DNA from: an uncultured virus (IMG/VR IMGVR_UViG_3300037195_000767)
Lineage: Duplodnaviria > Heunggongvirae > Uroviricota > Caudoviricetes
Length of the DNA: 64,000 nucleotides
Strand: one strand, 5' to 3'
Virus record (IMG/VR): IMGVR_UViG_3300037195_000767
A program made the position numbers and the translations under genes. Positions 1-64,000 of this stretch are shown one piece after another (the first letter of the stretch is position 1; the number at the start of each line of letters is the position of its first letter). The notes below the pieces were generated by a model. That model saw only the letters and a program-made list of their open reading frames with translations, was not told the origin of the DNA and did not search any database.

Positions 1-35
1 TATGTGATAAGTTGTGTAATTGTAAAAACTGTTAA
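1..35 (+). CDS. 3' end of upstream Cys-rich gene (partial)
   Basis: Frame reads CDKLCNCKNC-TAA and ends 2 nt before the ATG at 38. Confidence 0.45.
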   Translation, partial: CDKLCNCKNC

Positions 36-37
36 TT

Positions 38-2167
38 ATGAGTTTTCATAAATATAGATTAATTCGTGTAATGGTTCAAGTGCATAATGGAAATCCTAAT
101 GGTGGGGGTGCGGTTACATTTGATACAGTATGCACACCGAACAATCCAGAAATAAATCTATTTAAACAAAATGCGTCATCTCCCACTTTAGCAAATTCAA
201 ATGATTTTTACAATAGCTTTTTAGGTACCGTAGGTGGAATTCCATCTGTTGGAGAAACTATACGAATTTACGGTCACGGGACTGGATCTGGGAGTTCTGG
301 CCCATTACAAGGACTAGCTCCAGGTACATCTACTACTGGCTCCATTTACTATACCTGTTATGAGTATTTAGGAACTGGAGCAGCTACAGGAATAAATGTT
401 TTTTATGGGTTTAATGGTCTTACAGTAGAGAGTTCTCATCCCAGTTTTCCAGCAAATGCAATTTTATGCGATGCCTGTGCTCCTGAATGCTGTCCGCCTG
501 GTGTTGTTGACTCATGGAATTGTATAGGAGGTGCATGTATAGATCCTGGAACTGGTAATGGACAATATTCTTCATTAGCGGCATGTCAATCAAGTTGTGC
601 TATTGTGAGCACTTCTTCATGGAATTGTGATTGTTTAGGTAATTGTACTGATCCTGGTAATGGAACAGGAACATATAGTACCTTAGCCTCATGTCAAGCT
701 GCTTGTGCTAATAATGGATCATCTATAACTTATATTGAAACACATAATACTTGTGATGAATTTTTACTAGGGCAGTTTACTGTTGATTACTCTTGTGCTG
801 GTTGTACAATTCCTAATCCTTGTACTCCTAATGATGATTGTGGAGGTACGTGTTTTAATAGTATTCAAATGTGGTGGGAATATGAGACTAGTCCAGGTAC
901 TTGGGCTTTAGTAAATAATACGATGACTACAACACAATCAGGATTGTCTTATGATGTATTTTATGGGCAAGGTTGGAGTATGAGTAGTAATTGTTTTACC
1001 AATCATTTTAATCAATATGGAGATGGTAATTATAGAATGAAAGTGTATGTTATGCATATAGATTCCAGTAAAGATTATAATTTTGAAGGAGATCCTATTG
1101 CTTGGACATCACAGAATAATTATTTAATAATTTGTGGTTGTATAGATCAAACGGCATCTAATTATAATTCATCAGCTCTTTGTGATGATGGTTCTTGTAC
1201 ATATTTAGATTATCATGAATGGGAAAAATGTAGTAATGGAGATATTCTTAATCTAGTAGAATTAGGTCAGGCACAAACATCTGTTAATACTGCTAATTTT
1301 TATTTAATTGCTTACTCTCCTAATCAAGGAGAAGTAATGCAAATACTTTTTGCTGATGGAAGTATAGAATGTTATATATATTTAGGAACAAATTCAGTTC
1401 CTGCTAGTTTAGGATTTGCTGGTTTACCATCAACTATTATTACAATACATAATGATTGTGCCTCATGTGAAGTAGTATACGGTTGCACAGATACAAATGC
1501 TTCTAATTATAATCCATTCGCTACTATAGATGATGGAAGTTGTTTATATCCTCTAATAATATGTGGATGTACAGATCCAACTGCATCTAATTATGATCCA
1601 ACTGCTACTGGAGATTGTTATGATTCTTCTAATGAGAATGATTGTAATGTTATAGGTAGTGTTGATTATAATAATATTGGTCAATATGGAAATACATCTT
1701 GTTGTGATTATATTGATCCTTATGGTTGTACAGATCCATTAGCATGTAATTATAATCCTAATGCAACTATAGATGATGGATCTTGTTGTTATCCTGGATG
1801 TATATTCCCAGCAGCAATTAATTATGATCCTACTGCATGTTGTGATGATGGATCTTGTCTATATCCTAGTGGAGAAGATATATTTGGTTGTACGGATCCT
1901 CTTGCTATAAATTATAATCCAAATGCTACTATTGATGATGGGTCATGTTTATATGATGGAGGTAATGGAGGAACAAATCCTAATCCTTGTGATACAATTG
2001 ATATTACTACTATTACTCCTAATCCTTGTGATTTATTACAAATTGCTCATATATGGTCTAATAGAGTTAGTACTGGAACAGGAGGATGTGTAGATGAATT
2101 ACTAGATGATTTAATTATGTCAGTTGCTTTATATGATATGTTAGACGAAACAATTAAAAATAATTAG
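38..2167 (+). CDS. Cys-rich repeat virion/surface protein
   Basis: About 6 copies of GCTDPxAxNYNPxAxxDDGSC and 2 copies of SWNCxxGxCxDPGxGxGxYSxLAxCQxxC; lies in the structural operon. Confidence 0.75.
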   Translation: MSFHKYRLIRVMVQVHNGNPNGGGAVTFDTVCTPNNPEINLFKQNASSPTLANSNDFYNSFLGTVGGIPSVGETIRIYGHGTGSGSSGPLQGLAPGTSTTGSIYYTCYEYLGTGAATGINVFYGFNGLTVESSHPSFPANAILCDACAPECCPPGVVDSWNCIGGACIDPGTGNGQYSSLAACQSSCAIVSTSSWNCDCLGNCTDPGNGTGTYSTLASCQAACANNGSSITYIETHNTCDEFLLGQFTVDYSCAGCTIPNPCTPNDDCGGTCFNSIQMWWEYETSPGTWALVNNTMTTTQSGLSYDVFYGQGWSMSSNCFTNHFNQYGDGNYRMKVYVMHIDSSKDYNFEGDPIAWTSQNNYLIICGCIDQTASNYNSSALCDDGSCTYLDYHEWEKCSNGDILNLVELGQAQTSVNTANFYLIAYSPNQGEVMQILFADGSIECYIYLGTNSVPASLGFAGLPSTIITIHNDCASCEVVYGCTDTNASNYNPFATIDDGSCLYPLIICGCTDPTASNYDPTATGDCYDSSNENDCNVIGSVDYNNIGQYGNTSCCDYIDPYGCTDPLACNYNPNATIDDGSCCYPGCIFPAAINYDPTACCDDGSCLYPSGEDIFGCTDPLAINYNPNATIDDGSCLYDGGNGGTNPNPCDTIDITTITPNPCDLLQIAHIWSNRVSTGTGGCVDELLDDLIMSVALYDMLDETIKNN

Positions 2168-2169
2168 AG

Positions 2170-5100
2170 ATGCCTTTAGATAAAACAGTAATAGCATGGT
2201 CAACCACACATTGGGGTAGTGGAAATGAGCCTATCATTAAAGTTTACTTTGATGCAGGTCCATGTGTAGCTACTACTTATCCAATGCCTCAAGGAAATGG
2301 TACACCTCCATTATCTGTAGTAACAGCTTCGTCTTTTGGACAACAAATTTGTAATATACAAGATATTACTGGTGATGGATATGGATCATCATTTCCTGGT
2401 AACACTTCGACAGGAACTATGAATGGTGCTGGTAATAGTACTAGAAATCTTATAAGCAAAACTGTTTCTAATGATTTTACAGTTTCAGGATATAGAACAT
2501 ATTCATATGAATTAGTAGATGATCCAGGACAAATAACAGCATTTGACGGTGATTTAGGAGGAGGTATGACATCAGGAGTTCCAGAAGGTTCTGCTCAAGT
2601 ATATACTATTGATGTGTGGGTTCCAGGAAGTGATATACAAAGAGATACTTTAGGAGCAATGCCTGTTAATGTATGGCAACTTAGATCTGCGGGATGGAAA
2701 ATGAATCAAGGTTATATAGATCCTTATGATGCAGCAATTACTGGACACCGTTTAAATGGATCGGTATTGGTTTATAATCAATGGGGTGGAGCTGCATCTC
2801 CTATACTAGGTGTATCAACAGATATGAATGAAGGAGTTCAAGTAGCAATTAATCCTATTAATGATCCCGATAATCGTTTTTATGGAGAATTATTATTTCC
2901 ACCTATACCACTTACTACTACTTGGGGTAGTTGGCCTAGTACATTTGATACAATAGATTTTAAAAATGAATATTTAGTACAAGGTATAACTCCTACAATT
3001 CAGCCTAGTGATTGTTCTTCAGCAAATCCTACTACAGGTACGTTACCTTTACAAATGAAAGGAATAGCATGTTCTGATAAATATTACTATTGGTTACAAG
3101 CTCAATCACTTGCTAGTACTAATAATACTTCAATAATTGATGAATTTGTACAACTTATGAATATAGTTGGTGTACATCAAGCTCCAGGATATGTAGCTCA
3201 TCAAGTAAATCAGGGCATAACTCCCCAAAATAACGATGTAATGCCTACATTAGGAGGATGGGCAATAAATAGTTATCAAACTTCACAAGCAGTTAATGAT
3301 CCATGTACTAATATTACTTATACTGTTAGTTCAGTAATAGTAACTCAAAATAATTGTAATTCAGGTGTAAATATCGGCGCTATAGATATTACTCCTACAT
3401 GGGGAACGTCTCCTTATACTATTCTACAAACAGCTGGACCTGGTAGTCTTAATGTTACTAATATTACTGGTACTCATTCATTAACTAATTTAGCTGATGG
3501 TAGTTATTCATTTTTAATTACAGATAGTGATGGGTGTTTTACTACAGATAATATAGTTTTAGCATGTACGCCATGTACTCTTGATGTTCAAGGTACTGTA
3601 ACTAATCCTTTATGTGTCGAGGATAAGGGATCTTACGAGATTTTATCTACTACAACAACTGCTGGTTCTGTTACATATACTTATGAATTAACGGGTACTA
3701 TGTCTATATCTTCTGGTCCAGGTCAATTAGGTACTCATACATTTTATAGTCTTATTCCAGGTAATTATGTTGTTTATATAACTGAAGATAATACTGGATG
3801 TACAGACCAATTAAGTTTTTCTATAGTACCTCCTAGTATAATGGTACTTAGTAGTATTGTATCAAATGTTACTATGTATGGATTATCAGATGGTTCTATT
3901 AGTTTGTCTGCAACTGGAGGATCTGCTCCTTATACTTATTTATGGAATACAGGAGATACTGGTCCTAATTTAACAGGATTAACTGCTGGAACTTATTCAG
4001 TTCAGGTTACAGATATTAATGGATGTATAATAAATGATTCATTTACTATTACTGAACCTGAGTGTAATTTATTATTAGGAGGTTCAGTTACAGGATCTTC
4101 TCAAGGAACAACTGCAACTACAACGACTGCTACAGCAATACTAGATGTTAATTCTACTACATTAGCAAATTTTGATGGTAGAAGAATTTTAATAGATATA
4201 CCTGATGGTTCTGGAGGATTTACTTATTATGAAATATGGTTTGATGCTACTGGATCTACGACAGCACCAACTGCTGTTTCTGGTTATACACAAATAGAAG
4301 TAGATATTAGTTCAGAAACTACTGTTACAGGTATTGCTAGTGTTTTAGATACTCAAATAGGTTTATATATAGCTTCTACAGAATTAACTACTACATTAGC
4401 TTCTGGATCTGATGTAATTAATATTACGTTTACAAATACAGGTACTGCAGCATTAGCTCATGCATCTACAAATGGTACTACTAATACAGAGTTAAATATA
4501 ATATTAACTCAACAAGCTGGTAATGATGGATCTATTAATTTATATGATCCTATAGGAGGACTTCCTCCATATACTTATTCTTGGACAGGACCAAATAATT
4601 ATACAGCTACGACTCAAGATATTAGTGATTTGTCTACAGGATATTATACTGTTGAAGTATGTGATTCTTTAGGTTGTTGTGAATCAGTTTCTTTCTACGT
4701 AATGCCAGGAGATTGTATTACTAGTTGTGATGCAGATACAGTAGTTAATTATTTAAATTCTATATTACTAAGATGTGGTTGTGAAATTAATAATAACCAT
4801 GGAGGAAGAAATGGAGAAGGAGATCATTCAGAATTAAGAACTAGTGGAGTAAGAACTCAATTTAATACATATAATACTTCTATTAAAATAGGTAATACAA
4901 ATTATAGTTCAACTACAGTAACTAATAATAGTCCTAAATCTTCAATATCTATACCTAGACCATCTAAACCATTACAATCAATTATTAAGAGTCCTGTATT
5001 TAAAGAAAAAGATGTATCTATAATAAAACCTTTAGAAAATATTATTAAAATAGTAGATATGGGTTTTGTAAAAGAATTTACTAAATCTCTTAAAAATATT

Positions 5101-5430
5101 ATAGATAGTGGTATAGGACATATATATACTAAACTTGTAAAAGATAATAAAAAAATTCATACTGAATTATTAAATAAACCAATTGATGAAGTTTTAAAAT
5201 TAAAAGAAGAAGAAATAAAAAATATACAATCAGATATAGATGATATTCCTACTAGTATATCAGAAGCTTTAGATAAAGGATTAAATCCTAATATATTATA
5301 TAAAGAACTTTTACTAGAAGAGGAATTAAAGAAAAAAGAAATACTTGAAAATGGTACAAATGGTATGGGTAATATATATGATCCACCTGAATCATCAGAT
5401 GACGAGTGTGATAGTGCGGATGGGTGTTAA
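2170..5430 (+). CDS. SprB-repeat-containing adhesin-like structural protein
   Basis: Repeats such as GSISLSATGGSAPYTYLWNTG...GTYSVQVTDINGC and GSINLYDPIGGLPPYTYSWTGP resemble Bacteroidota SprB repeats; charged helical C-terminus. Confidence 0.7.
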   Translation: MPLDKTVIAWSTTHWGSGNEPIIKVYFDAGPCVATTYPMPQGNGTPPLSVVTASSFGQQICNIQDITGDGYGSSFPGNTSTGTMNGAGNSTRNLISKTVSNDFTVSGYRTYSYELVDDPGQITAFDGDLGGGMTSGVPEGSAQVYTIDVWVPGSDIQRDTLGAMPVNVWQLRSAGWKMNQGYIDPYDAAITGHRLNGSVLVYNQWGGAASPILGVSTDMNEGVQVAINPINDPDNRFYGELLFPPIPLTTTWGSWPSTFDTIDFKNEYLVQGITPTIQPSDCSSANPTTGTLPLQMKGIACSDKYYYWLQAQSLASTNNTSIIDEFVQLMNIVGVHQAPGYVAHQVNQGITPQNNDVMPTLGGWAINSYQTSQAVNDPCTNITYTVSSVIVTQNNCNSGVNIGAIDITPTWGTSPYTILQTAGPGSLNVTNITGTHSLTNLADGSYSFLITDSDGCFTTDNIVLACTPCTLDVQGTVTNPLCVEDKGSYEILSTTTTAGSVTYTYELTGTMSISSGPGQLGTHTFYSLIPGNYVVYITEDNTGCTDQLSFSIVPPSIMVLSSIVSNVTMYGLSDGSISLSATGGSAPYTYLWNTGDTGPNLTGLTAGTYSVQVTDINGCIINDSFTITEPECNLLLGGSVTGSSQGTTATTTTATAILDVNSTTLANFDGRRILIDIPDGSGGFTYYEIWFDATGSTTAPTAVSGYTQIEVDISSETTVTGIASVLDTQIGLYIASTELTTTLASGSDVINITFTNTGTAALAHASTNGTTNTELNIILTQQAGNDGSINLYDPIGGLPPYTYSWTGPNNYTATTQDISDLSTGYYTVEVCDSLGCCESVSFYVMPGDCITSCDADTVVNYLNSILLRCGCEINNNHGGRNGEGDHSELRTSGVRTQFNTYNTSIKIGNTNYSSTTVTNNSPKSSISIPRPSKPLQSIIKSPVFKEKDVSIIKPLENIIKIVDMGFVKEFTKSLKNIIDSGIGHIYTKLVKDNKKIHTELLNKPIDEVLKLKEEEIKNIQSDIDDIPTSISEALDKGLNPNILYKELLLEEELKKKEILENGTNGMGNIYDPPESSDDECDSADGC

Positions 5431-5470
5431 TAAAATAAATATTAAAAAAATATAAATTAAAATTAAAAAA

Positions 5471-5623
5471 ATGAATTTTATAAATAGTTGGGCAAAAGGT
5501 AATAAGAAAGAAACAATATGTGATATATCTGTTAGATTAGGTAGAATCACATTATTAGAAATACATTTAAATTTTGGTGTAAAATATAGATTAGTTGTAG
5601 CTAATTTTGGTATTGAGTTCTAA
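5471..5623 (+). CDS. small hypothetical protein (50 aa, not in ORF track)
   Basis: ATG after an A-rich leader; reads MNFINSWAKG...ANFGIEF; stop is 1 nt before the next ATG. Confidence 0.6.
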   Translation: MNFINSWAKGNKKETICDISVRLGRITLLEIHLNFGVKYRLVVANFGIEF

Positions 5624-5624
5624 T

Positions 5625-5834
5625 ATGAAAATAACTAACCAGCAATTATATGATGATATACAAGACGTCAAAGAAGACGTAAGATTTATTAAGAAACGAT
5701 TATTAGATCCAGATGGTGGAGCTATTTCTAGAGTTAATAAAAATACTTCTTTTAGAAAACAAACAGGAAAGGTGTTGTGGTCTATTTGGATCGCTTTAAT
5801 AGGTATAATAGGTAAAATAATATTTTGGAATTAA
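5625..5834 (+). CDS. small membrane protein, holin-like topology
   Basis: Coiled N-terminus plus one C-terminal TM segment (VLWSIWIALIGIIGKIIFW); ATG at 5625 is a better start than TTG 5607. Confidence 0.55.
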   Translation: MKITNQQLYDDIQDVKEDVRFIKKRLLDPDGGAISRVNKNTSFRKQTGKVLWSIWIALIGIIGKIIFWN

Positions 5835-5967
5835 ATGGTAAAATTTGTAAATGAAAATACAGGATTTAAAATAGGAACAACAAGAAAAGAGGTTCAAGAA
5901 AAAATTAATAAATTATTTAACTAGGATATATGGTTAATTTTTTGTATATTTATAAAGTTAATAAAAA

Positions 5968-5977
5968 NNNNNNNNNN
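5968..5977. other. assembly/scaffold gap (10 N)
   Basis: Run of N; true gap length unknown. Confidence 0.98.
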
Positions 5978-6532
5978 TGTAGTGCTTCTTCTGTAGGAAT
6001 TTTTCAAACTAGCACAGCTAATAAAGTAAAGAGTAATAAACCTTGTTGTTGTGATTATCATATATTTACAGGATTATCAGCTTCAGTACTTCTTAATTAT
6101 TCATATAGTGAAGATATATTAGATACTAGAGCACCATTTGATCACGATCAAGATTATGGTCATACAACAGTAGGTGGTGCAACTATTCTACCATCTCCAG
6201 TTTTACGTATGGGTTCTTCTTTTATAGCTGATACTAATCTAAAGTTAGATAGTATTTATGGTTATATGACTATTAATGGAGCTAGTAGTGCTACAGCAAC
6301 TATAGCTATTTGTAAGGTAACACCTGCTGTAGGTGTCTCTTCAGCATTAACACCTGTAGCTTTAGGAGAATTTATAGTAACTAGTAATGATAGTAATCAA
6401 GAATATAGTCTAATAGATAGTAAATCATTTTCTAATATAAATGTATCTAAAGGAGATATTGTTTTTACAATGATAAAAGGATCAAATGATGGTGATGGTA
6501 TTTACTGGCGTACAAAATTAAAATTTAGATAA
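5978..6532 (+). CDS. putative structural protein, 5' end lost in gap
   Basis: Open frame after the Ns with beta-rich composition; the ATG at 5930 is unreliable. Confidence 0.6.
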   Translation, partial: CSASSVGIFQTSTANKVKSNKPCCCDYHIFTGLSASVLLNYSYSEDILDTRAPFDHDQDYGHTTVGGATILPSPVLRMGSSFIADTNLKLDSIYGYMTINGASSATATIAICKVTPAVGVSSALTPVALGEFIVTSNDSNQEYSLIDSKSFSNINVSKGDIVFTMIKGSNDGDGIYWRTKLKFR

Positions 6533-6787
6533 AATAAACTATATGGAGTTGGGAATCTACATTGTTATGTGGATGGAGTCGAATCAATAACAGGAGGACT
6601 AGAATATAATGATGAAACGTTTACATTTGATATATTAAAAGGCGGGAGAAGTGATAATTTTAGAACAGGATTAATTTTTCAATCATCACTAAATGATAGA
6701 GATAGAAGAGACTTACAAGATTGGTTAACATATAGAAACTAATCTGAAATTAAAATAAATATTAATATAAAATAAATAAATAAAATT

Positions 6788-7384
6788 ATGTCAAAGTACA
6801 AAAGTCCAATGGGAGGAAGTGGTAAAAGAACTACTAACCTCTTTTATAGATCAGGGATAAGTTCCCTATTAAGCAGAATTGAAAAACTAGAAAACGAAGT
6901 ATATTGTTGTAAAGATACAGAAGAAGTATATGTAGTTGATGGTAGTAAAACATTAAATCGTAGTACTCATAATTATGGTACTATTGTTTGGGCTGCAGAA
7001 GCAGATGCTGAAACACTTACTTTATTTCATCCTAAAAAAGGAGATAAATTAGATGTTATATTATCAGCAGATACTCATGGTAGTGGTGTTTCTATTACAA
7101 CTGGAACATTAAATAATGCTTCTCACTATTTTTATGGTAATGTATTTGTTACGCAAAGTGATGCTGATGATACAATATCAATGCAATCTGCAACAGCCGC
7201 TGAAGGAGCAGCAGGTGTTTTTGATCACCTTAATTTAGAAGATGATAATACAGCTACAGGAGGTCAAGAAGGAAATAAGATAAGTTTATTAGCAACAGCT
7301 GATAATGTGTGGTATGTAAATGCTATATTAAGTACTACTGGTACACCAGCAAGTATAGTAACAATGGCAGCAGCTGCAGTGTAA
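6788..7384 (+). CDS. putative virion fibre/decoration protein
   Basis: Short coiled coil (LLSRIEKLENE) followed by a beta-rich domain; strong A-rich leader. Confidence 0.55.
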   Translation: MSKYKSPMGGSGKRTTNLFYRSGISSLLSRIEKLENEVYCCKDTEEVYVVDGSKTLNRSTHNYGTIVWAAEADAETLTLFHPKKGDKLDVILSADTHGSGVSITTGTLNNASHYFYGNVFVTQSDADDTISMQSATAAEGAAGVFDHLNLEDDNTATGGQEGNKISLLATADNVWYVNAILSTTGTPASIVTMAAAAV

Positions 7385-7385
7385 T

Positions 7386-7419
7386 AGTTGTAATTCTGGA
7401 TTTTTTTACTATCTTTGCA
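7386..7419 (+). promoter_or_regulatory. Bacteroidota sigma-70-type promoter (-33/-7)
   Basis: AGTTG-N19-TATCTTTG-CA upstream of the ORF at 7443. Confidence 0.7.
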
Positions 7420-7442
7420 GTATTAATTAATAATACCTGTAT

Positions 7443-8714
7443 ATGGATAATGTAAAAAAACTAAGAGAACACCTACTAACGAAAGGTAGGGACAAAAGTT
7501 ACAATGAGTTAGCCGAGCTTTATCATATTAAAGATAAAGCTGGGCATATCTCAGGAGAAAGAGTAAGAGGAATATGGAGACGATTAAAAGTTTCTAGGGA
7601 TCCTCAATCAGATAAGAACCTTCCAAAGGTTGTTAATGAAAACGGTAAACAATTTATCGATTACTCTGGATCTGAAATTACAACCTTAGAAGACTTGGTT
7701 GATACTATTGGTGTCAACCTTGACTTCTGGGATGTTAAAAGTTTTAGGGCTTCAACCTGGCAAGACTTTAGTGGAGATACAAAGTATGCTGTAAGAGCTG
7801 CTTTTGATCAAAGTAAAGAGGCTAGAGATAAAGTACGTGAAGAGTTTATAGAAGCTGCTATTAAGCATGCTCCTAAATACAAAACCGTAAAATACCCTAA
7901 AACTATAAGTAAAGAGAGAGTTGCATACGAAGTAAATTTACCTGATTTACATCTAGGTAAATTAAGTTGGGGAAAAGAAGTAGGACATAAATATGATGTT
8001 AATATAGCTAAATCTATTTTTGTTCAAGCTGTTGATAAACTGTTAGCATATTCTCAGAACTTTCATATAGATAAGATAATCTTTCCAATAGGGAATGATT
8101 TACTTAACTCAGAAGGTCTGACAAGTGCTACAACAAAAGGTACACCTCAACAAGATGATGTAAGATGGCAACGATCTTTTACGATGTGTAGAGAAATGCT
8201 TGTAGAAGTAATTGATACTTTGAGATTAGTAGCACCTGTAGAGGTTATAATAGTTCCAGGGAATCATGATTATGAGCGAATGTTTTACATAGGTGATGCT
8301 ATATATGCTTGGTATCATAATTGTAATGAAGTAGAAGTTAATAATGATCCTTCGCCAAGAAAGTATACAATGTATGGAGTAAACTTGATTGGACTTACAC
8401 ATGGTTCTAGCGAGAAGCAAGCTGATCTACCATTGATCATGGCTTCAGAAAAACCAGAGTTATGGGCGAAAGCAACTCATACTGAGTGGCATATAGGTCA
8501 TTTACATAAAGCTAAGTCTATGAATTGGGTAGATATAGACGAGAGGTTTGGTACAATAATAAGGATATTACCTTCTCTATCTGGAACAGATGCTTGGCAT
8601 CATGAGAAAGGTTTTGTTGGTAATACAAGGGCCGCTCAAGCTTATGCTTGGGGAAAAGAAACTGGATATAAAGGTCATTTCCAGGTGAATGTTAACGAAT
8701 TAAAAATAAATTAA
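7443..8714 (+). CDS. calcineurin-like metallophosphoesterase with N-terminal HTH-like region
   Basis: Motifs DLHLG, GNDLLN, GNHD, THG and GHLH occur in the correct order. Confidence 0.85.
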   Translation: MDNVKKLREHLLTKGRDKSYNELAELYHIKDKAGHISGERVRGIWRRLKVSRDPQSDKNLPKVVNENGKQFIDYSGSEITTLEDLVDTIGVNLDFWDVKSFRASTWQDFSGDTKYAVRAAFDQSKEARDKVREEFIEAAIKHAPKYKTVKYPKTISKERVAYEVNLPDLHLGKLSWGKEVGHKYDVNIAKSIFVQAVDKLLAYSQNFHIDKIIFPIGNDLLNSEGLTSATTKGTPQQDDVRWQRSFTMCREMLVEVIDTLRLVAPVEVIIVPGNHDYERMFYIGDAIYAWYHNCNEVEVNNDPSPRKYTMYGVNLIGLTHGSSEKQADLPLIMASEKPELWAKATHTEWHIGHLHKAKSMNWVDIDERFGTIIRILPSLSGTDAWHHEKGFVGNTRAAQAYAWGKETGYKGHFQVNVNELKIN

Positions 8715-8715
8715 A

Positions 8716-9117
8716 ATGGCAAAAGGATCAGATGATATAACAATGACTCTCAAGCTTGAAGGTAAGGATATAGGTCCTATAAAACTTAACATGCAAGTTA
8801 GTAAAAAGATAGCTGTAGCTGGTGGTGAATCAGGTATAATGTCTGCTACTTGTAGTGATACAGGTTTGGATGTTATAAACCGAGCAGCAGCTGGGAGAAC
8901 ATTTGTTTTTGTACATAATACAGGAACAACAAACGCTATTAAAGTATGGAGCGCTCCAACTAATGGGACTTCTTACAGTCATATAGCGTCAGTTAATGCT
9001 GGTGAATTTGGAATATTTCCACTTACAGCAGCTACGGTAGCACATACAAAATGTAGATTATTCGCATCAGCTGGAACAACTACTTGTAATTATGCTACGT
9101 TTGAAATGAATAATTAA
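8716..9117 (+). CDS. small beta-rich structural protein (paralog family A)
   Basis: FVFVHN...SVNAGEFGIFP...YATFE pattern shared with ORFs at 9136 and 13353. Confidence 0.6.
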   Translation: MAKGSDDITMTLKLEGKDIGPIKLNMQVSKKIAVAGGESGIMSATCSDTGLDVINRAAAGRTFVFVHNTGTTNAIKVWSAPTNGTSYSHIASVNAGEFGIFPLTAATVAHTKCRLFASAGTTTCNYATFEMNN

Positions 9118-9135
9118 TAAATAAAATAATAAGAA

Positions 9136-9555
9136 ATGGCAACATTAAAATATACAATTGCAATATCTAGCGATGATGCGTTTCCTCAAGCGGTAGCTTT
9201 CTCTCGTACATCTACTCTTGATATAGATGGGGATTCTTCAGCTATAGGTGAAAGAGAGGTAGGTGATAGTTTAGAAAGTATCTTACCTACAACAGATGCA
9301 GGAACCGTAGCTATAGAATCTAGAGCTTTCATTTATATTAGAAATGATGGAGGTTCTACAGATAACAAATTAATTGTTACTGTACAAGATGGAGATTCTG
9401 ACGGTGCTACTAACGATGCAGATGTTATGCAACTTTCTGGAGGAGATCAGGTTTGTTTCATGTATAAACATGAAGACGGAACAGCTAAAGATGTGCAAGT
9501 AAAATCAGATACAGGAACAGCATACTTTAGTTATGCTTTCTGCGAATTAACTTAA
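9136..9555 (+). CDS. small beta-rich structural protein (paralog family A)
   Basis: FIYIRN...QLSGGDQVCF...YAFCE pattern. Confidence 0.6.
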   Translation: MATLKYTIAISSDDAFPQAVAFSRTSTLDIDGDSSAIGEREVGDSLESILPTTDAGTVAIESRAFIYIRNDGGSTDNKLIVTVQDGDSDGATNDADVMQLSGGDQVCFMYKHEDGTAKDVQVKSDTGTAYFSYAFCELT

Positions 9556-9565
9556 AATAATAATT

Positions 9566-9814
9566 ATGGCTAAATGTATTCACGGTAATGAAATAGGACA
9601 GTGTGGATTTTGTCGTAAAGAAAGTATGTATAGAATCGCTGAAGGTACTATGTCTACTACTGAACGACCTAAAGGAGTTTCACGTCCTGAGCTTAAAGAG
9701 ATTATTCAAGATGTAGATCATCAAGCTGAAGCTGAGAAACAGGATGAGATAATGAAGGAATATGTATTAAATAGTTTTACTACTAAACTAGAGAAAGAAG
9801 AAGATAGTGAATGA
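9566..9814 (+). CDS. hypothetical protein, possible N-terminal Zn site
   Basis: CxH...CxxC at the N-terminus. Confidence 0.55.
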   Translation: MAKCIHGNEIGQCGFCRKESMYRIAEGTMSTTERPKGVSRPELKEIIQDVDHQAEAEKQDEIMKEYVLNSFTTKLEKEEDSE

Positions 9815-11267
9815 GTTTATTAAAATAAAACCTATAGGAGATGTATTAACAGGAACTGTATTTAAGATACAGTCTGATGATATATCAACTAAATCTGTTA
9901 TTACTAATCATTCTGGAGATAGTTTATTTACTACAGAATTAAAGGAAGGTGATAAAATTACATTTTATAATAGTAAAAATAAACTTAATTTAATTAAAAA
10001 AACTTATACTGTATATTCTATAACAAGTAATACAGTTTTAACAGCTATTGAAGTATCTGTTTTAGATGATAATTTAACAGCTGATCAAAATGGTAAAATT
10101 ACTTATTATACTGCTATTAAAGAACTTGATACTTCTTATAATACATATCCTGATAAAAGAATTTTAAAAAAGTCTATAGTTGGGTATAAAGAAGATATAT
10201 ATTTTTCTGATATTTCTTTATTAGATGTAGATCCTTCTTTAGTTGATATAGATGAATATGATTTAGTATCTGTATCTACTCCAATTAAATTTGGAGGTTC
10301 TAATCAGCCACATCTTCAAGTTATGGGACATTGTACTTCTAATAAAAAGATTGATTATAAAGTTCAAATAGATGGAGCAGGAGCTGCACATGTAACTACT
10401 GTAACTTGCGTAGCTGATAGTGGGGGTAGTTTAAATCAAACTGGTTTTATTTTTTATACAATTAGTGGTCCTGTCGCTGTTGTAATATCTGTTAATCAGG
10501 GTGACACTATAAATGCTGCTGTAACTTATCCTTCATATGGATTTAAAGCTCTAATACCTGTATATATAGATGCTGGTACTTCAGCTAATGATGTTTGTAC
10601 AGCTGTTTTTAATGCTCTAAACGACTCTGATTTGAAAGCTGTAATAACTGCTTTTACAGTAAGTAATAAAAGTAGTGCTACTTTTAGAATAAATAATGTA
10701 GCTAAAGGAGCTGTAACTTTAGCTAAGGTATTACCTAGTATGACTTCTTCTTCTACAGGAATTAGTTTTTCTAGTTCTGATGGTACAAGTAGTCTTACAG
10801 ATACAAATTTTGAATCTGATGGATTAGATTCTACTGTATGGGCAGAATATGATAGAATAGAAATAAGAGATTCAGAAAAAAATAATGGATTTTATCAAGT
10901 TCATAATAGAACTGATGGTAAAATAATTATTAAAGGTAATAGATTTGTAAATGAAGATGCTGGTTATCCTGTAATTATAAAAAATGCTCTATTTGAATCT
11001 AGTGGTTTTAGTTTTGCAACAACAGTTCTAGGTAGTAATAGTACATTTAAATGGTCAGATACTGGAGGAGAAATATGGAATGAATCTACAGTAACTATAA
11101 AAGGAATGCATTATTTAAGTAATGGAGTTAGAATATTATTTCCTTTACTTAATGATTATACTGCTAATGATTATTGGACTTTTAGTTTTCCAAAACCAAA
11201 TATGATTAAAACAAGAAATAAAATAACAGAATTAGATAATATTTATAAATGTACTAATTTATGTTAA
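9807..11267 (+). CDS. putative tail-associated structural protein
   Basis: Beta-rich multi-domain ORF, translationally coupled to the tail ring gene. Confidence 0.55.
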   Translation: MNEFIKIKPIGDVLTGTVFKIQSDDISTKSVITNHSGDSLFTTELKEGDKITFYNSKNKLNLIKKTYTVYSITSNTVLTAIEVSVLDDNLTADQNGKITYYTAIKELDTSYNTYPDKRILKKSIVGYKEDIYFSDISLLDVDPSLVDIDEYDLVSVSTPIKFGGSNQPHLQVMGHCTSNKKIDYKVQIDGAGAAHVTTVTCVADSGGSLNQTGFIFYTISGPVAVVISVNQGDTINAAVTYPSYGFKALIPVYIDAGTSANDVCTAVFNALNDSDLKAVITAFTVSNKSSATFRINNVAKGAVTLAKVLPSMTSSSTGISFSSSDGTSSLTDTNFESDGLDSTVWAEYDRIEIRDSEKNNGFYQVHNRTDGKIIIKGNRFVNEDAGYPVIIKNALFESSGFSFATTVLGSNSTFKWSDTGGEIWNESTVTIKGMHYLSNGVRILFPLLNDYTANDYWTFSFPKPNMIKTRNKITELDNIYKCTNLC

Positions 11268-11983
11268 TAAGAGATGTAATATCAAGAATAAAAGCTTTAT
11301 ATAATAAAGGAGCTGCTAGTGATGATAGTAGACTTTCTAATAGACATGTATACTCTAAAATAAGATCAACAAGATCTTTACTTATTAAAAGAGAACAAGA
11401 TAAGAAAGTAAAAACTAATCCTTGGAATATACAGGTACTTAATTGTATACAATTAGAAGTAGTAGATCCTTCTTCTTGTGATTGTGTTGTATCTGATGGT
11501 TGTAAATTATTAAGATCTAAATGTAAATTACCTAAACCTATACAAAGTAAATTAGGTACTGGTATTGAAAATGTTAGTACTATAGATGGTAGTGTAGTAT
11601 TTTCTCCTACTACATGGGCTAAAAAAAGATATAAATCTGGTAATAAATATACATCTAATGTCTCTGATTATTTTGTAAGAGACGAATATTTATATGTAAC
11701 ACATAATACATTATTAACTACAATAGCTGTTGGTGGTATTTTTGAAGATCCTTATGCTGTAGAAGATTTTAATGCTAATGGTGATTGTGCGTGTGATTCG
11801 TCTAAATACGAACCATGTGTAAATCCTATGAATAGTCAATTAGCTCTTGATGAATTTTTACTAGAACCGTTAATGCAATTATGTGTACAAGAATTAATAC
11901 AGGTATTTGCTATGATGCCTGAAGATAAAGAGAATGACGCTTCTTCTCCTAATGTAACAAAAGCTCCTGGTCCTAGTGCTTAA
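11261..11983 (+). CDS. crAss-like tail ring protein
   Basis: Size, N-terminal SDDSRLSNRHV-type motif, GIFEDP, and position before the IHF/Ttub/Tstab genes. Confidence 0.6.
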   Translation: MLIRDVISRIKALYNKGAASDDSRLSNRHVYSKIRSTRSLLIKREQDKKVKTNPWNIQVLNCIQLEVVDPSSCDCVVSDGCKLLRSKCKLPKPIQSKLGTGIENVSTIDGSVVFSPTTWAKKRYKSGNKYTSNVSDYFVRDEYLYVTHNTLLTTIAVGGIFEDPYAVEDFNANGDCACDSSKYEPCVNPMNSQLALDEFLLEPLMQLCVQELIQVFAMMPEDKENDASSPNVTKAPGPSA

Positions 11984-12383
11984 ATCTACTACATTAAAAG
12001 ATAGTTTTAAAGACTATAAGAAGGAAGGAGGGGATTTAGAATATAAAGTATATAGAGATATATGCGAAGAATATAACGAAGAAGTTATTAATAATATAAT
12101 ACTAGATACGTTAGAATTTAAAATCCCTAATAGATTAGGGAGTATAAGAATAAAAAAAGTTAAAGGTAGTCCTAAAAGAGTTGATTGGGCTTTAACTAAA
12201 AAATATAATAAAAAGATATATCATCTTAATATGCATACAGATGGATATTATTATAAATGGATGTGGCATAAAAAAGATGCTTTATTTACAAATAAGTCTG
12301 TGTATTCTTTTACAGCTCCTAGAAAAGCTAAAAGAAAAATGGCAGATCTTTTAAAGAAAAACGAAATAGATTTTTTTAATTAA
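11976..12383 (+). CDS. IHF/HU-like DNA-binding protein (crAss-type)
   Basis: Basic protein with FKIPNRLGSIRIKK HU-like strand-turn-strand and a C-terminal FTAPRKAKRKM helix. Confidence 0.75.
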   Translation: MLKSTTLKDSFKDYKKEGGDLEYKVYRDICEEYNEEVINNIILDTLEFKIPNRLGSIRIKKVKGSPKRVDWALTKKYNKKIYHLNMHTDGYYYKWMWHKKDALFTNKSVYSFTAPRKAKRKMADLLKKNEIDFFN

Positions 12384-12385
12384 TT

Positions 12386-13330
12386 ATGGCTGAATTACAA
12401 TTAGTAAGTATGGAAAGAATCCTAGCTGGTGTCTATAGAGATGCTGGTATAGATTCATCTCAAGAGTTAAGTGAAAATGACTTAGTAGAATGGGCTGCTG
12501 AAGCTCTTGAGTTTATTGGAGCTTATCCTCAATATCAAGAATCTGTAGATTATTTAGACGTATCTGAATATAGAGCTGAAATTCCATGTGGATTTCATAA
12601 ACTAGTACAGATTGCTTATAAGACTACTGGAGGAGATGCTTGTGGTTGTGCTATTAAAATTAAAAGTTCTGATGGATCTACTGAGTCTTGTGGTAGTTCT
12701 ACTTGTGGTTGTGGAGGTTCTTCTACAGATCCTTGTGAAGCTGTTACTATGGCAGAAGATGCTATTGTAACACAAGCTCAGCAGTTAATAGATTATCATC
12801 TTACATATAGATTTAGTATTACTAACTCTTATTGGAAACATTGGAAACCAATGAGATTAGCTTCTTCAGCTTTCTCAAAAGGTAAAACAGCTCATTGTGA
12901 TAATTGTATAAATATATCAGCTACTTGTGAAGAAGAATATAATATAGATCATCCTTATATTAGAACTAGTTTTAAAACTGGGAAGATTTGTATAGCTTAT
13001 ATAAAACAACCTTTAGATGATAGAGGATGGCCTATGATACCTGATACAGTTAGTTATGTAGAAGCTATTAAAAGATATGTTATATATAAATTAAAATATT
13101 CTGAGTTTCTTAAAGGACAATTTCCAGCACAGACTTTTATGAAATTAGAAGATGACTGGCAATGGTATTGTAGACAAGCTAGAAATAAAGCAAATATGCC
13201 TAATACTATAGATAAGATGGAAAATCTTTTAGCTATGCGTAAAAGGATGTTTAGTAAAGAAAATCGTTATTATGGATTCTTTGGTAATTTAAATCAGAGA
13301 GAAAGATTAACGTTACAAGGTAAAAATTAA
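12386..13330 (+). CDS. tail tubular/ring protein (Ttub-like)
   Basis: DLVEWAAEALEFIG, IRTSFKTG, LDDRGWPMIPD motifs; synteny with IHF and muzzle genes. Confidence 0.7.
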   Translation: MAELQLVSMERILAGVYRDAGIDSSQELSENDLVEWAAEALEFIGAYPQYQESVDYLDVSEYRAEIPCGFHKLVQIAYKTTGGDACGCAIKIKSSDGSTESCGSSTCGCGGSSTDPCEAVTMAEDAIVTQAQQLIDYHLTYRFSITNSYWKHWKPMRLASSAFSKGKTAHCDNCINISATCEEEYNIDHPYIRTSFKTGKICIAYIKQPLDDRGWPMIPDTVSYVEAIKRYVIYKLKYSEFLKGQFPAQTFMKLEDDWQWYCRQARNKANMPNTIDKMENLLAMRKRMFSKENRYYGFFGNLNQRERLTLQGKN

Positions 13331-13352
13331 TAATAAATAAAAAATTAAATAA

Positions 13353-13748
13353 ATGGCAACAACAGCAAAATTAACATTAACAAGCGCTGATCTATTATCT
13401 GATGCATTATCTTTAGAAGTTTCGTCAACTTTATATAAAGCTGGTGCTTCTACAGATGTCGCATTATCAACTGGTTTAGCTCGTTATAGTACAGGTAGTA
13501 CAAGTGAAACTAAATTATTAGAATCAGATAATTATACTTCAGCTAAGGCTCATAAACTTTATATAAAAAATACCTCAACTACAAGAACAGATTATGTAGA
13601 TATTCTTGTAGGTACAATCAGTGGAACGTGGTTAGGAAGATTGTATGGAGGAGAATGGGGTTTGATACCATGGTCAGGTAATAATGACATAAATCTTACT
13701 CAAAGCGCTACAAGTATTGTAGTAGAGTGGATGTTATTCTACGAATAA
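13353..13748 (+). CDS. small beta-rich structural protein (paralog family A)
   Basis: KLYIKN...RLYGGEWGLIPW...EWMLFYE pattern. Confidence 0.6.
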   Translation: MATTAKLTLTSADLLSDALSLEVSSTLYKAGASTDVALSTGLARYSTGSTSETKLLESDNYTSAKAHKLYIKNTSTTRTDYVDILVGTISGTWLGRLYGGEWGLIPWSGNNDINLTQSATSIVVEWMLFYE

Positions 13749-13771
13749 AATAGTTAGTTAAATTTATATAA

Positions 13772-16700
13772 ATGGCTAAGAAGCAGGATCAAGAAAAGAA
13801 ATCACAAGTTCCTTCTATTAAGAATGTAGATATAGAGCAACCTTTAAAAGGTATGAATCAGGATATGAGTACTCAAACTCAACCTGATGGTACTTATAGA
13901 TTTGCTTTAAATGCAGTTAATAATACAGAAGAAGGACAGCAAGGTTTTTTAAGTACTGAAGAAGGTAACTTTAAATGTATGGAATTAGATCATAATCCTA
14001 CGATATATATAGTAGAGGATCTTGATAATATACCTAATCCTCCAGTAGCGTCCCCAATAACCTTGACTGGTAATTGGCTAGTAATAGGACATGTTTATGT
14101 AGGAGAAGATAGAATTATAGTCTTTCTTACTGGGGAATTTATTGGAGGATCTCTTTTTAATGGAAATCTTAGTCGTATTATAGAATTTAATATAGATACT
14201 TGTGAAACTAAAATATTATTAACTTCAGATTGTTTAAACTTTGATATAGATCATCAGATTCAAGGTGTACATAGAATAAGAAAAGGATGCGAACGTAATC
14301 TATATTTTACAGATAATAATAACGAACCTAGACAAATGAATCTAGATTCTTTAGATAATTATTTAAAATTAGGTGTTCCTCCTATATCTGTATGGGAGAA
14401 TACTTCTTTTCCTTTTGAATCTGTTGTTAATATTTGGGATTGTAAAACATTTAGATTATTTCCTTTAGTAGAAGTTCCTAATATTAATTATATAAGAACA
14501 GATGATAGTGGAGGTTTTAATATGAAACCTGGTACTTATCAAGTATGTATTAGATATTTAGATAGTGATTTAAATCCTACTAGATTCTTTGATATATGTA
14601 ATCCTATACCTATATATAATGATATTACTGAACCTCAAAATATAAGTTTTCATGATATAGAAGGTTCAGATAGTTATAGCATTGATGATGATGGTGTAGC
14701 TACAGGAAGACTTACTACAAAATCTATAGTATATAATTTTACTAGATTAGATACTTCATATTCTTATGTAGATGTAATTGTTATACCAAGTACTACAGGT
14801 ACAGGTATGAATGATGGTATTGCTTATATTGTAGATACTATCCCTATTATAGGACAGACTTCACTTCAATATAGATTTAGAGGAATAGATCCAGAAATAG
14901 CTAAAGAAATTACTTTAGAAGAAGTATTAGTTCCTAATATAGGATATGCAAAAGCTAAAACAATAGAACAAAGTGAAAATAGATTACTATTAGGTAATCT
15001 TACATCTAACGCTATAGATCATGCTGCATTTCAAAAAGCAGCTAATAATATAACTAGTAAGTATATAACTAAAACTGTAAACGCTTTTAGTAAAACAGAT
15101 ACTCCTAAAGGAGGTGATTATTACTTTGATGGTAGATCTTATATGAGAGATGAAGTATATTCATTTGCTATAGTATGGGTATTTAATGATGGATCTGAAT
15201 CTCCAGCTTATCATATTCCTGGTAGAGCTATGAATCTTGATGATACTAGAAATAATATCGGAGCTAATGATATAAACCATCCAATAGATCCTTTTTATGA
15301 CGCAACTTTAGGAGCGGAACATAATAGAGAATTATGTTCTAATGCTGTAGCTTCAGCAACTATTACTTCTACAGGTGCTAATAGTACTTCAGCTCAATGG
15401 GATGGAGCATCTTATCTTGCAGATACTCATAATATGAGTCATATTACATCTGATGGTACTGATGACGCTACTAATAATCCTACTTACCAACGATGGAAAG
15501 TATATAATACTGCTATACGTGATCAAGCATCATTTGATGCTACAGGAGATACATTTTTTACTGAAGGACAAATGGCTTATTGGGAATCAGAAGATCATGT
15601 GTATCCAGATTTAAGAGATTGTGATGGTAATGTTATATATGAAATTACTACAACTGATCAGTTTGGAAATGTTACACAAGTAGAAGATTTAACAGGTCAA
15701 CCAATTAGGCATCATAAAATGCCTGATACAACATTAGAACCTCATTTTTATGGTAATAGTGCCGAAGATCCATATGCTTATCCAAATGTAAATGGAAATG
15801 GTGGTAATGCTATATTTAGAAATAATAGTGAAAAATTATCTATATTAGGTGTAAGATTTAATAATGTTTTTCCTCCAGTAGGTAACGCATTTGATGGAGA
15901 ATCTTGGGATCAAAAAGTACAAGGATATAAAATAGTTAAACAAGAGAGAACTAATCTTGATAAAACTGTTTTAGACAAAGGAATTATATATTATAATTAT
16001 CAAGCTAGAACTTATTCTTCTGGAGGTGGAGGAAATGTGGTTGGTGGAGGAGCTATAGAAGAATTTTGTATGCAAACTGATGCGGGTGGAGCAGTAAGTG
16101 ATATACCATGTCACTTTTGGTTTCAAGGTAATCACTATAATAAACATATAGGATTTTTTAGATCTAATGATAATGGAAATGAGTGGTGGATCATTGGTGC
16201 TTCTAATACTTCATGGTCGCCAGATGAAAATCCTTATGAGGTAGGTAATTGGAATGTGTGGTGGAATGGGGATTTACAAGCTAGTGTTTCTTTATTAGTA
16301 CCTTCAGGTTGTGATTCTGTAGGAGCTTTTAATAATAATGCTAATTCTTGTACTCACGGTACTGATTGTGGTAGATGTGAAAGTACTACTTCTGCATGTA
16401 AACCTTATTCTAATATAGAATGGGGAGGAACAGATTGGAATGGTGGTCAAAGTAGTGGTTGGAATAGTTGGGCAAGTTGGCCATTTCATAATGCTAATAC
16501 ACTAACAATAGGTTCTCCAAATACAGATCCATCAAATTTTACAAGTGCTACTGGTTCAGATACTAGACAATTTCTAAGTGGAAGTTTTACTAATAATCTT
16601 TCTTATCATGGAGCAATAACTAAGTTTGTAGAAGGGGATCCTAATCCAACGTATATTAAAATAGAAAGAACTTTAGAAGGAATATTATACCAAAAAGATT

Positions 16701-19387
16701 GTTATGAATCTGATCATATGACTGGTTGTGATCCTACTACTTGGTGGACAGGACAAACTCCTGAAGGAAGTTATATAGCAAGTGTATGTAGATATAATAA
16801 AAGTATTGTTCCTTATTATAATATAACTCAGGGCGTACCTAATATGCATAATGGCCATTTTACTTGGCCTAATCATAATTTTCCTTTATCTAATAGAACT
16901 ATTTCAAATTCGTTTGGTACAGAATGTGAGGGTAGAGTAGATGGAGGTATAAGTGATTTTGGTTCTCCTAGTCCTATAAGTTCTATTGATAATTGTCATC
17001 AAGGTGATGCTTTTGTTGTAGAACTTACAGGAAATACTCAATGGAATAATTTTGATTATGGTATGCCTATACCTGGATTTAATACAGGTTTTAGTACTAT
17101 TAGAGATGATAATAGTAATGTAGGAGAATGTAGAGGGGGAGATCATAATCCTACTGATGCTAATAATAATGTTAATACTCCAGATATAGCACCAGCTGAT
17201 AATGATATGAATAATAATGATGTTTATAGTACATGTCATTATGTATCTTTAAAAGTAAATAATCCAGCACAATATGGTCCTATATTATCTGCAATATATA
17301 TACCTTCATCTAATAATTTAACTTATAGAGATGATGCAGATTTTAATATTCCTAATATTGGTAATCCAGGTCCTGTAACATGGTTAACACCTACTCCATC
17401 TACTTCTCCATATGGTCCTAATTTTGATTTAAGTACAACTGAAGAGTATAATGGAGATATATTTATTAGTAGGTTAGCATTTAGAAAACATGGACATTTT
17501 AAAAAATGTGCAGGAAATAATGCTATTTTCCTTGCTTCTAGTCAAGTTGCTTATTTAGTTACAAGACAGACTCCTTATTTTTTCATAGAGTCTGAAATTA
17601 ATACTGATTTAAGACATGGAGGAAATCTTACAGAAGAAAGATGGTATCCTTATAATTTTGAAGGTAATAATACTTTAAATGTAAATAATTTTTGGCATGA
17701 TAAAGAAAATCTTGGTTTAATAGCAGCAGATACTGCAGGAGTTAGAGAAGTATATGGTTGGGATGGTATAGATAATGCAGAAAAATATGGATTTCCTGGA
17801 GATTATCCTGTAATGTGTGAACAATATAATTATAATAAAGATTATAGTAAAGTAAATAATGAAAATAAATACTTTGGGTTGCCTTTAGGATTTGATTATT
17901 GTAGTGATTGTTATACTAATTTTCCACATAGAATTGTTTATTCTATACAAGCTTTTCAAGAAGAAACAGCAGATAATTTTAGAGTATTTACATCAGAATC
18001 TTATACAGATATTCCAGGACATAGAGGAGATATAACTAATATATTTACTTTAAATAATAAATTATATGCGCATACTGAAGAATCTTTATGGACATTATTT
18101 ACATCTCAAGAAACTTTACAAACTACAGAAGGTACTGAAGTTGCATTAGGTACTGGAGCGTTCCTTTCTAAACCACCTAGAGAGATCATAGAGGCACAAA
18201 CAGGATATGGAGGTAGTGTATCTCAATGGGCTAGTTTAAATACAAGTCAGGGTACTTTCTTTGTTGATGCTACTGATGGTAAAGTATTTTTATTAGGAGA
18301 GAAATTACAAAATATATCTGCATCAGGTATGTCTAATTGGTTTGAAGAACATATTCCTTTTATTTTATTAGATATTGTACCTAATTTTATACAAGTAGAT
18401 AATCCAGCTAATCCTATAGGTATTGGATATATAGTAGCTTTAGATAGAAATAATCAAAGAGTTATAGTAACTAAGAAAGATTATAGACCTCGACCTTTTA
18501 ACGTACAACAAGGAATGTGTCAATTGCAATATATTGTAAATGATTCTAAAGGCCGTTGGAGAGATAATATTTCAGGAAATGATATAACTAATCCATATGA
18601 AAGACCAGATTGTTTTGAAAATTTATCTTGGACTGCTAGTTATTCTTTATTAACTGGATCATGGACTTCTTTTCATTCTTATTTACCAACTAATTATATT
18701 GTAGGTAAAGATACTTTCCAATCAATAATAAATAATCATAATAATCTAGTTCCTGCTGAAGGAAAGCATGATGTAAATCTAAATAAGAATAATTATTTAA
18801 GATTTTATGGTACTATAGAAAAATTTATTATAGATACAATATCTACTACAAATCCTTTAATTACAGAAACTTACGAGAATTATCATTATCATTCTAAAGC
18901 TAAAGAATACGATAGTCAAACAAACCAATGGATAGATTTAAGAAATATAACATTCGATCAAGTTATATTATATAATGATTATCAATGTACTAGATTACTT
19001 GATTTTAATAAAAGAATAGATAATCAATCTAATATGTTAGGATCTATACAAAATAATCCTAATCAGATATTACTAGATATAAAAGAAAGGGTATGGTCTT
19101 TTAATGGATTTAGAGATATGATTCTTGATAGAAATCAATCTATGTTTACAACTGATTGGAATAATACTTTTATACAGTCAGATTATTTTATTGATAAAGT
19201 TATAAATCCAATAGCATTCATAGATCCAGTCACAGGTTTAGGTACAAGACCATGGAATGAACAACAAAAATTTAGAGATAAATATTTGGGTATTAGATTA
19301 ATTTTTAGTAACTTAGCAGGTAGTCTAACTATACCTAAAATAACATTTAATTATTTACAATCGGGAATGACTAAATCTTCTCGTTAA
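13772..19387 (+). CDS. tail stabilization / muzzle protein (Tstab-like)
   Basis: KGMNQD...GTYRFALNAV start, LYFTDNNNEPR, NRLLLGN, SYMRDEVYSFAIV and WTSFHSYLP motifs recognised as typical of the Crassvirales muzzle protein. Confidence 0.8.
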   Translation: MAKKQDQEKKSQVPSIKNVDIEQPLKGMNQDMSTQTQPDGTYRFALNAVNNTEEGQQGFLSTEEGNFKCMELDHNPTIYIVEDLDNIPNPPVASPITLTGNWLVIGHVYVGEDRIIVFLTGEFIGGSLFNGNLSRIIEFNIDTCETKILLTSDCLNFDIDHQIQGVHRIRKGCERNLYFTDNNNEPRQMNLDSLDNYLKLGVPPISVWENTSFPFESVVNIWDCKTFRLFPLVEVPNINYIRTDDSGGFNMKPGTYQVCIRYLDSDLNPTRFFDICNPIPIYNDITEPQNISFHDIEGSDSYSIDDDGVATGRLTTKSIVYNFTRLDTSYSYVDVIVIPSTTGTGMNDGIAYIVDTIPIIGQTSLQYRFRGIDPEIAKEITLEEVLVPNIGYAKAKTIEQSENRLLLGNLTSNAIDHAAFQKAANNITSKYITKTVNAFSKTDTPKGGDYYFDGRSYMRDEVYSFAIVWVFNDGSESPAYHIPGRAMNLDDTRNNIGANDINHPIDPFYDATLGAEHNRELCSNAVASATITSTGANSTSAQWDGASYLADTHNMSHITSDGTDDATNNPTYQRWKVYNTAIRDQASFDATGDTFFTEGQMAYWESEDHVYPDLRDCDGNVIYEITTTDQFGNVTQVEDLTGQPIRHHKMPDTTLEPHFYGNSAEDPYAYPNVNGNGGNAIFRNNSEKLSILGVRFNNVFPPVGNAFDGESWDQKVQGYKIVKQERTNLDKTVLDKGIIYYNYQARTYSSGGGGNVVGGGAIEEFCMQTDAGGAVSDIPCHFWFQGNHYNKHIGFFRSNDNGNEWWIIGASNTSWSPDENPYEVGNWNVWWNGDLQASVSLLVPSGCDSVGAFNNNANSCTHGTDCGRCESTTSACKPYSNIEWGGTDWNGGQSSGWNSWASWPFHNANTLTIGSPNTDPSNFTSATGSDTRQFLSGSFTNNLSYHGAITKFVEGDPNPTYIKIERTLEGILYQKDCYESDHMTGCDPTTWWTGQTPEGSYIASVCRYNKSIVPYYNITQGVPNMHNGHFTWPNHNFPLSNRTISNSFGTECEGRVDGGISDFGSPSPISSIDNCHQGDAFVVELTGNTQWNNFDYGMPIPGFNTGFSTIRDDNSNVGECRGGDHNPTDANNNVNTPDIAPADNDMNNNDVYSTCHYVSLKVNNPAQYGPILSAIYIPSSNNLTYRDDADFNIPNIGNPGPVTWLTPTPSTSPYGPNFDLSTTEEYNGDIFISRLAFRKHGHFKKCAGNNAIFLASSQVAYLVTRQTPYFFIESEINTDLRHGGNLTEERWYPYNFEGNNTLNVNNFWHDKENLGLIAADTAGVREVYGWDGIDNAEKYGFPGDYPVMCEQYNYNKDYSKVNNENKYFGLPLGFDYCSDCYTNFPHRIVYSIQAFQEETADNFRVFTSESYTDIPGHRGDITNIFTLNNKLYAHTEESLWTLFTSQETLQTTEGTEVALGTGAFLSKPPREIIEAQTGYGGSVSQWASLNTSQGTFFVDATDGKVFLLGEKLQNISASGMSNWFEEHIPFILLDIVPNFIQVDNPANPIGIGYIVALDRNNQRVIVTKKDYRPRPFNVQQGMCQLQYIVNDSKGRWRDNISGNDITNPYERPDCFENLSWTASYSLLTGSWTSFHSYLPTNYIVGKDTFQSIINNHNNLVPAEGKHDVNLNKNNYLRFYGTIEKFIIDTISTTNPLITETYENYHYHSKAKEYDSQTNQWIDLRNITFDQVILYNDYQCTRLLDFNKRIDNQSNMLGSIQNNPNQILLDIKERVWSFNGFRDMILDRNQSMFTTDWNNTFIQSDYFIDKVINPIAFIDPVTGLGTRPWNEQQKFRDKYLGIRLIFSNLAGSLTIPKITFNYLQSGMTKSSR

Positions 19388-19398
19388 TATATAAAATT

Positions 19399-21618
19399 AT
19401 GCATAAAAAAAGAAATAGAAAAAGTCCAGATTATAGAGGAATAGCTTTAAAATTATACAATGAAAGATACAATCCTAACCATCCACAAACTAAAGCTTTA
19501 GGAGATGTATTGGAATCAGGTGTTAAATTTATAGATGATAAAGCATTTGGTGATACAAAAGTTGGTAATATTGTAGAAGAATTAGTTGGAACAGCAGGTA
19601 ATGTTGTTCAAGGTATATATGCTCCGACTCCTGATGCTTGGGCTGGTGTAGCTGCAGATTTTTCTGGGTTAGTTGCTGATACATCTGCAGCTTTTACAGG
19701 TAATAAATTTGAAGTAGATCGAGTTACAGGTGAACCAATATTAGACGATCAAGGTAATCCTATTCCTAAAATGAGCGGTGTTGAAAAAGTAGCTAGAAAT
19801 GTAGAAGCTGGTGGAGAATCTGCTCAAGGTTTTCTTTCAGGTAATTGGCAAAAAGGTGTTAGTAGTGGAGCAGAATTTATAGACCAAACTGTAGAAAATG
19901 TAACTGATTTTGAAGGTAAGAAAGAAGATACTAAATTCCAAAAAGGAATAAAAACAGGTAAACAAATTATAAATACAGGTTTACAAGCATATAATCAGTT
20001 TGAAAATATGCAAGATGAAATTGGTAAATTTAAAGAAGATCTTAATGCAGGAGAAAATATAGAAACAGCTAGAAGAGGAGGTAATGTACAAGATAGAATA
20101 AATAGAATGAGAAGTTATTTAGGAGGACATAAAGTAAGACCTCAACAATTTGCTAATGGTGATGATGTTTCACGTGCACCTGTACCAGAACATTTTTTAA
20201 AAGATATGGGTGGAGATCCGCCAATTATTACTGACGAGATGTTACAACAAATGGTTATAGAATGGGAAAAGGGTACACAAACTTCTATACATCCAAGTGA
20301 ACTTCCTAGAACACAAATGCAATTTGATCAGTTAGATCCAAAATTAAAAAAAATAATTGTAGGACAGTATCCAGATATAAGATATCTTATTCATAAAGGT
20401 CAACCTACTAGAGAAGAAATGATGAATCTATATGGTCCTGGAGGATCACATGTACCTGTAGGTCGTGAGAATCAACCAAATATTATTCAACAAGGACCTG
20501 TCAATACTCCAACATATCAAGCACCAAGTCCAGGTCCAGGTAGTTTTCAGATGAATAATCCACAATTACAGCAACAGGATTTAATAAATGCACAAAGAGG
20601 TAATACTGGTATTGTTCTTCCACCAATGGGAGCAGCGCCTATGAAGAGAGGAACTAAAGTAAGATCGTATGAAAATGGAGATGTTACAAAAGGAGATATT
20701 AAACGTGATCCTCTTAATTCTCTTTACACAGATCCTTCACTAAATATTAATATAGGTAAATTACCTGGAAGTACTCCAGAAGGTAGTTATATTGGCTCTA
20801 ATTTTAATCCTAGATTTAATATGGGATATGTTAGTAATTATGGAGATGATGCTAGTGATTTAACGAAGTTGGGGAATATGACTTTCGGTGGGAATTTGAG
20901 TTTACAAGATAAAACAAATATTGGAGCGACGATGGGTTATACACAACCTTTAGGAACTACAGGAAATTTAAGAAATACTATAGCATCAATTAGAGGAGGT
21001 GCGGGATTACAAACTCAACCAGGATCTCCAGCAGAAGCTTACGGAGATTTAAATTTAGGGTTAGGTTATTATAATAATCTTAGAAGCGGTACACCTTATG
21101 GTATTAAAGGAAACTTTAATCTAGGGTCTCAGTACTCTGTTAATCCAGGTATCTCTGGTGGTTTAGAAGGTAATTTAGGTATGTTTAGAGGTTTTGGAGG
21201 TTATGGTAGTCAAGGAGGATATGGTGGTTTAGGAGTATCTATTCCTATAGGTAGATCACAAACAAATGAAACTAGAAGAATGGCAGGTATTCCTGGATAC
21301 GAGAAAGGAGCTGAAGTACAAGCGGATCCTTCATTACAAGGTATAAGTGGAGACGATTTAACTACTATTAATAGACAATCTGGAGAAGTTGTACGTAGAA
21401 ATTATCCAGGTACAACAGATCATGATGTTAAAAACTATTATCAATATACTGGAACTTCGCATAGTAATGTAAGACCAGGTATGCCTAATGGAGGAAACGA
21501 TGTTAAAGAACAAGTAGGAGCTTTTATATTTCCTAAAAAACATGCAAAATCAATATCAAAAATAGTGCGGGACAGAAAATATTTTCAAGATATAATTAAT
21601 AAATCTAAGTCAGTATAA
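19399..21618 (+). CDS. putative ejected cargo protein, modular
   Basis: First gene after the muzzle; recurring [YF]xxGxxV motifs; GTSH...GG motif near the C-terminus. Confidence 0.55.
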   Translation: MHKKRNRKSPDYRGIALKLYNERYNPNHPQTKALGDVLESGVKFIDDKAFGDTKVGNIVEELVGTAGNVVQGIYAPTPDAWAGVAADFSGLVADTSAAFTGNKFEVDRVTGEPILDDQGNPIPKMSGVEKVARNVEAGGESAQGFLSGNWQKGVSSGAEFIDQTVENVTDFEGKKEDTKFQKGIKTGKQIINTGLQAYNQFENMQDEIGKFKEDLNAGENIETARRGGNVQDRINRMRSYLGGHKVRPQQFANGDDVSRAPVPEHFLKDMGGDPPIITDEMLQQMVIEWEKGTQTSIHPSELPRTQMQFDQLDPKLKKIIVGQYPDIRYLIHKGQPTREEMMNLYGPGGSHVPVGRENQPNIIQQGPVNTPTYQAPSPGPGSFQMNNPQLQQQDLINAQRGNTGIVLPPMGAAPMKRGTKVRSYENGDVTKGDIKRDPLNSLYTDPSLNINIGKLPGSTPEGSYIGSNFNPRFNMGYVSNYGDDASDLTKLGNMTFGGNLSLQDKTNIGATMGYTQPLGTTGNLRNTIASIRGGAGLQTQPGSPAEAYGDLNLGLGYYNNLRSGTPYGIKGNFNLGSQYSVNPGISGGLEGNLGMFRGFGGYGSQGGYGGLGVSIPIGRSQTNETRRMAGIPGYEKGAEVQADPSLQGISGDDLTTINRQSGEVVRRNYPGTTDHDVKNYYQYTGTSHSNVRPGMPNGGNDVKEQVGAFIFPKKHAKSISKIVRDRKYFQDIINKSKSV

Positions 21619-24600
21619 TGAAGAAAAAGAATATAATAGATTTAAAAACTGATAGGGTTAATATAAATACAGCTAAACGTAATCTCGGCAAGGGTTATAT
21701 AGCTGAAAGTGTTCTTGAAAAAACTATTAAAGACGAAAAAAAAGAAAGTGAATTACAAGAATTAGAAGATATTATAAAAATAACTGATAATAATCAATCT
21801 ATCATTGAAAAAAAAGATGGTTCTTTAACTTATAGAAAAGGTGGTAAAGTTAATACAGTTTCTGATTTACAAAAAAGTTATCTTATGGATACTTTTATGG
21901 GTAGTAATTCTTATCAAAACGGTGATGATGTTTTAGAAGAAGATACTCCTATTCAGTTTGGTTATCATGATGCTGCTGGTAATGTAATAGATCAACAGTC
22001 TTCTGGTGGTTATGACCCTCAAGGATTTTATCCAGAGATAAATTATGATCCCGTAAATAATCCTTGGCATAAAGCATTGAGTGAAAGATTTCAAGCTCCT
22101 CCTCCACATTTATTAAATTTTGATTGGCAAAACGCTTTAACAGAAGGAGGCTCTTATAATGATGGAGTTAATGACTTTAATCCAAATCATTTAAATATAC
22201 TAGCAGATTATGCTTATAGTAATCCAAATTCAGATCCTAAGGTAGGAGGGTTACCTTTAATTAGATACCAAAATCAGTTTGCTGGTACTACTACTAATAT
22301 AGGAAAAGATGGTGGAGACAGACGTAGGATAACTAAAAGACTTAGAGAAAAATATCCTAGTTTATCTAGAAAAGAATCTAAACAATTTTATGATTATTTA
22401 GGAAGTGTCGGACTTGGAAATACTTCTATTACTCCTTTAGGGGGTGATACTGAAAGTAGTAAATACAGAAATGAATATGCTAGTAATTTTGTTAACGCTA
22501 CATCTTCAACTAATTTAAACGATTTTAGAGCTAGTAAAACTAGCGGTGAAGAAAGTATTATATCGAGTCAACTTACAGATGATTCTTATACTCCTATAGA
22601 AATAGATCCTGCATTATTAAATGAAAAAGATTTAGCTATATTTAATGCTGATCCTTCAACTTTAAATCCTGATGATTTACAAAGACGTAGAGAATTACAT
22701 GGACTTGATGAGAATTATGATCCATCTAAAGATGATAAACTTAATACAACACAAGATAATATAGATAATAATGTTGAAAATGAGATTACTACTATTAAAA
22801 AAGAAGTAAAAAAGAATCTTAAAAAAACTAATAAAAAAGATTCACTAAGAACTATAGGAGATAAGATAGGATTAGCTAGTATAGTAGCTGGAGGATTAGG
22901 ACAATTAGGAGCTGCTATGGCATCTAGACATAGTGATTTAACTCCTAAAAATGTTTATAAAGATATAACTAAAGATGCTGAAAGTTATTTAAGAGGGGTA
23001 ATAGGGGAGATAGATGGATTAAAAAAACAAGCTGCTTCTGAAGTAAGTAGTAGATATAGTAGAGAACCTGATACTGCAATGACCTACCAACAACGTAGAG
23101 CTAGAGAATTAAGTAGACAAAGTAAAGTAGATGAAGCTGTAAGAGCTAGTAACTTGAGATATGACGGTATGAAATTAGGTGTACAAGGTGAATTATCTAA
23201 AATGATAGCTGAAGGTAATAAATATGAAGCTGCGGGAGAAGCACAAATGTTAGCTCAAGCACAAGCTAATAAAGATGCATTTTACACTTCTTTAGGTCAA
23301 GCAGCGGGAACTATATCTGCTGCTGGTCAGAAATGGGGACAAGATCTGAATGTAGCTAGACAAAATAAAGAAATAGTTAATGCGTTAAAAACTAGTGGTT
23401 ATGAAGTTAAAGTAGGACCTGATGGTACATTAGGAGTATTTTATAATGGTGAATATAAGGGGCCTTTTAATAAAGACGATGGTACTTTTAATAATGAAGT
23501 TGTTAATACTGAGGGAGGTGGTGTTCCTGATAATGTAATAACTACTCCTAAAGATAGGATTTCAAATAAATCTACAGGTGATAATAATGTAAAGATTACA
23601 AGTACAGGTAAAGCAAATGCAGATTTTATTGTTGGTTTGGATGATAAAGGTGATTTTGCATTTGAAATAAATGATATTGTTGATTGGGATATGTTAGAAG
23701 ATGGATCGTTAAGATTAAATCCTACAGGTGAGGGATATTATTTACACGGTCAGAAAGTATATGGAGAACCTAATTATATAACTAAAGATCAATATAAAGA
23801 AATAACAGGTAAAGATTATAAAGGAGAATTAACTAAACAACCTAAAGTTGATCCTTATGGACTTTTTGATTCTGAAGTAGTAGGACAAGCAAATATAGGT
23901 ACTGAAATAATTGATTCATATACAAATGAATGGGGTAAAACTGTAAATGTTTATTCACCATTAAATGTTAATGCTGAAGGTATAGCTGTATTTGAAAATA
24001 TGTCAGAGGTTCCTAATGATTATGATAATTCAGATTATATTGTAGTTAAAGATGATGACGGTGTTTATTATGGATATATAAAATCTGACGATGGTAAAAA
24101 ATGGGAAAAACAAATTGAAGAAGTTGATAAAATACCTGTATTTACACCTATTCAAGAAGGTAGTGAATTAATGACTGGTAATGTGCTTGGTAATTTATCT
24201 TGGGAAGATCCTTATGTATCTGGAGATTCTAAAAAAAAAAAAACAATAAATGAATCAGAAGTAAATAAAGCTATAAATGAAGTTGGTGCTAGTAATAAGA
24301 ACTCTGTTAAAGAGGTAATAAACGAAAATCCTATACTTAATTCAGCTGTTGGAGGTAATACAGATGCTGTTATAAATCCTATAGATTATATAGTAAATAA
24401 TGGTTTGATAGGTATAAGAGAAGAAGATACTGAAAAGGTACAATTTATTAATGATGTATTTGATGAGTTACTTCCTGGATCTCAGACATCTAAATATCCT
24501 CTTACTAGTGGTAAGAAAGCTTGGTGTGGCGCATTTGTATATGAAGTATTGACTAAAACTGATTTATTAAATACTATAGCAGAAGATAAGGATAAACCTA

Positions 24601-24956
24601 ATAGTTCTGTAGCGTATGATAGAGTTAGAGCTTTAGATTATTTAGATGTAGGTAAAGAAGTAACTACTCCTAAAGTAGGTGATGTAATAGTTGTTTCTAG
24701 AATGATAGGTAATAGAAGACAACATCATGTAGCTTTTTATGCTGGAGAAAATGATAATGGCAATATAATTATATTGGGAGGTAATCAAGGATATAAAGGT
24801 ACTGGAGGAGAGATAAACTTTAAAGCTTTAGATGATAAATTTACTATTCATGGATACAGAAGAATGGAGAATATGACTGATATAAAACAAGCTACAGTTT
24901 TGTCATATAGAAATAAGTATGGGGTAATAGGAGGAAAGAAAGGAACTTTAACATAA
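21618..24956 (+). CDS. cargo protein with C-terminal CHAP/NlpC-like (TIGR02594-type) peptidoglycan hydrolase domain
   Basis: AWCGAFV...GDVIVV...HHVAFY...ILGGNQ; central amphipathic/coiled region. Confidence 0.75.
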   Translation: MKKKNIIDLKTDRVNINTAKRNLGKGYIAESVLEKTIKDEKKESELQELEDIIKITDNNQSIIEKKDGSLTYRKGGKVNTVSDLQKSYLMDTFMGSNSYQNGDDVLEEDTPIQFGYHDAAGNVIDQQSSGGYDPQGFYPEINYDPVNNPWHKALSERFQAPPPHLLNFDWQNALTEGGSYNDGVNDFNPNHLNILADYAYSNPNSDPKVGGLPLIRYQNQFAGTTTNIGKDGGDRRRITKRLREKYPSLSRKESKQFYDYLGSVGLGNTSITPLGGDTESSKYRNEYASNFVNATSSTNLNDFRASKTSGEESIISSQLTDDSYTPIEIDPALLNEKDLAIFNADPSTLNPDDLQRRRELHGLDENYDPSKDDKLNTTQDNIDNNVENEITTIKKEVKKNLKKTNKKDSLRTIGDKIGLASIVAGGLGQLGAAMASRHSDLTPKNVYKDITKDAESYLRGVIGEIDGLKKQAASEVSSRYSREPDTAMTYQQRRARELSRQSKVDEAVRASNLRYDGMKLGVQGELSKMIAEGNKYEAAGEAQMLAQAQANKDAFYTSLGQAAGTISAAGQKWGQDLNVARQNKEIVNALKTSGYEVKVGPDGTLGVFYNGEYKGPFNKDDGTFNNEVVNTEGGGVPDNVITTPKDRISNKSTGDNNVKITSTGKANADFIVGLDDKGDFAFEINDIVDWDMLEDGSLRLNPTGEGYYLHGQKVYGEPNYITKDQYKEITGKDYKGELTKQPKVDPYGLFDSEVVGQANIGTEIIDSYTNEWGKTVNVYSPLNVNAEGIAVFENMSEVPNDYDNSDYIVVKDDDGVYYGYIKSDDGKKWEKQIEEVDKIPVFTPIQEGSELMTGNVLGNLSWEDPYVSGDSKKKKTINESEVNKAINEVGASNKNSVKEVINENPILNSAVGGNTDAVINPIDYIVNNGLIGIREEDTEKVQFINDVFDELLPGSQTSKYPLTSGKKAWCGAFVYEVLTKTDLLNTIAEDKDKPNSSVAYDRVRALDYLDVGKEVTTPKVGDVIVVSRMIGNRRQHHVAFYAGENDNGNIIILGGNQGYKGTGGEINFKALDDKFTIHGYRRMENMTDIKQATVLSYRNKYGVIGGKKGTLT

Positions 24957-24993
24957 AAATACTAATTAATTAGTATGTTCGTAATAAAATTAA

Positions 24994-25003
24994 TATATTT
25001 GCA
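24994..25003 (+). promoter_or_regulatory. Bacteroidota -7 promoter element
   Basis: TATATTTG-CA; the TATATTTG ends 4 nt before the ATG at 25006. Confidence 0.55.
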
Positions 25004-25005
25004 AG

Positions 25006-28000
25006 ATGGGAAAAGGATTTAAATTAGCTTCAATACCAATAATAGATTATAATTATAAAGTTCCATATAAGGAACTTTTTACTCATTTACAAAGTAGACA
25101 ACTTGAGTATGATGAAAATGCAGCTAAATTAGATGCTTTAGAAAATTCTTGGTTAACATTACAAACAGTTCCTGGAGAAGAACAGTTAGGATTAGATATA
25201 CAAAAAAGTTATGATGATAAAGTTAATAATGTAACACAAACAGTAGGGGGAGATTTAAGTAAAGCAGATGGTTTAATACGTGAAGTATCTAAAGGTTTAA
25301 AAAGAGATATGACTACTGGGCCATTTAGTAAAGTACAAGCAAATTATACAAAGTATAAAGCATTATCAGATTATCTTTCAACATCTGTAAATGAATCTGA
25401 TCCTAAGAAAAGAGTAGAAAGAGATAGAGCTGAACAATGGTTAAATATGTCTCTTCATGATTTTTATAGTCAAGGAGGAACTCAGGGAGGAGCTAGTTTT
25501 TCTAGTAGAAAACCACTTACTTTTGTTGATATAAATTCAAAAATTAATAAATTTTTAAAAGGCTGGAAACCAGATACTCAGGTAGGTAATATTATTAAAC
25601 AGGTAGATGGGTCTGGTAATGTAACTTATGTAAAACAACAAGGACAATATAGTGCAGATGGGGTGTGGTATACTACAGATCAATATGAAATAGCTAATCC
25701 TGATGAAATTAGAAATGCTATTATACAGCATATAGAATCTGATCCTATGGCTTCTCAATATATAGAAGAAGGTATAATGTTAAATATGCAAGGTATGACT
25801 CCTGAATTATTAGAATCAGATGAAGGTAGGGGTTATTTAAAAACAGCTAGAGAAGAACTTGTTAAATTACCACAATTTAATAAAGAAGATGTTAAGAATA
25901 TGAATGATATGTCTGTTATTGCACAAGCTATGAAATATGCTGAGTTACAAAATATGGCAGAACCATTTGTTGATAGAGAAGGATATGAAAAACACACTCA
26001 AGATATTACCAAAACTCCAGAACATTTCTGGAAAACTATTAATGATATAACTGGAGCAGATGTTAATGCTGCTAAAATATTTGAATCAGTAACACCTCTT
26101 GTAAAAGGAGATGTAAATACCCCTAAACAATATCATTCTGTATCTGATCTGGTAGAGCATAAAGAATCATTAGAAGGAATAGTATCAGCAATAGATATAG
26201 AAATAGAGGATTATAGAAATAAACTTAAAGAAAATCCTAAAGATGTAACAGCTTTACAATATATAGGATCTTTACAACAAAAAAGATTCTTAACTCAAAG
26301 TATGATAGATGATATTAATACTAATTATACTGATGTATTTGAAGCTATAGAGAGTGATGGAGGAATGACTTTTATTAAAAATAATAAAAAATGGACCCCT
26401 ACTGATCAGGAAGAAGCTTATCCTAATAGTTTAGCTGTTGTAGGAACAGTTGAACAAGATTATGCAGGAGAATATGCAGATATTATAACAAAATGGAATA
26501 ATACTCATATTGGTGTTGATAAAGCATGGAAAACTCCTATGGAATTTTTCGAAAACTTGGTATCAGAGTTAGAAAGTTCAGGTAAAATGCCAAGTAAGTT
26601 TAGTAATGACAAAGATAACGGTAAACCTCTAGGTGATCCAGATGCTCCTATGCATGAAAAAATTAAATATGCAATGGATCTTATGTGGTTATTGAATCAC
26701 TATAATGGTTCTTCTCAAATTTGGGGACAGGCGTCAGGAAATATGGCAGTTGTACAATCTGCTATGAGAGCGTCACATTGGAATGATGCATTAGGAGATG
26801 CTTTCAAAGAGTTAAATAAAAAATCTCCTGGTTTATGGGATTATGTAGGAGATAAGTTTGCTTATGATGAAACAGAAGCAAATTTTGAAAATAGAGAGGT
26901 TTTTCATTATGCTGAGGCATGGGCGGCATTACAAAATGATCAATATCACTCAGCTAAAGGTAAGTTTAGTGAAATGGATCAAGTAGATCCTTCTCAATTA
27001 GGTTATATTAATTTTGGTACTTCTAAAGATACAGGAGAGATATCTTTGTTATCTAAACATCTTTCTAGAATGTATAGTTCTGATCGAGAATCATTTGTAG
27101 TTTATGATGTAAAACAAGGAAAAGTTTTGGATTGGGAAGATAATCCCCAACAATTACAAATAGATGGAGTTTTACTTGAACCTTTTGGTGATGGGGGTCA
27201 TTGGATAAGAGCTTTTTCTCCTAAAATGGAAGATGGTGAATTTGTAGAAGATAAACAAGGTAATCCTATATACGATCAAACATATTTAGTAGCTACTAAT
27301 CCATATATAGGTAGTGGTAGTTCAATATTTTCAATGATATCTGAAAATTTAAGTAAAAGTGATGATGTTTCAGCTATTGAATTAAGTAATAGATTAATGG
27401 AGCAAAGTTTTAGAACTAGGTTAAGTCAATTTAATGTTCTTGATAAACCACTTCCAGGAGCTCCTGCACAACAAGTTACTATACCTATAGGTGATGATGA
27501 TCATATAAGAGTAGATAGAACAACATATGGTGACGAACAAACTGAAGAATATAGAATATACCATGCAGATCATGGAGGGTATATTACAAACAACAATGGT
27601 AATGAAATGGTATTCTGGAATTTACAAGAAGTGACTGAAGCTTATAGAAGATTAAATGAACTTATTGTAGGTGGTAGTACTATGAATAATAATACAAATG
27701 AAACACAAACAACAACTATTCCTAGACAACAAAAATCTGATTTCTTAGAAGTTCCTGGAGCAGGTGCTGGTATATTAAATTTAAGTAATAAATATGGATT
27801 TAATACAGATGAGCTTGTTAGTTTAATTGGTTTTGAAACCGCTGGTACATATAGTCCTGCTGTACAGAATAAGAGTAGTGGAGCTACTGGATTAATTCAA
27901 TTTATGCCTAGCACTGCTAAATCATTAGGTACTACTACAGCAGCTCTTAAAGCTATGAGTGTAGAAGAACAGATGAAATGGGTTGATAAATATTTTGAAA

Positions 28001-28233
28001 GACAATTAAAAACTTTTCCTGACTTAGAAGGAATGCATCCATATTTATGGGTAGCTGCTCCCGCTATATCTAAACTACCTTATGATTATTCAGTATTATG
28101 GAGTCCAGATTCTAAAGAAGCTAAAGCTAATCCTAGTTGGACAGTGAAAGATGGAGATATAAGTAATCAAAATGGAGCTCCTGTCGGATCTGTTACTAGA
28201 TATTCTATACTAGCTTCTTTAGAAGGAAGATAA
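25006..28233 (+). CDS. cargo protein with C-terminal lytic transglycosylase (SLT-like) domain
   Basis: LIGFETAG...NKSSGATGLIQFMPSTAKSLG motif with catalytic Glu. Confidence 0.8.
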   Translation: MGKGFKLASIPIIDYNYKVPYKELFTHLQSRQLEYDENAAKLDALENSWLTLQTVPGEEQLGLDIQKSYDDKVNNVTQTVGGDLSKADGLIREVSKGLKRDMTTGPFSKVQANYTKYKALSDYLSTSVNESDPKKRVERDRAEQWLNMSLHDFYSQGGTQGGASFSSRKPLTFVDINSKINKFLKGWKPDTQVGNIIKQVDGSGNVTYVKQQGQYSADGVWYTTDQYEIANPDEIRNAIIQHIESDPMASQYIEEGIMLNMQGMTPELLESDEGRGYLKTAREELVKLPQFNKEDVKNMNDMSVIAQAMKYAELQNMAEPFVDREGYEKHTQDITKTPEHFWKTINDITGADVNAAKIFESVTPLVKGDVNTPKQYHSVSDLVEHKESLEGIVSAIDIEIEDYRNKLKENPKDVTALQYIGSLQQKRFLTQSMIDDINTNYTDVFEAIESDGGMTFIKNNKKWTPTDQEEAYPNSLAVVGTVEQDYAGEYADIITKWNNTHIGVDKAWKTPMEFFENLVSELESSGKMPSKFSNDKDNGKPLGDPDAPMHEKIKYAMDLMWLLNHYNGSSQIWGQASGNMAVVQSAMRASHWNDALGDAFKELNKKSPGLWDYVGDKFAYDETEANFENREVFHYAEAWAALQNDQYHSAKGKFSEMDQVDPSQLGYINFGTSKDTGEISLLSKHLSRMYSSDRESFVVYDVKQGKVLDWEDNPQQLQIDGVLLEPFGDGGHWIRAFSPKMEDGEFVEDKQGNPIYDQTYLVATNPYIGSGSSIFSMISENLSKSDDVSAIELSNRLMEQSFRTRLSQFNVLDKPLPGAPAQQVTIPIGDDDHIRVDRTTYGDEQTEEYRIYHADHGGYITNNNGNEMVFWNLQEVTEAYRRLNELIVGGSTMNNNTNETQTTTIPRQQKSDFLEVPGAGAGILNLSNKYGFNTDELVSLIGFETAGTYSPAVQNKSSGATGLIQFMPSTAKSLGTTTAALKAMSVEEQMKWVDKYFERQLKTFPDLEGMHPYLWVAAPAISKLPYDYSVLWSPDSKEAKANPSWTVKDGDISNQNGAPVGSVTRYSILASLEGR

Positions 28234-28243
28234 ATAATAAAAT

Positions 28244-31200
28244 ATGCCTCAAAACAAACCAATAAACTATACTAAGTTATTAAAGGGAATTAGTAATCAA
28301 ACTGATGAAATTGATCCAAATACTAATTTAGATGGTGATAATAGTATAACTGATAAATCTATAACTACTATAGATCAACCTCCTACTAAATTACCTAAAA
28401 TAAATTACGAAAGTCTTCTTCAGGGTACTAAGAAAAAAGCTAGACAGAATCAATTGCTGAAACCTATAAAAGTAGAAGGTTTTAATTTTGATGATTATGA
28501 TTTAGTTCCTGAGATACGTATGCATCAAGGTATGGAAGTAGTTAATCGTATACGTGCTAATAATCAAAGATGGTATACTCAATTAGGTAATTTCTTAGGT
28601 CAGTTTGTTATTGGTGAGATAGTCGGTGGTGTAATTTCAGGTGTAGGAGCTATAGGAGAAATACCTGATATGATTAGAGATGGTTTTTCAGGTTCGGGTC
28701 ATGTGGATTTTAATAATTCTATAATACGTGCTGGTAATAATATTAGTGAGTGGGCTAGAGATGCTATGCCTATTTATGAAGTTAATCCAAATGAAAGTTG
28801 GCAAATGGATGATTTTGGATGGTGGATGGGTAATGGTGTATCTGTTGCTTCTACTTTATCTATGTTAATTCCTGCTGTAGGTACAGTTAAAGCTGCTGGT
28901 TATATAGCTAGGATTACTAAATTAGCAGATAAAGTGGGAGACGCTACTAAGTATTATAGTAAAATGGCTATTGGTGCTGGTACTATGAGACATGCTGAGA
29001 ATGTTCGTGAAAGTTTTCAAGTAGCTAATGATGCTAGGTTGTTATCAGCTCAACAATTTGAAGATCAAGTAAACTTTGATAATTTTATAGGATCTGAATC
29101 AGGTCAGGAGTTTTTAAAATCTTATGGAATAGAAGCAGATAATCCTGAAGCTAAAAGATTAGCTGGTGAGTTTATAGCTGCTAAAGCTGGGTGGAGATCT
29201 TATATGATAAACTCTACTAATATTGTATTTGATTTAGTACAATTCGCTCCTTTATTAAGAGGATTTAAAGTAAAAACTAGAAATAGTTTTGGTAAACATC
29301 ATAAATTAAAGAAAGCTGCAGCTAAAGTTACAGGACAAAAAACTCCTGGTAAGTTTAATTGGGCTATGAGTAAACTTAATCCTCTGGTTTCTGCTACAGG
29401 TAGACAATTAACTGAGGGTATCGAAGAAGGTATTAACTTTATAGGTGGTCAAGAAGGTGCTTATTTAGCTAATAATATATTAGGATTAGAAAGTTCTAAT
29501 TTTAGTGATAGATTTGGTGAATATATGCAGGATGGTGAATTATGGGAATCTGCATTTTGGGGAGTACTTGGAGGTATAACTTTTGAAGGAGCCTCTGGTA
29601 GAGTTGGTAGAATGTTAGGATCTAATAAAAACGGACCTCATAGTTTAACAGGTAAAATAACTGAAATAAACCAAAGAGCTGCTTTTATTAGTAATTCTGC
29701 TGCAAAACTTAATGCTATACAAAATGCTGATCCTAATTATAAGGATATAACTGGTGAGTATAATTTTAAAGATATAACAGAAGAAAGAAGACAAGAATTA
29801 ATTTCAGAACTACAAACTGATTTAGCTTATAATTTAGGTATTAATGCTGCTGTTGCTGGTAATGTAGATATATTATTAGACCAATTAAAGAATCCAGAAT
29901 TTCAACAACAATTAGTTGATATGGGATTAACTACTCAAGAAGAAGTTGATTCTTTTATTAATGAAGCAGAACAAAATATACTAACTGCAGAAGATACATA
30001 TAAAAAACATATGGGTAGTTTTGTAACATCATCTGCTTCTCAAACAGTAAAAAATTCTCTTATTTCTAAAGGTATAAATTTAGATTTACAAAAGAAAAAG
30101 ATAGAAAAAATAAGAGGTAAACTTGAAGAAACTAATACAGAGTTAAAATTAAATGATACTACTTATGGAAATATAGAAGGTAATGCAGAATTAGCATTAA
30201 GAAAAGCAGCCTTAAAACGTAGTTTAGCTTCTTTTACAATCGAAGCTGCTAGAGCTGATGGTATCCAATATAAAACAGAAGCAGATAAATTAGCAGCTAC
30301 TGAGAGATATAAAAATATTTTAAATAAGATACAAAATGAACTTAATGATATAGATACACAAGTAAATGAATCTGGAGAATCATTACCTTCTGTTAAAAAT
30401 GTAGATGAACGTATAATAGATAATGCAGCAGCTATTGAGGGATATAAAATAGCTGAATCTGCTATAGCTGAAGATGTAGCTAAGATTAAAACACAAGAAG
30501 CTGTTAAAAAAGAAGCTGATTTACAAAAGGAACAAGAAGAAATTTTTAAACAACAAGGAATAGATCTAGCTACTGAATCTACTTCAGATAAGTCTCTTAA
30601 AATAAGTGAAGATTCGTCTCAAGCAGATCTTTTAGGAGTAATTAAAAATACATTACTTCCTATAGAGAATAAGCTTAGAGAGGGAGGTCAGACAGAAGCT
30701 GCTGATATTGTAAAAAATAAAATAGATGAACTTACTGATAGATTAACGTCTGATGAATCACGTAGAGAAGTAAAAATAGCTAAAGAAAATGTTAAAGGAG
30801 ATAATCAAACTAGTCCTAAAGAAAGAACTCAGGAAGAATTATTAGAGGAAGTAAATAAAAAAGATATGCCTCCAACTAATAATGATACTAATAAAGATAA
30901 AATAAACCCTGATCCAAATGAAACAGATACTGAAATAAATCCAGATCAACCTACAAATACTTTTAATGTAAATCGAACAAGTCCATCTCCTCAATTTCCA
31001 GACGAGCCAGAAGTTGGTGAGACTGAATTTTGGAATGCTTTTACACAATTAAATTTATCTAATACTGAAGATACAACTGCTGATTCTGAAACAATTGAAA
31101 CTATTAATAGAATTATAAATTTAAATCCAGGTGATAAATTATCTATTATACGTAATGATGAAGGACTTGAAATTGTAGATAATAAAGGTAATCATATTGG

Positions 31201-34200
31201 ATGGGTAAATGAAATATCTTCTAAACAAAATTTATTAAAGAAAGCTCAAGCTAGACTTATAACAGCAAGGACTAAATCTGAAAAAGCTAAAGAGGCTTCT
31301 AAAATAAAAGGATATGAAACTGAAATAAAAACATTAAAAAGATTACAAACTTTAGCAAAAGGGTCTCAACAAGGAGATGTAATAGTAGAAACAGAGGTTA
31401 CTAGTAAACTTAGAGGTACAATTATTAATAATATGGTTAATAATGAAAAAGTTTTTAGATCTATAAGTGAATCATTTGGTAAACCTATAAATTTATTTAT
31501 GAACCAAAAAGATACTGTTAAGCAATTAGAAGTAATTTATGATGCTGATGGTAACGCTTCTGTATATGATGGATTTATGGGATCTGGTATTGTTCCTCCT
31601 AAATTTGGAGCTGGTGTGGTATATACTATTATTTTAGATAATAATGGACAACCTATGGCTGTTCCTATATCTACTGGAAAAGTAGATATAAAACATGCTG
31701 AATTTTTATTTGATGCTTTTGTAGAATTAGCTAACCGTTTAAATAAAAGAGTTGGTGGTAAATATGTAAATGATTTACGTAATAAAGAGATAAAAGATCT
31801 TAAAGATATTATTAATGAAATAACATATCAAGGTAAAAAAGGAGGCATAGTTATACATAATGAGAAGATAGAAATACCTATGACTGATGGTAATGTACTT
31901 CAATTATTTTTTAGAGATAAAGGAAAAGGTAGTTTAAAAGGAGCTCCTGTATCAGGAATATTTAATATGAGAGTAGTAACTAAAGACGAATCTACTGGTA
32001 AAGTAAAACAAGTATTATCTGATTTTAATGCTTTTGGGTCTAAATCATTTTCAGATATTACTGAATTTGCTATAAAACAATTACAAGGACTTAGAAGACA
32101 AGTAAATAAAAAACGACTTGGATCTAAAGATAAATACCAGTCTCCTTTACATACAGATTTAAAATCTCCTAATTATCAGAATACAGGAGAAGAGTTTGAT
32201 AGTTATTATGATTATCTTACTACTGAAAAAGATAAACAAGGTTTACCTGTATTACGTTCTGATATAGGAGCTATTAGAAATGAAAGTGGTGATATAATAA
32301 CTCATTTTACAAATCCTAGAATTAGAGTAGGTAATATTGTTGGCGAATCTGTAGCTCCAAAAACTAAAAAAGCACCTGTAACTCCTGAAGCTGATAGGAT
32401 AGCAGCCTTAGATAAAACTTTAGTAGGTAAAGACAGAGAGTTTGTAGATCTAATGAGAGAAAAGGGTAAGGATCAGAAGATGATTGATCAAAAAATAAAA
32501 TCTTCAGCTAGAAATACTTCAGCAGGAAATAAATTACTAACAAGATATAAAGCTGAAGATACATTACGAAACCCAGAAGGAAAAACATTACCTGAATTAG
32601 TTTCTGCATATAGTTTATTATTTACAGATAATTATATACCAGCAAGAACAATTAACGATCTTTTATTTGATGACCCTGATTTAAGAACTAGGAACTTAGG
32701 TAATACAACTTCTCGTTATCCAGCTCAACAAGCTATTCTTAACTATGAAGCATGGGCTAAACAAGAAGCACCAGCAGCTCCAGTTGAACAAGATATAAGT
32801 AATGATCAACCACCTGAAGTATCTGCTAAAGATATAATAGAAGGATTAAAACAAGGTTTAGGTAAACAATTTATTACTCCAGATGATGTTAGAAATTTTG
32901 ATTTATCTGATGATGCTTTTGATAAATTATCTAAAAATGATTTTAATGATATAGATGATTTTCTAGATAGATCGGTTACACAAAATGATGTAACTCAAGG
33001 GTATACACAAGAAGATATAGATGCAGCTGAAGCTTGGTGGAAAAAGAATTTACCTAATGTTCCTTTTCAGGTAGTTGAAGGTTTAATTACAGGAGGTGGA
33101 CGTACTGCTTTTGGTAGATTCCATAATTCTATGGTATCTTTATCTAATATAGCTAAAGAAGGTACAGCTTATCATGAAGGATTTCATGCTGTATTTAATT
33201 TATATTTAAATCCTGTACAGAAACAAAAAATACTAGCAGAAGCTGTAGAAAGATATGGTGAACCAACTAATGAGGAGATTGATAAGATTATTAGACAATA
33301 TACTACGTATGGATTAGCAGATGTAACTTTCGATGACAAGGGTAGAGCTGAGCCTACCTATGAACCAGAATTAGAATTAACAGATTTAACTTTTGATGAT
33401 CAGGGCAGGCCTGAACCTACTTATGGTATGAGTAGAGAAAGAGCTAGAGAAATAGCTCTTGAAGAAAAGATGGCTGATGACTTCATGAATTATGTAATGA
33501 CTGGAGTAGAAGATAAAACTTGGAGAGGTAGAATTAGATCATTCTTTAGAAACATGTATAAATACATGAAGAATTTATTAGGTATAGGATCTAATATAGA
33601 TAAGTTATTTTATGATATAAATAATGCAAAGTTTACTTATAAAGCTGATCAGAAAGCTATAGATCATGCTAGGAGTATAACTTTGAATAGAAATGTAGAG
33701 GGTGAGAATATACCTGATACAACTATGCCTTCAGAAGGATTTACAGATTCTGAAGAGATGGTATTACTTAATAAATTACCAGGATTATATTATATAGTAG
33801 GCCAAAAACTTAATAATAAATCTATAGCTGAGGCAAATAAAACAGGTCAATCTCCTGATCCTATTAGTGATGATGCTATAAAAGCTGGTATTATGTCTGT
33901 TTTAGTAAGAAGATTTAATTCTCCTAAAACTGATTCTGTACATAAGACAAATATAACAAGAGTTATACAAGCTTTAAATAATGATGACTCTGATATATGG
34001 AGTAAAACTAAACAAATAATAGCTAAAGATTTTCAAACTGGTACAACTTTAGATCCTGAATTAGATAATATAGAATTTGATGATATATCTGAGATTAAAA
34101 GAAATTGGGATGATGGGTCTACATTTAATATAAATCAAAAAACAAGAGCTACTGGAGAAGTTAGATCTATTGTGAGAATGTCTCAAGATATTCAAGATAT

Positions 34201-37200
34201 TATAATAGATCCTGATGGAGGTATAGAATACGTTACAAATAAAGATGATTTCTTAGGATTTCCTAATTTCTTAAACTTTGATTCTGTATATCCTTATTTA
34301 TCTAACCATTTAGCAGGTATACAAAATGCTCAAGAGTTACTTGATAGATTAGAAACGTTATCTAAATTTGATTTAAGTTTTATGAAAATATGGGAACAAA
34401 TAAATCCTAAACATTTAAATCCTAGACAACAACAATTAAGTACTACAGAAAAACAAGTATTACAAGAAAAGAAAAGTTTATTATTAGCTAAATTTTTTGT
34501 AACATTTGCTAAACAATCTGCTACTTTTGATGTAGACTTAGTTAGTATACGTGGACAATCTGTAATTCATAGACCTAGTAGATCTAATAATAATGATACT
34601 AAGGTTATATTAGCTAATAAATGGATTTCTGCTATAGTAGATAAACATGCTAATAAAGAGATAGATATAGCTGATGTAATCAATGGTTTAAAACCTATTT
34701 CTTTAGGTATACTTAATGCTAATAATTTAGATAATATAGGAAAAAGAAAATTAGCTGTATCTATATCAAATTTATATTCTAAATTAGGTATAAATCTTAT
34801 GGAGAAAGGTGTTAATAAAATGGCTGATGCTATATATGATACTATAAAAGATATGGGTAATCCTATTTATATGATTAAATATGGTAGTATATCAGGTATA
34901 GTAAATAATGTATTTGTTAAACCTTTATCTTGGGTAGTAGATAATTTAGCTGATAATAATGTTTCTTTTGATCAGACTGGGTCTTTAAGAGAATTAGCTA
35001 ATGCTATAAAATTCTTTAAATATGATCTTATACAAAATACAAGTGTAAATGTTGTAGGTAAAAAACAATATACAATAACTGATTCTAATTTTATGTCAGA
35101 TTTCTTTGCTAAATATAATTCTGAAGATGAGTTACAAAGATTAGAATTAATAGATTTTATAGGAGAATTATTAGATGTACCTGGAATGAAAGATTCTAAT
35201 TGGTTACAACAAATGATTAGGTATACTGAAGATGGTAAAGCTCCTTTAAGAAATGAGAATGGCGATATTATACTTAATGATGAGTTCTTTTCTTCATTTA
35301 ATTATTCTTATGAAGATGGTATTAAAAATACAGATAGTAATGTTGGTATTAAATATCATAATATGGAAGATTCGGATTGGTATTTTATGACTTTAGCTAA
35401 ATTTCTTAATGGTGGTAAAAAAGGGTGGTCTAAATATTCACAACCTATTCCTGCTGATAGTAGTAATATTATATTTATAACAGCTCCTACTTATAAAAGT
35501 TCATTTTTATTTAATAAAAATGATAAAGGTGAAGTAACTAATACTAATACTTTAAATGTAAATTCTCCTTTAGGTTTATCTTTATTTAATTTAGTAGCTC
35601 AAGAAGTTAAATCTATACATCAAGCTCAAAGATATTTATTTGAAACTGATGATTTTGGTAATGTTAAATTAGAAGATGGTATGCCTATTATAAAAGAAGG
35701 TTTAGATATGAGAACATTACAAAAAGATTATCATTATAAACAGGGACCTAATGGAGAAAAAATATTATTTGATAAACAAGGTTATCCTGTAGGTGAGGTA
35801 TTTAGATTTAATTCTTTTCCAGAATTAATTAATCTTAATGTATTACAATCACATAAAAGTCCTGATGGTAAAGGATTTATAAAAAGTCAATCTTTAGGTG
35901 ATAAAGCTATACAAAGTATACAAATTTCAATACAGCAAAATTTAGAGACTGAGATGATTAATTTATCTGGAAATCCTATGTTTATGAACCAAATAGATAA
36001 ATTATGGGCTTTAGCTAAAACTAGATATATAACAAAAGAACATTTTATTATGAGTTTCTTGGGTAACCAAAAGGTAGCTATAACAGAATCTCAGAATTGG
36101 TTTAGTGGTAATATATCTGAATATTCAAGTAAACAAGATAGTAGTAAAAGAGCTAAACAAACTAATTCACCAGGTAATAAACAAGCTGGTATCTTTACTA
36201 ATCCTATGTTTGGTTTAGTAGTTATTAAAGATCTTGTATTATCTTCACCAGATATAACACAGATTGCTAATACTTTAAAAGAATCTTTTCTAAAAAGAAA
36301 AAATTATACTAAGGTAGAATCTAAATTTGATATAGATAATATAATTAATGGTACTCCTAGGAGTAGTTTAGAAAAAGATGTTCATAAAGTAGCTAGACAT
36401 TATATGGCTATTAATACTGGTGATGCTCAAGGTTATGTAACTTGGGATAGATACAAGAGACAGCTTAAAGATAATGGAGCTTGGAATGATAGAGTAGCGT
36501 TTATAGCTAATAAAATAGATAACGATCAACGTATATCTCCAGATGAATTAAATGCTATAATGCAGCCTTTTAAAGGTTTTTATTATAACCGTAAGATAGA
36601 TAATAGTTTAGGTAAATTGAGATCTAGACAAATAAAATATTCTACTATACCTCTTATATCTCAATTAGTAAAGGGAACAGATCTTGAAATATTAGCTGAT
36701 AAAATGAATGTATTAGGTATGGATGAGGTTGTATTTGAATCTGCTTCTAAAGTGGGTACTTTAAGTGTACATAAAATACATGATGAAAATGGTCGTATAA
36801 TACCTGATATATTTGACCAATTAGTTGAAGATGATAGACTATCTATAGAATTACTAGATAATGATCATTGGTATAAACAACAAGATGTACCTACTAAATT
36901 AGATTCAGTTACCCAAAAATTAGGTACTCAGATTAAAGATATAGTACTTACTAATTTATCTAATAATCCTATATATAAGGTAGCTTTTAGTAATGCTGAT
37001 ATGGATGGTAAACAATTACTTAAAAAGTATGCTGAATTAACTTCTGCTAATATAATAGAATCTTCTAATGAATTATTAGAAGAACTTGGAGCTAAAGTAG
37101 ATAAAGATGGAAATATAGTATTTGAAAATAATAAACAACTAAGAAAAATATTATTAAGAGAACTTGTTAAACGTGGAGCTACTGATAATTATATAAAAGC

Positions 37201-40200
37201 TGTTTTACCTAAACCTGGTACAGATCAGTTTACCTTACCTTTAGCTTTTTCTGGTATGAATAATAGATTTGAATCTTTATTATTATCTTTATTTACTACT
37301 AATGTAACTGAACAGAAATTTCCAGGATTCTCTTCTGTACAATTTTCAGGAGCTTTCTTTAGAACAAATAAAAAAGTAAGTCAGTTAACACAAGAGTATC
37401 AAGAAGATAAAATGCAAGGAGTTGAATGGGTTAAAGGCCATGATACTAGCCGAAGATTAAGATCTACTAGAGATTCTGAATCAGGTATTATCACTGCTGA
37501 GGTAGTTGTTTCTAGGCCTAATGCATATCATTTTGAAGATGGTAAACCTATTCCTATAAATGAAATGGATCCTCAGTTATTAGAAATGTTAGGATATCGT
37601 ATACCTACGGAAGCTAAACATTCTATGGTTGTGTTTAAAATAGTAGGATTTACACCTAGAGCTACTGGAGATATAATTATATTACCTGATGATATTATAG
37701 CACAAACTGGATCTGACTTTGATATTGATAAGATGCAAGTTATGATGTATAGTGCTAATTATAAAGGAGAAAAAATAAAGTATGATAATTCTAAACCAGC
37801 TTCTAAAAATAATAGAAAACAAAGAAATAATGCTATCTTAGATATATTTACTAGTATATTAAAAAATAAGCATCATTTGGCAGAGACGTTAGAAACTGGT
37901 AACTTTGACGATCTTAAAGATATAAGAAAAGAAATGGATGAAATAGATGGTATTACTGAGGCTTCTTTAGATATATCTTCTTTTTCAGGTCAAGATGAGA
38001 TACGTAAAAGAAATATGTCTGGTAGAGTCTTAAAAGGTATATCTGCTAGTATTAATAAATTTGGTGCTATTGCTCAGAATACAAAAATGTCGTTAATGAA
38101 TGGTATCAAATTTAAATATAAACTTATTGAAGTAGATTCTTCTACAGGTACAATTATAAAAAGAGATATAAAACAGCTTATAAAAAGATATGGGGCTGCA
38201 AATGTAGAAAGAGATGGAGATTTTGTTATTATTAATCATAGGACTTTAGGATGGACAGAAGATGGTTCTAATCTTAATGTTAATGGGGATCTAGTTCTTA
38301 AGCATTCAGCTCAAGGTATTACTGGTGCTGTAGATATTGGTAAAGATCCTACATTTAACTCATTTAATGTTAAATCTTTTACATATCCATTAGTTGGAGC
38401 AGCTACTTTACTTGGTATACCTTGGAAAAATATAGCTTGGTTTACAAAACAAGATATTGTTAAGGCGGTTCAAGATAAATACTATGAATCTAGAGGAGCT
38501 TTTGGTGAGAATACTCCATTATTTGAAATAATTAGATCTCTTAAAGAGGAATATCTTCATGTAGATAGTGAGAAAAATAGCGCTAATCATGGTACATTAT
38601 TTGGATTATTACCAGAAGCTACAAGACGTAAATTAGCTTCTATGATGTTCAATGCTAAAAAAGGTAAAATACCATGGGTTGATTTTTATAATGCTAGAGA
38701 AAAAGCAATAGGTATTGAAGATTATAAACCTTATAGTAAAGAAGAATTAAAAGATATTTATATGGCTAGTAAAAGTCTAGACATTCTATCAGCTGCTGAT
38801 AAACGTCAATTTTATAAAGACCAACTTCAGATATTGAATAATTTTACTTATATGAGAAATATAGGTAATCAAGTTAATGAAGGGGTGAGATTAGTAAAAG
38901 TAGATACATTAGGAGCGGGTCCTAGTATGGTATCTACTAGGAATTTTGAAAGATTATTAGATAAAATGGTTGATGATGAAAATACTTTATTAGTTGAACA
39001 TGAAGATGGCCAAGAAGGTATAGCAGCTTTATCTATATATCCTTCTTATTTTGGTAAATCTGTTGAATCTGTATACCCAACACTAAATACTATGTATGAA
39101 TATTCTAATATGCGTAGTGTAAAAACTATAGGTCATCATTTCTTAGAAGAAAGTCCTAGATTTAGAGGTATTATAGATAGTATTATGACTCATTTAAAAG
39201 GTATTGGATTTATGTATAATGATAAAGTAGAATCTATAACACGTAATTATATAACTTCTTATTTATTAAAAGACGCTTCTTTATTTAGTGATATGGGAGA
39301 TCAAGATATTAGAGATATATTAGGTATAAGTCCTATTAATGATAGAGAAACTACTTCATTAGCTAGAGATATATTAGATATACAAAAAGATTATCCAGGA
39401 TTATCTCAAGCTCAAAATCATATATTAACTTTTTTAAATCCAAAAACTGGTATAGAGGAAATAGAAAAAAATGGTGGTTTAGAATTAATAGATATATTAG
39501 ATATACCTAATGATCCTATTATACAAAATCAGATAAGTAGATCTTTACTTAGAATGTATAGAGGAACATCTTTAAATGCTGATGGTACCTTATTACCTGA
39601 AGATGTGAGAGAGAGATTAAGAGATGTAGCAATTAAAATAGCTAAATATGAGTTTTTTGTTTCTGGTTATAATTTTGGATTTAATTCTTTAACAGAACTT
39701 ATACCTACTGAAATGAAAGTTGAATTAGGATTAGGAGAACATCTTGAGAAAAAAATACAAGAATTTAGTATGTTAAGAAGTGCTGATGGTGAAAATATTG
39801 GTAATCTTGTACATAAAACTATTAGATCTAACTGGAAAAGACATGTAATGGTTCCTTTAGTTAAAAGACAAGTTGAGATTAGAGAAATGAAAGGACAACC
39901 TACAAGAGTTACTAAAAAAGGTACAGGTAATTGGACTCCTGGTAGAGATGGTATTATTGTTACTTCTACTAATTTAAGTAACGAACCTATGTCAGTACAA
40001 AATAGTGAATATGTATATGTTCCAATATATGTTATAGATAAATATAAAACTGCAAAAACAGGTGAGAAAGTTTATAGATTAGCATCTGATAATTTATATA
40101 TGAAAGTAGGTACAGATAAACAATTAGGATTACAATATTATATACCTGTACCTAAATTAGGTATACCTGGAAAAATGATTGAATTTGGAGATCAATCTTT

Positions 40201-42046
40201 ATTAGAAACTAATATACCTATAGTTTATAAAAGAAGATATATTCCTTATAATAATGAATTAGAAGCTAGAGATTATGTTATTAATATTTTAAATGGAGAT
40301 ACAAATAGGGCTGAAGTTATAGAAAGTATAAAGAAAGAAGATGAAGCTAAAGCTGATTCTAAAAGAGGACTAACAACTGATGTTTTAGTAGAGATGTCAA
40401 AGAAACAAAGAACAGGAGGTATGCAAACAGTACCAAAAGTAGTTCCAGTAGCTCCAATAGTTACAAAAGAAGGCGTGTCAGAAGTATTTAAAAAGAATTC
40501 TGAATTGTCAGAGATAGGTACAGAAGAACAATATTCTGCTTATTTAGATACTGTGTTTCCTGAGAGCAAAGTAAAAGATATTGTTTATCATATCTCAAGA
40601 AAAAAATTCGAGAAGTTTGATAAAAAGTTTCAAACTGTTGGAATGGCCGATATTCATGATGTAAAATTAGGTAGTGGCTTTTATTTTGCAGATATAAAAG
40701 AGGTTAAGAAATATGCAGCCTCTGTATCATTGTTATTTCCAGGAGAGAAACAAGAAATTGTTGAAACTGATTTTGGTCCTACAAAACCATTACCAAAAGG
40801 AGTGTTATACTCATCTCTATTAAATATTAAAAATCCACAACAAAAAACTGATATTGATGTAAGAGATAGAATTCTTGATAAGGATCCTGGAGTAGATGGA
40901 TTTGAACTTACTGATAATATTAGAAAGTCTAAAGAGTATGTAGTATTTGAACCAGAACAAATCCACATATTAGGTTCTAAACAAGATGTAAAAGGATTTA
41001 AAGAATTTGTATCTAAACCAGCAGTTCCAGTAGCTCCAGAAGTTACAAAAGCTTTAAAGTCTGATGTTATTTTACCAATTGGAACTTCTGGTAGTGGTAA
41101 ATCTACATGGATTAAAAGTATAAATAAAGGTAATGATTTTGTTGTAATATCTCCTGATGAGATGAGAATTGAATTTACTGGAGATATTAATGATAAAAGT
41201 AAAGATAATGAAATATATAAGGCCGTAATAGAAAGAACTATTAAAGCTATTGAAGAGGGTAAAAGAGTAATTATTGATAGTACAAATCTTAGAAAAGATA
41301 GGAGGAAACCATTTATTAAAGCTGTTAAAAAAGCTTTACCAGATACAAATATTCAATATAAACTAATGCCTTTAGATCCCGAATTAGCAAAACAAAGAAT
41401 TAAAGAGGATATCGCAGCAGGTATTGAGAGAGCTAATGTGACTGATAGCACAATAGATAGACACGCTAAGACTTATAAAGAAATGTTAAAGGATGTTAAA
41501 TCTGAAGATATTTCTGAATTTATAGAAGCTCCAGTAACTCCAGTAGACGCTCAAATTAAAAAAGTAACTTTAAAAGAACTTAGGAAACTAGCTAAAAAAA
41601 CAGACGGTCTTTCAGAAAATACTGAGGATTATTTCTATATAGATGATACTTTTAATAAAAAAAATAATAAAGCAATTCAAGTTAAAAAAGGAAGATTTGT
41701 TTTTGACATGACCGTTGATCGAAAAGGGGTCATAGAACCTTGGAAGGTTTCAGACTTAAGAGAAGATAAAAGCCTTTATTATAAAGAAACTGTTGATGGT
41801 GCAGGAAGAATACAAAAAAGTTCACCAAACTTTCCAATAACAGAAGCTGAAAAAGTATTAACTGAAATACAAAATCTTGCAAAACCTATAATAGCTCTAG
41901 AAACTCCAGTAACTACAGTTGATATAAATTCTATTAATAATTCTGAAGCTAATATAATGGATAATCAAGAAATGGTAAAAATGTATAAAGAATACCAAGC
42001 TGCAAAAAATAGAACTGATAATAATAGTGAAAAGAAATGCGATTAA
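28244..42046 (+). CDS. giant virion-packaged DNA-dependent RNA polymerase polyprotein
   Basis: GSDFDIDK catalytic loop (DFDIDK at 37715-37732), GYRIPT, NTGDAQGY, FESASKVG; zincin HEGFH at 33173; C-terminal ART-like and P-loop kinase domains. Confidence 0.92.
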   Translation: MPQNKPINYTKLLKGISNQTDEIDPNTNLDGDNSITDKSITTIDQPPTKLPKINYESLLQGTKKKARQNQLLKPIKVEGFNFDDYDLVPEIRMHQGMEVVNRIRANNQRWYTQLGNFLGQFVIGEIVGGVISGVGAIGEIPDMIRDGFSGSGHVDFNNSIIRAGNNISEWARDAMPIYEVNPNESWQMDDFGWWMGNGVSVASTLSMLIPAVGTVKAAGYIARITKLADKVGDATKYYSKMAIGAGTMRHAENVRESFQVANDARLLSAQQFEDQVNFDNFIGSESGQEFLKSYGIEADNPEAKRLAGEFIAAKAGWRSYMINSTNIVFDLVQFAPLLRGFKVKTRNSFGKHHKLKKAAAKVTGQKTPGKFNWAMSKLNPLVSATGRQLTEGIEEGINFIGGQEGAYLANNILGLESSNFSDRFGEYMQDGELWESAFWGVLGGITFEGASGRVGRMLGSNKNGPHSLTGKITEINQRAAFISNSAAKLNAIQNADPNYKDITGEYNFKDITEERRQELISELQTDLAYNLGINAAVAGNVDILLDQLKNPEFQQQLVDMGLTTQEEVDSFINEAEQNILTAEDTYKKHMGSFVTSSASQTVKNSLISKGINLDLQKKKIEKIRGKLEETNTELKLNDTTYGNIEGNAELALRKAALKRSLASFTIEAARADGIQYKTEADKLAATERYKNILNKIQNELNDIDTQVNESGESLPSVKNVDERIIDNAAAIEGYKIAESAIAEDVAKIKTQEAVKKEADLQKEQEEIFKQQGIDLATESTSDKSLKISEDSSQADLLGVIKNTLLPIENKLREGGQTEAADIVKNKIDELTDRLTSDESRREVKIAKENVKGDNQTSPKERTQEELLEEVNKKDMPPTNNDTNKDKINPDPNETDTEINPDQPTNTFNVNRTSPSPQFPDEPEVGETEFWNAFTQLNLSNTEDTTADSETIETINRIINLNPGDKLSIIRNDEGLEIVDNKGNHIGWVNEISSKQNLLKKAQARLITARTKSEKAKEASKIKGYETEIKTLKRLQTLAKGSQQGDVIVETEVTSKLRGTIINNMVNNEKVFRSISESFGKPINLFMNQKDTVKQLEVIYDADGNASVYDGFMGSGIVPPKFGAGVVYTIILDNNGQPMAVPISTGKVDIKHAEFLFDAFVELANRLNKRVGGKYVNDLRNKEIKDLKDIINEITYQGKKGGIVIHNEKIEIPMTDGNVLQLFFRDKGKGSLKGAPVSGIFNMRVVTKDESTGKVKQVLSDFNAFGSKSFSDITEFAIKQLQGLRRQVNKKRLGSKDKYQSPLHTDLKSPNYQNTGEEFDSYYDYLTTEKDKQGLPVLRSDIGAIRNESGDIITHFTNPRIRVGNIVGESVAPKTKKAPVTPEADRIAALDKTLVGKDREFVDLMREKGKDQKMIDQKIKSSARNTSAGNKLLTRYKAEDTLRNPEGKTLPELVSAYSLLFTDNYIPARTINDLLFDDPDLRTRNLGNTTSRYPAQQAILNYEAWAKQEAPAAPVEQDISNDQPPEVSAKDIIEGLKQGLGKQFITPDDVRNFDLSDDAFDKLSKNDFNDIDDFLDRSVTQNDVTQGYTQEDIDAAEAWWKKNLPNVPFQVVEGLITGGGRTAFGRFHNSMVSLSNIAKEGTAYHEGFHAVFNLYLNPVQKQKILAEAVERYGEPTNEEIDKIIRQYTTYGLADVTFDDKGRAEPTYEPELELTDLTFDDQGRPEPTYGMSRERAREIALEEKMADDFMNYVMTGVEDKTWRGRIRSFFRNMYKYMKNLLGIGSNIDKLFYDINNAKFTYKADQKAIDHARSITLNRNVEGENIPDTTMPSEGFTDSEEMVLLNKLPGLYYIVGQKLNNKSIAEANKTGQSPDPISDDAIKAGIMSVLVRRFNSPKTDSVHKTNITRVIQALNNDDSDIWSKTKQIIAKDFQTGTTLDPELDNIEFDDISEIKRNWDDGSTFNINQKTRATGEVRSIVRMSQDIQDIIIDPDGGIEYVTNKDDFLGFPNFLNFDSVYPYLSNHLAGIQNAQELLDRLETLSKFDLSFMKIWEQINPKHLNPRQQQLSTTEKQVLQEKKSLLLAKFFVTFAKQSATFDVDLVSIRGQSVIHRPSRSNNNDTKVILANKWISAIVDKHANKEIDIADVINGLKPISLGILNANNLDNIGKRKLAVSISNLYSKLGINLMEKGVNKMADAIYDTIKDMGNPIYMIKYGSISGIVNNVFVKPLSWVVDNLADNNVSFDQTGSLRELANAIKFFKYDLIQNTSVNVVGKKQYTITDSNFMSDFFAKYNSEDELQRLELIDFIGELLDVPGMKDSNWLQQMIRYTEDGKAPLRNENGDIILNDEFFSSFNYSYEDGIKNTDSNVGIKYHNMEDSDWYFMTLAKFLNGGKKGWSKYSQPIPADSSNIIFITAPTYKSSFLFNKNDKGEVTNTNTLNVNSPLGLSLFNLVAQEVKSIHQAQRYLFETDDFGNVKLEDGMPIIKEGLDMRTLQKDYHYKQGPNGEKILFDKQGYPVGEVFRFNSFPELINLNVLQSHKSPDGKGFIKSQSLGDKAIQSIQISIQQNLETEMINLSGNPMFMNQIDKLWALAKTRYITKEHFIMSFLGNQKVAITESQNWFSGNISEYSSKQDSSKRAKQTNSPGNKQAGIFTNPMFGLVVIKDLVLSSPDITQIANTLKESFLKRKNYTKVESKFDIDNIINGTPRSSLEKDVHKVARHYMAINTGDAQGYVTWDRYKRQLKDNGAWNDRVAFIANKIDNDQRISPDELNAIMQPFKGFYYNRKIDNSLGKLRSRQIKYSTIPLISQLVKGTDLEILADKMNVLGMDEVVFESASKVGTLSVHKIHDENGRIIPDIFDQLVEDDRLSIELLDNDHWYKQQDVPTKLDSVTQKLGTQIKDIVLTNLSNNPIYKVAFSNADMDGKQLLKKYAELTSANIIESSNELLEELGAKVDKDGNIVFENNKQLRKILLRELVKRGATDNYIKAVLPKPGTDQFTLPLAFSGMNNRFESLLLSLFTTNVTEQKFPGFSSVQFSGAFFRTNKKVSQLTQEYQEDKMQGVEWVKGHDTSRRLRSTRDSESGIITAEVVVSRPNAYHFEDGKPIPINEMDPQLLEMLGYRIPTEAKHSMVVFKIVGFTPRATGDIIILPDDIIAQTGSDFDIDKMQVMMYSANYKGEKIKYDNSKPASKNNRKQRNNAILDIFTSILKNKHHLAETLETGNFDDLKDIRKEMDEIDGITEASLDISSFSGQDEIRKRNMSGRVLKGISASINKFGAIAQNTKMSLMNGIKFKYKLIEVDSSTGTIIKRDIKQLIKRYGAANVERDGDFVIINHRTLGWTEDGSNLNVNGDLVLKHSAQGITGAVDIGKDPTFNSFNVKSFTYPLVGAATLLGIPWKNIAWFTKQDIVKAVQDKYYESRGAFGENTPLFEIIRSLKEEYLHVDSEKNSANHGTLFGLLPEATRRKLASMMFNAKKGKIPWVDFYNAREKAIGIEDYKPYSKEELKDIYMASKSLDILSAADKRQFYKDQLQILNNFTYMRNIGNQVNEGVRLVKVDTLGAGPSMVSTRNFERLLDKMVDDENTLLVEHEDGQEGIAALSIYPSYFGKSVESVYPTLNTMYEYSNMRSVKTIGHHFLEESPRFRGIIDSIMTHLKGIGFMYNDKVESITRNYITSYLLKDASLFSDMGDQDIRDILGISPINDRETTSLARDILDIQKDYPGLSQAQNHILTFLNPKTGIEEIEKNGGLELIDILDIPNDPIIQNQISRSLLRMYRGTSLNADGTLLPEDVRERLRDVAIKIAKYEFFVSGYNFGFNSLTELIPTEMKVELGLGEHLEKKIQEFSMLRSADGENIGNLVHKTIRSNWKRHVMVPLVKRQVEIREMKGQPTRVTKKGTGNWTPGRDGIIVTSTNLSNEPMSVQNSEYVYVPIYVIDKYKTAKTGEKVYRLASDNLYMKVGTDKQLGLQYYIPVPKLGIPGKMIEFGDQSLLETNIPIVYKRRYIPYNNELEARDYVINILNGDTNRAEVIESIKKEDEAKADSKRGLTTDVLVEMSKKQRTGGMQTVPKVVPVAPIVTKEGVSEVFKKNSELSEIGTEEQYSAYLDTVFPESKVKDIVYHISRKKFEKFDKKFQTVGMADIHDVKLGSGFYFADIKEVKKYAASVSLLFPGEKQEIVETDFGPTKPLPKGVLYSSLLNIKNPQQKTDIDVRDRILDKDPGVDGFELTDNIRKSKEYVVFEPEQIHILGSKQDVKGFKEFVSKPAVPVAPEVTKALKSDVILPIGTSGSGKSTWIKSINKGNDFVVISPDEMRIEFTGDINDKSKDNEIYKAVIERTIKAIEEGKRVIIDSTNLRKDRRKPFIKAVKKALPDTNIQYKLMPLDPELAKQRIKEDIAAGIERANVTDSTIDRHAKTYKEMLKDVKSEDISEFIEAPVTPVDAQIKKVTLKELRKLAKKTDGLSENTEDYFYIDDTFNKKNNKAIQVKKGRFVFDMTVDRKGVIEPWKVSDLREDKSLYYKETVDGAGRIQKSSPNFPITEAEKVLTEIQNLAKPIIALETPVTTVDINSINNSEANIMDNQEMVKMYKEYQAAKNRTDNNSEKKCD
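33313..33424 (+). repeat. degenerate in-frame tandem duplication (63-bp period)
   Basis: LADVTFDDKGRAEPTY / LTDLTFDDQGRPEPTY. Confidence 0.85.
40441..41051 (+). repeat. 29-bp direct repeat pair flanking the ART-like module
   Basis: agttccagtagctcca(at/ga)agttacaaaag at 40441-40469 and 41023-41051, 27/29 identical. Confidence 0.9.
41523..41919 (+). repeat. 22-bp direct repeat pair flanking an unknown module
   Basis: tagaagctccagtaactccagt (41523) vs tagaaactccagtaactacagt (41898), 20/22 identical. Confidence 0.85.
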
Positions 42047-42049
42047 ATT

Positions 42050-45000
42050 ATGGCTTGTAGATTAACAATTAAAACAAAAGGTGGAAAGGAAAGTAAATTA
42101 TTTAATAATTTAAATGATAGATTTGGAGAGAATCAAGCAAAAGATTTATATTCTCTTTCTAATACAAATACTTTTAAAAATTGGATTAATAAAAATTCTC
42201 AATATAACTTCGATAGGAACGGTGAAGTAGAATTTAAAGCTGTATTAGATTTTAATCAGAATTATTATACAGAACCTGTTAAAGAAATAAGAGAAATAAG
42301 TAAAACAACACAAACTAAAATAGATTTACTTAAAGAATCATTTAAAAATGTAGGTGTTAATGTAAATGTTGTTGAAGATTATGATTTAGTAGGTAGAGCT
42401 AAATTAGAAGCAGCTACTGAAAATACAATACCTACTATTGTATTTAATCCTGATAAAGTATTTTCTGATACAATTATACATGAATTTGGTCATATATATA
42501 TAGATTTACTTGGGTATAACCATCCTTTAGTTCAGGCTGGTATAAAACAATTAAAAGATTCTCCTTTATGGATGGAAGTACAATCTAAATATCCTAATTT
42601 GTCTAATGAATCTTTAGGTAAAGAAGTTCTTGTTACAGCTATAGGTAATGAAGGATCTGTTTTATTCGAAAATCAAAATGCAGAAAATCTAAAAAAAGAA
42701 ACTAGACTTAAAAGAATATTAAATGCTATATTTTCTTCTATAGCTAAATTATTAGGAATAAAAGTTTATGTAGCTAGACAATTAGCTGCTGAAATGCTTA
42801 ATAAAAATATCCAAAATGAATTAACTGGAAAAATATCTAATTATGAACAATGGAGTAAAGATTTAGACGTCGCTGTTCCTAATGAAGAGGCTATTAAACA
42901 AACTGAATTAACTTTATATTTAAATAATAAAGTAACTAATTTATATAGACAAATACGTAAATATAAAAATATAGCTCCTGAATATTCTGATGAGTTAAAA
43001 GATTTAGTTAAGGATATACAGTTATCTGATACAGAAAATCAATTAGAAAAATTAAATGATCATATATCTAGATCTTTAGGAAAAATTATAAATTTACCAG
43101 ATGATCAAGGAAGTATGCAAAAAAGAGTTACAGGTATTGAAGGTCGGCTTATAAAAACGGAAGAAACGTTAAAAAAAATTGTAAAGTTAAATAATGCAAT
43201 TAAAAGTAAAATATTAAATGATACTAGATTATCAGATAAAGAAATACTTAATCTTAAAAATAGTAAAAAATCTTTGTTGATGTCATCTATACGTAATTTA
43301 TATCATATGAATGTTGAATTAGATTCTTTTAGAGATTTAGCAGATTTAAACGACAATGCAGATTATCCGTCTGAGATAAAAGACGCTATAATTAAATTAC
43401 AGGGTAATATAGGAAAGATAGAAACTCTTTATAGAAGAACTATAAGATCATCTAAACAAGCATTTTTATTAGAGTTACAAGAATATAGTTCTAATCAAAA
43501 AGTTATAGATGATGCTATGAAAATATTTGAAGATAACTTTGATGAATCAGGAGCTCAACGTTGGATGGATGCTTTAGCTGATACTAATCATTCTTTTATA
43601 GCTTTAGTAAGAAAAAGAGTATCTGAAGAACAAGATAGAGGTAGAAGAGATTCTCTTAAATTAAAAGCTGAATGGAAAGATAGGATATCTGATCTTAAAA
43701 AAAATGGAATATCTATAGATGTATTTTTTGAAGAAGTTGATGGATATAAGACAGGTAAATTTATACAAGAATATGATTATAGTTCTTTTTATACTTTAAG
43801 ATCCAAAGTTTTCGATGAAGCTAATAAATTAAAAATAAAAGCTGATTCTTTACCAAAAGGAGCTGCAAGATCTAAATTATTAAAAAAGGCTAAATCTATA
43901 ATTAGAGATTTTTATGTTAATAATATGGAACCAGTTGAAAATTGGGAAAAAATTGTTAAACTTAGAAGAGATAAATTATCAGATGAAAAATTTGAATCAT
44001 GGGTAGATAGTAATATATATAAAGATACGGCTGGTAATATATATCCTTCTGGAGAATTATTACAAATTAAAAAATCTAAATATAAAAATGCTAAATTTGA
44101 TGCTTTAATGGCAGATCCTAATAAAAAAGAATTTTACGATTATTATCAACGTCTTATAAATGATTTAACAGGTCATAGCAGAAATGAATTTCTAAAAAAA
44201 GGATTTATGCCTGCTGTTCCTATAGATCAAAGAACTTATTTTAAATCTCTTAAAGACTCTATAGGTTTTAAAACTAAACAAGAAGAGCAAGAAGAATTTG
44301 CTACTGATGAAGCTAAAGAAGTTTTAGTAGATGAAAAAGGTGATGTTATTAATTTTGTTCCTTTTTATTATATGTCTAAATTAAATCAAGTTAATAAAAA
44401 GAAGATAACTGATGATATGACAGAAGATGAAAAAAATGCTATAATATCAGAAAATAGAAATATAGATGCTGAAAATAGAAAAGCTCATTTAGATGCATTA
44501 GATTTTAATTTAGAACGTACTATGATTACATTTATAGATACTGCTATAAATCATAGATCTAAATCTGCTATGGAAGAACAAGTATTATTAGCTAGAGAAG
44601 TTTTGACTCATACTAGAATAAAAAAGAAATCTTTTAAAAATACTGTAGATAAAATAGCTAAACAAGATATGGGAGAAGATAAAGGTTTAGATTTTGATGC
44701 TTCTCAATCTAATATACTACAACATTTCGATGATTGGATTAAAATGGTATTTTATGAAGACTTTGCTGCTGATGAAGGCGCTTGGACAAAAGCTTCTAGA
44801 GTGTTACAAAACTGGGCATCTATAAGAGGTATTGGTTGGAATATGTTTTCTGGTATAAATAATAAAGTATATGGTATGTATCAGATGAATGTAGAAGCTG
44901 CTGGAGCTCAATTTTTTAATTATAAACATTATAGAAAAGCTTCTGGCGAATATTATTCTCATTTTCATGAATATTTAATGCAAGGTATTAATGCTAGTGT

Positions 45001-46171
45001 TAGAGGTGAACAAGCTGGTCAATTTGCTACTAATAGCTTAACTGGTGGTTTAATGGTTCATTTTGATATACTACAATCACAAGATGAATTAGCTGATATG
45101 GCTGGTGGACCTGAAAGATCTAAATTACACAGATTAAAATTCTTTACAGATTCTGCTTATGCTATGCAGCATATTGGAGAACATACTATGCAAAATATAA
45201 CTTTATTATCTATGCTTAAAAAATATAAAGTAGATAATACAGGTAAAATATATAGAAATCCTTCTGTTTATGCTAGAAAAAATGGATTAAAATATAATAC
45301 TCCAGAAGAAAAAACTAGTATAAATAAAAAGTTTGAAGAATTAGATACTGTTCATAATTCATATGAACAAGTAGATGGATATGCACAACTTAAAGAAGGT
45401 TATAAAATAACTGATAAAGAATGGTCTGAATTTAGACAAGAAGTTATAGGTGTTAATCAGTATTTACACGGTATATATAATAAAGAAGATGCAGGAGCAA
45501 TGCAAAAATACGGTTTAGCTAGATTAGCTATACAATTTAGAAAATGGGCTAGACCAGGATGGAATAGAAGATTTGGTACTAAATTTGGTCAATCATTTTG
45601 GAATGAAAGACGTAATATGCTTGATGAAGGTATGTATGTAACTACGGCTAAATTTATGGTTACTATGCTAAAAGACTATAAAAACTTCTTTAGTAACGCT
45701 AAATTAAATTGGGATACTCTAGATGAAACTCAGAAAGCAAATGTTAAAAGATCAGCTATGGAATTATTATTAACTACTGGTGTATTCTTATTAGGACAAG
45801 CTCTTAGAGGTATGGAGGATGATGATAAGGAATTGGGTGAAACAGCTTGGTTTAATATATTAATGTATCAAGTTGATAGATTATGGACAGAACAAATGAC
45901 TTATAGTCCTATGTATGGTTGGTTTAATGAAGGTAGTAAAATGATTCAATCTCCTACTGCTTCTTGGAATATGGTTGAAGATGTATTTAAATTGTCTTAT
46001 AATTCATTTGCTTATCCTTTTAGATCTGAAGATGAAAGAAAATTTAAATCAGGTGTTAATTACGGTGAAGGTAGAGTAAGTACTTATTTTAGAAAATCTA
46101 TTCCTTTATATAACCAAATTGGTAGAATAGAAAGACTTAAAAAGAATAATAAATTTTACAAACTGTTCTAA
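42050..46171 (+). CDS. large cargo protein with zincin-like HExxH motif
   Basis: IIHEFGHIY (HEFGH at 42479-42493); helical body; HGIYN...QFRKW C-terminal motif typical of the last crAss cargo gene. Confidence 0.75.
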   Translation: MACRLTIKTKGGKESKLFNNLNDRFGENQAKDLYSLSNTNTFKNWINKNSQYNFDRNGEVEFKAVLDFNQNYYTEPVKEIREISKTTQTKIDLLKESFKNVGVNVNVVEDYDLVGRAKLEAATENTIPTIVFNPDKVFSDTIIHEFGHIYIDLLGYNHPLVQAGIKQLKDSPLWMEVQSKYPNLSNESLGKEVLVTAIGNEGSVLFENQNAENLKKETRLKRILNAIFSSIAKLLGIKVYVARQLAAEMLNKNIQNELTGKISNYEQWSKDLDVAVPNEEAIKQTELTLYLNNKVTNLYRQIRKYKNIAPEYSDELKDLVKDIQLSDTENQLEKLNDHISRSLGKIINLPDDQGSMQKRVTGIEGRLIKTEETLKKIVKLNNAIKSKILNDTRLSDKEILNLKNSKKSLLMSSIRNLYHMNVELDSFRDLADLNDNADYPSEIKDAIIKLQGNIGKIETLYRRTIRSSKQAFLLELQEYSSNQKVIDDAMKIFEDNFDESGAQRWMDALADTNHSFIALVRKRVSEEQDRGRRDSLKLKAEWKDRISDLKKNGISIDVFFEEVDGYKTGKFIQEYDYSSFYTLRSKVFDEANKLKIKADSLPKGAARSKLLKKAKSIIRDFYVNNMEPVENWEKIVKLRRDKLSDEKFESWVDSNIYKDTAGNIYPSGELLQIKKSKYKNAKFDALMADPNKKEFYDYYQRLINDLTGHSRNEFLKKGFMPAVPIDQRTYFKSLKDSIGFKTKQEEQEEFATDEAKEVLVDEKGDVINFVPFYYMSKLNQVNKKKITDDMTEDEKNAIISENRNIDAENRKAHLDALDFNLERTMITFIDTAINHRSKSAMEEQVLLAREVLTHTRIKKKSFKNTVDKIAKQDMGEDKGLDFDASQSNILQHFDDWIKMVFYEDFAADEGAWTKASRVLQNWASIRGIGWNMFSGINNKVYGMYQMNVEAAGAQFFNYKHYRKASGEYYSHFHEYLMQGINASVRGEQAGQFATNSLTGGLMVHFDILQSQDELADMAGGPERSKLHRLKFFTDSAYAMQHIGEHTMQNITLLSMLKKYKVDNTGKIYRNPSVYARKNGLKYNTPEEKTSINKKFEELDTVHNSYEQVDGYAQLKEGYKITDKEWSEFRQEVIGVNQYLHGIYNKEDAGAMQKYGLARLAIQFRKWARPGWNRRFGTKFGQSFWNERRNMLDEGMYVTTAKFMVTMLKDYKNFFSNAKLNWDTLDETQKANVKRSAMELLLTTGVFLLGQALRGMEDDDKELGETAWFNILMYQVDRLWTEQMTYSPMYGWFNEGSKMIQSPTASWNMVEDVFKLSYNSFAYPFRSEDERKFKSGVNYGEGRVSTYFRKSIPLYNQIGRIERLKKNNKFYKLF

Positions 46172-46185
46172 AAAAAAGAAGATTA

Positions 46186-46231
46186 AAAGAAAAGGCGGGG
46201 ATAAGTGTATCAAAACTTATCCCCTTTTTTT
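46186..46231. terminator. intrinsic terminator, probably bidirectional, at the convergence of the two blocks
   Basis: 10-bp stem ggggataagt/acttatcccc followed by T7; A-rich tract upstream. Confidence 0.85.
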
Positions 46232-46264
46232 ACGACTAAGTATTATGAAAGACATTAACCTTTT

Positions 46265-47608
46265 CTAAACAGGTACAATTTTTGTATATGTATCATCTTC
46301 ACCATTATATCCATATTTATGTAATTTAGATGACATAAATTTATTATCACTCCAAAATAATATTTGTTTATTATCTGAAAATTTCTCAAAACAATCTGGT
46401 AATTCATTACAATCTAATACTACAAAATAAACTTTATCGTAGTAATCTTTTTCCATATTAAAATGATCCCATCCATCAGTTACTATAATAGCTGGTCTAT
46501 TAGTTTTCTTAGCATTTTCTATACATTGTTGTATATCTGTTCCTCCATCTATTATTCTAGTAAATAAATTTTCTTTAGTAATTTTTTCCATTGCATTAGT
46601 ATGAGCAAATAAATATATATCTTTTACTAAATTTAATTTATCTAGTTTAAATGCAAACATTCTAGATAAAGCTCTTAATGTAACATTAGAATTTGTAAAA
46701 TTTGTTTTACATGTCATCGATCCAGAATCATCTATGTATAAATCAAAATTTAAATAATATTTTTTATCTTCTACAACTAAATCATCAAATAAAGCTTCAT
46801 GTAAGAAATTCTCTATATTCTTTATTTCATCTATATCTTCAGCATCAAATATAGATTCATCTATAGTTTCACATTTACCTCCTACAGTTTGGGAAGCTCT
46901 ATTTACTATATGTTTAACAAAATTATTTATACTACTTTTATCTAACTTCATTTTACTGAGCATATTTGAATTTAACATAGAACTAACAACTTCTATTTGA
47001 GAAGGATCTGTAGATTTACCTATACCCATAGACTCAGCATTATCCATATCTTTCTTTATTTTATTTACCGATGACCCAGCTATTTTAGATAAAGCTTTAG
47101 ATGCATTATTATTTTTAGCATCATCGTTTCCTTCTTGTATCTTTTTATTTAAATCTTCTAAATCATTTTGATCATAATCATTACTATAAAAATATTTACC
47201 TAATTTATCTATTACTACAGACGCAGCCAAAAAACTATAAGCAAATCTATCTTCAGTTATTGTTTTTAATAAATGATTATCTAATTCAGTTAAAAAATTA
47301 TGAAACCAATACATTTTTGGATCTATTTTTATAACTTTTTCTTTATTAAACCACAATTTAAAACAATCTATAGCTGCACTTTGGCCTTCTCTACCAACTG
47401 GTTGATTGTCTCCTGTACTATAAATATTTTGTATCCCATGTTTAAAGTATTCATAAAACTTTATATGTCTAAAAGCATTATCTAATACTCTAGCTAAACT
47501 TTCATCTATATCTGGTTTTATGATACTAAATTCTTGAAGAGATCGACCCTCATCAGGATCGATCCAATCAAAAATATCTTCTTCTAGTGTTTCTAATTCA
47601 CTATTCAT
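46265..47608 (-). CDS. VWA-domain protein (ViaA/CoxE-like partner of MoxR)
   Basis: MIDAS motif IDDSGSM, GGTD, IVTDG; likely start MNSELE at 47608. Confidence 0.8.
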   Translation of the reverse strand: MNSELETLEEDIFDWIDPDEGRSLQEFSIIKPDIDESLARVLDNAFRHIKFYEYFKHGIQNIYSTGDNQPVGREGQSAAIDCFKLWFNKEKVIKIDPKMYWFHNFLTELDNHLLKTITEDRFAYSFLAASVVIDKLGKYFYSNDYDQNDLEDLNKKIQEGNDDAKNNNASKALSKIAGSSVNKIKKDMDNAESMGIGKSTDPSQIEVVSSMLNSNMLSKMKLDKSSINNFVKHIVNRASQTVGGKCETIDESIFDAEDIDEIKNIENFLHEALFDDLVVEDKKYYLNFDLYIDDSGSMTCKTNFTNSNVTLRALSRMFAFKLDKLNLVKDIYLFAHTNAMEKITKENLFTRIIDGGTDIQQCIENAKKTNRPAIIVTDGWDHFNMEKDYYDKVYFVVLDCNELPDCFEKFSDNKQILFWSDNKFMSSKLHKYGYNGEDDTYTKIVPV

Positions 47609-47619
47609 AATTTTATTTT

Positions 47620-48738
47620 TTAATTTAATTCTATATCTTGTTCTAATTCTAATAACCATCCATCTGGAATACTAACCATTAATTCGTTATTATTTTTACA
47701 ATTGTTAGCAAAATAGTTTCTTATAACATCTATATCTTCTATATCATTAGATTGTTCTAAAATTTGTACAATACTCTCTGTTAAATCACTTATTTGATTA
47801 TTATAAGTTTTAATTTTAGATATTTCTTCTAAATCATCTATAACTTGTTTTAGATATACCTGACTATAAGAAGCATTACCACCTTCTAATACACCACTTA
47901 TACCATCTATTTTAGTTTTAAGAGAATTTTCTCTCTTAGTTTCTAATTTTGAAGATAAATTACTAAGTTTAGAAGGAGCTATTAATTCACAACATTTCAT
48001 TAATGATCCTATATCATCTAGATCATATACTAATTTTACAGCTTTAGTAAGATTTTTTAAATAAGAAGCTGTTCTATCAGACACTGAATCATATACTACT
48101 TTTATAAACTTATTTATACCTTTATCACTTACTTTAACATTATCTATCTCTTCTTTTGTAGGTATAGGTATATCTAAAACTATAGTATTATTTTTCCATA
48201 TTTTAGTAAAATTATCTGCACCTACTCTATCTACTTTAGATGTTAGTACAAATCTATCCCAGAAAGGATTTTCTAATTCATCAGTCGGGATGACATTACA
48301 GGATCCTGCAAATACTTGCCATTTACATTTCTTTATTTCATTACCGTAAAATAATGCTTTTTCTCTCATTACAGATAATAAAGTATTTCTTACTCCAGAT
48401 GTTCCTTTATCTACTTCGTTTATTAATACAAACTCTGCATCAGCTATAGGAGCATCTAAAGTATATTCTTTATTCTCAAGTAAATTTTTCATATTTACTC
48501 TACCTTTAATCTCAGAAGTTTTAGTACCTTCATCCAATTCTATAATAAAAGTTTTTTCTTTAACGTCTGCTTTGACATAATTATATTTAGCTGCTGCGAA
48601 ATCTATAAGTGATTGGGTCTTTCCTACACCAGGATCTCCTAATAATAATACAGGTAGTTTTGTAACTTCTCCTAATGCTAATACTTTAAATATTTCTTCT
48701 TTTCCTACTAATTTAGTTCTAATTTTTCTTGTTGTCAT
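47620..48738 (-). CDS. MoxR/RavA-family AAA+ ATPase
   Basis: LVGKEE, Walker A GDPGVGKT, atypical Walker B LINEVDK, NTLLSVMRE, DRF arginine finger. Confidence 0.85.
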   Translation of the reverse strand: MTTRKIRTKLVGKEEIFKVLALGEVTKLPVLLLGDPGVGKTQSLIDFAAAKYNYVKADVKEKTFIIELDEGTKTSEIKGRVNMKNLLENKEYTLDAPIADAEFVLINEVDKGTSGVRNTLLSVMREKALFYGNEIKKCKWQVFAGSCNVIPTDELENPFWDRFVLTSKVDRVGADNFTKIWKNNTIVLDIPIPTKEEIDNVKVSDKGINKFIKVVYDSVSDRTASYLKNLTKAVKLVYDLDDIGSLMKCCELIAPSKLSNLSSKLETKRENSLKTKIDGISGVLEGGNASYSQVYLKQVIDDLEEISKIKTYNNQISDLTESIVQILEQSNDIEDIDVIRNYFANNCKNNNELMVSIPDGWLLELEQDIELN

Positions 48739-49768
48739 TTTTTAATTCATTTAATGTTATTACTCCGTTATTATCTATTACTTCTTTTTTAATTTCCCAT
48801 TCACCAGTTTCTTGATGCCATTCTACCTCCTCTATTAATTCAGCAAATCCTTTTATCCTTTTTCCTGTAGATTTAGAAAATCCTCCGTTTAATCCTATTT
48901 CTAAATCTTCTTCACTTACTTCAAATACTAGTGGTTTGTTGTTACATGCAGTCTCTGCTACTATAAATTTAAAAGGTAATACTTCATAATCCTTGAGTTC
49001 ATTATTCTTTCTTGTTATCATTTTTCTAAATAGAGACTTAATATAATATTGATAAATAGCTGCTTGTCTATAATAAGCATATTTTATGTAACTATTTGGG
49101 AAACTATATACTGGTTTACCAGTTGTTTTTAAATCTACAGCTTGTATAGTTTTATCTTTATGATTTATAATTACTTTATCTAACATACCTCTTATAGTAT
49201 ATTCTTTTCCAGATTTAGTTTTCCAAGGCATTTCAAATTTTAATTGATTTTCTGTCTCCCTAAGATCATTATCTGCTTTAAAGTATTCTTCTGTTATTAC
49301 ACATTTTTGTAACATATTCACCATATTAATAGTTTGTGTCATCTCTTCTCTAGATAAAAGTGTTTTATCTTTATTTTCAAGAGTAAATTTAACATACTCT
49401 TGTATCTCAGGTACTTCAAACTTTTTAATTACTGACTCATATTTAATCTTAAATCCAGAAGCTACATAAGCTGCTTTTCTTTTTGTATCTTCGTCAATAT
49501 CATCTCTATTTATATTATGTAAGTAAATTTTAACAAACTCACCCATCATACCACCAGGAGATTCAACTGTACATAATACATATCTTTTGTCAAATTCTGT
49601 AGGTTCAGTTAATAAACAATCTACTGCAGAACCTTTTCTAAAATAACTAGTATCTTCATCTTTAGGATTCAATATATGTTCTCTATAAAATGAAGGACTA
49701 TAATCTAATAAGTTTAAAGAGGAATGACTTAACTTATGATCTTCTAACGTTTTTTTATATTCTTCCAT
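48719..49768 (-). CDS. PD-(D/E)XK exonuclease (RecE/ExoVIII-like)
   Basis: LSHSSL, GSAVDCLL, RGMLD, VDLKTT, YYRQAAIY. Confidence 0.85.
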   Translation of the reverse strand: MEEYKKTLEDHKLSHSSLNLLDYSPSFYREHILNPKDEDTSYFRKGSAVDCLLTEPTEFDKRYVLCTVESPGGMMGEFVKIYLHNINRDDIDEDTKRKAAYVASGFKIKYESVIKKFEVPEIQEYVKFTLENKDKTLLSREEMTQTINMVNMLQKCVITEEYFKADNDLRETENQLKFEMPWKTKSGKEYTIRGMLDKVIINHKDKTIQAVDLKTTGKPVYSFPNSYIKYAYYRQAAIYQYYIKSLFRKMITRKNNELKDYEVLPFKFIVAETACNNKPLVFEVSEEDLEIGLNGGFSKSTGKRIKGFAELIEEVEWHQETGEWEIKKEVIDNNGVITLNELKNDNKKN

Positions 49769-49769
49769 A

Positions 49770-50357
49770 TTATATTATTTGTATATTAAATACTAACTTT
49801 CTTTCATCTACTGATTCTACATAACTTATTTGTCCACAACTTCGTACAAATTCTATACTATCATCAGGAACTTTTCCACATTCTACCAAAGTATCCATAA
49901 ACCATTTAGTCCAAGGCCATAGATTATCACAGTCCCAGTTTTGATTTTCTCCTGGTTTATATAAATCTATCCATACTCTTAAATATTCACCTTCTTTTAA
50001 TTTAAATGTAGGTAACTCTTCTATATAAGGTTTTAGATAAGCATGTACCCACTTAGCTACAAATGCTCTTACATGATAGTTTAAACTACCATCATATATT
50101 CTCTGACCATTTATAGTCCAAAATTTAGGTTTACCAGCAACTAAAGGATTAGCCAAAACTCTATTACCTTTGTCGTCTACTAGATATCCTTTTTTATCCC
50201 AAAGATATTTACCTGTAGATATATATTTTTGATGTTTATTAGGTAGATCAGTAACTTTTACTTTTTTCTTATTAAAATATTTTGCTCTTCTTCTTTTCGA
50301 GACGGGGACCTTATTTTCAAAATTAGGTATAACCACTTTCCACACATTACCACTCAT
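49770..50357 (-). CDS. RusA-like Holliday junction resolvase
   Basis: WDCDNL...KWFMDTL...VPDDS. Confidence 0.7.
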   Translation of the reverse strand: MSGNVWKVVIPNFENKVPVSKRRRAKYFNKKKVKVTDLPNKHQKYISTGKYLWDKKGYLVDDKGNRVLANPLVAGKPKFWTINGQRIYDGSLNYHVRAFVAKWVHAYLKPYIEELPTFKLKEGEYLRVWIDLYKPGENQNWDCDNLWPWTKWFMDTLVECGKVPDDSIEFVRSCGQISYVESVDERKLVFNIQII

Positions 50358-50359
50358 AA

Positions 50360-51367
50360 TTATATTATTTTTATTAATAGTTCATTTGTTTCTTTCATAC
50401 CATATATACTAAAATACTCACTTATATCTTTACATTTTGAAGATATAGGTATAAAAGATATTTTAGCATTAGGTAATATTTTCTGTAACTCACTAGCTCC
50501 ATTGATCCCAGCATCATCATTATCGTATAATATAACTATTTTTTCGTATTTTTGTGTAACATTATTAGCTAGTTCTACGTTTAAATAATTAGTCTCAGCT
50601 TGAGGAGCTATAGCATCTATTCCAAACGATCTTAAACACATCACATCTTTCATAGATTTAGTTATAACTAGTGTATCACTGTCATATTCTAATTGATATA
50701 ATCCTTGGATTTCATTATTTGTTGCATTACTTAACCACTTATACTTTCCCTTATCTGACATGGGTCTGTATACTTTAACTTTGTTGTTTGGTAACGAATA
50801 AGAATATACAGGATTATTTTTAGAATATGTAAATACTAATTTTTTATTTACAAATACATATTTAGAACTATATATATTATATCTCTTAAGTATATTATAA
50901 TCTATATTAAATTTTTTCCAGTATTTTATATCTTCATCTGTAAAATGTTGAGGTTTAAATTGTATTAAACACTCACTTTTTTCTTTTAGTATATTTTCTC
51001 TAAAATTTGTATACTTAACTCTCTTTACTTCTTCTGTACTATAAGAATTTTCTAAACCTAGATTCATATCAGAATTTATTATCTTAAGACAATCATTAAA
51101 TCTTGATCCACTTAATATCATTACTAGATCAAAACATGTACCTTGTTGTCCATTAAAATCTTTGAACCTCATATCACCATTTGAAGCATAATATAAATTA
51201 AATGAAGGATTTTTATCTTTTCTTAGGGGACTATGATACATCTTACCTAATTTAAAGTCAAATCCTAAATAGTGTCTGAAGATTTCTTCTTCAGTTGTTA
51301 TGTTAAGTATTGCTTGTTTTGTGATGTTAGGTTTATAATTCTCGACATTGCTTAAATTATAAATCAT
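50360..51367 (-). CDS. dnaG: DNA primase (crAss-type TOPRIM)
   Basis: SPLRKDKNPSF, FKDF, ITKSMKDVM, LYDNDDAG, KDISE. Confidence 0.85.
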   Translation of the reverse strand: MIYNLSNVENYKPNITKQAILNITTEEEIFRHYLGFDFKLGKMYHSPLRKDKNPSFNLYYASNGDMRFKDFNGQQGTCFDLVMILSGSRFNDCLKIINSDMNLGLENSYSTEEVKRVKYTNFRENILKEKSECLIQFKPQHFTDEDIKYWKKFNIDYNILKRYNIYSSKYVFVNKKLVFTYSKNNPVYSYSLPNNKVKVYRPMSDKGKYKWLSNATNNEIQGLYQLEYDSDTLVITKSMKDVMCLRSFGIDAIAPQAETNYLNVELANNVTQKYEKIVILYDNDDAGINGASELQKILPNAKISFIPISSKCKDISEYFSIYGMKETNELLIKII

Positions 51368-51481
51368 ATCTTATTTTTTATGTTAAGAAACAGAAAAAGA
51401 GGAGTTTCGTCCTCTAGGAATGAACTTAATCGTCCTCTAGGCCTCTGTTATCTCCTCAGTTTCTGAATCAAGGTGGATCTT

Positions 51482-52057
51482 TTAGAATGGCAGATCAGAA
51501 CTGTCTGTTGATGCTACTTCTGTTTGTGCTTCTGCACTATCTTTTTCCATTTTATCATATTTAGGATTAATCTTTAATCCACTTGGATTAGTATCCATAG
51601 TTTCAATAAATGGACAGAAATTTGGTAAACTAGAATAATCATTCCATGAATATACCACTTTCAGTCTTACAGGAACACCTTGAAATTTTGTTCCCATAAA
51701 AGTAACTAAACTATCACATAGTTCGTCATAGTTATTACCTTGTACAGAGAAAGAGTCTGGATCTACAAACTTAGTACATATATGTTTTATTCTAACTAAC
51801 ATATTGTTTACTCTTCTAGATACTGCTTCATCATTAGACTCTCCTGGTTTAGGATTAACTCTTTCTGGATTTACATCAAATTCCATGTGTTTTAACTCAT
51901 TACCATTTGAATCGTTAAATAAGAAACATAGATAAGGATTACCATCCTTAGTTATTTCTTTAGATATGTTCATTAGAGAACATCCTTCATTTATACCTAC
52001 TGGTATGGCTGAAGAACCACCTTCTTGCACTTTTGTGCTTTGATTGATTTTGTACAT
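51482..52057 (-). CDS. single-stranded DNA-binding protein
   Basis: Acidic tail ending DLPF; lies between the AAA ATPase and primase. Confidence 0.65.
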   Translation of the reverse strand: MYKINQSTKVQEGGSSAIPVGINEGCSLMNISKEITKDGNPYLCFLFNDSNGNELKHMEFDVNPERVNPKPGESNDEAVSRRVNNMLVRIKHICTKFVDPDSFSVQGNNYDELCDSLVTFMGTKFQGVPVRLKVVYSWNDYSSLPNFCPFIETMDTNPSGLKINPKYDKMEKDSAEAQTEVASTDSSDLPF

Positions 52058-52093
52058 AATTATTTATTTAAATTTAAATTGGTTGCTAAAATA

Positions 52094-52639
52094 CTAAATT
52101 AGATCGAAATCTTCAAACTTTTCGTCATTTTCTTTATCTTCTGTAACTATCTCATTATCAGTCTCCTCTACTTCCTGAGAATCGTCTGTATGATCTTCAA
52201 CTGTGTCTTCCTCTTGAATATCGTGTTCTACAACAGTTGAATCATCTACATCCCACTCATCATAAGTATCTAATACTATTTTGTAAAATGTGTATCCAGG
52301 ATGTTCTGGAATTTCTATAGATTCTTCACATATATATAAATCTTCCTCTCCAGTACTTGAAAGATCCATATGAGATCTCAAATCTCTATTATGAGGTATA
52401 TTTTTTATATATCCTTGTTTGTTTACTGCTACACCATCACCATCAGGTGCTACATATATATGTAAATCTTTTTCTCCTTCGTCAGGATAAGCTATACCTA
52501 TTTTGTTATTGTCTGCAGTTACTTTTAATCTAGACATTAACGCTGGGGATAATCTCATTTGACCCTCATCTCTTAATTGGATAGCTAAGCTATCTCCGAA
52601 AGAATTTAATCTTTCTACTCTTTTTCCTACTAATTTCAT
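52094..52639 (-). CDS. hypothetical protein with long acidic C-terminal tail
   Basis: D/E-rich final ~55 aa. Confidence 0.6.
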   Translation of the reverse strand: MKLVGKRVERLNSFGDSLAIQLRDEGQMRLSPALMSRLKVTADNNKIGIAYPDEGEKDLHIYVAPDGDGVAVNKQGYIKNIPHNRDLRSHMDLSSTGEEDLYICEESIEIPEHPGYTFYKIVLDTYDEWDVDDSTVVEHDIQEEDTVEDHTDDSQEVEETDNEIVTEDKENDEKFEDFDLI

Positions 52640-52642
52640 AAT

Positions 52643-53323
52643 TTAATTATAATATTGATTAATACTCTTTATTGCTGTTTCTATATCATTTGGTATTTTA
52701 AAGTCAAACATACCTTTTGGACTCTTTGCTGTTGTAGTACCATCAGATTGTGTAATAAAGTTATAAACTCTTTCACCATCTGAATTAATAGATACATCAG
52801 TAAATAATACTACAGTAAACATACCTTCCATAGTTATAACATTATCTACTAACTTACCTACTGTTTTAAATTTAAGTTTTCTATTACCTGATAAATCTGT
52901 TGATTGTTCTGCATGACCTATCATTACAAATGTAATATCATCTCTCATATTTTTACCTGAGTGAGCTACTTCCCAAGCATGTAATCCAATCTCTGTAAAT
53001 TTATCAAATCCACGTTCATTAGCTCTACGCATGTATTCATTTGCCATAACATACTGAAAATCATCTACTACTACTGTTTTAATATTAGGCATATTTTCAT
53101 TAATATGCTTCATAGTTTGAACTATAGTACTAGATTGATCAGTTTCTATATAATTACCATCTGGTGTTTCTTTAGATAATTTTTTATAGTTACCTTTCCA
53201 TCCTCTGAAAGGCATAGGTTTCTGTCCAACATTAATTATAAATGTTGATTTAGGGTCTAGGTTTTCTAAACTTGTGGACTTCCCAGATCCACTTTCTCCA
53301 ATGATTAAAATTTCTTGTGCCAT
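52643..53323 (-). CDS. AAA_24-like P-loop ATPase (Sak4-like)
   Basis: IIGESGSGKSTS, VVDDFQY, KTVGKL, AKSPKGMF. Confidence 0.85.
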   Translation of the reverse strand: MAQEILIIGESGSGKSTSLENLDPKSTFIINVGQKPMPFRGWKGNYKKLSKETPDGNYIETDQSSTIVQTMKHINENMPNIKTVVVDDFQYVMANEYMRRANERGFDKFTEIGLHAWEVAHSGKNMRDDITFVMIGHAEQSTDLSGNRKLKFKTVGKLVDNVITMEGMFTVVLFTDVSINSDGERVYNFITQSDGTTTAKSPKGMFDFKIPNDIETAIKSINQYYN

Positions 53324-53333
53324 ATTTATTTAT

Positions 53334-54344
53334 TTATTTGATTTCTAATTGTCCGTTATCTTCTTTTTTAATATACTCATCTACTCTATTGTATTTAAGC
53401 ATGTCAGTCATTTGCATTACAATTCCTGATTCACCGTCTCTATTTTTCAATATATGCCAGTATATCATAGCTTGTGAATCTTTATCTGGATTAACAACAG
53501 GTAAATGATGTGGTCCATAAGTTTGCATGTTTAACATATATGGTTTATGAGTTATTAATATATAATCCGACCCATGGTATACAGAGTCTGATCCGAATAT
53601 ATCTTTTTTCATAGGATACTGTTGCATAGGATTTGTCAATCTTTCTGATTTTTCTATCTCTCTATTTAACTGACTTATTACTATAAATGTACATTTAAGT
53701 TCCTTTTTAAGTAACATCATCATTCTATATAACTTTACTAAAGATTCTCTCTCACTATCTCCAGCTCTATGTCTAGTCAATAAAGTATGATCTATCATAA
53801 CAATGGTCCCGTATTCATCGTCTTTTGTTTTTTCTTGTCTCATTTCATGAAATACTTTTACAGTATTATACATCTCTTCTACAGTACCAGGTATATCTAC
53901 ATAATATATACTATATTTATTTGATATACTATTTACTACATTTTCAGCTCTTTGATACATGTCATCATTTAAATCTTCATTACTAGAATATAATTCACTT
54001 ACAGTTTTATATAATTTGTGTGATATTTTCCTACCAACTTGTTTCATAGCTAACATCTCAAAGTTAAAAGATAATACTGAAAAATTTTCATCAGGATTAC
54101 AATCAAACAAACTGGTTTCCAGATCGTTAGCAATTGATGATTTACCTGAACCTGACATACCTGCAATAGTCATGATAACATTCCAATCTAATCCACCCAT
54201 TGTAGACCTATTAAATTTCTTCCATCTAGTTGCTAATGATGTAGCTAATCCTTTTCTTCTTTGATCCATATACTCTAATACTTCTTTACCAGCATTACGT
54301 ATATGAGAAAATGTTAAACTTCTCTCAGACGATTTTTCCCCCAT
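53334..54344 (-). CDS. dnaB: replicative DnaB-like helicase (C-terminal domain only)
   Basis: AGMSGSGKS, FNFEM, IDHTLL, ISQLNR, KNRDGE. Confidence 0.9.
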   Translation of the reverse strand: MGEKSSERSLTFSHIRNAGKEVLEYMDQRRKGLATSLATRWKKFNRSTMGGLDWNVIMTIAGMSGSGKSSIANDLETSLFDCNPDENFSVLSFNFEMLAMKQVGRKISHKLYKTVSELYSSNEDLNDDMYQRAENVVNSISNKYSIYYVDIPGTVEEMYNTVKVFHEMRQEKTKDDEYGTIVMIDHTLLTRHRAGDSERESLVKLYRMMMLLKKELKCTFIVISQLNREIEKSERLTNPMQQYPMKKDIFGSDSVYHGSDYILITHKPYMLNMQTYGPHHLPVVNPDKDSQAMIYWHILKNRDGESGIVMQMTDMLKYNRVDEYIKKEDNGQLEIK

Positions 54345-54987
54345 AATTTATATTCTTGTTGTTGTTTTCATTTTTAAGTTCCATGTGATCATGTACATCT
54401 ACATAAACTTCATCTCTCAAATAATTTTTAAGAGTTTTTAAATATTGTAAACTATTATTATTTTTCTTTTGTGATATATAATATTTAACAATATTTAACA
54501 TCTTATGATGATTAAATTTATTAGATTTTAATATATCTATATATAATTCTTTACATAGTTTTTTCTGTAGTCTTAAACTAGCTTCATTACCATTCATACG
54601 TAGAACAGTTGCTGGATATATTTCATAAAATTCTGTAAACTCTTTATTATATTTTTCCATGGCAAGATCATCTAAATCTTCATCTCCTAATAAAAGATTA
54701 TCAGCTTTAGCATCTTGAAAACTGTCTACCATACTTTTAATAAATCTAGTACCTTTAGAAGCACATTTAAATCCATCTAAGTCTATATCATCTACTTCTC
54801 TCTTTACCATAAGATATTTTAACCCGACTAATTTTGCAACATCTTTCATAGTAATAGTTTCTACAGAAATATATTCTCTTAATAAATATACTTTATCATA
54901 AGCATAACAATATAAAATAAAATATTCTTTTAATGTTAACTCATTGTCTTTCAACATGTTAATAAATGGTTTACCAAACGCAATCAT
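54325..54987 (-). CDS. putative replication initiator/helicase loader
   Basis: wHTH-like N-terminus, FTEFYEIYP motif, coupled to dnaB. Confidence 0.5.
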   Translation of the reverse strand: MIAFGKPFINMLKDNELTLKEYFILYCYAYDKVYLLREYISVETITMKDVAKLVGLKYLMVKREVDDIDLDGFKCASKGTRFIKSMVDSFQDAKADNLLLGDEDLDDLAMEKYNKEFTEFYEIYPATVLRMNGNEASLRLQKKLCKELYIDILKSNKFNHHKMLNIVKYYISQKKNNNSLQYLKTLKNYLRDEVYVDVHDHMELKNENNNKNINYGGKIV

Positions 54988-55184
54988 GATTTAAAAGGTT
55001 TATCTAATAAATCTCTATAACTTATTTCTTGCATTTCTTTTAGATGAATATTAGGATCTTTTTCTTCTTCAAAGAAATATTCAGAAGGTTCTGATTTATA
55101 TATAGTATATATTTTTCCTCCTACATGAATATTTTTAATCCATTTTTTCTTCGGGTTTATTAGATTTTTCAATAGTTTTATCAT
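54984..55184 (-). CDS. hypothetical protein
   Basis: ORF coupled to its neighbours. Confidence 0.5.
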   Translation of the reverse strand: MIKLLKNLINPKKKWIKNIHVGGKIYTIYKSEPSEYFFEEEKDPNIHLKEMQEISYRDLLDKPFKS

Positions 55185-55476
55185 AGTTAGTAAAGTTTAA
55201 AGAGATTAATAATAATATAAAGTAACCAGCAAGATCCCAAATTGAGTCTCCTGTTTTTTCTGTAATTCCTCCATTTTTAATTCTATGAAGTTTATCATCT
55301 ATTCTACAACATAAACCAAATTGTTTAGGTGTCATAGATTTTTGATTTATTTCAGTAGCGAATATAGATTCTCCTTGAGTTGCTGAGTCCCCATAATCTT
55401 CATTCTTTCTGGATAGTAATTTTATTAATTGTTCTCCAATTTTTTTGATTTGCCATTGTGTTTGTTTTTTGTCCAT
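55135..55476 (-). CDS. DUF1599 / nucleotide modification-associated domain 1 (Nmad1)
   Basis: KNEDYGDS...RIDDKLHRIKN...DSIWDLAGY. Confidence 0.8.
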   Translation of the reverse strand: MDKKQTQWQIKKIGEQLIKLLSRKNEDYGDSATQGESIFATEINQKSMTPKQFGLCCRIDDKLHRIKNGGITEKTGDSIWDLAGYFILLLISLNFTNYDKTIEKSNKPEEKMD

Positions 55477-56291
55477 TATATATCATAGTTCATAATTAAT
55501 AATTCAGTTCCTTTGTTCTGTTTCTTTCCTTTACTAGCTCCTGCTGCTTTACTAAATTCTTTTTCAACCCAATTAAAATCATCTTTTGGTAACCATTCAG
55601 ATAATTTATCAAATTCATAATAAGATAATGCAAATAATCCATCAATTGTTCCTAACATTTCACATAATATTTGATGGTCTCCTGTAGAAAAACCTTTACC
55701 AGAGTAATATTTTTCTTTTTTATAATAAGGAGGATCCACATAAAAGAAAGTAGTTGGAGAATCATATATATTAATTATTTCATGATATTCTCTATTCTCT
55801 ACTTCAGTTATCTTAGATAGACGTTTTTGTATATCAGGTTTATTTAATCTATTTATTAAGGCATCATATTTACTACCATATTTTCCTTTTAAATCAATAA
55901 ATTTACTTTCTAATATCTTACTACCACTAAATACTTGTGTAGCTAAATAAGCATATTTAATAGCTAGTGAATGATTAGGCATATCAAAATTAGGATCTAC
56001 TATTGATAGTTCTTTTTGGAATTTATCAAAAGTTTCTTTATTTTGTGAAGGTTTACTAGATAAACGAGTACTAAAGTAAGTACAATCTATCATACATTTA
56101 AACAAGTTAGACATAAATCTGTTCTTATCATTATATACTACTTCTTTTAGTTGAGGTTTTTCATGTATATCTCCCTTGACATATACCCAAAAAGCTCCTC
56201 CAAAAATCTCAACATATGTTTCTATATTATCTGGAATATATTTACAGATCCATTTAGCCATTCTACTTTTTCCTCCAATATAACTTATCAT
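55476..56291 (-). CDS. Dam-family (D12 class) N6-adenine DNA methyltransferase
   Basis: YIGGKS, YVEIFGGA, VYND, FFYVDPPY, TELLIMNY. Confidence 0.92.
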   Translation of the reverse strand: MISYIGGKSRMAKWICKYIPDNIETYVEIFGGAFWVYVKGDIHEKPQLKEVVYNDKNRFMSNLFKCMIDCTYFSTRLSSKPSQNKETFDKFQKELSIVDPNFDMPNHSLAIKYAYLATQVFSGSKILESKFIDLKGKYGSKYDALINRLNKPDIQKRLSKITEVENREYHEIINIYDSPTTFFYVDPPYYKKEKYYSGKGFSTGDHQILCEMLGTIDGLFALSYYEFDKLSEWLPKDDFNWVEKEFSKAAGASKGKKQNKGTELLIMNYDI

Positions 56292-57466
56292 AATTCTATT
56301 TCATTTATTGATTCTATCCATTTACAATTAAATTCATCTTTAGTTCTCTTTCTTACCCACTTAACTTCCTGACTACCACGTACATACAGATTTATATATA
56401 AAGCTTCTTTGCCTTCTACCATTCTTAATGTTCTACCTTTTCTCTGTATATTATCTAAGGCTTTAGAACTACCAGCTGCACATATTCCTAAAGAACACTC
56501 AGGTACATTTAATCCTGCATTTAAAGCCTTTACTGAACTGATTAGTCTTGTTTTTGTACGACCATCTCCAAATGTTTTTAGAGCATTTTTCTTCTCTTTT
56601 AATTTCATTTTTGAATGAAAAGTAATACATTCTTCTCCTAAGGCACCTTGTAGTTCTTCAGCAAATATAATACTTTCACTGAATATTAATCCTTTTCTAT
56701 CAGGGAACTTATTAACAATCTTTTTTATTATATCTATTTTATTTTCAGCATTATAACATATTTTTTTACGTTTTTGCATAGATAAATAAAATATATTAGC
56801 CCATTTAGCTTTCTCTTTATCACTAGATGTTTTATATTTAGTAGCATTCTGAAAAGCAGAAAATCTACCTCCTAATTCATTAGTTGCTTTATTAAATAAT
56901 ATATCATATTTATTATATTGTTTTACTTCATCTTCTGTAAAACTAACAGCTAAATTATATACTGTATAAGGAGATATCAATTCCATATCTAAAGCGTCAA
57001 GAGTATCTGTTTTCTTAATTATTGGAGCAAATGATTTAAGATAAGATCTATATTCATCATTTTCTGGTGGAGTAGCTGTTAAACAATACATATTCTCGAA
57101 TCTATTATTTTCATATAAATTTCTATATTCATATGATAACGTAGTATGTACTTCATCTACTACTAAAATAGAACAATCATAATTTTTCCATTTATATACT
57201 GTTTGTATACATTGTATATCTATTCTATCTTTATATTTAGACATACTCCATTTTTTTATTTCATCAGGCCATTCATTATCTCTTAAATTCTCTGTAGGAA
57301 TTACAATTAATGCTCTATTGTTAGGATCCTGATCTAGTATATGTTGAATAGCCATGAGTCCCATTTTTGTCTTTCCTATACCTGTTGCCGCTATAGATGT
57401 ACCTTTACATCCTTTTTCTACCCACTTATTTATATGTTCTTTTTGTTCTATATCTTTAGTATTCAT
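56288..57466 (-). CDS. SF2 helicase (ResIII/UvsW-like)
   Basis: ATGIGKT, DEVH, LTATP, GLNVP, QRKGR. Confidence 0.9.
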   Translation of the reverse strand: MNTKDIEQKEHINKWVEKGCKGTSIAATGIGKTKMGLMAIQHILDQDPNNRALIVIPTENLRDNEWPDEIKKWSMSKYKDRIDIQCIQTVYKWKNYDCSILVVDEVHTTLSYEYRNLYENNRFENMYCLTATPPENDEYRSYLKSFAPIIKKTDTLDALDMELISPYTVYNLAVSFTEDEVKQYNKYDILFNKATNELGGRFSAFQNATKYKTSSDKEKAKWANIFYLSMQKRKKICYNAENKIDIIKKIVNKFPDRKGLIFSESIIFAEELQGALGEECITFHSKMKLKEKKNALKTFGDGRTKTRLISSVKALNAGLNVPECSLGICAAGSSKALDNIQRKGRTLRMVEGKEALYINLYVRGSQEVKWVRKRTKDEFNCKWIESINEIEL

Positions 57467-57693
57467 AATATTGAAGTTATTATATTTTTAATTTTACCTA
57501 ATACTTGTTTAAATACTTTTCTAGATTTATCAAATACTATTGGTGTTATCTTTTTTAATTTACTATTTTCTTTTAATGTTTTTTTAACACCGTTTTTTAA
57601 TTTTTCTTCGTCTTCACTTTCTGCTATTACTACTTGATCTAAATCTTTAAATTTATTATGCCATTCTTCATGATCGTGTGTTTTCTTTCCCAT
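57463..57693 (-). CDS. hypothetical protein
   Basis: ORF coupled to the helicase start. Confidence 0.5.
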   Translation of the reverse strand: MGKKTHDHEEWHNKFKDLDQVVIAESEDEEKLKNGVKKTLKENSKLKKITPIVFDKSRKVFKQVLGKIKNIITSIL

Positions 57694-57699
57694 ATTTAA

Positions 57700-57909
57700 T
57701 TATTTTTTATAAAATTCTATTATTAACGAATCTCTTCGATAACTATATTCTAAATATAATTTATCTAATTCATAATCTATATTATCTCTATGTTTTACTT
57801 GTTCATTAGTTAATCCTCTATTAACTCCACATGAAGATAATAATGTAATTAATGTAATTATTAATATCATTACTAATATTCCCATTGAATTTGCTCTTTT
57901 ATTTGTCAT
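57700..57909 (-). CDS. small putative lipoprotein
   Basis: Basic N-terminus, hydrophobic stretch, lipobox LSSC-G. Confidence 0.65.
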   Translation of the reverse strand: MTNKRANSMGILVMILIITLITLLSSCGVNRGLTNEQVKHRDNIDYELDKLYLEYSYRRDSLIIEFYKK

Positions 57910-57926
57910 ATTTTTTTAGTTTTTTA

Positions 57927-58205
57927 TTAAGCTTGAATACCACGTTCACCACCCCAATCTATCATTCTTAGAGGTGTTACTTTAGTTGTATTACAATGAT
58001 TACAGCATTGACCTTTCTTTATAGGTTCTGCATTATTACCTCCTTTATAATATACTTCACCATCTTTTGTTTTCTCTTCATCTAATGGTTTTTCACATAA
58101 ACAACATATACCTTTATATATATTTTTATCTATTGAGTTTTCTATTTGTGTAAGTATATACATACCTGATACAAATCCAATTCCAAACATTACTATTTCT
58201 AACAT
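57927..58205 (-). CDS. membrane-anchored Zn-finger-like protein
   Basis: N-terminal TM; CCLC...NNAEP...CCNHCN. Confidence 0.55.
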   Translation of the reverse strand: MLEIVMFGIGFVSGMYILTQIENSIDKNIYKGICCLCEKPLDEEKTKDGEVYYKGGNNAEPIKKGQCCNHCNTTKVTPLRMIDWGGERGIQA

Positions 58206-58220
58206 ATTATTTTATTTTAT

Positions 58221-58366
58221 GGGAGTGAGAGGGGGGAAAGAGAATCTGTTGTTATAAACTGATTTCTTGTTCGATTTAACGATCTCTAAATCCTTGATAT
58301 AACTGTCGTCTCTTATTATACATGATTCTATTACATAGAATGTGTCACCCCGCAATCATCTATCCC
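58221..58366. ncRNA. candidate structured non-coding RNA
   Basis: Nested complementary blocks spanning almost the whole intergenic region (see findings). Confidence 0.5.
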
Positions 58367-58373
58367 TTGTTTA

Positions 58374-60287
58374 TTATTTACACCACTCTTGCGTTGTAGT
58401 GCCATCTACTACCATATCTACTGATTGACATATCTCTTTTCCTGCAGATACCATCAGATCCTCTTGGATCAACTTCCATTCATCTATGAAATCATCTCTT
58501 ACTTCACACGTTATCTCATCATGTACTTGAGATACTATTCTTACTTTATCGTATAAGTTATCTTTTGAGATTTTTTCTGATATTAAAGCCAATGCTAATT
58601 TAATCATATCAGCTCCTGACCCTTGAATGGGAGTATTCATTGAAGCTCTTTCTATTTCACCTAGTCTTTTAAATTTAGTTCCAGGATCCATTGCATTCAA
58701 CATACCCCAGTCTTCAAACCATCTAACTCTTCTAAACGGTTTAAATGTTTTGATATGTCCATTCTTTTTACCATAATTACCTAATGCATGTAAGAATTTC
58801 TTTATACCAGGTAACTCTTCAAAATATTTATCAATGAAGTGCTTTGCATCTGTCTGTGGTATATCTAATGTATTAGCTAACGAAGTATATTGCATACCAT
58901 ATGCTAAACCAAAGTTAATAGTTTTAGCTACATCTCTATATGATTTACCTCTTAAAAATTCAGGTTTGTCTTTAACTTCAGACATATCTATATCAAATAC
59001 TAAAGATGCAACTTTACCATGAACGTCCTCTCCATTTTTAAATGCTTGAATCCATGTTGGATCTTTCGACCCTTCAGCTATTAATCTTAACTCCTGTCCT
59101 GAGTAATCCATAGTTACTAGTTTCCATCCTTTCTCAGCATGAAAACAATTTCTATATCTATTATCAGCTGGTATATTCTGCATATTTGGGTAGTTCATGT
59201 AACTATATTTACCACGTTGACCTGAAGACACACGACCAGTATTTAATATTTGCCAAAATACAGTATGTACTCTATTACTATTCTTGTTTAAATAATTAAC
59301 AAAGTCTTTTCCATACGTAGTCATTAACTTAGTTTTCTTTCTATAATCTATTATAGTTTTAATTAATGTATGACTACGTTGTCTTTTATATAATTCTTTC
59401 ATACTAGTATTTTCTAGACTTGGATCCAGTTTCTGCAGAACTTTTGTTACTTGTGACGGTGAAGACCATTTAACTCCTACTTCCCTTTCTTTACCGCCAA
59501 ACATATCTAACTGAATACCAGGTAGTTTAAAGCATTCTAACTTACTTTCAGATAATAATATATTATCTAAATTTTCTCCTAATTTAATAGATTCATCTTC
59601 AGCTTCTTTTGCTAAATTTAACCATGATTGTTTGTTAAATCCTAATCCATTATATTCTATTTCAGAAAATGCTATACATGCTCTATTCTCTAAATTTAAA
59701 ACTCTTTCAAGACCCAATTTATGAATCTTATCCATTTGTTTTTTCATTATAGGTATTAAATATTCTACATCTTTAGCACCGTAAGATATTTGTTTTAAAG
59801 TATATGGATTACCATCAGTAATTTTACTAAACTCTGATCTAGTTTCTTTTTCCATTTCTATATTTAAATATCTTTTAAGTATTTTATCTAAACTATATCC
59901 ATATCCTAGTTTACCACAATTTAATACTACTTCTGCTAACATAGTATCATATATATTTTGTGTTCTAAATCCAAATGAACTTAATAAAAACTTGTAATCA
60001 AATTTAGCATTTTGGAATAATTTTACATAACTCCTAGATTCAAATATAGGACGAAGGATTTCAATATTAACGTTTCTAGTATCTATTACAAACTGAACGT
60101 CTTCATCTCCCATTTGCAACATGATCACTTTATTTTTATGCCAGTCAACACCATCAGTTTCTGTATCTACCGCTATATATGTTAATATAGAACAGTAATC
60201 AAATACTTCATCTATAGTAGTAATTTCAATATCACTATGTATTAAACTATCATCTAATGTTAAATTGTTACTCACTATTTTTATCAT
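58374..60287 (-). CDS. polA: family A DNA polymerase with 3'-5' exonuclease
   Basis: VDTET, QNAKFD, TGRVSS, PNMQNIP, DYSGQELR, RDVAKTINFGLAYG, NTPIQGSGAD, VHDE. Confidence 0.96.
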   Translation of the reverse strand: MIKIVSNNLTLDDSLIHSDIEITTIDEVFDYCSILTYIAVDTETDGVDWHKNKVIMLQMGDEDVQFVIDTRNVNIEILRPIFESRSYVKLFQNAKFDYKFLLSSFGFRTQNIYDTMLAEVVLNCGKLGYGYSLDKILKRYLNIEMEKETRSEFSKITDGNPYTLKQISYGAKDVEYLIPIMKKQMDKIHKLGLERVLNLENRACIAFSEIEYNGLGFNKQSWLNLAKEAEDESIKLGENLDNILLSESKLECFKLPGIQLDMFGGKEREVGVKWSSPSQVTKVLQKLDPSLENTSMKELYKRQRSHTLIKTIIDYRKKTKLMTTYGKDFVNYLNKNSNRVHTVFWQILNTGRVSSGQRGKYSYMNYPNMQNIPADNRYRNCFHAEKGWKLVTMDYSGQELRLIAEGSKDPTWIQAFKNGEDVHGKVASLVFDIDMSEVKDKPEFLRGKSYRDVAKTINFGLAYGMQYTSLANTLDIPQTDAKHFIDKYFEELPGIKKFLHALGNYGKKNGHIKTFKPFRRVRWFEDWGMLNAMDPGTKFKRLGEIERASMNTPIQGSGADMIKLALALISEKISKDNLYDKVRIVSQVHDEITCEVRDDFIDEWKLIQEDLMVSAGKEICQSVDMVVDGTTTQEWCK

Positions 60288-60789
60288 TTTCTCTTGATTT
60301 TTTTAATAATCCTGTAAACAACCCTTTTAATTTTATATCTCCTCCTTCACCTCCTACTTCTGGTCCTGGATTATGTGGACTTAATTTACCATTATTATTT
60401 AATAATGTCATCATATCTGAATCTCCATTTATAGATTCAAACATAAAAGTTAATACTTCTTGTTTATCAGGATGCTGTGATGGTCTTATAAATTCTCCAT
60501 TTTCATCTTTTAATTTTGCTTCTCCGTCTTTTGATGCTACCATCCATCCTTCTGTAGTTACACAATACATTTGAGCTTTAATTATAGATAACATATCTAC
60601 TATCATTGCAACTAATGCTTCTTTTGATTCAGGACAATGAAATCCTTCCATAGGTAATGGTAATGATTTTCTGCCTCCATTTTCATTTATAAAAAATAAA
60701 TGTGGTGGATATTCTTTATATTCCATCCATTTATCTGTTACATGTTTTAATATTTTTAATTTAAACTCATCAAATTTTTCTTGTCCCAT
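60268..60789 (-). CDS. hypothetical protein
   Basis: 173-aa ORF overlapping the polA start. Confidence 0.65.
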   Translation of the reverse strand: MGQEKFDEFKLKILKHVTDKWMEYKEYPPHLFFINENGGRKSLPLPMEGFHCPESKEALVAMIVDMLSIIKAQMYCVTTEGWMVASKDGEAKLKDENGEFIRPSQHPDKQEVLTFMFESINGDSDMMTLLNNNGKLSPHNPGPEVGGEGGDIKLKGLFTGLLKKSRENDKNSE

Positions 60790-60805
60790 GTTTATAATTT
60801 TTAAT

Positions 60806-60835
60806 AAAAAAACAGGACAAATAAGTGCCCTGTTT
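60806..60835 (-). terminator. intrinsic terminator
   Basis: Minus strand AAACAGGGCA-cuuauu-UGUCCUGUUUUUUU; the G-U pair supports this strand. Confidence 0.7.
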
Positions 60836-60876
60836 CTTAATAAATAATAACTAACTAAACTTATAACTAAATCTGC

Positions 60877-61164
60877 TTATTCAGATTCTTCGTTTTTATT
60901 TTCTTCTGTTTCTCTATATTTTTGGATCATGTCAACTGTTTGTTTAACCATTTCGTCTTCTTGACCATTAAACTCTTTAAACTTTGTACCCATTAACTGA
61001 CTGGGCCATAGTATTTTACCTTTTAATTTATTCTTATCTATTTGTTTGATTAACTTACGCCTAGCTTTATACTCTTCGTAAGTTTCTCCTTCCTGCCTAA
61101 CAGGACTAGCTGAGAATTTAAATTCTTTTTCAACTGATTTGTCTTCTTTTTTTTCTTTACTCAT
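60877..61164 (-). CDS. hypothetical protein
   Basis: Charged 95-aa ORF with RQEGETYEEYKARRK motif. Confidence 0.6.
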   Translation of the reverse strand: MSKEKKEDKSVEKEFKFSASPVRQEGETYEEYKARRKLIKQIDKNKLKGKILWPSQLMGTKFKEFNGQEDEMVKQTVDMIQKYRETEENKNEESE

Positions 61165-61465
61165 GATAATCTAATTTTAATGTATCCAAATAATAACAAT
61201 TAGGTTTATCTTCATAATCAGTTTTGTGTATATTTAATACTTTATATTTACCTTGATCTTTAAAAGTAATATGATTACCAGCTTGTATAACTGGCCCATC
61301 TATATATTCTAATTTAGATATAAACATACTACTTATTGTTTCTGTTTTTGTAATAGATGGTTTATCATCAGAATATATTATTATACCTAACTCATTATCA
61401 GATAGAAACTTAAATGTTCTTCTTTGTCCTTTATTATTTAATATATTTATAACTCGCCTTTTCAT
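61157..61465 (-). CDS. hypothetical protein
   Basis: ORF directly downstream of a predicted promoter. Confidence 0.6.
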   Translation of the reverse strand: MKRRVINILNNKGQRRTFKFLSDNELGIIIYSDDKPSITKTETISSMFISKLEYIDGPVIQAGNHITFKDQGKYKVLNIHKTDYEDKPNCYYLDTLKLDYHE

Positions 61466-61486
61466 TTTAATTTGTTTATTAATTTT

Positions 61487-61520
61487 GGCAAATATATAAA
61501 TAATAATATAAATAACAACT
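61487..61520 (-). promoter_or_regulatory. Bacteroidota sigma-70-type promoter (-33/-7)
   Basis: Minus strand AGTTG-N19-TATATTTG-CC, same architecture as 7386-7419. Confidence 0.7.
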
Positions 61521-61528
61521 AAATTACA

Positions 61529-61756
61529 TTATTTTTTATTATCTCTTATTTTATGTAGTGTGTGACATCTTTTATTCTCATCATATACATACTTAGATGA
61601 TCTTTGTGATTTAAATTCCCATATTTCTTTATCTTCTTCTACTTCACCACTATATTTAAAATAGTTATTTAGATCTATATGTTTGGATTTTTGTTTCTTT
61701 TCCCACTCTTTGTCTTTTTTAAATTGGTTGACAAAATATTTAGTTAAATCAGTCAT
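61529..61756 (-). CDS. hypothetical protein
   Basis: Likely start MTDLTK at 61756. Confidence 0.5.
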   Translation of the reverse strand: MTDLTKYFVNQFKKDKEWEKKQKSKHIDLNNYFKYSGEVEEDKEIWEFKSQRSSKYVYDENKRCHTLHKIRDNKK

Positions 61757-61860
61757 CTTTTTCAATTTTATAATAAGCATATATTCCTGTCATCATTCCT
61801 GCCATATATACTAGTAAGTATGTTAATATTTCCATTTACTTATTTTTAGTTATTAATAAT

Positions 61861-61917
61861 AAAAGAATAAAAGAATGGCACACTCATATTTGTCGTAATA
61901 CTTGTATACCATTCTTT
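61861..61917 (-). terminator. long hairpin, terminator or processing site
   Basis: AAAGAAUGGUAUAC...GUGUGCCAUUCUUU 14-bp stem with two U-G pairs, followed by a U-rich tail. Confidence 0.6.
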
Positions 61918-61940
61918 ATTCCCAACACACAACAAGAAAT

Positions 61941-62408
61941 CTATTTAAACAATTTATCAAATTTGTTTATACATTCTTCTAATTCTTTTTCTATTACATC
62001 TCTAGTTCTCATCAGTATAGCTATTAATGCCTTATCAGGTAATGATTTAAGATCTAAATGAAAACTATCTAATTTAACTCTATCATTCTTTTTCATGTAT
62101 TTATCCACTCTACCTAGTTTTCTCATAAACTCTTCTGGACTATTAGCATCAGCTAATGAATTTAATATATCATTTGGTTTTTCATTTAACATATTATCTT
62201 TATCTTTTGGAACTTTAACTTCTATATTTACTGATATATTACTTAAAATATTATCACTTTTATCTATATCAAGTATTGCCTCACATATGCCATTTATAGA
62301 ATCTTTGTATCTTCTAAAATCATCACATATTTTTACTAATTCATTTGTATTACTAAATTTAGATCTTAGTAAATCATAATTCTTATTGTTTATTTGTTGT
62401 TTACTCAT
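61941..62408 (-). CDS. hypothetical protein
   Basis: ORF track; operon context. Confidence 0.6.
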   Translation of the reverse strand: MSKQQINNKNYDLLRSKFSNTNELVKICDDFRRYKDSINGICEAILDIDKSDNILSNISVNIEVKVPKDKDNMLNEKPNDILNSLADANSPEEFMRKLGRVDKYMKKNDRVKLDSFHLDLKSLPDKALIAILMRTRDVIEKELEECINKFDKLFK

Positions 62409-62437
62409 AATGTTGTGTGTTATAAATTAATAATATG

Positions 62438-62836
62438 TTAAAAGTCGTGTTTATCATCACCCATTGTTTCTTTAAATCCTTCTCTATTTAATTCCATATT
62501 GGATAGATTAATATCTGAATCTGATCCAAAAGCTCTCCTTAATAGACTATTAAACATTTCTTTCATTAAACCAGGAGGAATATCTGCATCTCTAACATGA
62601 CTAATCAATTGTTCTGTTCCATTTAATCCTCCTAATATTACACCTACAGCTAATAAATCTTCTGGACTTTGTGGATCATACTTATTTAATGTGTCTTCTA
62701 AAGCTTCTGTTTTTTGTTTTTCTCCATTTTGTAATTTTTCTCTCATATATTTAGCAACATCATCCATATTAATAGATGTCTTTATTGCTTTATGTAAACT
62801 ACTAGCTTTATGATTAAATTTTATATTATACTTCAT
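62438..62836 (-). CDS. hypothetical protein
   Basis: ORF track; coupled. Confidence 0.6.
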   Translation of the reverse strand: MKYNIKFNHKASSLHKAIKTSINMDDVAKYMREKLQNGEKQKTEALEDTLNKYDPQSPEDLLAVGVILGGLNGTEQLISHVRDADIPPGLMKEMFNSLLRRAFGSDSDINLSNMELNREGFKETMGDDKHDF

Positions 62837-63389
62837 CTTTCTTGTCTGTTTTATTATTAATATTCTCTATCATATCACATACTAATTGATATTTTGAACT
62901 ATCTATTTCATCAACCATTGTTTCTTTCTTTATAATAGACATACCTTCTAATTTATTCTCTACTATTATATGACCGTGGCCTTGAAATACCTTATAAATA
63001 TTTTCTCCTGGTAATACTACATAAGTAGCAACATTTACTAGTTTATTATTTATTTTATAAGGTATTACTTCTCTTGTAATTATATCTCCTGGTATAACTG
63101 ATCCAATAAACTCTTTTGCTTTATTGGGTGTTATTCTTCTCCAAACAGGATTACCATTTTTATTTAATGATTGAAACATTATTCTTGATCTATGTAAAGA
63201 CAACGGTGAATGGATACTCATAAAATCTATGATGTAATATTTTATAGGCTCTGATTGATCAGAATCTGTAATATTAATATATCCATCCACTCCAGACTCA
63301 TCCTGAAGAATTTCAGCATCAGGATTGTCTGACAGTCTTACATTTACTACTTCTATCTCTTTATTGTCTTTTATAAATTCAACTTTCAT
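62826..63389 (-). CDS. hypothetical protein
   Basis: ORF track; coupled. Confidence 0.6.
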   Translation of the reverse strand: MKVEFIKDNKEIEVVNVRLSDNPDAEILQDESGVDGYINITDSDQSEPIKYYIIDFMSIHSPLSLHRSRIMFQSLNKNGNPVWRRITPNKAKEFIGSVIPGDIITREVIPYKINNKLVNVATYVVLPGENIYKVFQGHGHIIVENKLEGMSIIKKETMVDEIDSSKYQLVCDMIENINNKTDKKDEV

Positions 63390-63744
63390 TGTACTTACTG
63401 TTAAGTTTCTCTACTTTCTTTAAAAATTCTTTCTGAGCTTTAGGTGAACTTAAATCTACTAAACCTACATCTTTCATACTTGTAGGTTTCTTTATACTAG
63501 GCACACCACCATTCATTTTATTAGATACTTTGATTTCTTCAGCATCTACCTTCATAGTATTACCAGCAATGTCAGCTAAATCTTTTAATACTTTTGTTGT
63601 CTTACAACACAGATCAGCATTCTTTTGAATAAATTCTCTGTTATCTTTAACTATATCAAATATAGTATTAACTGTATTTAATAATGATTTCATACCTTTT
63701 TGTAAAGATACAATTTCTTTTCTTAATTCTTCTTGTGTGTTCAT
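63379..63744 (-). CDS. hypothetical coiled-coil protein
   Basis: ORF track; coupled. Confidence 0.55.
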   Translation of the reverse strand: MNTQEELRKEIVSLQKGMKSLLNTVNTIFDIVKDNREFIQKNADLCCKTTKVLKDLADIAGNTMKVDAEEIKVSNKMNGGVPSIKKPTSMKDVGLVDLSSPKAQKEFLKKVEKLNSKYNES

Positions 63745-63923
63745 CTTTTTATCTTTTTTTTATACATTTCTATGTAATCTAATACGTGTTTCGCATAGAT
63801 TGTGTAATATGTTCCACCATCAAACTCAAATTTCTCCACCTTCTCTTTTACGGCTCTATCATATGCTATCTTGAGTTCTCTACCCTTATCGATTAACATA
63901 CTAACCATTTTCATATGTCCCAT
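63741..63923 (-). CDS. hypothetical protein
   Basis: ORF track; ATGA overlap. Confidence 0.55.
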   Translation of the reverse strand: MGHMKMVSMLIDKGRELKIAYDRAVKEKVEKFEFDGGTYYTIYAKHVLDYIEMYKKKIKR

Positions 63924-64000
63924 AATATTTGTTTTAATGTTATAAAATGAACAAGAGAGATTGCATAACCGTATATGTACTACTAACGCAATATTTCATA

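Follow-up and report, generated by a model that had tools for sequence, protein, structure and literature searches.

According to the available text of Iyer, Burroughs, Anand, de Souza and Aravind (2017, PMC5512222), phages and conjugative elements encode, among virion genes, giant polyvalent proteins in which a single polypeptide combines numerous unrelated domains of effector type (ART, kinases, peptidase, virion polymerase). They are believed to be delivered together with the DNA and to be processed by a metallopeptidase domain that they contain; in some of them, MPTase, ART, lysozyme and PBECR domains are fused to N4-like virion RNAP modules. For crAss-like phages, the available part of Drobysheva et al. 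(10.1101/2020.03.07.982082) describes phi14:2 gp66 (PDB 6VR4), of 2180 residues, and gp65-67 fusions in which three virion proteins, the zincin-motif region included, form one polyprotein in some phages. In the bacterial CdiA-CT/Rhs-CT cassettes, as far as the accessible portion of Poole et al. (2011, PMC3150448) goes, a short conserved motif (VENN or PxxxxDPxGL) starts the variable C-terminal part, near-identical strains diverge exactly at this motif, and recombination between the conserved motif-encoding sequences was proposed.

We analysed a window of 64,000 nt, the whole stretch of DNA presented above, in which the last 1.5 kb of a giant polymerase gene is probably a hypervariable, in-frame payload array of polyvalent-protein type, with linkers bounding modules that move as cassettes. 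The gene and its parts are the following.

28244..42046, + strand: giant ORF of 4600 aa, crAss-like virion RNA polymerase polyprotein with C-terminal payload array (match to PDB 6VR4)
32366..32803, + strand: second, internal variable segment, residues about 1375-1520 (sequence diverged in P0002; a short stretch in its place in P0053)
33173..33187, + strand: HEGFH (HExxH), zincin-type, residues 1644-1648, candidate processing protease (motif in translation)
35390..37780, + strand: RNA polymerase core, residues 2383-3179, the part matching phi14:2 gp66 (6VR4 comparison)
40430..40468, + strand: linker 1 (VPKVVPVAPIVTK), containing repeat copy 40441-40469 (repeat comparison)
40466..41008, + strand: module 1, ART-PolyVal-like ADP-ribosyltransferase (PF18760 match)
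41009..41053, + strand: linker 2 (VSKPAVPVAPEVTKA), containing repeat copy 41023-41051 (repeat comparison)
41054..41518, + strand: module 2, polynucleotide-kinase-type P-loop kinase with Walker A GTSGSGKST and D-x-x-R (AAA_33, phrog_505)
41519..41548, + strand: linker 3 (FIEAPVTPVD), containing repeat copy 41523-41544 (repeat comparison)
41549..41893, + strand: module 3, small alpha/beta domain (predicted model)
41894..41917, + strand: linker 4 (ALETPVTT), containing repeat copy 41898-41919 (repeat comparison)
41918..42046, + strand: conserved C-terminal tail (VDINSINN...NNSEKKCD) and stop codon (present in relatives)

Residues 2383-3179 matched phi14:2 gp66 (6VR4) with E 2.2e-34 and a DFDID motif was seen in the translation; by its sequence, the ORF belongs to the virion RNA polymerase polyproteins of crAss-like phages. 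A Pfam search matched no peptidase family, and the protease role given to the HEGFH region comes from the gp65 orthologs in the available part of the Drobysheva et al. preprint. The array forms the 3′ end of the ORF (the last 535 residues, in the order linker 1, ART-PolyVal-like module, linker 2, P-loop kinase, linker 3, small domain, linker 4 and a 42-aa tail) and occupies one fixed site, with the polymerase body (...GGMQT) on the left and the 42-residue tail on the right.

Module 1 matched ART-PolyVal (PF18760) with E 7.9e-7 and 30.4 bits, 0.8 bit below the Pfam cut-off. Alignment of 21 such modules gave a conserved leader (40466-40591), a variable core (40592-40951) and a conserved cap from 40952; the core is swapped for another in DNA locus L039 and in a contig of run X4. 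Module 2, annotated initially as a P-loop kinase between linkers 2 and 3, was recovered as such with AAA_33 (E 7e-18) and the PHROG polynucleotide kinase family (phrog_505, E 6e-17), and its profile also matched CthPnkp (E 4e-10), Pnkp1 (E 8e-10) and T4 Pnk (E 2e-6). The ART module would likely modify host targets and the kinase would likely phosphorylate 5′-OH nucleic-acid ends, for example in repairing RNA cut by host defence. For module 3, Pfam and PHROG searches matched no family, just 11 relatives were present among 1.84 billion representatives, and comparison of the fold of the predicted model (pLDDT 74) gave no clear match.

The initial annotation described three tandem domains separated by related short DNA repeats, and such repeats were seen at all four linkers. 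Precisely, module 1 is flanked by copies 40441-40469 and 41023-41051, with 27/29 nt identical (29/32 nt if extended from 40438/41020) and a spacing of 582 nt = 194 codons, and module 3 by copies 41523-41544 and 41898-41919, with 20/22 nt identical and a spacing of 375 nt = 125 codons. All spacings are multiples of 3 because the repeats are in-frame peptide repeats, which is trivial. The core CCAGTARCTMCA has four exact + strand matches, one at each linker, and the - strand has a single further one, at 27879; when one mismatch was allowed, the number rose to 11, 0.72 being expected. When 40301-42043 was codon-shuffled, 29/32 was reached in 0/200 shuffles (maximum 26), and 20/22 in 0/100 (maximum 19). 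The eight residues common to linkers 1 and 2 use identical codons at 8/8, minor codons included (p about 0.007 with gene codon usage and about 0.004 with cassette usage, by hand arithmetic on codon counts). The linker prolines are encoded by CCA in 9/9 cases; the proline codons are CCT 107 : CCA 36 in the body and CCA 19 : CCT 7 : CCC 1 in the cassette region (Fisher p 2e-5). The linkers are real DNA repeats, diverged from one another, with identity above chance and above what peptide and codon bias lead one to expect. At most 16 consecutive nt are identical between linkers 1 and 2, which is short for homologous recombination. Their common 15-mer has at least 119 matches in IMG/VR, and a homologous module adjoined it in 0/80 loci examined; therefore, the linker is not a widely used joint.

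We also considered relatives aligned for gain, loss or swap of modules, as suggested at the outset, and the domain set does vary: in co-circulating marine relatives the site is empty, or it holds a different ART only, ART and kinase with another tail, or other domains, a cpYpsA-like one included. In the X4 contig with the empty site, 40428 is joined to 41919 with 2 extra letters (net -1488 nt, in frame, whole array gone), and protein fragment P0068 has the same body-to-tail joint. In proteins P0002, P0059 and P0060 and in L039, in which body identity is 87% aa and 93% nt, the ART leader is kept, the ART core is different, modules 2 and 3 are absent and the sequence rejoins at 41919; linker 1 is 18 nt shorter in this type. 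The right junction of P0002/L039, between ..FKNFVSGSKII and DINS.., is without a Pro/Val linker; therefore, at this junction the linkers are gained and lost along with the cassettes, and the difference cannot be ascribed to a plain exchange from linker to linker. P0057 (a 99.7% identical strain which, like P0066 and P0068, is known from protein sequence alone) has ART and kinase and equals P0001 up to residue 4431 bar 6 substitutions, then departs inside linker 3, after ..EAPV, with 35 different residues; the same alternative tail is placed after module 3 in P0066. P0053, with a body 54-58% identical, has a weak cpYpsA match and sequence without known family, then a similar tail, and P0055 has a NADAR domain. 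The conserved C-terminal tail is retained in P0002 (74%), P0053, P0068 and P0071. Closely related phages carry no, fewer or different domains at one site; the array is hypervariable and in frame.

As regards break points, 7 of the 16 listed contig ends or joints within 40428-41919 fall at most 12 nt from a linker and 9 of the 16 do not; linker zones with 12-nt margins cover 15.7% of this interval (binomial p 0.007, a rough value, as contig ends are not independent). An X4 contig departs at 41543, in linker 3, an X5 contig meets other sequence at 41026, in linker 2, the empty-site joint coincides with the outer edges of linkers 1 and 4, and 41919, in linker 4, is the right edge of all variant joints. 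Replacement of the ART core breaks at 40588/40591 and 40952, inside module 1 and away from linkers. The idea that linkers serve as recombination joints agrees with P0057, the X4 and X5 contigs and the empty site, which break in or at linkers; it does not fit the ART-core swap or P0002/L039. Precise 582- or 375-bp deletions, also suggested at the outset as a check, were not seen in the contigs of four runs, and contigs drop rare variants. Selection alone would likewise be expected to place breaks at domain borders.

The same cassettes occur in other proteins and contexts. Of 51 other giant proteins, 36 contain the kinase module (58-81% identity, in any location along the protein), just one of the 51 having the body in common; 468 shorter proteins contain it as well. 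Runs X4-X7 contain, in other contexts, stretches with 97-99% DNA identity, and P0063 is a stand-alone module 3 ORF. In L020, L024 and P0023 the kinase is placed between ART leader and ART cap. In-frame flanking direct DNA repeats of at least 18/24 nt were found in 7/27 IMG/VR kinase loci (controls: 23/744 at shifted positions, 28/702 cross-locus); at the peptide level, 5/8 identical kinase-flank residues were found in 9/96 contexts vs 56/1141 cross controls (p 0.09). Flanking repeats around the kinase are not general.

It is possible, although we doubt it, that the linkers matter as peptide, either as flexible Pro-rich spacers or as sites at which the zincin-type protease of the polyprotein itself would cut, that recombination occurs anywhere and selection keeps in-frame joints at domain borders, and that the DNA likeness is left from duplication or cassette travel. 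The HExxH motif of the polyprotein agrees with this, as do, in their available parts, the Drobysheva et al. preprint, which calls such polyproteins likely cleaved, and Iyer et al. 2017, who propose MPTase processing of polyvalent proteins. Module 3, at 84-89% identity, brings (E)AP..P linkers along on both sides in P0061, P0062 and P0109 (in fragment P0066, one follows it), the P0002/L039 junction has no linker scar, and the internal variable segment is bracketed by two more AP..P linkers, KKAPVTPEAD and QEAPAAPVEQD. Against it, peptide selection does not require the 8/8 codon identity of linkers 1 and 2, P0057 and the X4 and X5 contigs depart within linker DNA itself, and adaptor DNA is more conserved than the adjoining enzyme cores: ART cap DNA is 90-91% identical between the window and L020 and L024, with the kinase at 72%, and for L021 vs L024 the values are 98% (ART leader, over 53 nt) and 86% (kinase). 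A peptide role of this kind can be compatible with recombination of cassettes.

Assembly chimeras made at short repeats are a very improbable source of the variants. P0067 does look chimeric (the body end runs into part of the following gene) and the variant proteins come from short contigs, but the P0002 type occurs in ENA, in run X6 and in JGI (L039, a contig of 16.9 kb with collinear sequence to either side), the empty site in both P0068 and the X4 contig, and the alternative tail in both P0057 and P0066, and the words used in assembly are usually longer than these repeats. Least credible is a fixed domain architecture whose repeats match by chance or through low complexity, the gene being AT-rich: Pro/Val linkers are low-complexity and the 15-mer is frequent by chance in IMG/VR, but this is contradicted by the core-motif excess, by codon shuffles that never reached the observed identities and by the clearly differing domains of relatives.

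The interpretation in the initial annotation is partly supported: the domain set is not invariant, the breaks are not unrelated to the repeats, and DNA identity exceeds that expected from low-complexity linkers with this codon bias. For the cassette array that we prefer, modules would move as linker-bounded units via recombination between co-infecting phages, and short linker homology, together with ART leader and cap, would guide part of the exchanges in frame. The payload would be packaged in the particle and enter the host with the polymerase, by analogy with phi14:2 gp66, and may be freed by the polyprotein's own zincin-type candidate protease. Two genes of the window are candidates for the recombination function.

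48722..49768, - strand: exonuclease VIII-like gene (phrog_412, E 8e-25)
52646..53323, - strand: Sak4-like single-strand annealing protein (phrog_2872, E 2.1e-62)

It is plausible that linker homology itself drives exchange, possibly via the Sak4-like protein; any use of the two genes by the array would be purely conjectural. The array suggests that the polymerase of marine crAss-like phages carries an interchangeable set of helper enzymes, which are probably injected, and our literature search found no paper on such a linker-bounded array.

The array resembles polyvalent proteins in its domain types and giant polypeptide, but the polymerase here is an unrelated crAss-type two-barrel enzyme; the available text of PMC5512222 contains neither 'crAss' nor 'linker', and no fixed insertion site, empty/filled polymorphism in near-identical strains or module-border DNA repeats. 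With phi14:2 gp66 the ORF shares the DFDID motif and the 6VR4 match, and with the gp65-67 fusions the fused zincin-motif region, at 4600 aa instead of 2180; the available part of Drobysheva et al. does not mention ART, kinase or other C-terminal payload modules. CdiA-CT/Rhs-CT cassettes, alike in divergence at a short motif, belong to toxins that bacteria secrete and whose genes are followed by immunity genes and orphan cassettes (PMC3150448, accessible portion), whereas here a phage virion protein has serial modules and a conserved tail after them, without an immunity gene. T4 Alt is likewise a packaged ART delivered with phage DNA (per the available text of Iyer et al. 2017, PMC5512222), and the kinase domains of T4 Pnk and Clostridium thermocellum Pnkp share Walker A, D-x-x-R and profile matches with module 2; here the kinase is without a 3′-phosphatase or ligase partner domain, and the modules, unlike these free proteins, are fused to the polymerase.

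The array is the 3′ end (40441-41922) of a single 13.8-kb ORF (28244..42046, + strand), which encodes a protein of 4600 aa. Residues 2383-3179 of this protein are similar to gp66, the virion RNA polymerase of known structure from the crAss-like phage phi14:2 (6VR4_A, chain residues 656-1394, E 2.2e-34), which infects Cellulophaga baltica, a marine Bacteroidota, and the protein's DFDID corresponds to the DFDxD metal-binding motif of crAss-like virion RNA polymerases. A HEGFH (HExxH) motif is present at residues 1644-1648, where the Pfam search gave no peptidase family at E <= 1. Multiple unrelated enzymatic domains are thus carried by one phage polypeptide: the RNA polymerase core, an ART-PolyVal-like module and an AAA_33 kinase, plus the HExxH motif. 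We consider the region to be a payload array bounded by linkers, of the type known from polyvalent proteins, placed at a fixed site of a crAss-type polymerase, between the conserved body and a short tail.

Components of the array (all on the + strand)
Body end: polymerase body, ending ...GGMQT
40430-40468: linker 1, VPKVVPVAPIVTK
40466-41008: module 1, ART-PolyVal (PF18760, E 7.9e-7, 30.4 bits against a Pfam gathering cut-off of 31.2 bits)
41009-41053: linker 2, VSKPAVPVAPEVTKA
41054-41518: module 2, kinase (AAA_33, E 7e-18; PHROG polynucleotide kinase, E 6e-17)
41519-41548: linker 3, FIEAPVTPVD
41549-41893: module 3, no Pfam or PHROG family
41894-41917: linker 4, ALETPVTT
41918-42043: tail of 42 residues, ending NNSEKKCD

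Homologues of the ART module were found in 25 of the 51 other giant proteins, with PF18760 precomputed for several. In an alignment of 21 ART modules, VYH, GFYF and EYVVFEPEQ of module 1 fall in the conserved His, aromatic and Glu columns, positions which we take to be the catalytic triad of the ART core. For module 2, GTSGSGKST (Walker A) and SPDEMR (D-x-x-R) are invariant in the kinase-module alignment A1 and align to GSSGSGKST and SSDFCR of 4JST; a profile of ten kinase modules matched the kinase domains of CthPnkp (E 4.1e-10), Pnkp1 (E 7.8e-10) and T4 Pnk (E 2.2e-6). Neither a 3′-phosphatase nor a ligase domain was found by Pfam and PHROG in the 4600-aa protein, and module 2 is a kinase-only module, unlike the bifunctional Pnkp. 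Only 11 relatives of module 3 were found among 1.84 billion representatives, and the ESM Atlas gave no usable match. The model of module 3, of moderate confidence (pLDDT 74, pTM 0.66), predicts a helix, a five-stranded sheet and a long C-terminal helix; for this model the Foldseek PDB search gave no match at E <= 0.001 and VIA-align gave no convincing fold match (best Z 5.9, the usual background being 7-8).

The neighbours of the polyprotein gene are virion genes, including a virion structural protein (phrog_15100, E 2e-158) and a baseplate-hub-like protein, and the next ORF (42050-46171) encodes a conserved giant virion-type protein. According to the preprint by Drobysheva et al. (10.1101/2020.03.07.982082), gp66 is translocated into the host together with the DNA, and some crAss-like phages have the polymerase fused with its two neighbours in a single polyprotein that is likely cleaved, one part of which carries a zincin-like protease. 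By likeness to phi14:2 gp66, as described in that preprint, we infer that the polyprotein of the window would also be delivered into the host with the DNA. The window encodes, in addition, a Sak4-like annealing protein, an exonuclease VIII-like gene and an SbcD-like exonuclease.

Relatives were collected with residues 3700-4600 as a query, which gave 52 proteins, and with residues 3150-4062, which gave 5 proteins. The initial annotation had proposed that payload modules are shuffled here, and cassette exchange among co-circulating phages is indeed evident from the variants at the array site: the domain set varies among relatives, with five kinds of variant at a single site (ART variant only, empty, and other tail or contents).

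The type with only an ART variant comprises the protein P0002, its cluster mates P0059 and P0060, and the JGI locus L039, the body being 87% identical to the window in amino acids and 93% in nucleotides. Precisely, the members of this type have a linker 1 shorter by 18 nt, retain the first 42 residues of module 1, continue with a different and shorter ART core, retain the cap HILGS.QD...FK.FV, lack modules 2 and 3, and return to the window sequence exactly at 41919, with a DNA identity of 97.8% thereafter; their right junction has no Pro/Val linker. DNA identity between L039 (5694-9075) and the window (41919-45300) is 97.8% downstream of the array, against about 93% upstream, which places the array at a mosaic boundary. 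The replaced core has an Arg (VYRG) at the position of the conserved His (VYH.) that is found in all 20 other aligned modules; it looks like a different catalytic variant in the same leader/cap socket.

The empty site was found in a contig of sequencing run X4, in which 40428 is joined to 41919 with two extra letters, for a net in-frame loss of 1488 nt. As in this contig, the protein fragment P0068 (...KKQRTGGMQTIGINSINN...NNSEKKCD) has the body directly on the tail. P0057 shows only 6 differences from the protein P0001 up to residue 4431 (..FIEAPV), followed by 35 other residues ending ..PRIC, and therefore departs from it inside linker 3. In the fragment P0066 the same alternative tail stands after module 3 and an APVAPIAPVA linker; being present in both proteins, this tail is real and joins either module. 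Among relatives with a more distant body, P0053 (54-58% identical) has other sequence, including a weak cpYpsA match, before a like tail (...NDDNSETKCD), P0055 carries a NADAR domain and P0054 continues into a homologue of the next gene. In the nearest genome, G001, the match was limited to an identical fragment with its start within the kinase. No match to 39000-42100 was found among INPHARED phages at the DNA level, the protein search in the same collection gave only unrelated phage Pnk genes, and neither the body end nor the whole cassette, each used as a single-protein query, found a relative in IMG/VR.

Other differences were seen along the polyprotein and its neighbour. An internal variable segment (32366-32803, residues about 1375-1520), bracketed by the linkers KKAPVTPEAD and QEAPAAPVEQD, is only about 40% alike in P0002, which is otherwise 87% identical, and is replaced by a short unrelated stretch in P0053. 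A small variable patch of the body (38967-39023, residues about 3575-3593, compared with L039 3543-3683) carries about 28 extra residues in L039 and P0002. The homologue of ORF 42050-46171 has its own HExxH motif in L039 (..IIHEFGHIY..), and in P0054 a homologue of this ORF is joined to the polymerase polyprotein as a fusion. In the fragment P0067 a piece of the next gene (..KFFTDSAYAMQHIG) is joined directly to the polymerase body end and tail, an arrangement that points to a chimeric assembly or to genome rearrangement.

The tails after payload modules were compared for the window (41918-42043) and for the C-termini of P0053, P0061, P0063, P0064, P0057/P0066 and P0071. All are short and Lys-rich, with a Cys at or adjoining the last residue (..KKCD, ..TKCD, ..KNCK, ..KKC, ..PRIC, ..KKCED), and such a tail may be a packaging or anchoring signal.

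The flanking repeats, described earlier as DNA repeats, hold as such beyond codon bias: linkers 1 and 2 are identical at 27/29 nt (29/32) at a distance of 582 nt, linkers 3 and 4 at 20/22 nt at a distance of 375 nt, and these identities were reached by none of 200 and none of 100 codon shuffles, respectively. The linker core motif occurs exactly at the four linkers and, with at most one mismatch, 11 times against 0.72 expected. Each of the 8 residues common to linkers 1 and 2 has an identical codon in the two, for which codon usage in the gene gives p about 0.007. Proline is encoded by CCA in 9/9 linker codons and 19/27 cassette codons, whereas the body uses CCT in 107/143 (p 2e-5), hence the cassette region has its own codon signature. 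The longest homology of the linkers is 16 nt exact. In IMG/VR the 15-mer GTTCCAGTAGCTCCA was matched at least 119 times, counting both strands; none of the 80 loci examined has a module homologue within 900 nt, so we regard these matches as due to chance.

We then considered the positions at which related sequences part from the window. Near-identical genes diverge at the site between ...GGMQT and (V/I)DINSINN, where the array lies, and inside linker 3. A 32.5-kb contig of run X4 matches 40952-41543 at 97% (ART cap, linker 2, kinase and linker 3) and diverges at 41543; a contig of X5 is 98.8% identical to 41026-41529 and is joined to other sequence between K and APVAPEV; in contigs of X6 and X7 the match begins at 41061. 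Of the 16 listed ends or joints inside the array, 7 fall within 12 nt of a linker, in zones representing 15.7% of the span (a rough binomial p of 0.007), and 9 fall away from linkers, including both ends of the ART-core swap. Precise deletions of 582 or 375 bp were absent among the joints listed for the X4-X7 contigs (4 of 21 runs, with 43 further loose ends), a small, contig-only data set whose silence is no evidence of absence.

The proposal that the linkers act as recombination joints is upheld in part. A guiding role of linker DNA in exchange is supported by the divergence points inside linkers, the codon-level identity and the conserved adaptors; it is weakened by the linker-less P0002 junction, the break points internal to the ART module, a homology of only 16 nt exact and the lack of precise deletions in the small set of contigs compared. 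A peptide-level role of the linkers, as spacer or as protease site, is compatible with linker-guided exchange.

The adaptors, which make up another type of junction, are the ends of the ART module, in which the alignment of 21 modules shows a hypervariable core between a strongly conserved leader (..GV.E.F..NPEL..IGT.EQY..YLDT..) and cap (..EPEQIHILGSKQDI.GFK.F). In the loci L020 and L024 and in P0023 it is the kinase that is placed between the ART-type leader and cap. The DNA of these adaptors shows higher conservation than that of the enzyme cores: between the window and L020 or L024 the cap is 90-91% identical and the kinase 72%, and between the loci L021 and L024 the leader is 98% identical over 53 nt and the kinase 86%.

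The modules are also found in other settings. The kinase is present at 58-81% identity in 36 of the 51 other giant proteins, in N-terminal, middle or C-terminal position, and only 1 of these 51 has the polymerase body in common with the window; a search among shorter proteins gave 468 matches. The ART and the kinase frequently lie side by side, with either of them first. Copies of module 3 at 84-89% identity stand between two (E)AP..P linkers in P0061, P0062 and P0109, and in the fragment P0066 such a linker follows the module; P0063 is a stand-alone ORF of module 3. As for the kinase, in-frame direct DNA repeats (>=18/24 nt) flank it in 7 of 27 loci, against control rates of 23/744 (shifted) and 28/702 (cross-locus); the 27 loci are 26 from IMG/VR plus the window, retained from 38 after dropping 3 duplicates and 9 partial or weak ones. 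These repeats vary by lineage (e.g. NSQSS.PVSTEAT or the TQPSTSV-type linker seen beside kinase modules). At the peptide level flanking repeats were found in 9 of 96 non-redundant contexts against 56 of 1141 controls, a weak enrichment (p 0.09). Given the 7/27 loci and this weak enrichment, kinase-flanking repeats are frequent and not a rule. In P0029, P0038, P0134, P0185 and P0187 an insertion of some 90-150 residues interrupts the kinase, which looks like a nested insertion inside a cassette.

Polyvalent proteins have wildly variable domain sets and, to our knowledge, no mode of in-frame domain exchange has been described for them. Here, one site on a presumably ejected polymerase is empty, partly filled or differently filled in near-identical wild phages. 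A wider reading, which we hold to be possible and rather improbable, is that the junction sequences are maintained DNA-level exchange signals and that crAss-like phages exchange enzymes delivered with the virion, in frame and at a dedicated polymerase site, via their own annealing and exonuclease genes, as a phage counterpart of VENN-type cassette exchange and a general rule of polyvalent-protein assembly. The candidate signals would be the lineage-specific linkers (Pro/Val in the window, TQPSTSV-type in others) and, possibly acting as a socket, the widely conserved ART leader and cap. If the linkers were real exchange joints, they would explain a rapid turnover of injected counter-defence enzymes. 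The same reading would provide a simple rule to find new payload domains, in that any sequence from the body end to the ...KKCD tail would be a candidate, module 3 among them, and would suggest a natural docking site for cargo in crAss-like particles, in laboratory phage-host systems.

In the literature searched, supplements aside, we found no description of such an array on crAss-like polymerases. The polyvalent proteins of Iyer et al. 2017 (PMC5512222), in whose text the words "linker" and "crAss" are absent, have in common with the window the multiple unrelated domains and the late or virion gene setting. Among published designs, the VENN-type junction of CdiA toxins comes closest; Poole et al. 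2011 (PMC3150448) propose that recombination occurs there between the sequences encoding the VENN motif. The array site is like CdiA/Rhs in having a short conserved motif where near-identical genes diverge, a resemblance that we regard as an analogy of design, not as homology.

Follow-up and report, generated by a model that had tools for sequence, protein, structure and literature searches.

Between the family A DNA polymerase gene polA and the next reading frame of a marine phage lies a spacer of 168 nt (58206-58373) that is occupied by an element of 146 nt, and the question is whether this element is the gene of a small RNA, a signal within a longer transcript, or a fold of no consequence. 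The window, i.e., the whole stretch of DNA that was analysed, comprises 64,000 nt and belongs to a contig of 86,802 bases that is 94% complete. Judged from its genes, the source phage is crAss-like: a domain search found the Crassvirus muzzle domain PF25731 in the window, the best annotated relatives of polA are largely crAss-like phages (~29% identity), and a DFDID motif is present at residue 3158 of a 4600-aa open reading frame. The sequencing runs that contain the stretch are DNA runs from marine or seawater metagenomes. An identical copy of the phage region within an archaeal genome bin (L091 / G009) is most likely a mis-binned virus contig. The replication arm, reaching from 46265 to 64722 with all genes on the minus strand, encodes a primase, a Sak4-like ATPase, DnaB, a methyltransferase, a helicase, and PolA. 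The features that define the setting are as follows.

28244-42046: virion polymerase-type protein of 4600 aa with the DFDID motif and C-terminal ADP-ribosyltransferase-like (weak) and kinase/AAA domains

57927-58205, minus strand: 92-aa open reading frame downstream of the element, function unassigned, weak match to phrog_26998

58206-58220, minus strand: A-rich leader of 15 nt in the sequence, left free before the next start codon

58221-58366, leaning to the minus (operon) strand: structured non-coding module of 146 nt, from folding and strain comparison

58374-60287, minus strand: polA, with PF00476 and PF01612, its stop codon 7 nt before the module

Read on the minus strand, the element thus starts 7 nt past the polA stop codon and ends 15 nt short of the next ATG, in agreement with the original remark that it fills the intergenic space. 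It is present as a single copy in the 86.8-kb contig.

Seven helices had been proposed from the letters alone, and all of them are found (58221-24/58363-66, the 58226-28/58355-58 region, a G-run with 58348-51, 58238-43/58309-14, 58251-56/58298-303, 58261-65/58288-92, and 58271-73/58280-82); the plus-strand MFE structure (-35.7 kcal/mol) recovers every one, and the proposed side hairpin is likewise present at 58320-58346. The overall shape has to be redrawn. Instead of a rod with a large asymmetric bubble, a closing stem broken by bulges leads to a three-way junction that carries the side hairpin and a long arm of 6-, 6-, 5-, and 3-bp helices with internal loops between them. At the junction, 2-3 nt are unpaired on one side, while the conserved hairpin occupies the other. 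The scaffold comprises 67 paired and 43 unpaired positions, and the longest uninterrupted helix measures 7 bp. The individual parts, to which no strand is assigned, are the following.

58221-58236: first arm of the interrupted closing stem, partner 58348-58366, from the MFE structure, identical in strain L005

58238-58243: helix arm at the base of the long arm, partner 58309-58314, from pair probabilities and the hand-drawn structure

58244-58251: one side of the 4x4 internal loop with a 2-nt bulge, reading C-AACA-G-AT on the minus strand, common to L005, L014, and L150

58251-58256: helix arm, partner 58298-58303, with a double substitution (58256/58298) and a double deletion (58253/58301) in L005

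58261-58292: distal hairpin, in other strains replaced by unrelated sequence of differing lengths

58303-58308: opposite side of the 4x4 internal loop, reading C-GACA-G on the minus strand, invariant in four aligned sequences

58320-58346: side hairpin at the three-way junction, pair probability 0.92-0.98, with a conserved stem, a loop that differs or is longer in other strains, and a variable bulge base (58324)

58348-58366: second arm of the closing stem, with strain changes at the unpaired positions 58352 and 58362

The two strands of the 4x4 internal loop are near direct repeats. No reading frame across the element is conserved between strains; a small protein-coding gene was considered, and the 47-codon TTG frame on the minus strand that would represent it is broken in L005.

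Folding energy by itself is weak evidence, and it is the comparative evidence that lifts the element above chance. Comparison with shuffled sequences, the check that had been suggested, places the isolated element only marginally beyond chance on the plus strand (z -1.78; 7 of 200 shuffles as good) and gives a weak result on the minus strand (z -0.60; 54 of 200); with flanks, the values are -1.09 and -1.58, respectively. Among 146-nt windows sampled from the same arm, 4 of 30 had a z of -1.7 or lower on the plus strand, and none of the 30 reached -35.7 kcal/mol. In the window, the long arm pairs with probabilities of 0.89-0.95 on the minus strand against 0.31-0.60 on the plus strand, a point in favour of the minus strand.

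The comparison of close strains draws on two full sequences together with contig fragments, the strain contigs being taken from 7 DNA runs (X4, X12, X13, X15, X16, X17, and X18) and mostly fragmentary. The polA proteins of strains L002 and L005 are 91-93% identical to that of the window (L005, 93% of amino acids), and their elements combine an almost unchanged outer scaffold with a longer loop in the side hairpin and an unrelated distal hairpin; among the fragments from X15, at least three more forms differ in the lengths of their loops. In the comparison with L005, all 72 modelled pair cells are retained (36 pairs in two sequences). One pair, 58256/58298, is doubly substituted from A-U to G-C, and both arms of this helix have lost one base at matching positions, 58253 and 58301. 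Apart from the two regions that hold the terminal loops, 11 strain differences were counted, six of which fall on unpaired positions and four make up the two compensated couples; the remaining one (58243) breaks a pair at a helix end. The covariation shuffle control gave 250 of 500, a control that an alignment of two rows cannot pass. As a whole, the L005 counterpart folds with a z of -0.5, and its thermodynamic model assigns a probability of 0.00 to the compensated helix and the helix above it because a local hairpin competes; this counts against an RNA that acts through its fold.

Compensating changes can also arise when template switching in inverted repeats acts without selection, and the element might accordingly be a palindromic filler, neutral or selfish, that stays symmetrical in this way. 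The weak z-scores, the very variable distal part, and the occurrence of the whole element in one species-level group only of IMG/VR (2 contigs per search) are in line with such an origin. However, bulges and internal loops have been retained rather than repaired, each genome holds a single copy, and between the window and L005 the outer scaffold is more conserved than the fourfold sites of polA, 85 of 96 of which are identical; we regard a filler as very improbable. Conservation of the scaffold, compensating changes, restriction of variation to the loops, and the absence of a conserved reading frame therefore uphold the structured and non-coding character that had been proposed, while the discrete transcript that was part of the same proposal stays a prediction.

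On which strand the element would act had been left ambiguous, and this stands, as the indicators point both ways; we take the minus strand to be about twice as likely as the plus strand. The minus strand is that of the operon, and in the relative L014 the copy belongs to an array that opens with a module ending in a U-run on the sense strand. The alternative is an antisense small RNA on the plus strand, directed toward the polA stop, that gains extra G-U pairs and ends in the U-rich run behind 58366. The MFE is lower on this strand in three of four sequences, G-U pairs number 16 on the antisense versus 4 on the sense strand in four non-independent sequences (which counts against the minus strand), and the two-sequence consensus folds are better (-27.8 vs. 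-18.6 and -26.8 vs. -22.0). A weak hint in the same direction comes from one X15 contig with a change at 58256 and a missing row for 58298, since the pair would be G-U on the plus strand. However, the antisense strand is richer in U, so more G-U pairs are expected there; the z-scores of the four sequences do not separate the strands, and the energies of the hand-drawn structure are close (-27.0 and -25.9). The promoter motif of Bacteroidota, TAnnTTTG, is absent from the plus strand between 54837 and 60510, and no plus-strand sigma-70 site was found within 200 nt upstream of the element; the array context of the L014 copy also speaks for the sense strand. A search for an antisense target found no match longer than 13 nt elsewhere in the contig. 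Taken on its own, a functional plus-strand RNA is rather unlikely.

The absence of a U-tract that had been noted holds for the minus strand, the tail of which is A-rich, and fails for the plus strand, where 10 of the 13 bases behind 58366 are T. These follow a stem of only 4 bp, and a terminator scan found no site in 57800-58800, so that an intrinsic terminator was dismissed. No promoter-like site was found within 58206-58373.

Catalogued RNAs offer no counterpart. The Rfam covariance-model scan that had been suggested as a check yielded no family for the element, and neither an ARAGORN call nor an Rfam match supports a tRNA, a tmRNA, or a catalogued riboswitch or ribozyme. Resemblances seen by eye to SRP RNA, to the hairpin and twister ribozymes, and to group I intron core elements, kink-turns, and ribosomal-protein sites were set aside for wrong order or missing partners, without Rfam support. 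The original prediction had loosely likened the element to 6S-type decoys of RNA polymerase. Like 6S RNA (SsrS), it is about 150 nt long, with paired ends and interrupted helices. 6S RNA has a single-stranded central bubble between the closing stem and the terminal loop (PMC4064990). In contrast, the element has a three-way junction and no central bubble that is single-stranded on both sides, because the junction has 2-3 free bases on one side and the conserved hairpin on the other. Rfam 6S models found nothing to E 10 in 57500-59200 and nothing at gathering score in the window, and the distant relatives that share the internal loop (L014 and L150, see below) have neither junction, side arm, nor bubble. 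The likeness to 6S RNA does not survive these comparisons, and a decoy of this kind is barely credible.

Among phage-borne cassettes, the PeSLs of the T4-type phages RB49 and phi1 are repeated sequences of ~100 bp with a sigma-70 promoter and a terminator hairpin (PMC2839356). As far as that account describes them, they resemble the element as intergenic stem-loops in a variable early region, with module exchange and stems of G-runs and C-runs, but the element differs in being single-copy, in lacking promoter and terminator calls, and in having siblings unrelated in sequence; its single copy and the lack of a promoter-like site in 58206-58373 led to rejection of this candidate. The UG27 reverse-transcriptase ncRNA arrays of gut phages (PMC9226505; 10.64898/2026.09.22.753630), which need a reverse transcriptase, are likewise variable arrays of self-closed structured RNAs, some of them in Crassvirales. 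Unlike the arrays so described, the modules considered here do not share one fold. A retron or UG27 ncRNA was rejected, as RVT_1 (PF00078) occurs in none of 6 records (the phage's own contig, 94% complete, and 5 relatives), a search in which very divergent reverse transcriptases could be missed.

No description of the element was found in the literature. The searched supplement of a set of 10,006 viral candidates (PMC10690425) holds no match; the alignments of that work lie outside the search, so the element may be listed there. A check of PMC8375218 gave nothing relevant to it. BLAST against 50,697 phage records returned only short chance matches for the element and none for the module of L014, and a DNA search of 5 related virus records returned matches of 14-23 bases only. 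The covariance model R1, built from two sequences (the window and L005), found only its two inputs among 55 sources and, in a search of 4 genomes, nothing beyond the contig of this phage; a sample of 121 genomes from the family to which G006 (L106, a Zeaxanthinibacter record) belongs gave no match, which is a weak test of one family. The element is likely real, uncatalogued, and narrow in its distribution.

In 7 of 9 other, more distant lineages, whose polA is 57-71% identical, a non-coding cassette follows polA directly (L012, L013, L014, L015, L016, L021, and L035); in L017, the cassettes come one 48-aa open reading frame further on, and L020 has only a 37-nt spacer and no module. Sense-strand z-values reach -2 or lower in 6 of the 8 cassette-bearing spacers. 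The cassettes show no sequence relationship to the element of the window or, except for L021 and L035, to one another; an Rfam scan of 10 related loci gave no cassette match and four chance-level hits elsewhere. Since, besides L014, seven relatives carry unrelated cassettes at this site or one small gene further on and one carries none, the element is best described as a swappable accessory module. Sense-strand U-runs close the sibling modules of L012, L015, L016, and L021 and the first module of L014.

One part of the fold recurs beyond the close strains. The second module of L014 (polA 62%), found also in L150, is a rod lacking side arm and junction that contains the same 4x4 loop in the same orientation to polA, with sense-strand z-values of -3.6 and -3.2. 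The shared loop consists of C-GACA-G opposite C-RACA-G; in L014 and L150, it is placed between two helices and has C-GACA-G opposite C-AACA-G, the latter followed by AY. It was noticed after the fact, and the search patterns were built from sequences of the window clade. A scan of IMG/VR with the loop pattern gave 44 stretches, in three of which (the window, L014, and L150 copies) each of the two flanking helices measures 5 bp or more, while the G-variant gave 33 stretches (11 distinct), with helices of 4 and 6 bp only in the L005 type. As a null, 120 of about 4000 stretches matching a loose pattern were taken, and helices of 4/5 bp occurred in 4 and of 5/5 bp in 2 of the 120. Since the patterns derive from these very sequences, the scans indicate that the motif with its helices is confined to the clade and do not prove homology. 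R1 misses L014 and L150, and the loop may therefore be convergent or due to chance; a MAFFT alignment of all four sequences did not agree with the structure.

Further structured stretches were observed in the window, all on the minus strand where a strand is given. A long interrupted hairpin at 63924-64035 (z -5.3) has a homolog in L012 that lies in a spacer behind polA (about 5097-5165), the internal loops being conserved. Another long hairpin at 61781-61940 (z -4.1), with G-U pairs on the minus strand and a U-run, has a core common to variants in L008, L012, and L226. The structured spacer 51368-51481, with a 12-nt repeat, several GGA motifs, and a U-run behind, is nearly identical in G001 (L223 15503-15616), though polA is only 71% identical there. 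Terminator-like hairpins are located at 46172-46254, where the two gene arms meet, and at 60790-60876. Past the end of the window, positions 64723-66640 of the phage's own contig (G000) form a region of ~1.9 kb with few open reading frames at the early/late switch, stretches of which are conserved in G001 and G002. In related phages, several self-closed modules are arrayed behind polA (L035 4361-4975, L021 4361-4645, and L155 839-929). One insert, marked by a 7-nt anticodon-loop-like word that is repeated, occurs in L035 and at another site in L155 and is absent from L021. Modules thus change places between spacers, as this insert and the L012 homolog of 63924-64035 show. L160, L161, L166, and L167 share, at about 1270-1370, a module family of ~75 nt with a closing stem, a strongly conserved inner sequence, and no U-run; the L160/L161 module has no Rfam match.

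For what such a module might do, the Cellulophaga crAss-like phage phi14:2 provides the nearest setting. In this phage, the virion polymerase is responsible for transcription of the early arm. The intergenic RNAs g004-g005 and g005-g006 are abundant, sense-oriented, and persistent, with unknown function; the gene-free stretch 2905-4601 is described as a long non-coding RNA, also of unknown function (10.1101/2020.03.07.982082). Within this stretch (L232, NC_021806), ARAGORN calls a tmRNA at 4031-4500, which is absent from the Rfam gathering scan. Like these early RNAs, the element lies in a gene-free spacer of the early/replication arm of a crAss-like phage, whereas the phi14:2 spacers are far longer, lie at the head of the arm, and in one case hold the tmRNA; no match to the element was found in phi14:2 positions 1-45000. 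In two related crAss-like phages, the early arm contains GOLLD RNA (RF02032, 207-212 bits; L227 1859-2244 and L230 10186-10573) amid unannotated folded spacers. GOLLD is much larger, catalogued, and without similarity to the element, and its place in the early arm means that stand-alone RNAs do occupy such spacers.

On the basis of the persistent early RNAs of phi14:2, the tmRNA, and GOLLD in two relatives, an accessory RNA is the explanation that we tentatively favour, at somewhat less than even confidence: a swappable non-coding module on the minus-strand early transcript, closed upon itself and binding a protein via the 4x4 loop. By analogy with phi14:2, the virion RNA polymerase would transcribe the module together with polA as it reads the early arm. 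It would fold on itself with both ends paired, and the stable RNA would survive after the flanking mRNA has been trimmed. The conserved 4x4 internal loop would then bind a protein, and the effect may be that of a titrating agent or decoy on an RNA-binding protein of host or phage. Optional, exchangeable, and self-closed, with free terminal loops and one fixed internal loop, the module resembles a scaffold on which a binding site is displayed.

The main rival, a possibility that we hold for doubtful though worth weighing, is punctuation of the early transcript in cis. The element would pause the polymerase, mark a cut site, or block 3' exonucleases and so tune polA mRNA against the downstream genes, without a separate life as an RNA. 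Its close spacing to both neighbours, 7 nt from the polA stop and 15 nt from the following ATG, fits such a role, and many sibling modules have the terminator-like sense-strand U-run. However, the module of the window has neither a sense-strand U-tract nor a terminator call, and a phage without a module behind polA exists (L020). An RNase III site of the T7 type takes about two turns of near-continuous helix, for which the longest uninterrupted helix of 7 bp is short. A plain barrier, moreover, needs no invariant internal loop common to different scaffolds.

Function could also reside in the DNA, with a single-stranded hairpin or the direct-repeat pair serving as a virion-polymerase promoter, a priming site, or a recombination point. 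The virion polymerase of phi14:2 works on templates that are single-stranded or denatured, and the early transcripts of that phage are described as having no common upstream motif (10.1101/2020.03.07.982082); the window itself encodes the DFDID protein, and the loop strands are near direct repeats. Yet DNA-level folding is weak (z -1.39 and -0.18) and the 86.8-kb contig contains only one copy. Moreover, the loops, which are usually fixed in single-stranded hairpin promoters, are the most variable part of the element. We consider a role of this kind improbable.

Returning to the accessory RNA, a bolder version is that the early arm of marine crAss-like phages houses a library of small RNA genes that can be exchanged and that the module is a decoy, whose symmetric GACA/RACA loop, presented on different scaffolds, titrates a dimeric RNA-binding or anti-phage protein of the host; we consider this unlikely, though not far-fetched. 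If true, such a decoy would be the RNA counterpart of the small anti-defence reading frames that fill the same region. The case adds a module that lacks a U-tail and an internal-loop motif that recurs on two scaffolds. crAss-like phages are abundant, and for the role of early ncRNAs such as those seen in phi14:2, an invariant internal loop on two scaffolds, with natural loop-swap variants as controls, provides a small and defined test case. If the element only punctuates a transcript, it would be a minor regulatory feature; binding to a host factor would make it a new type of phage RNA effector.
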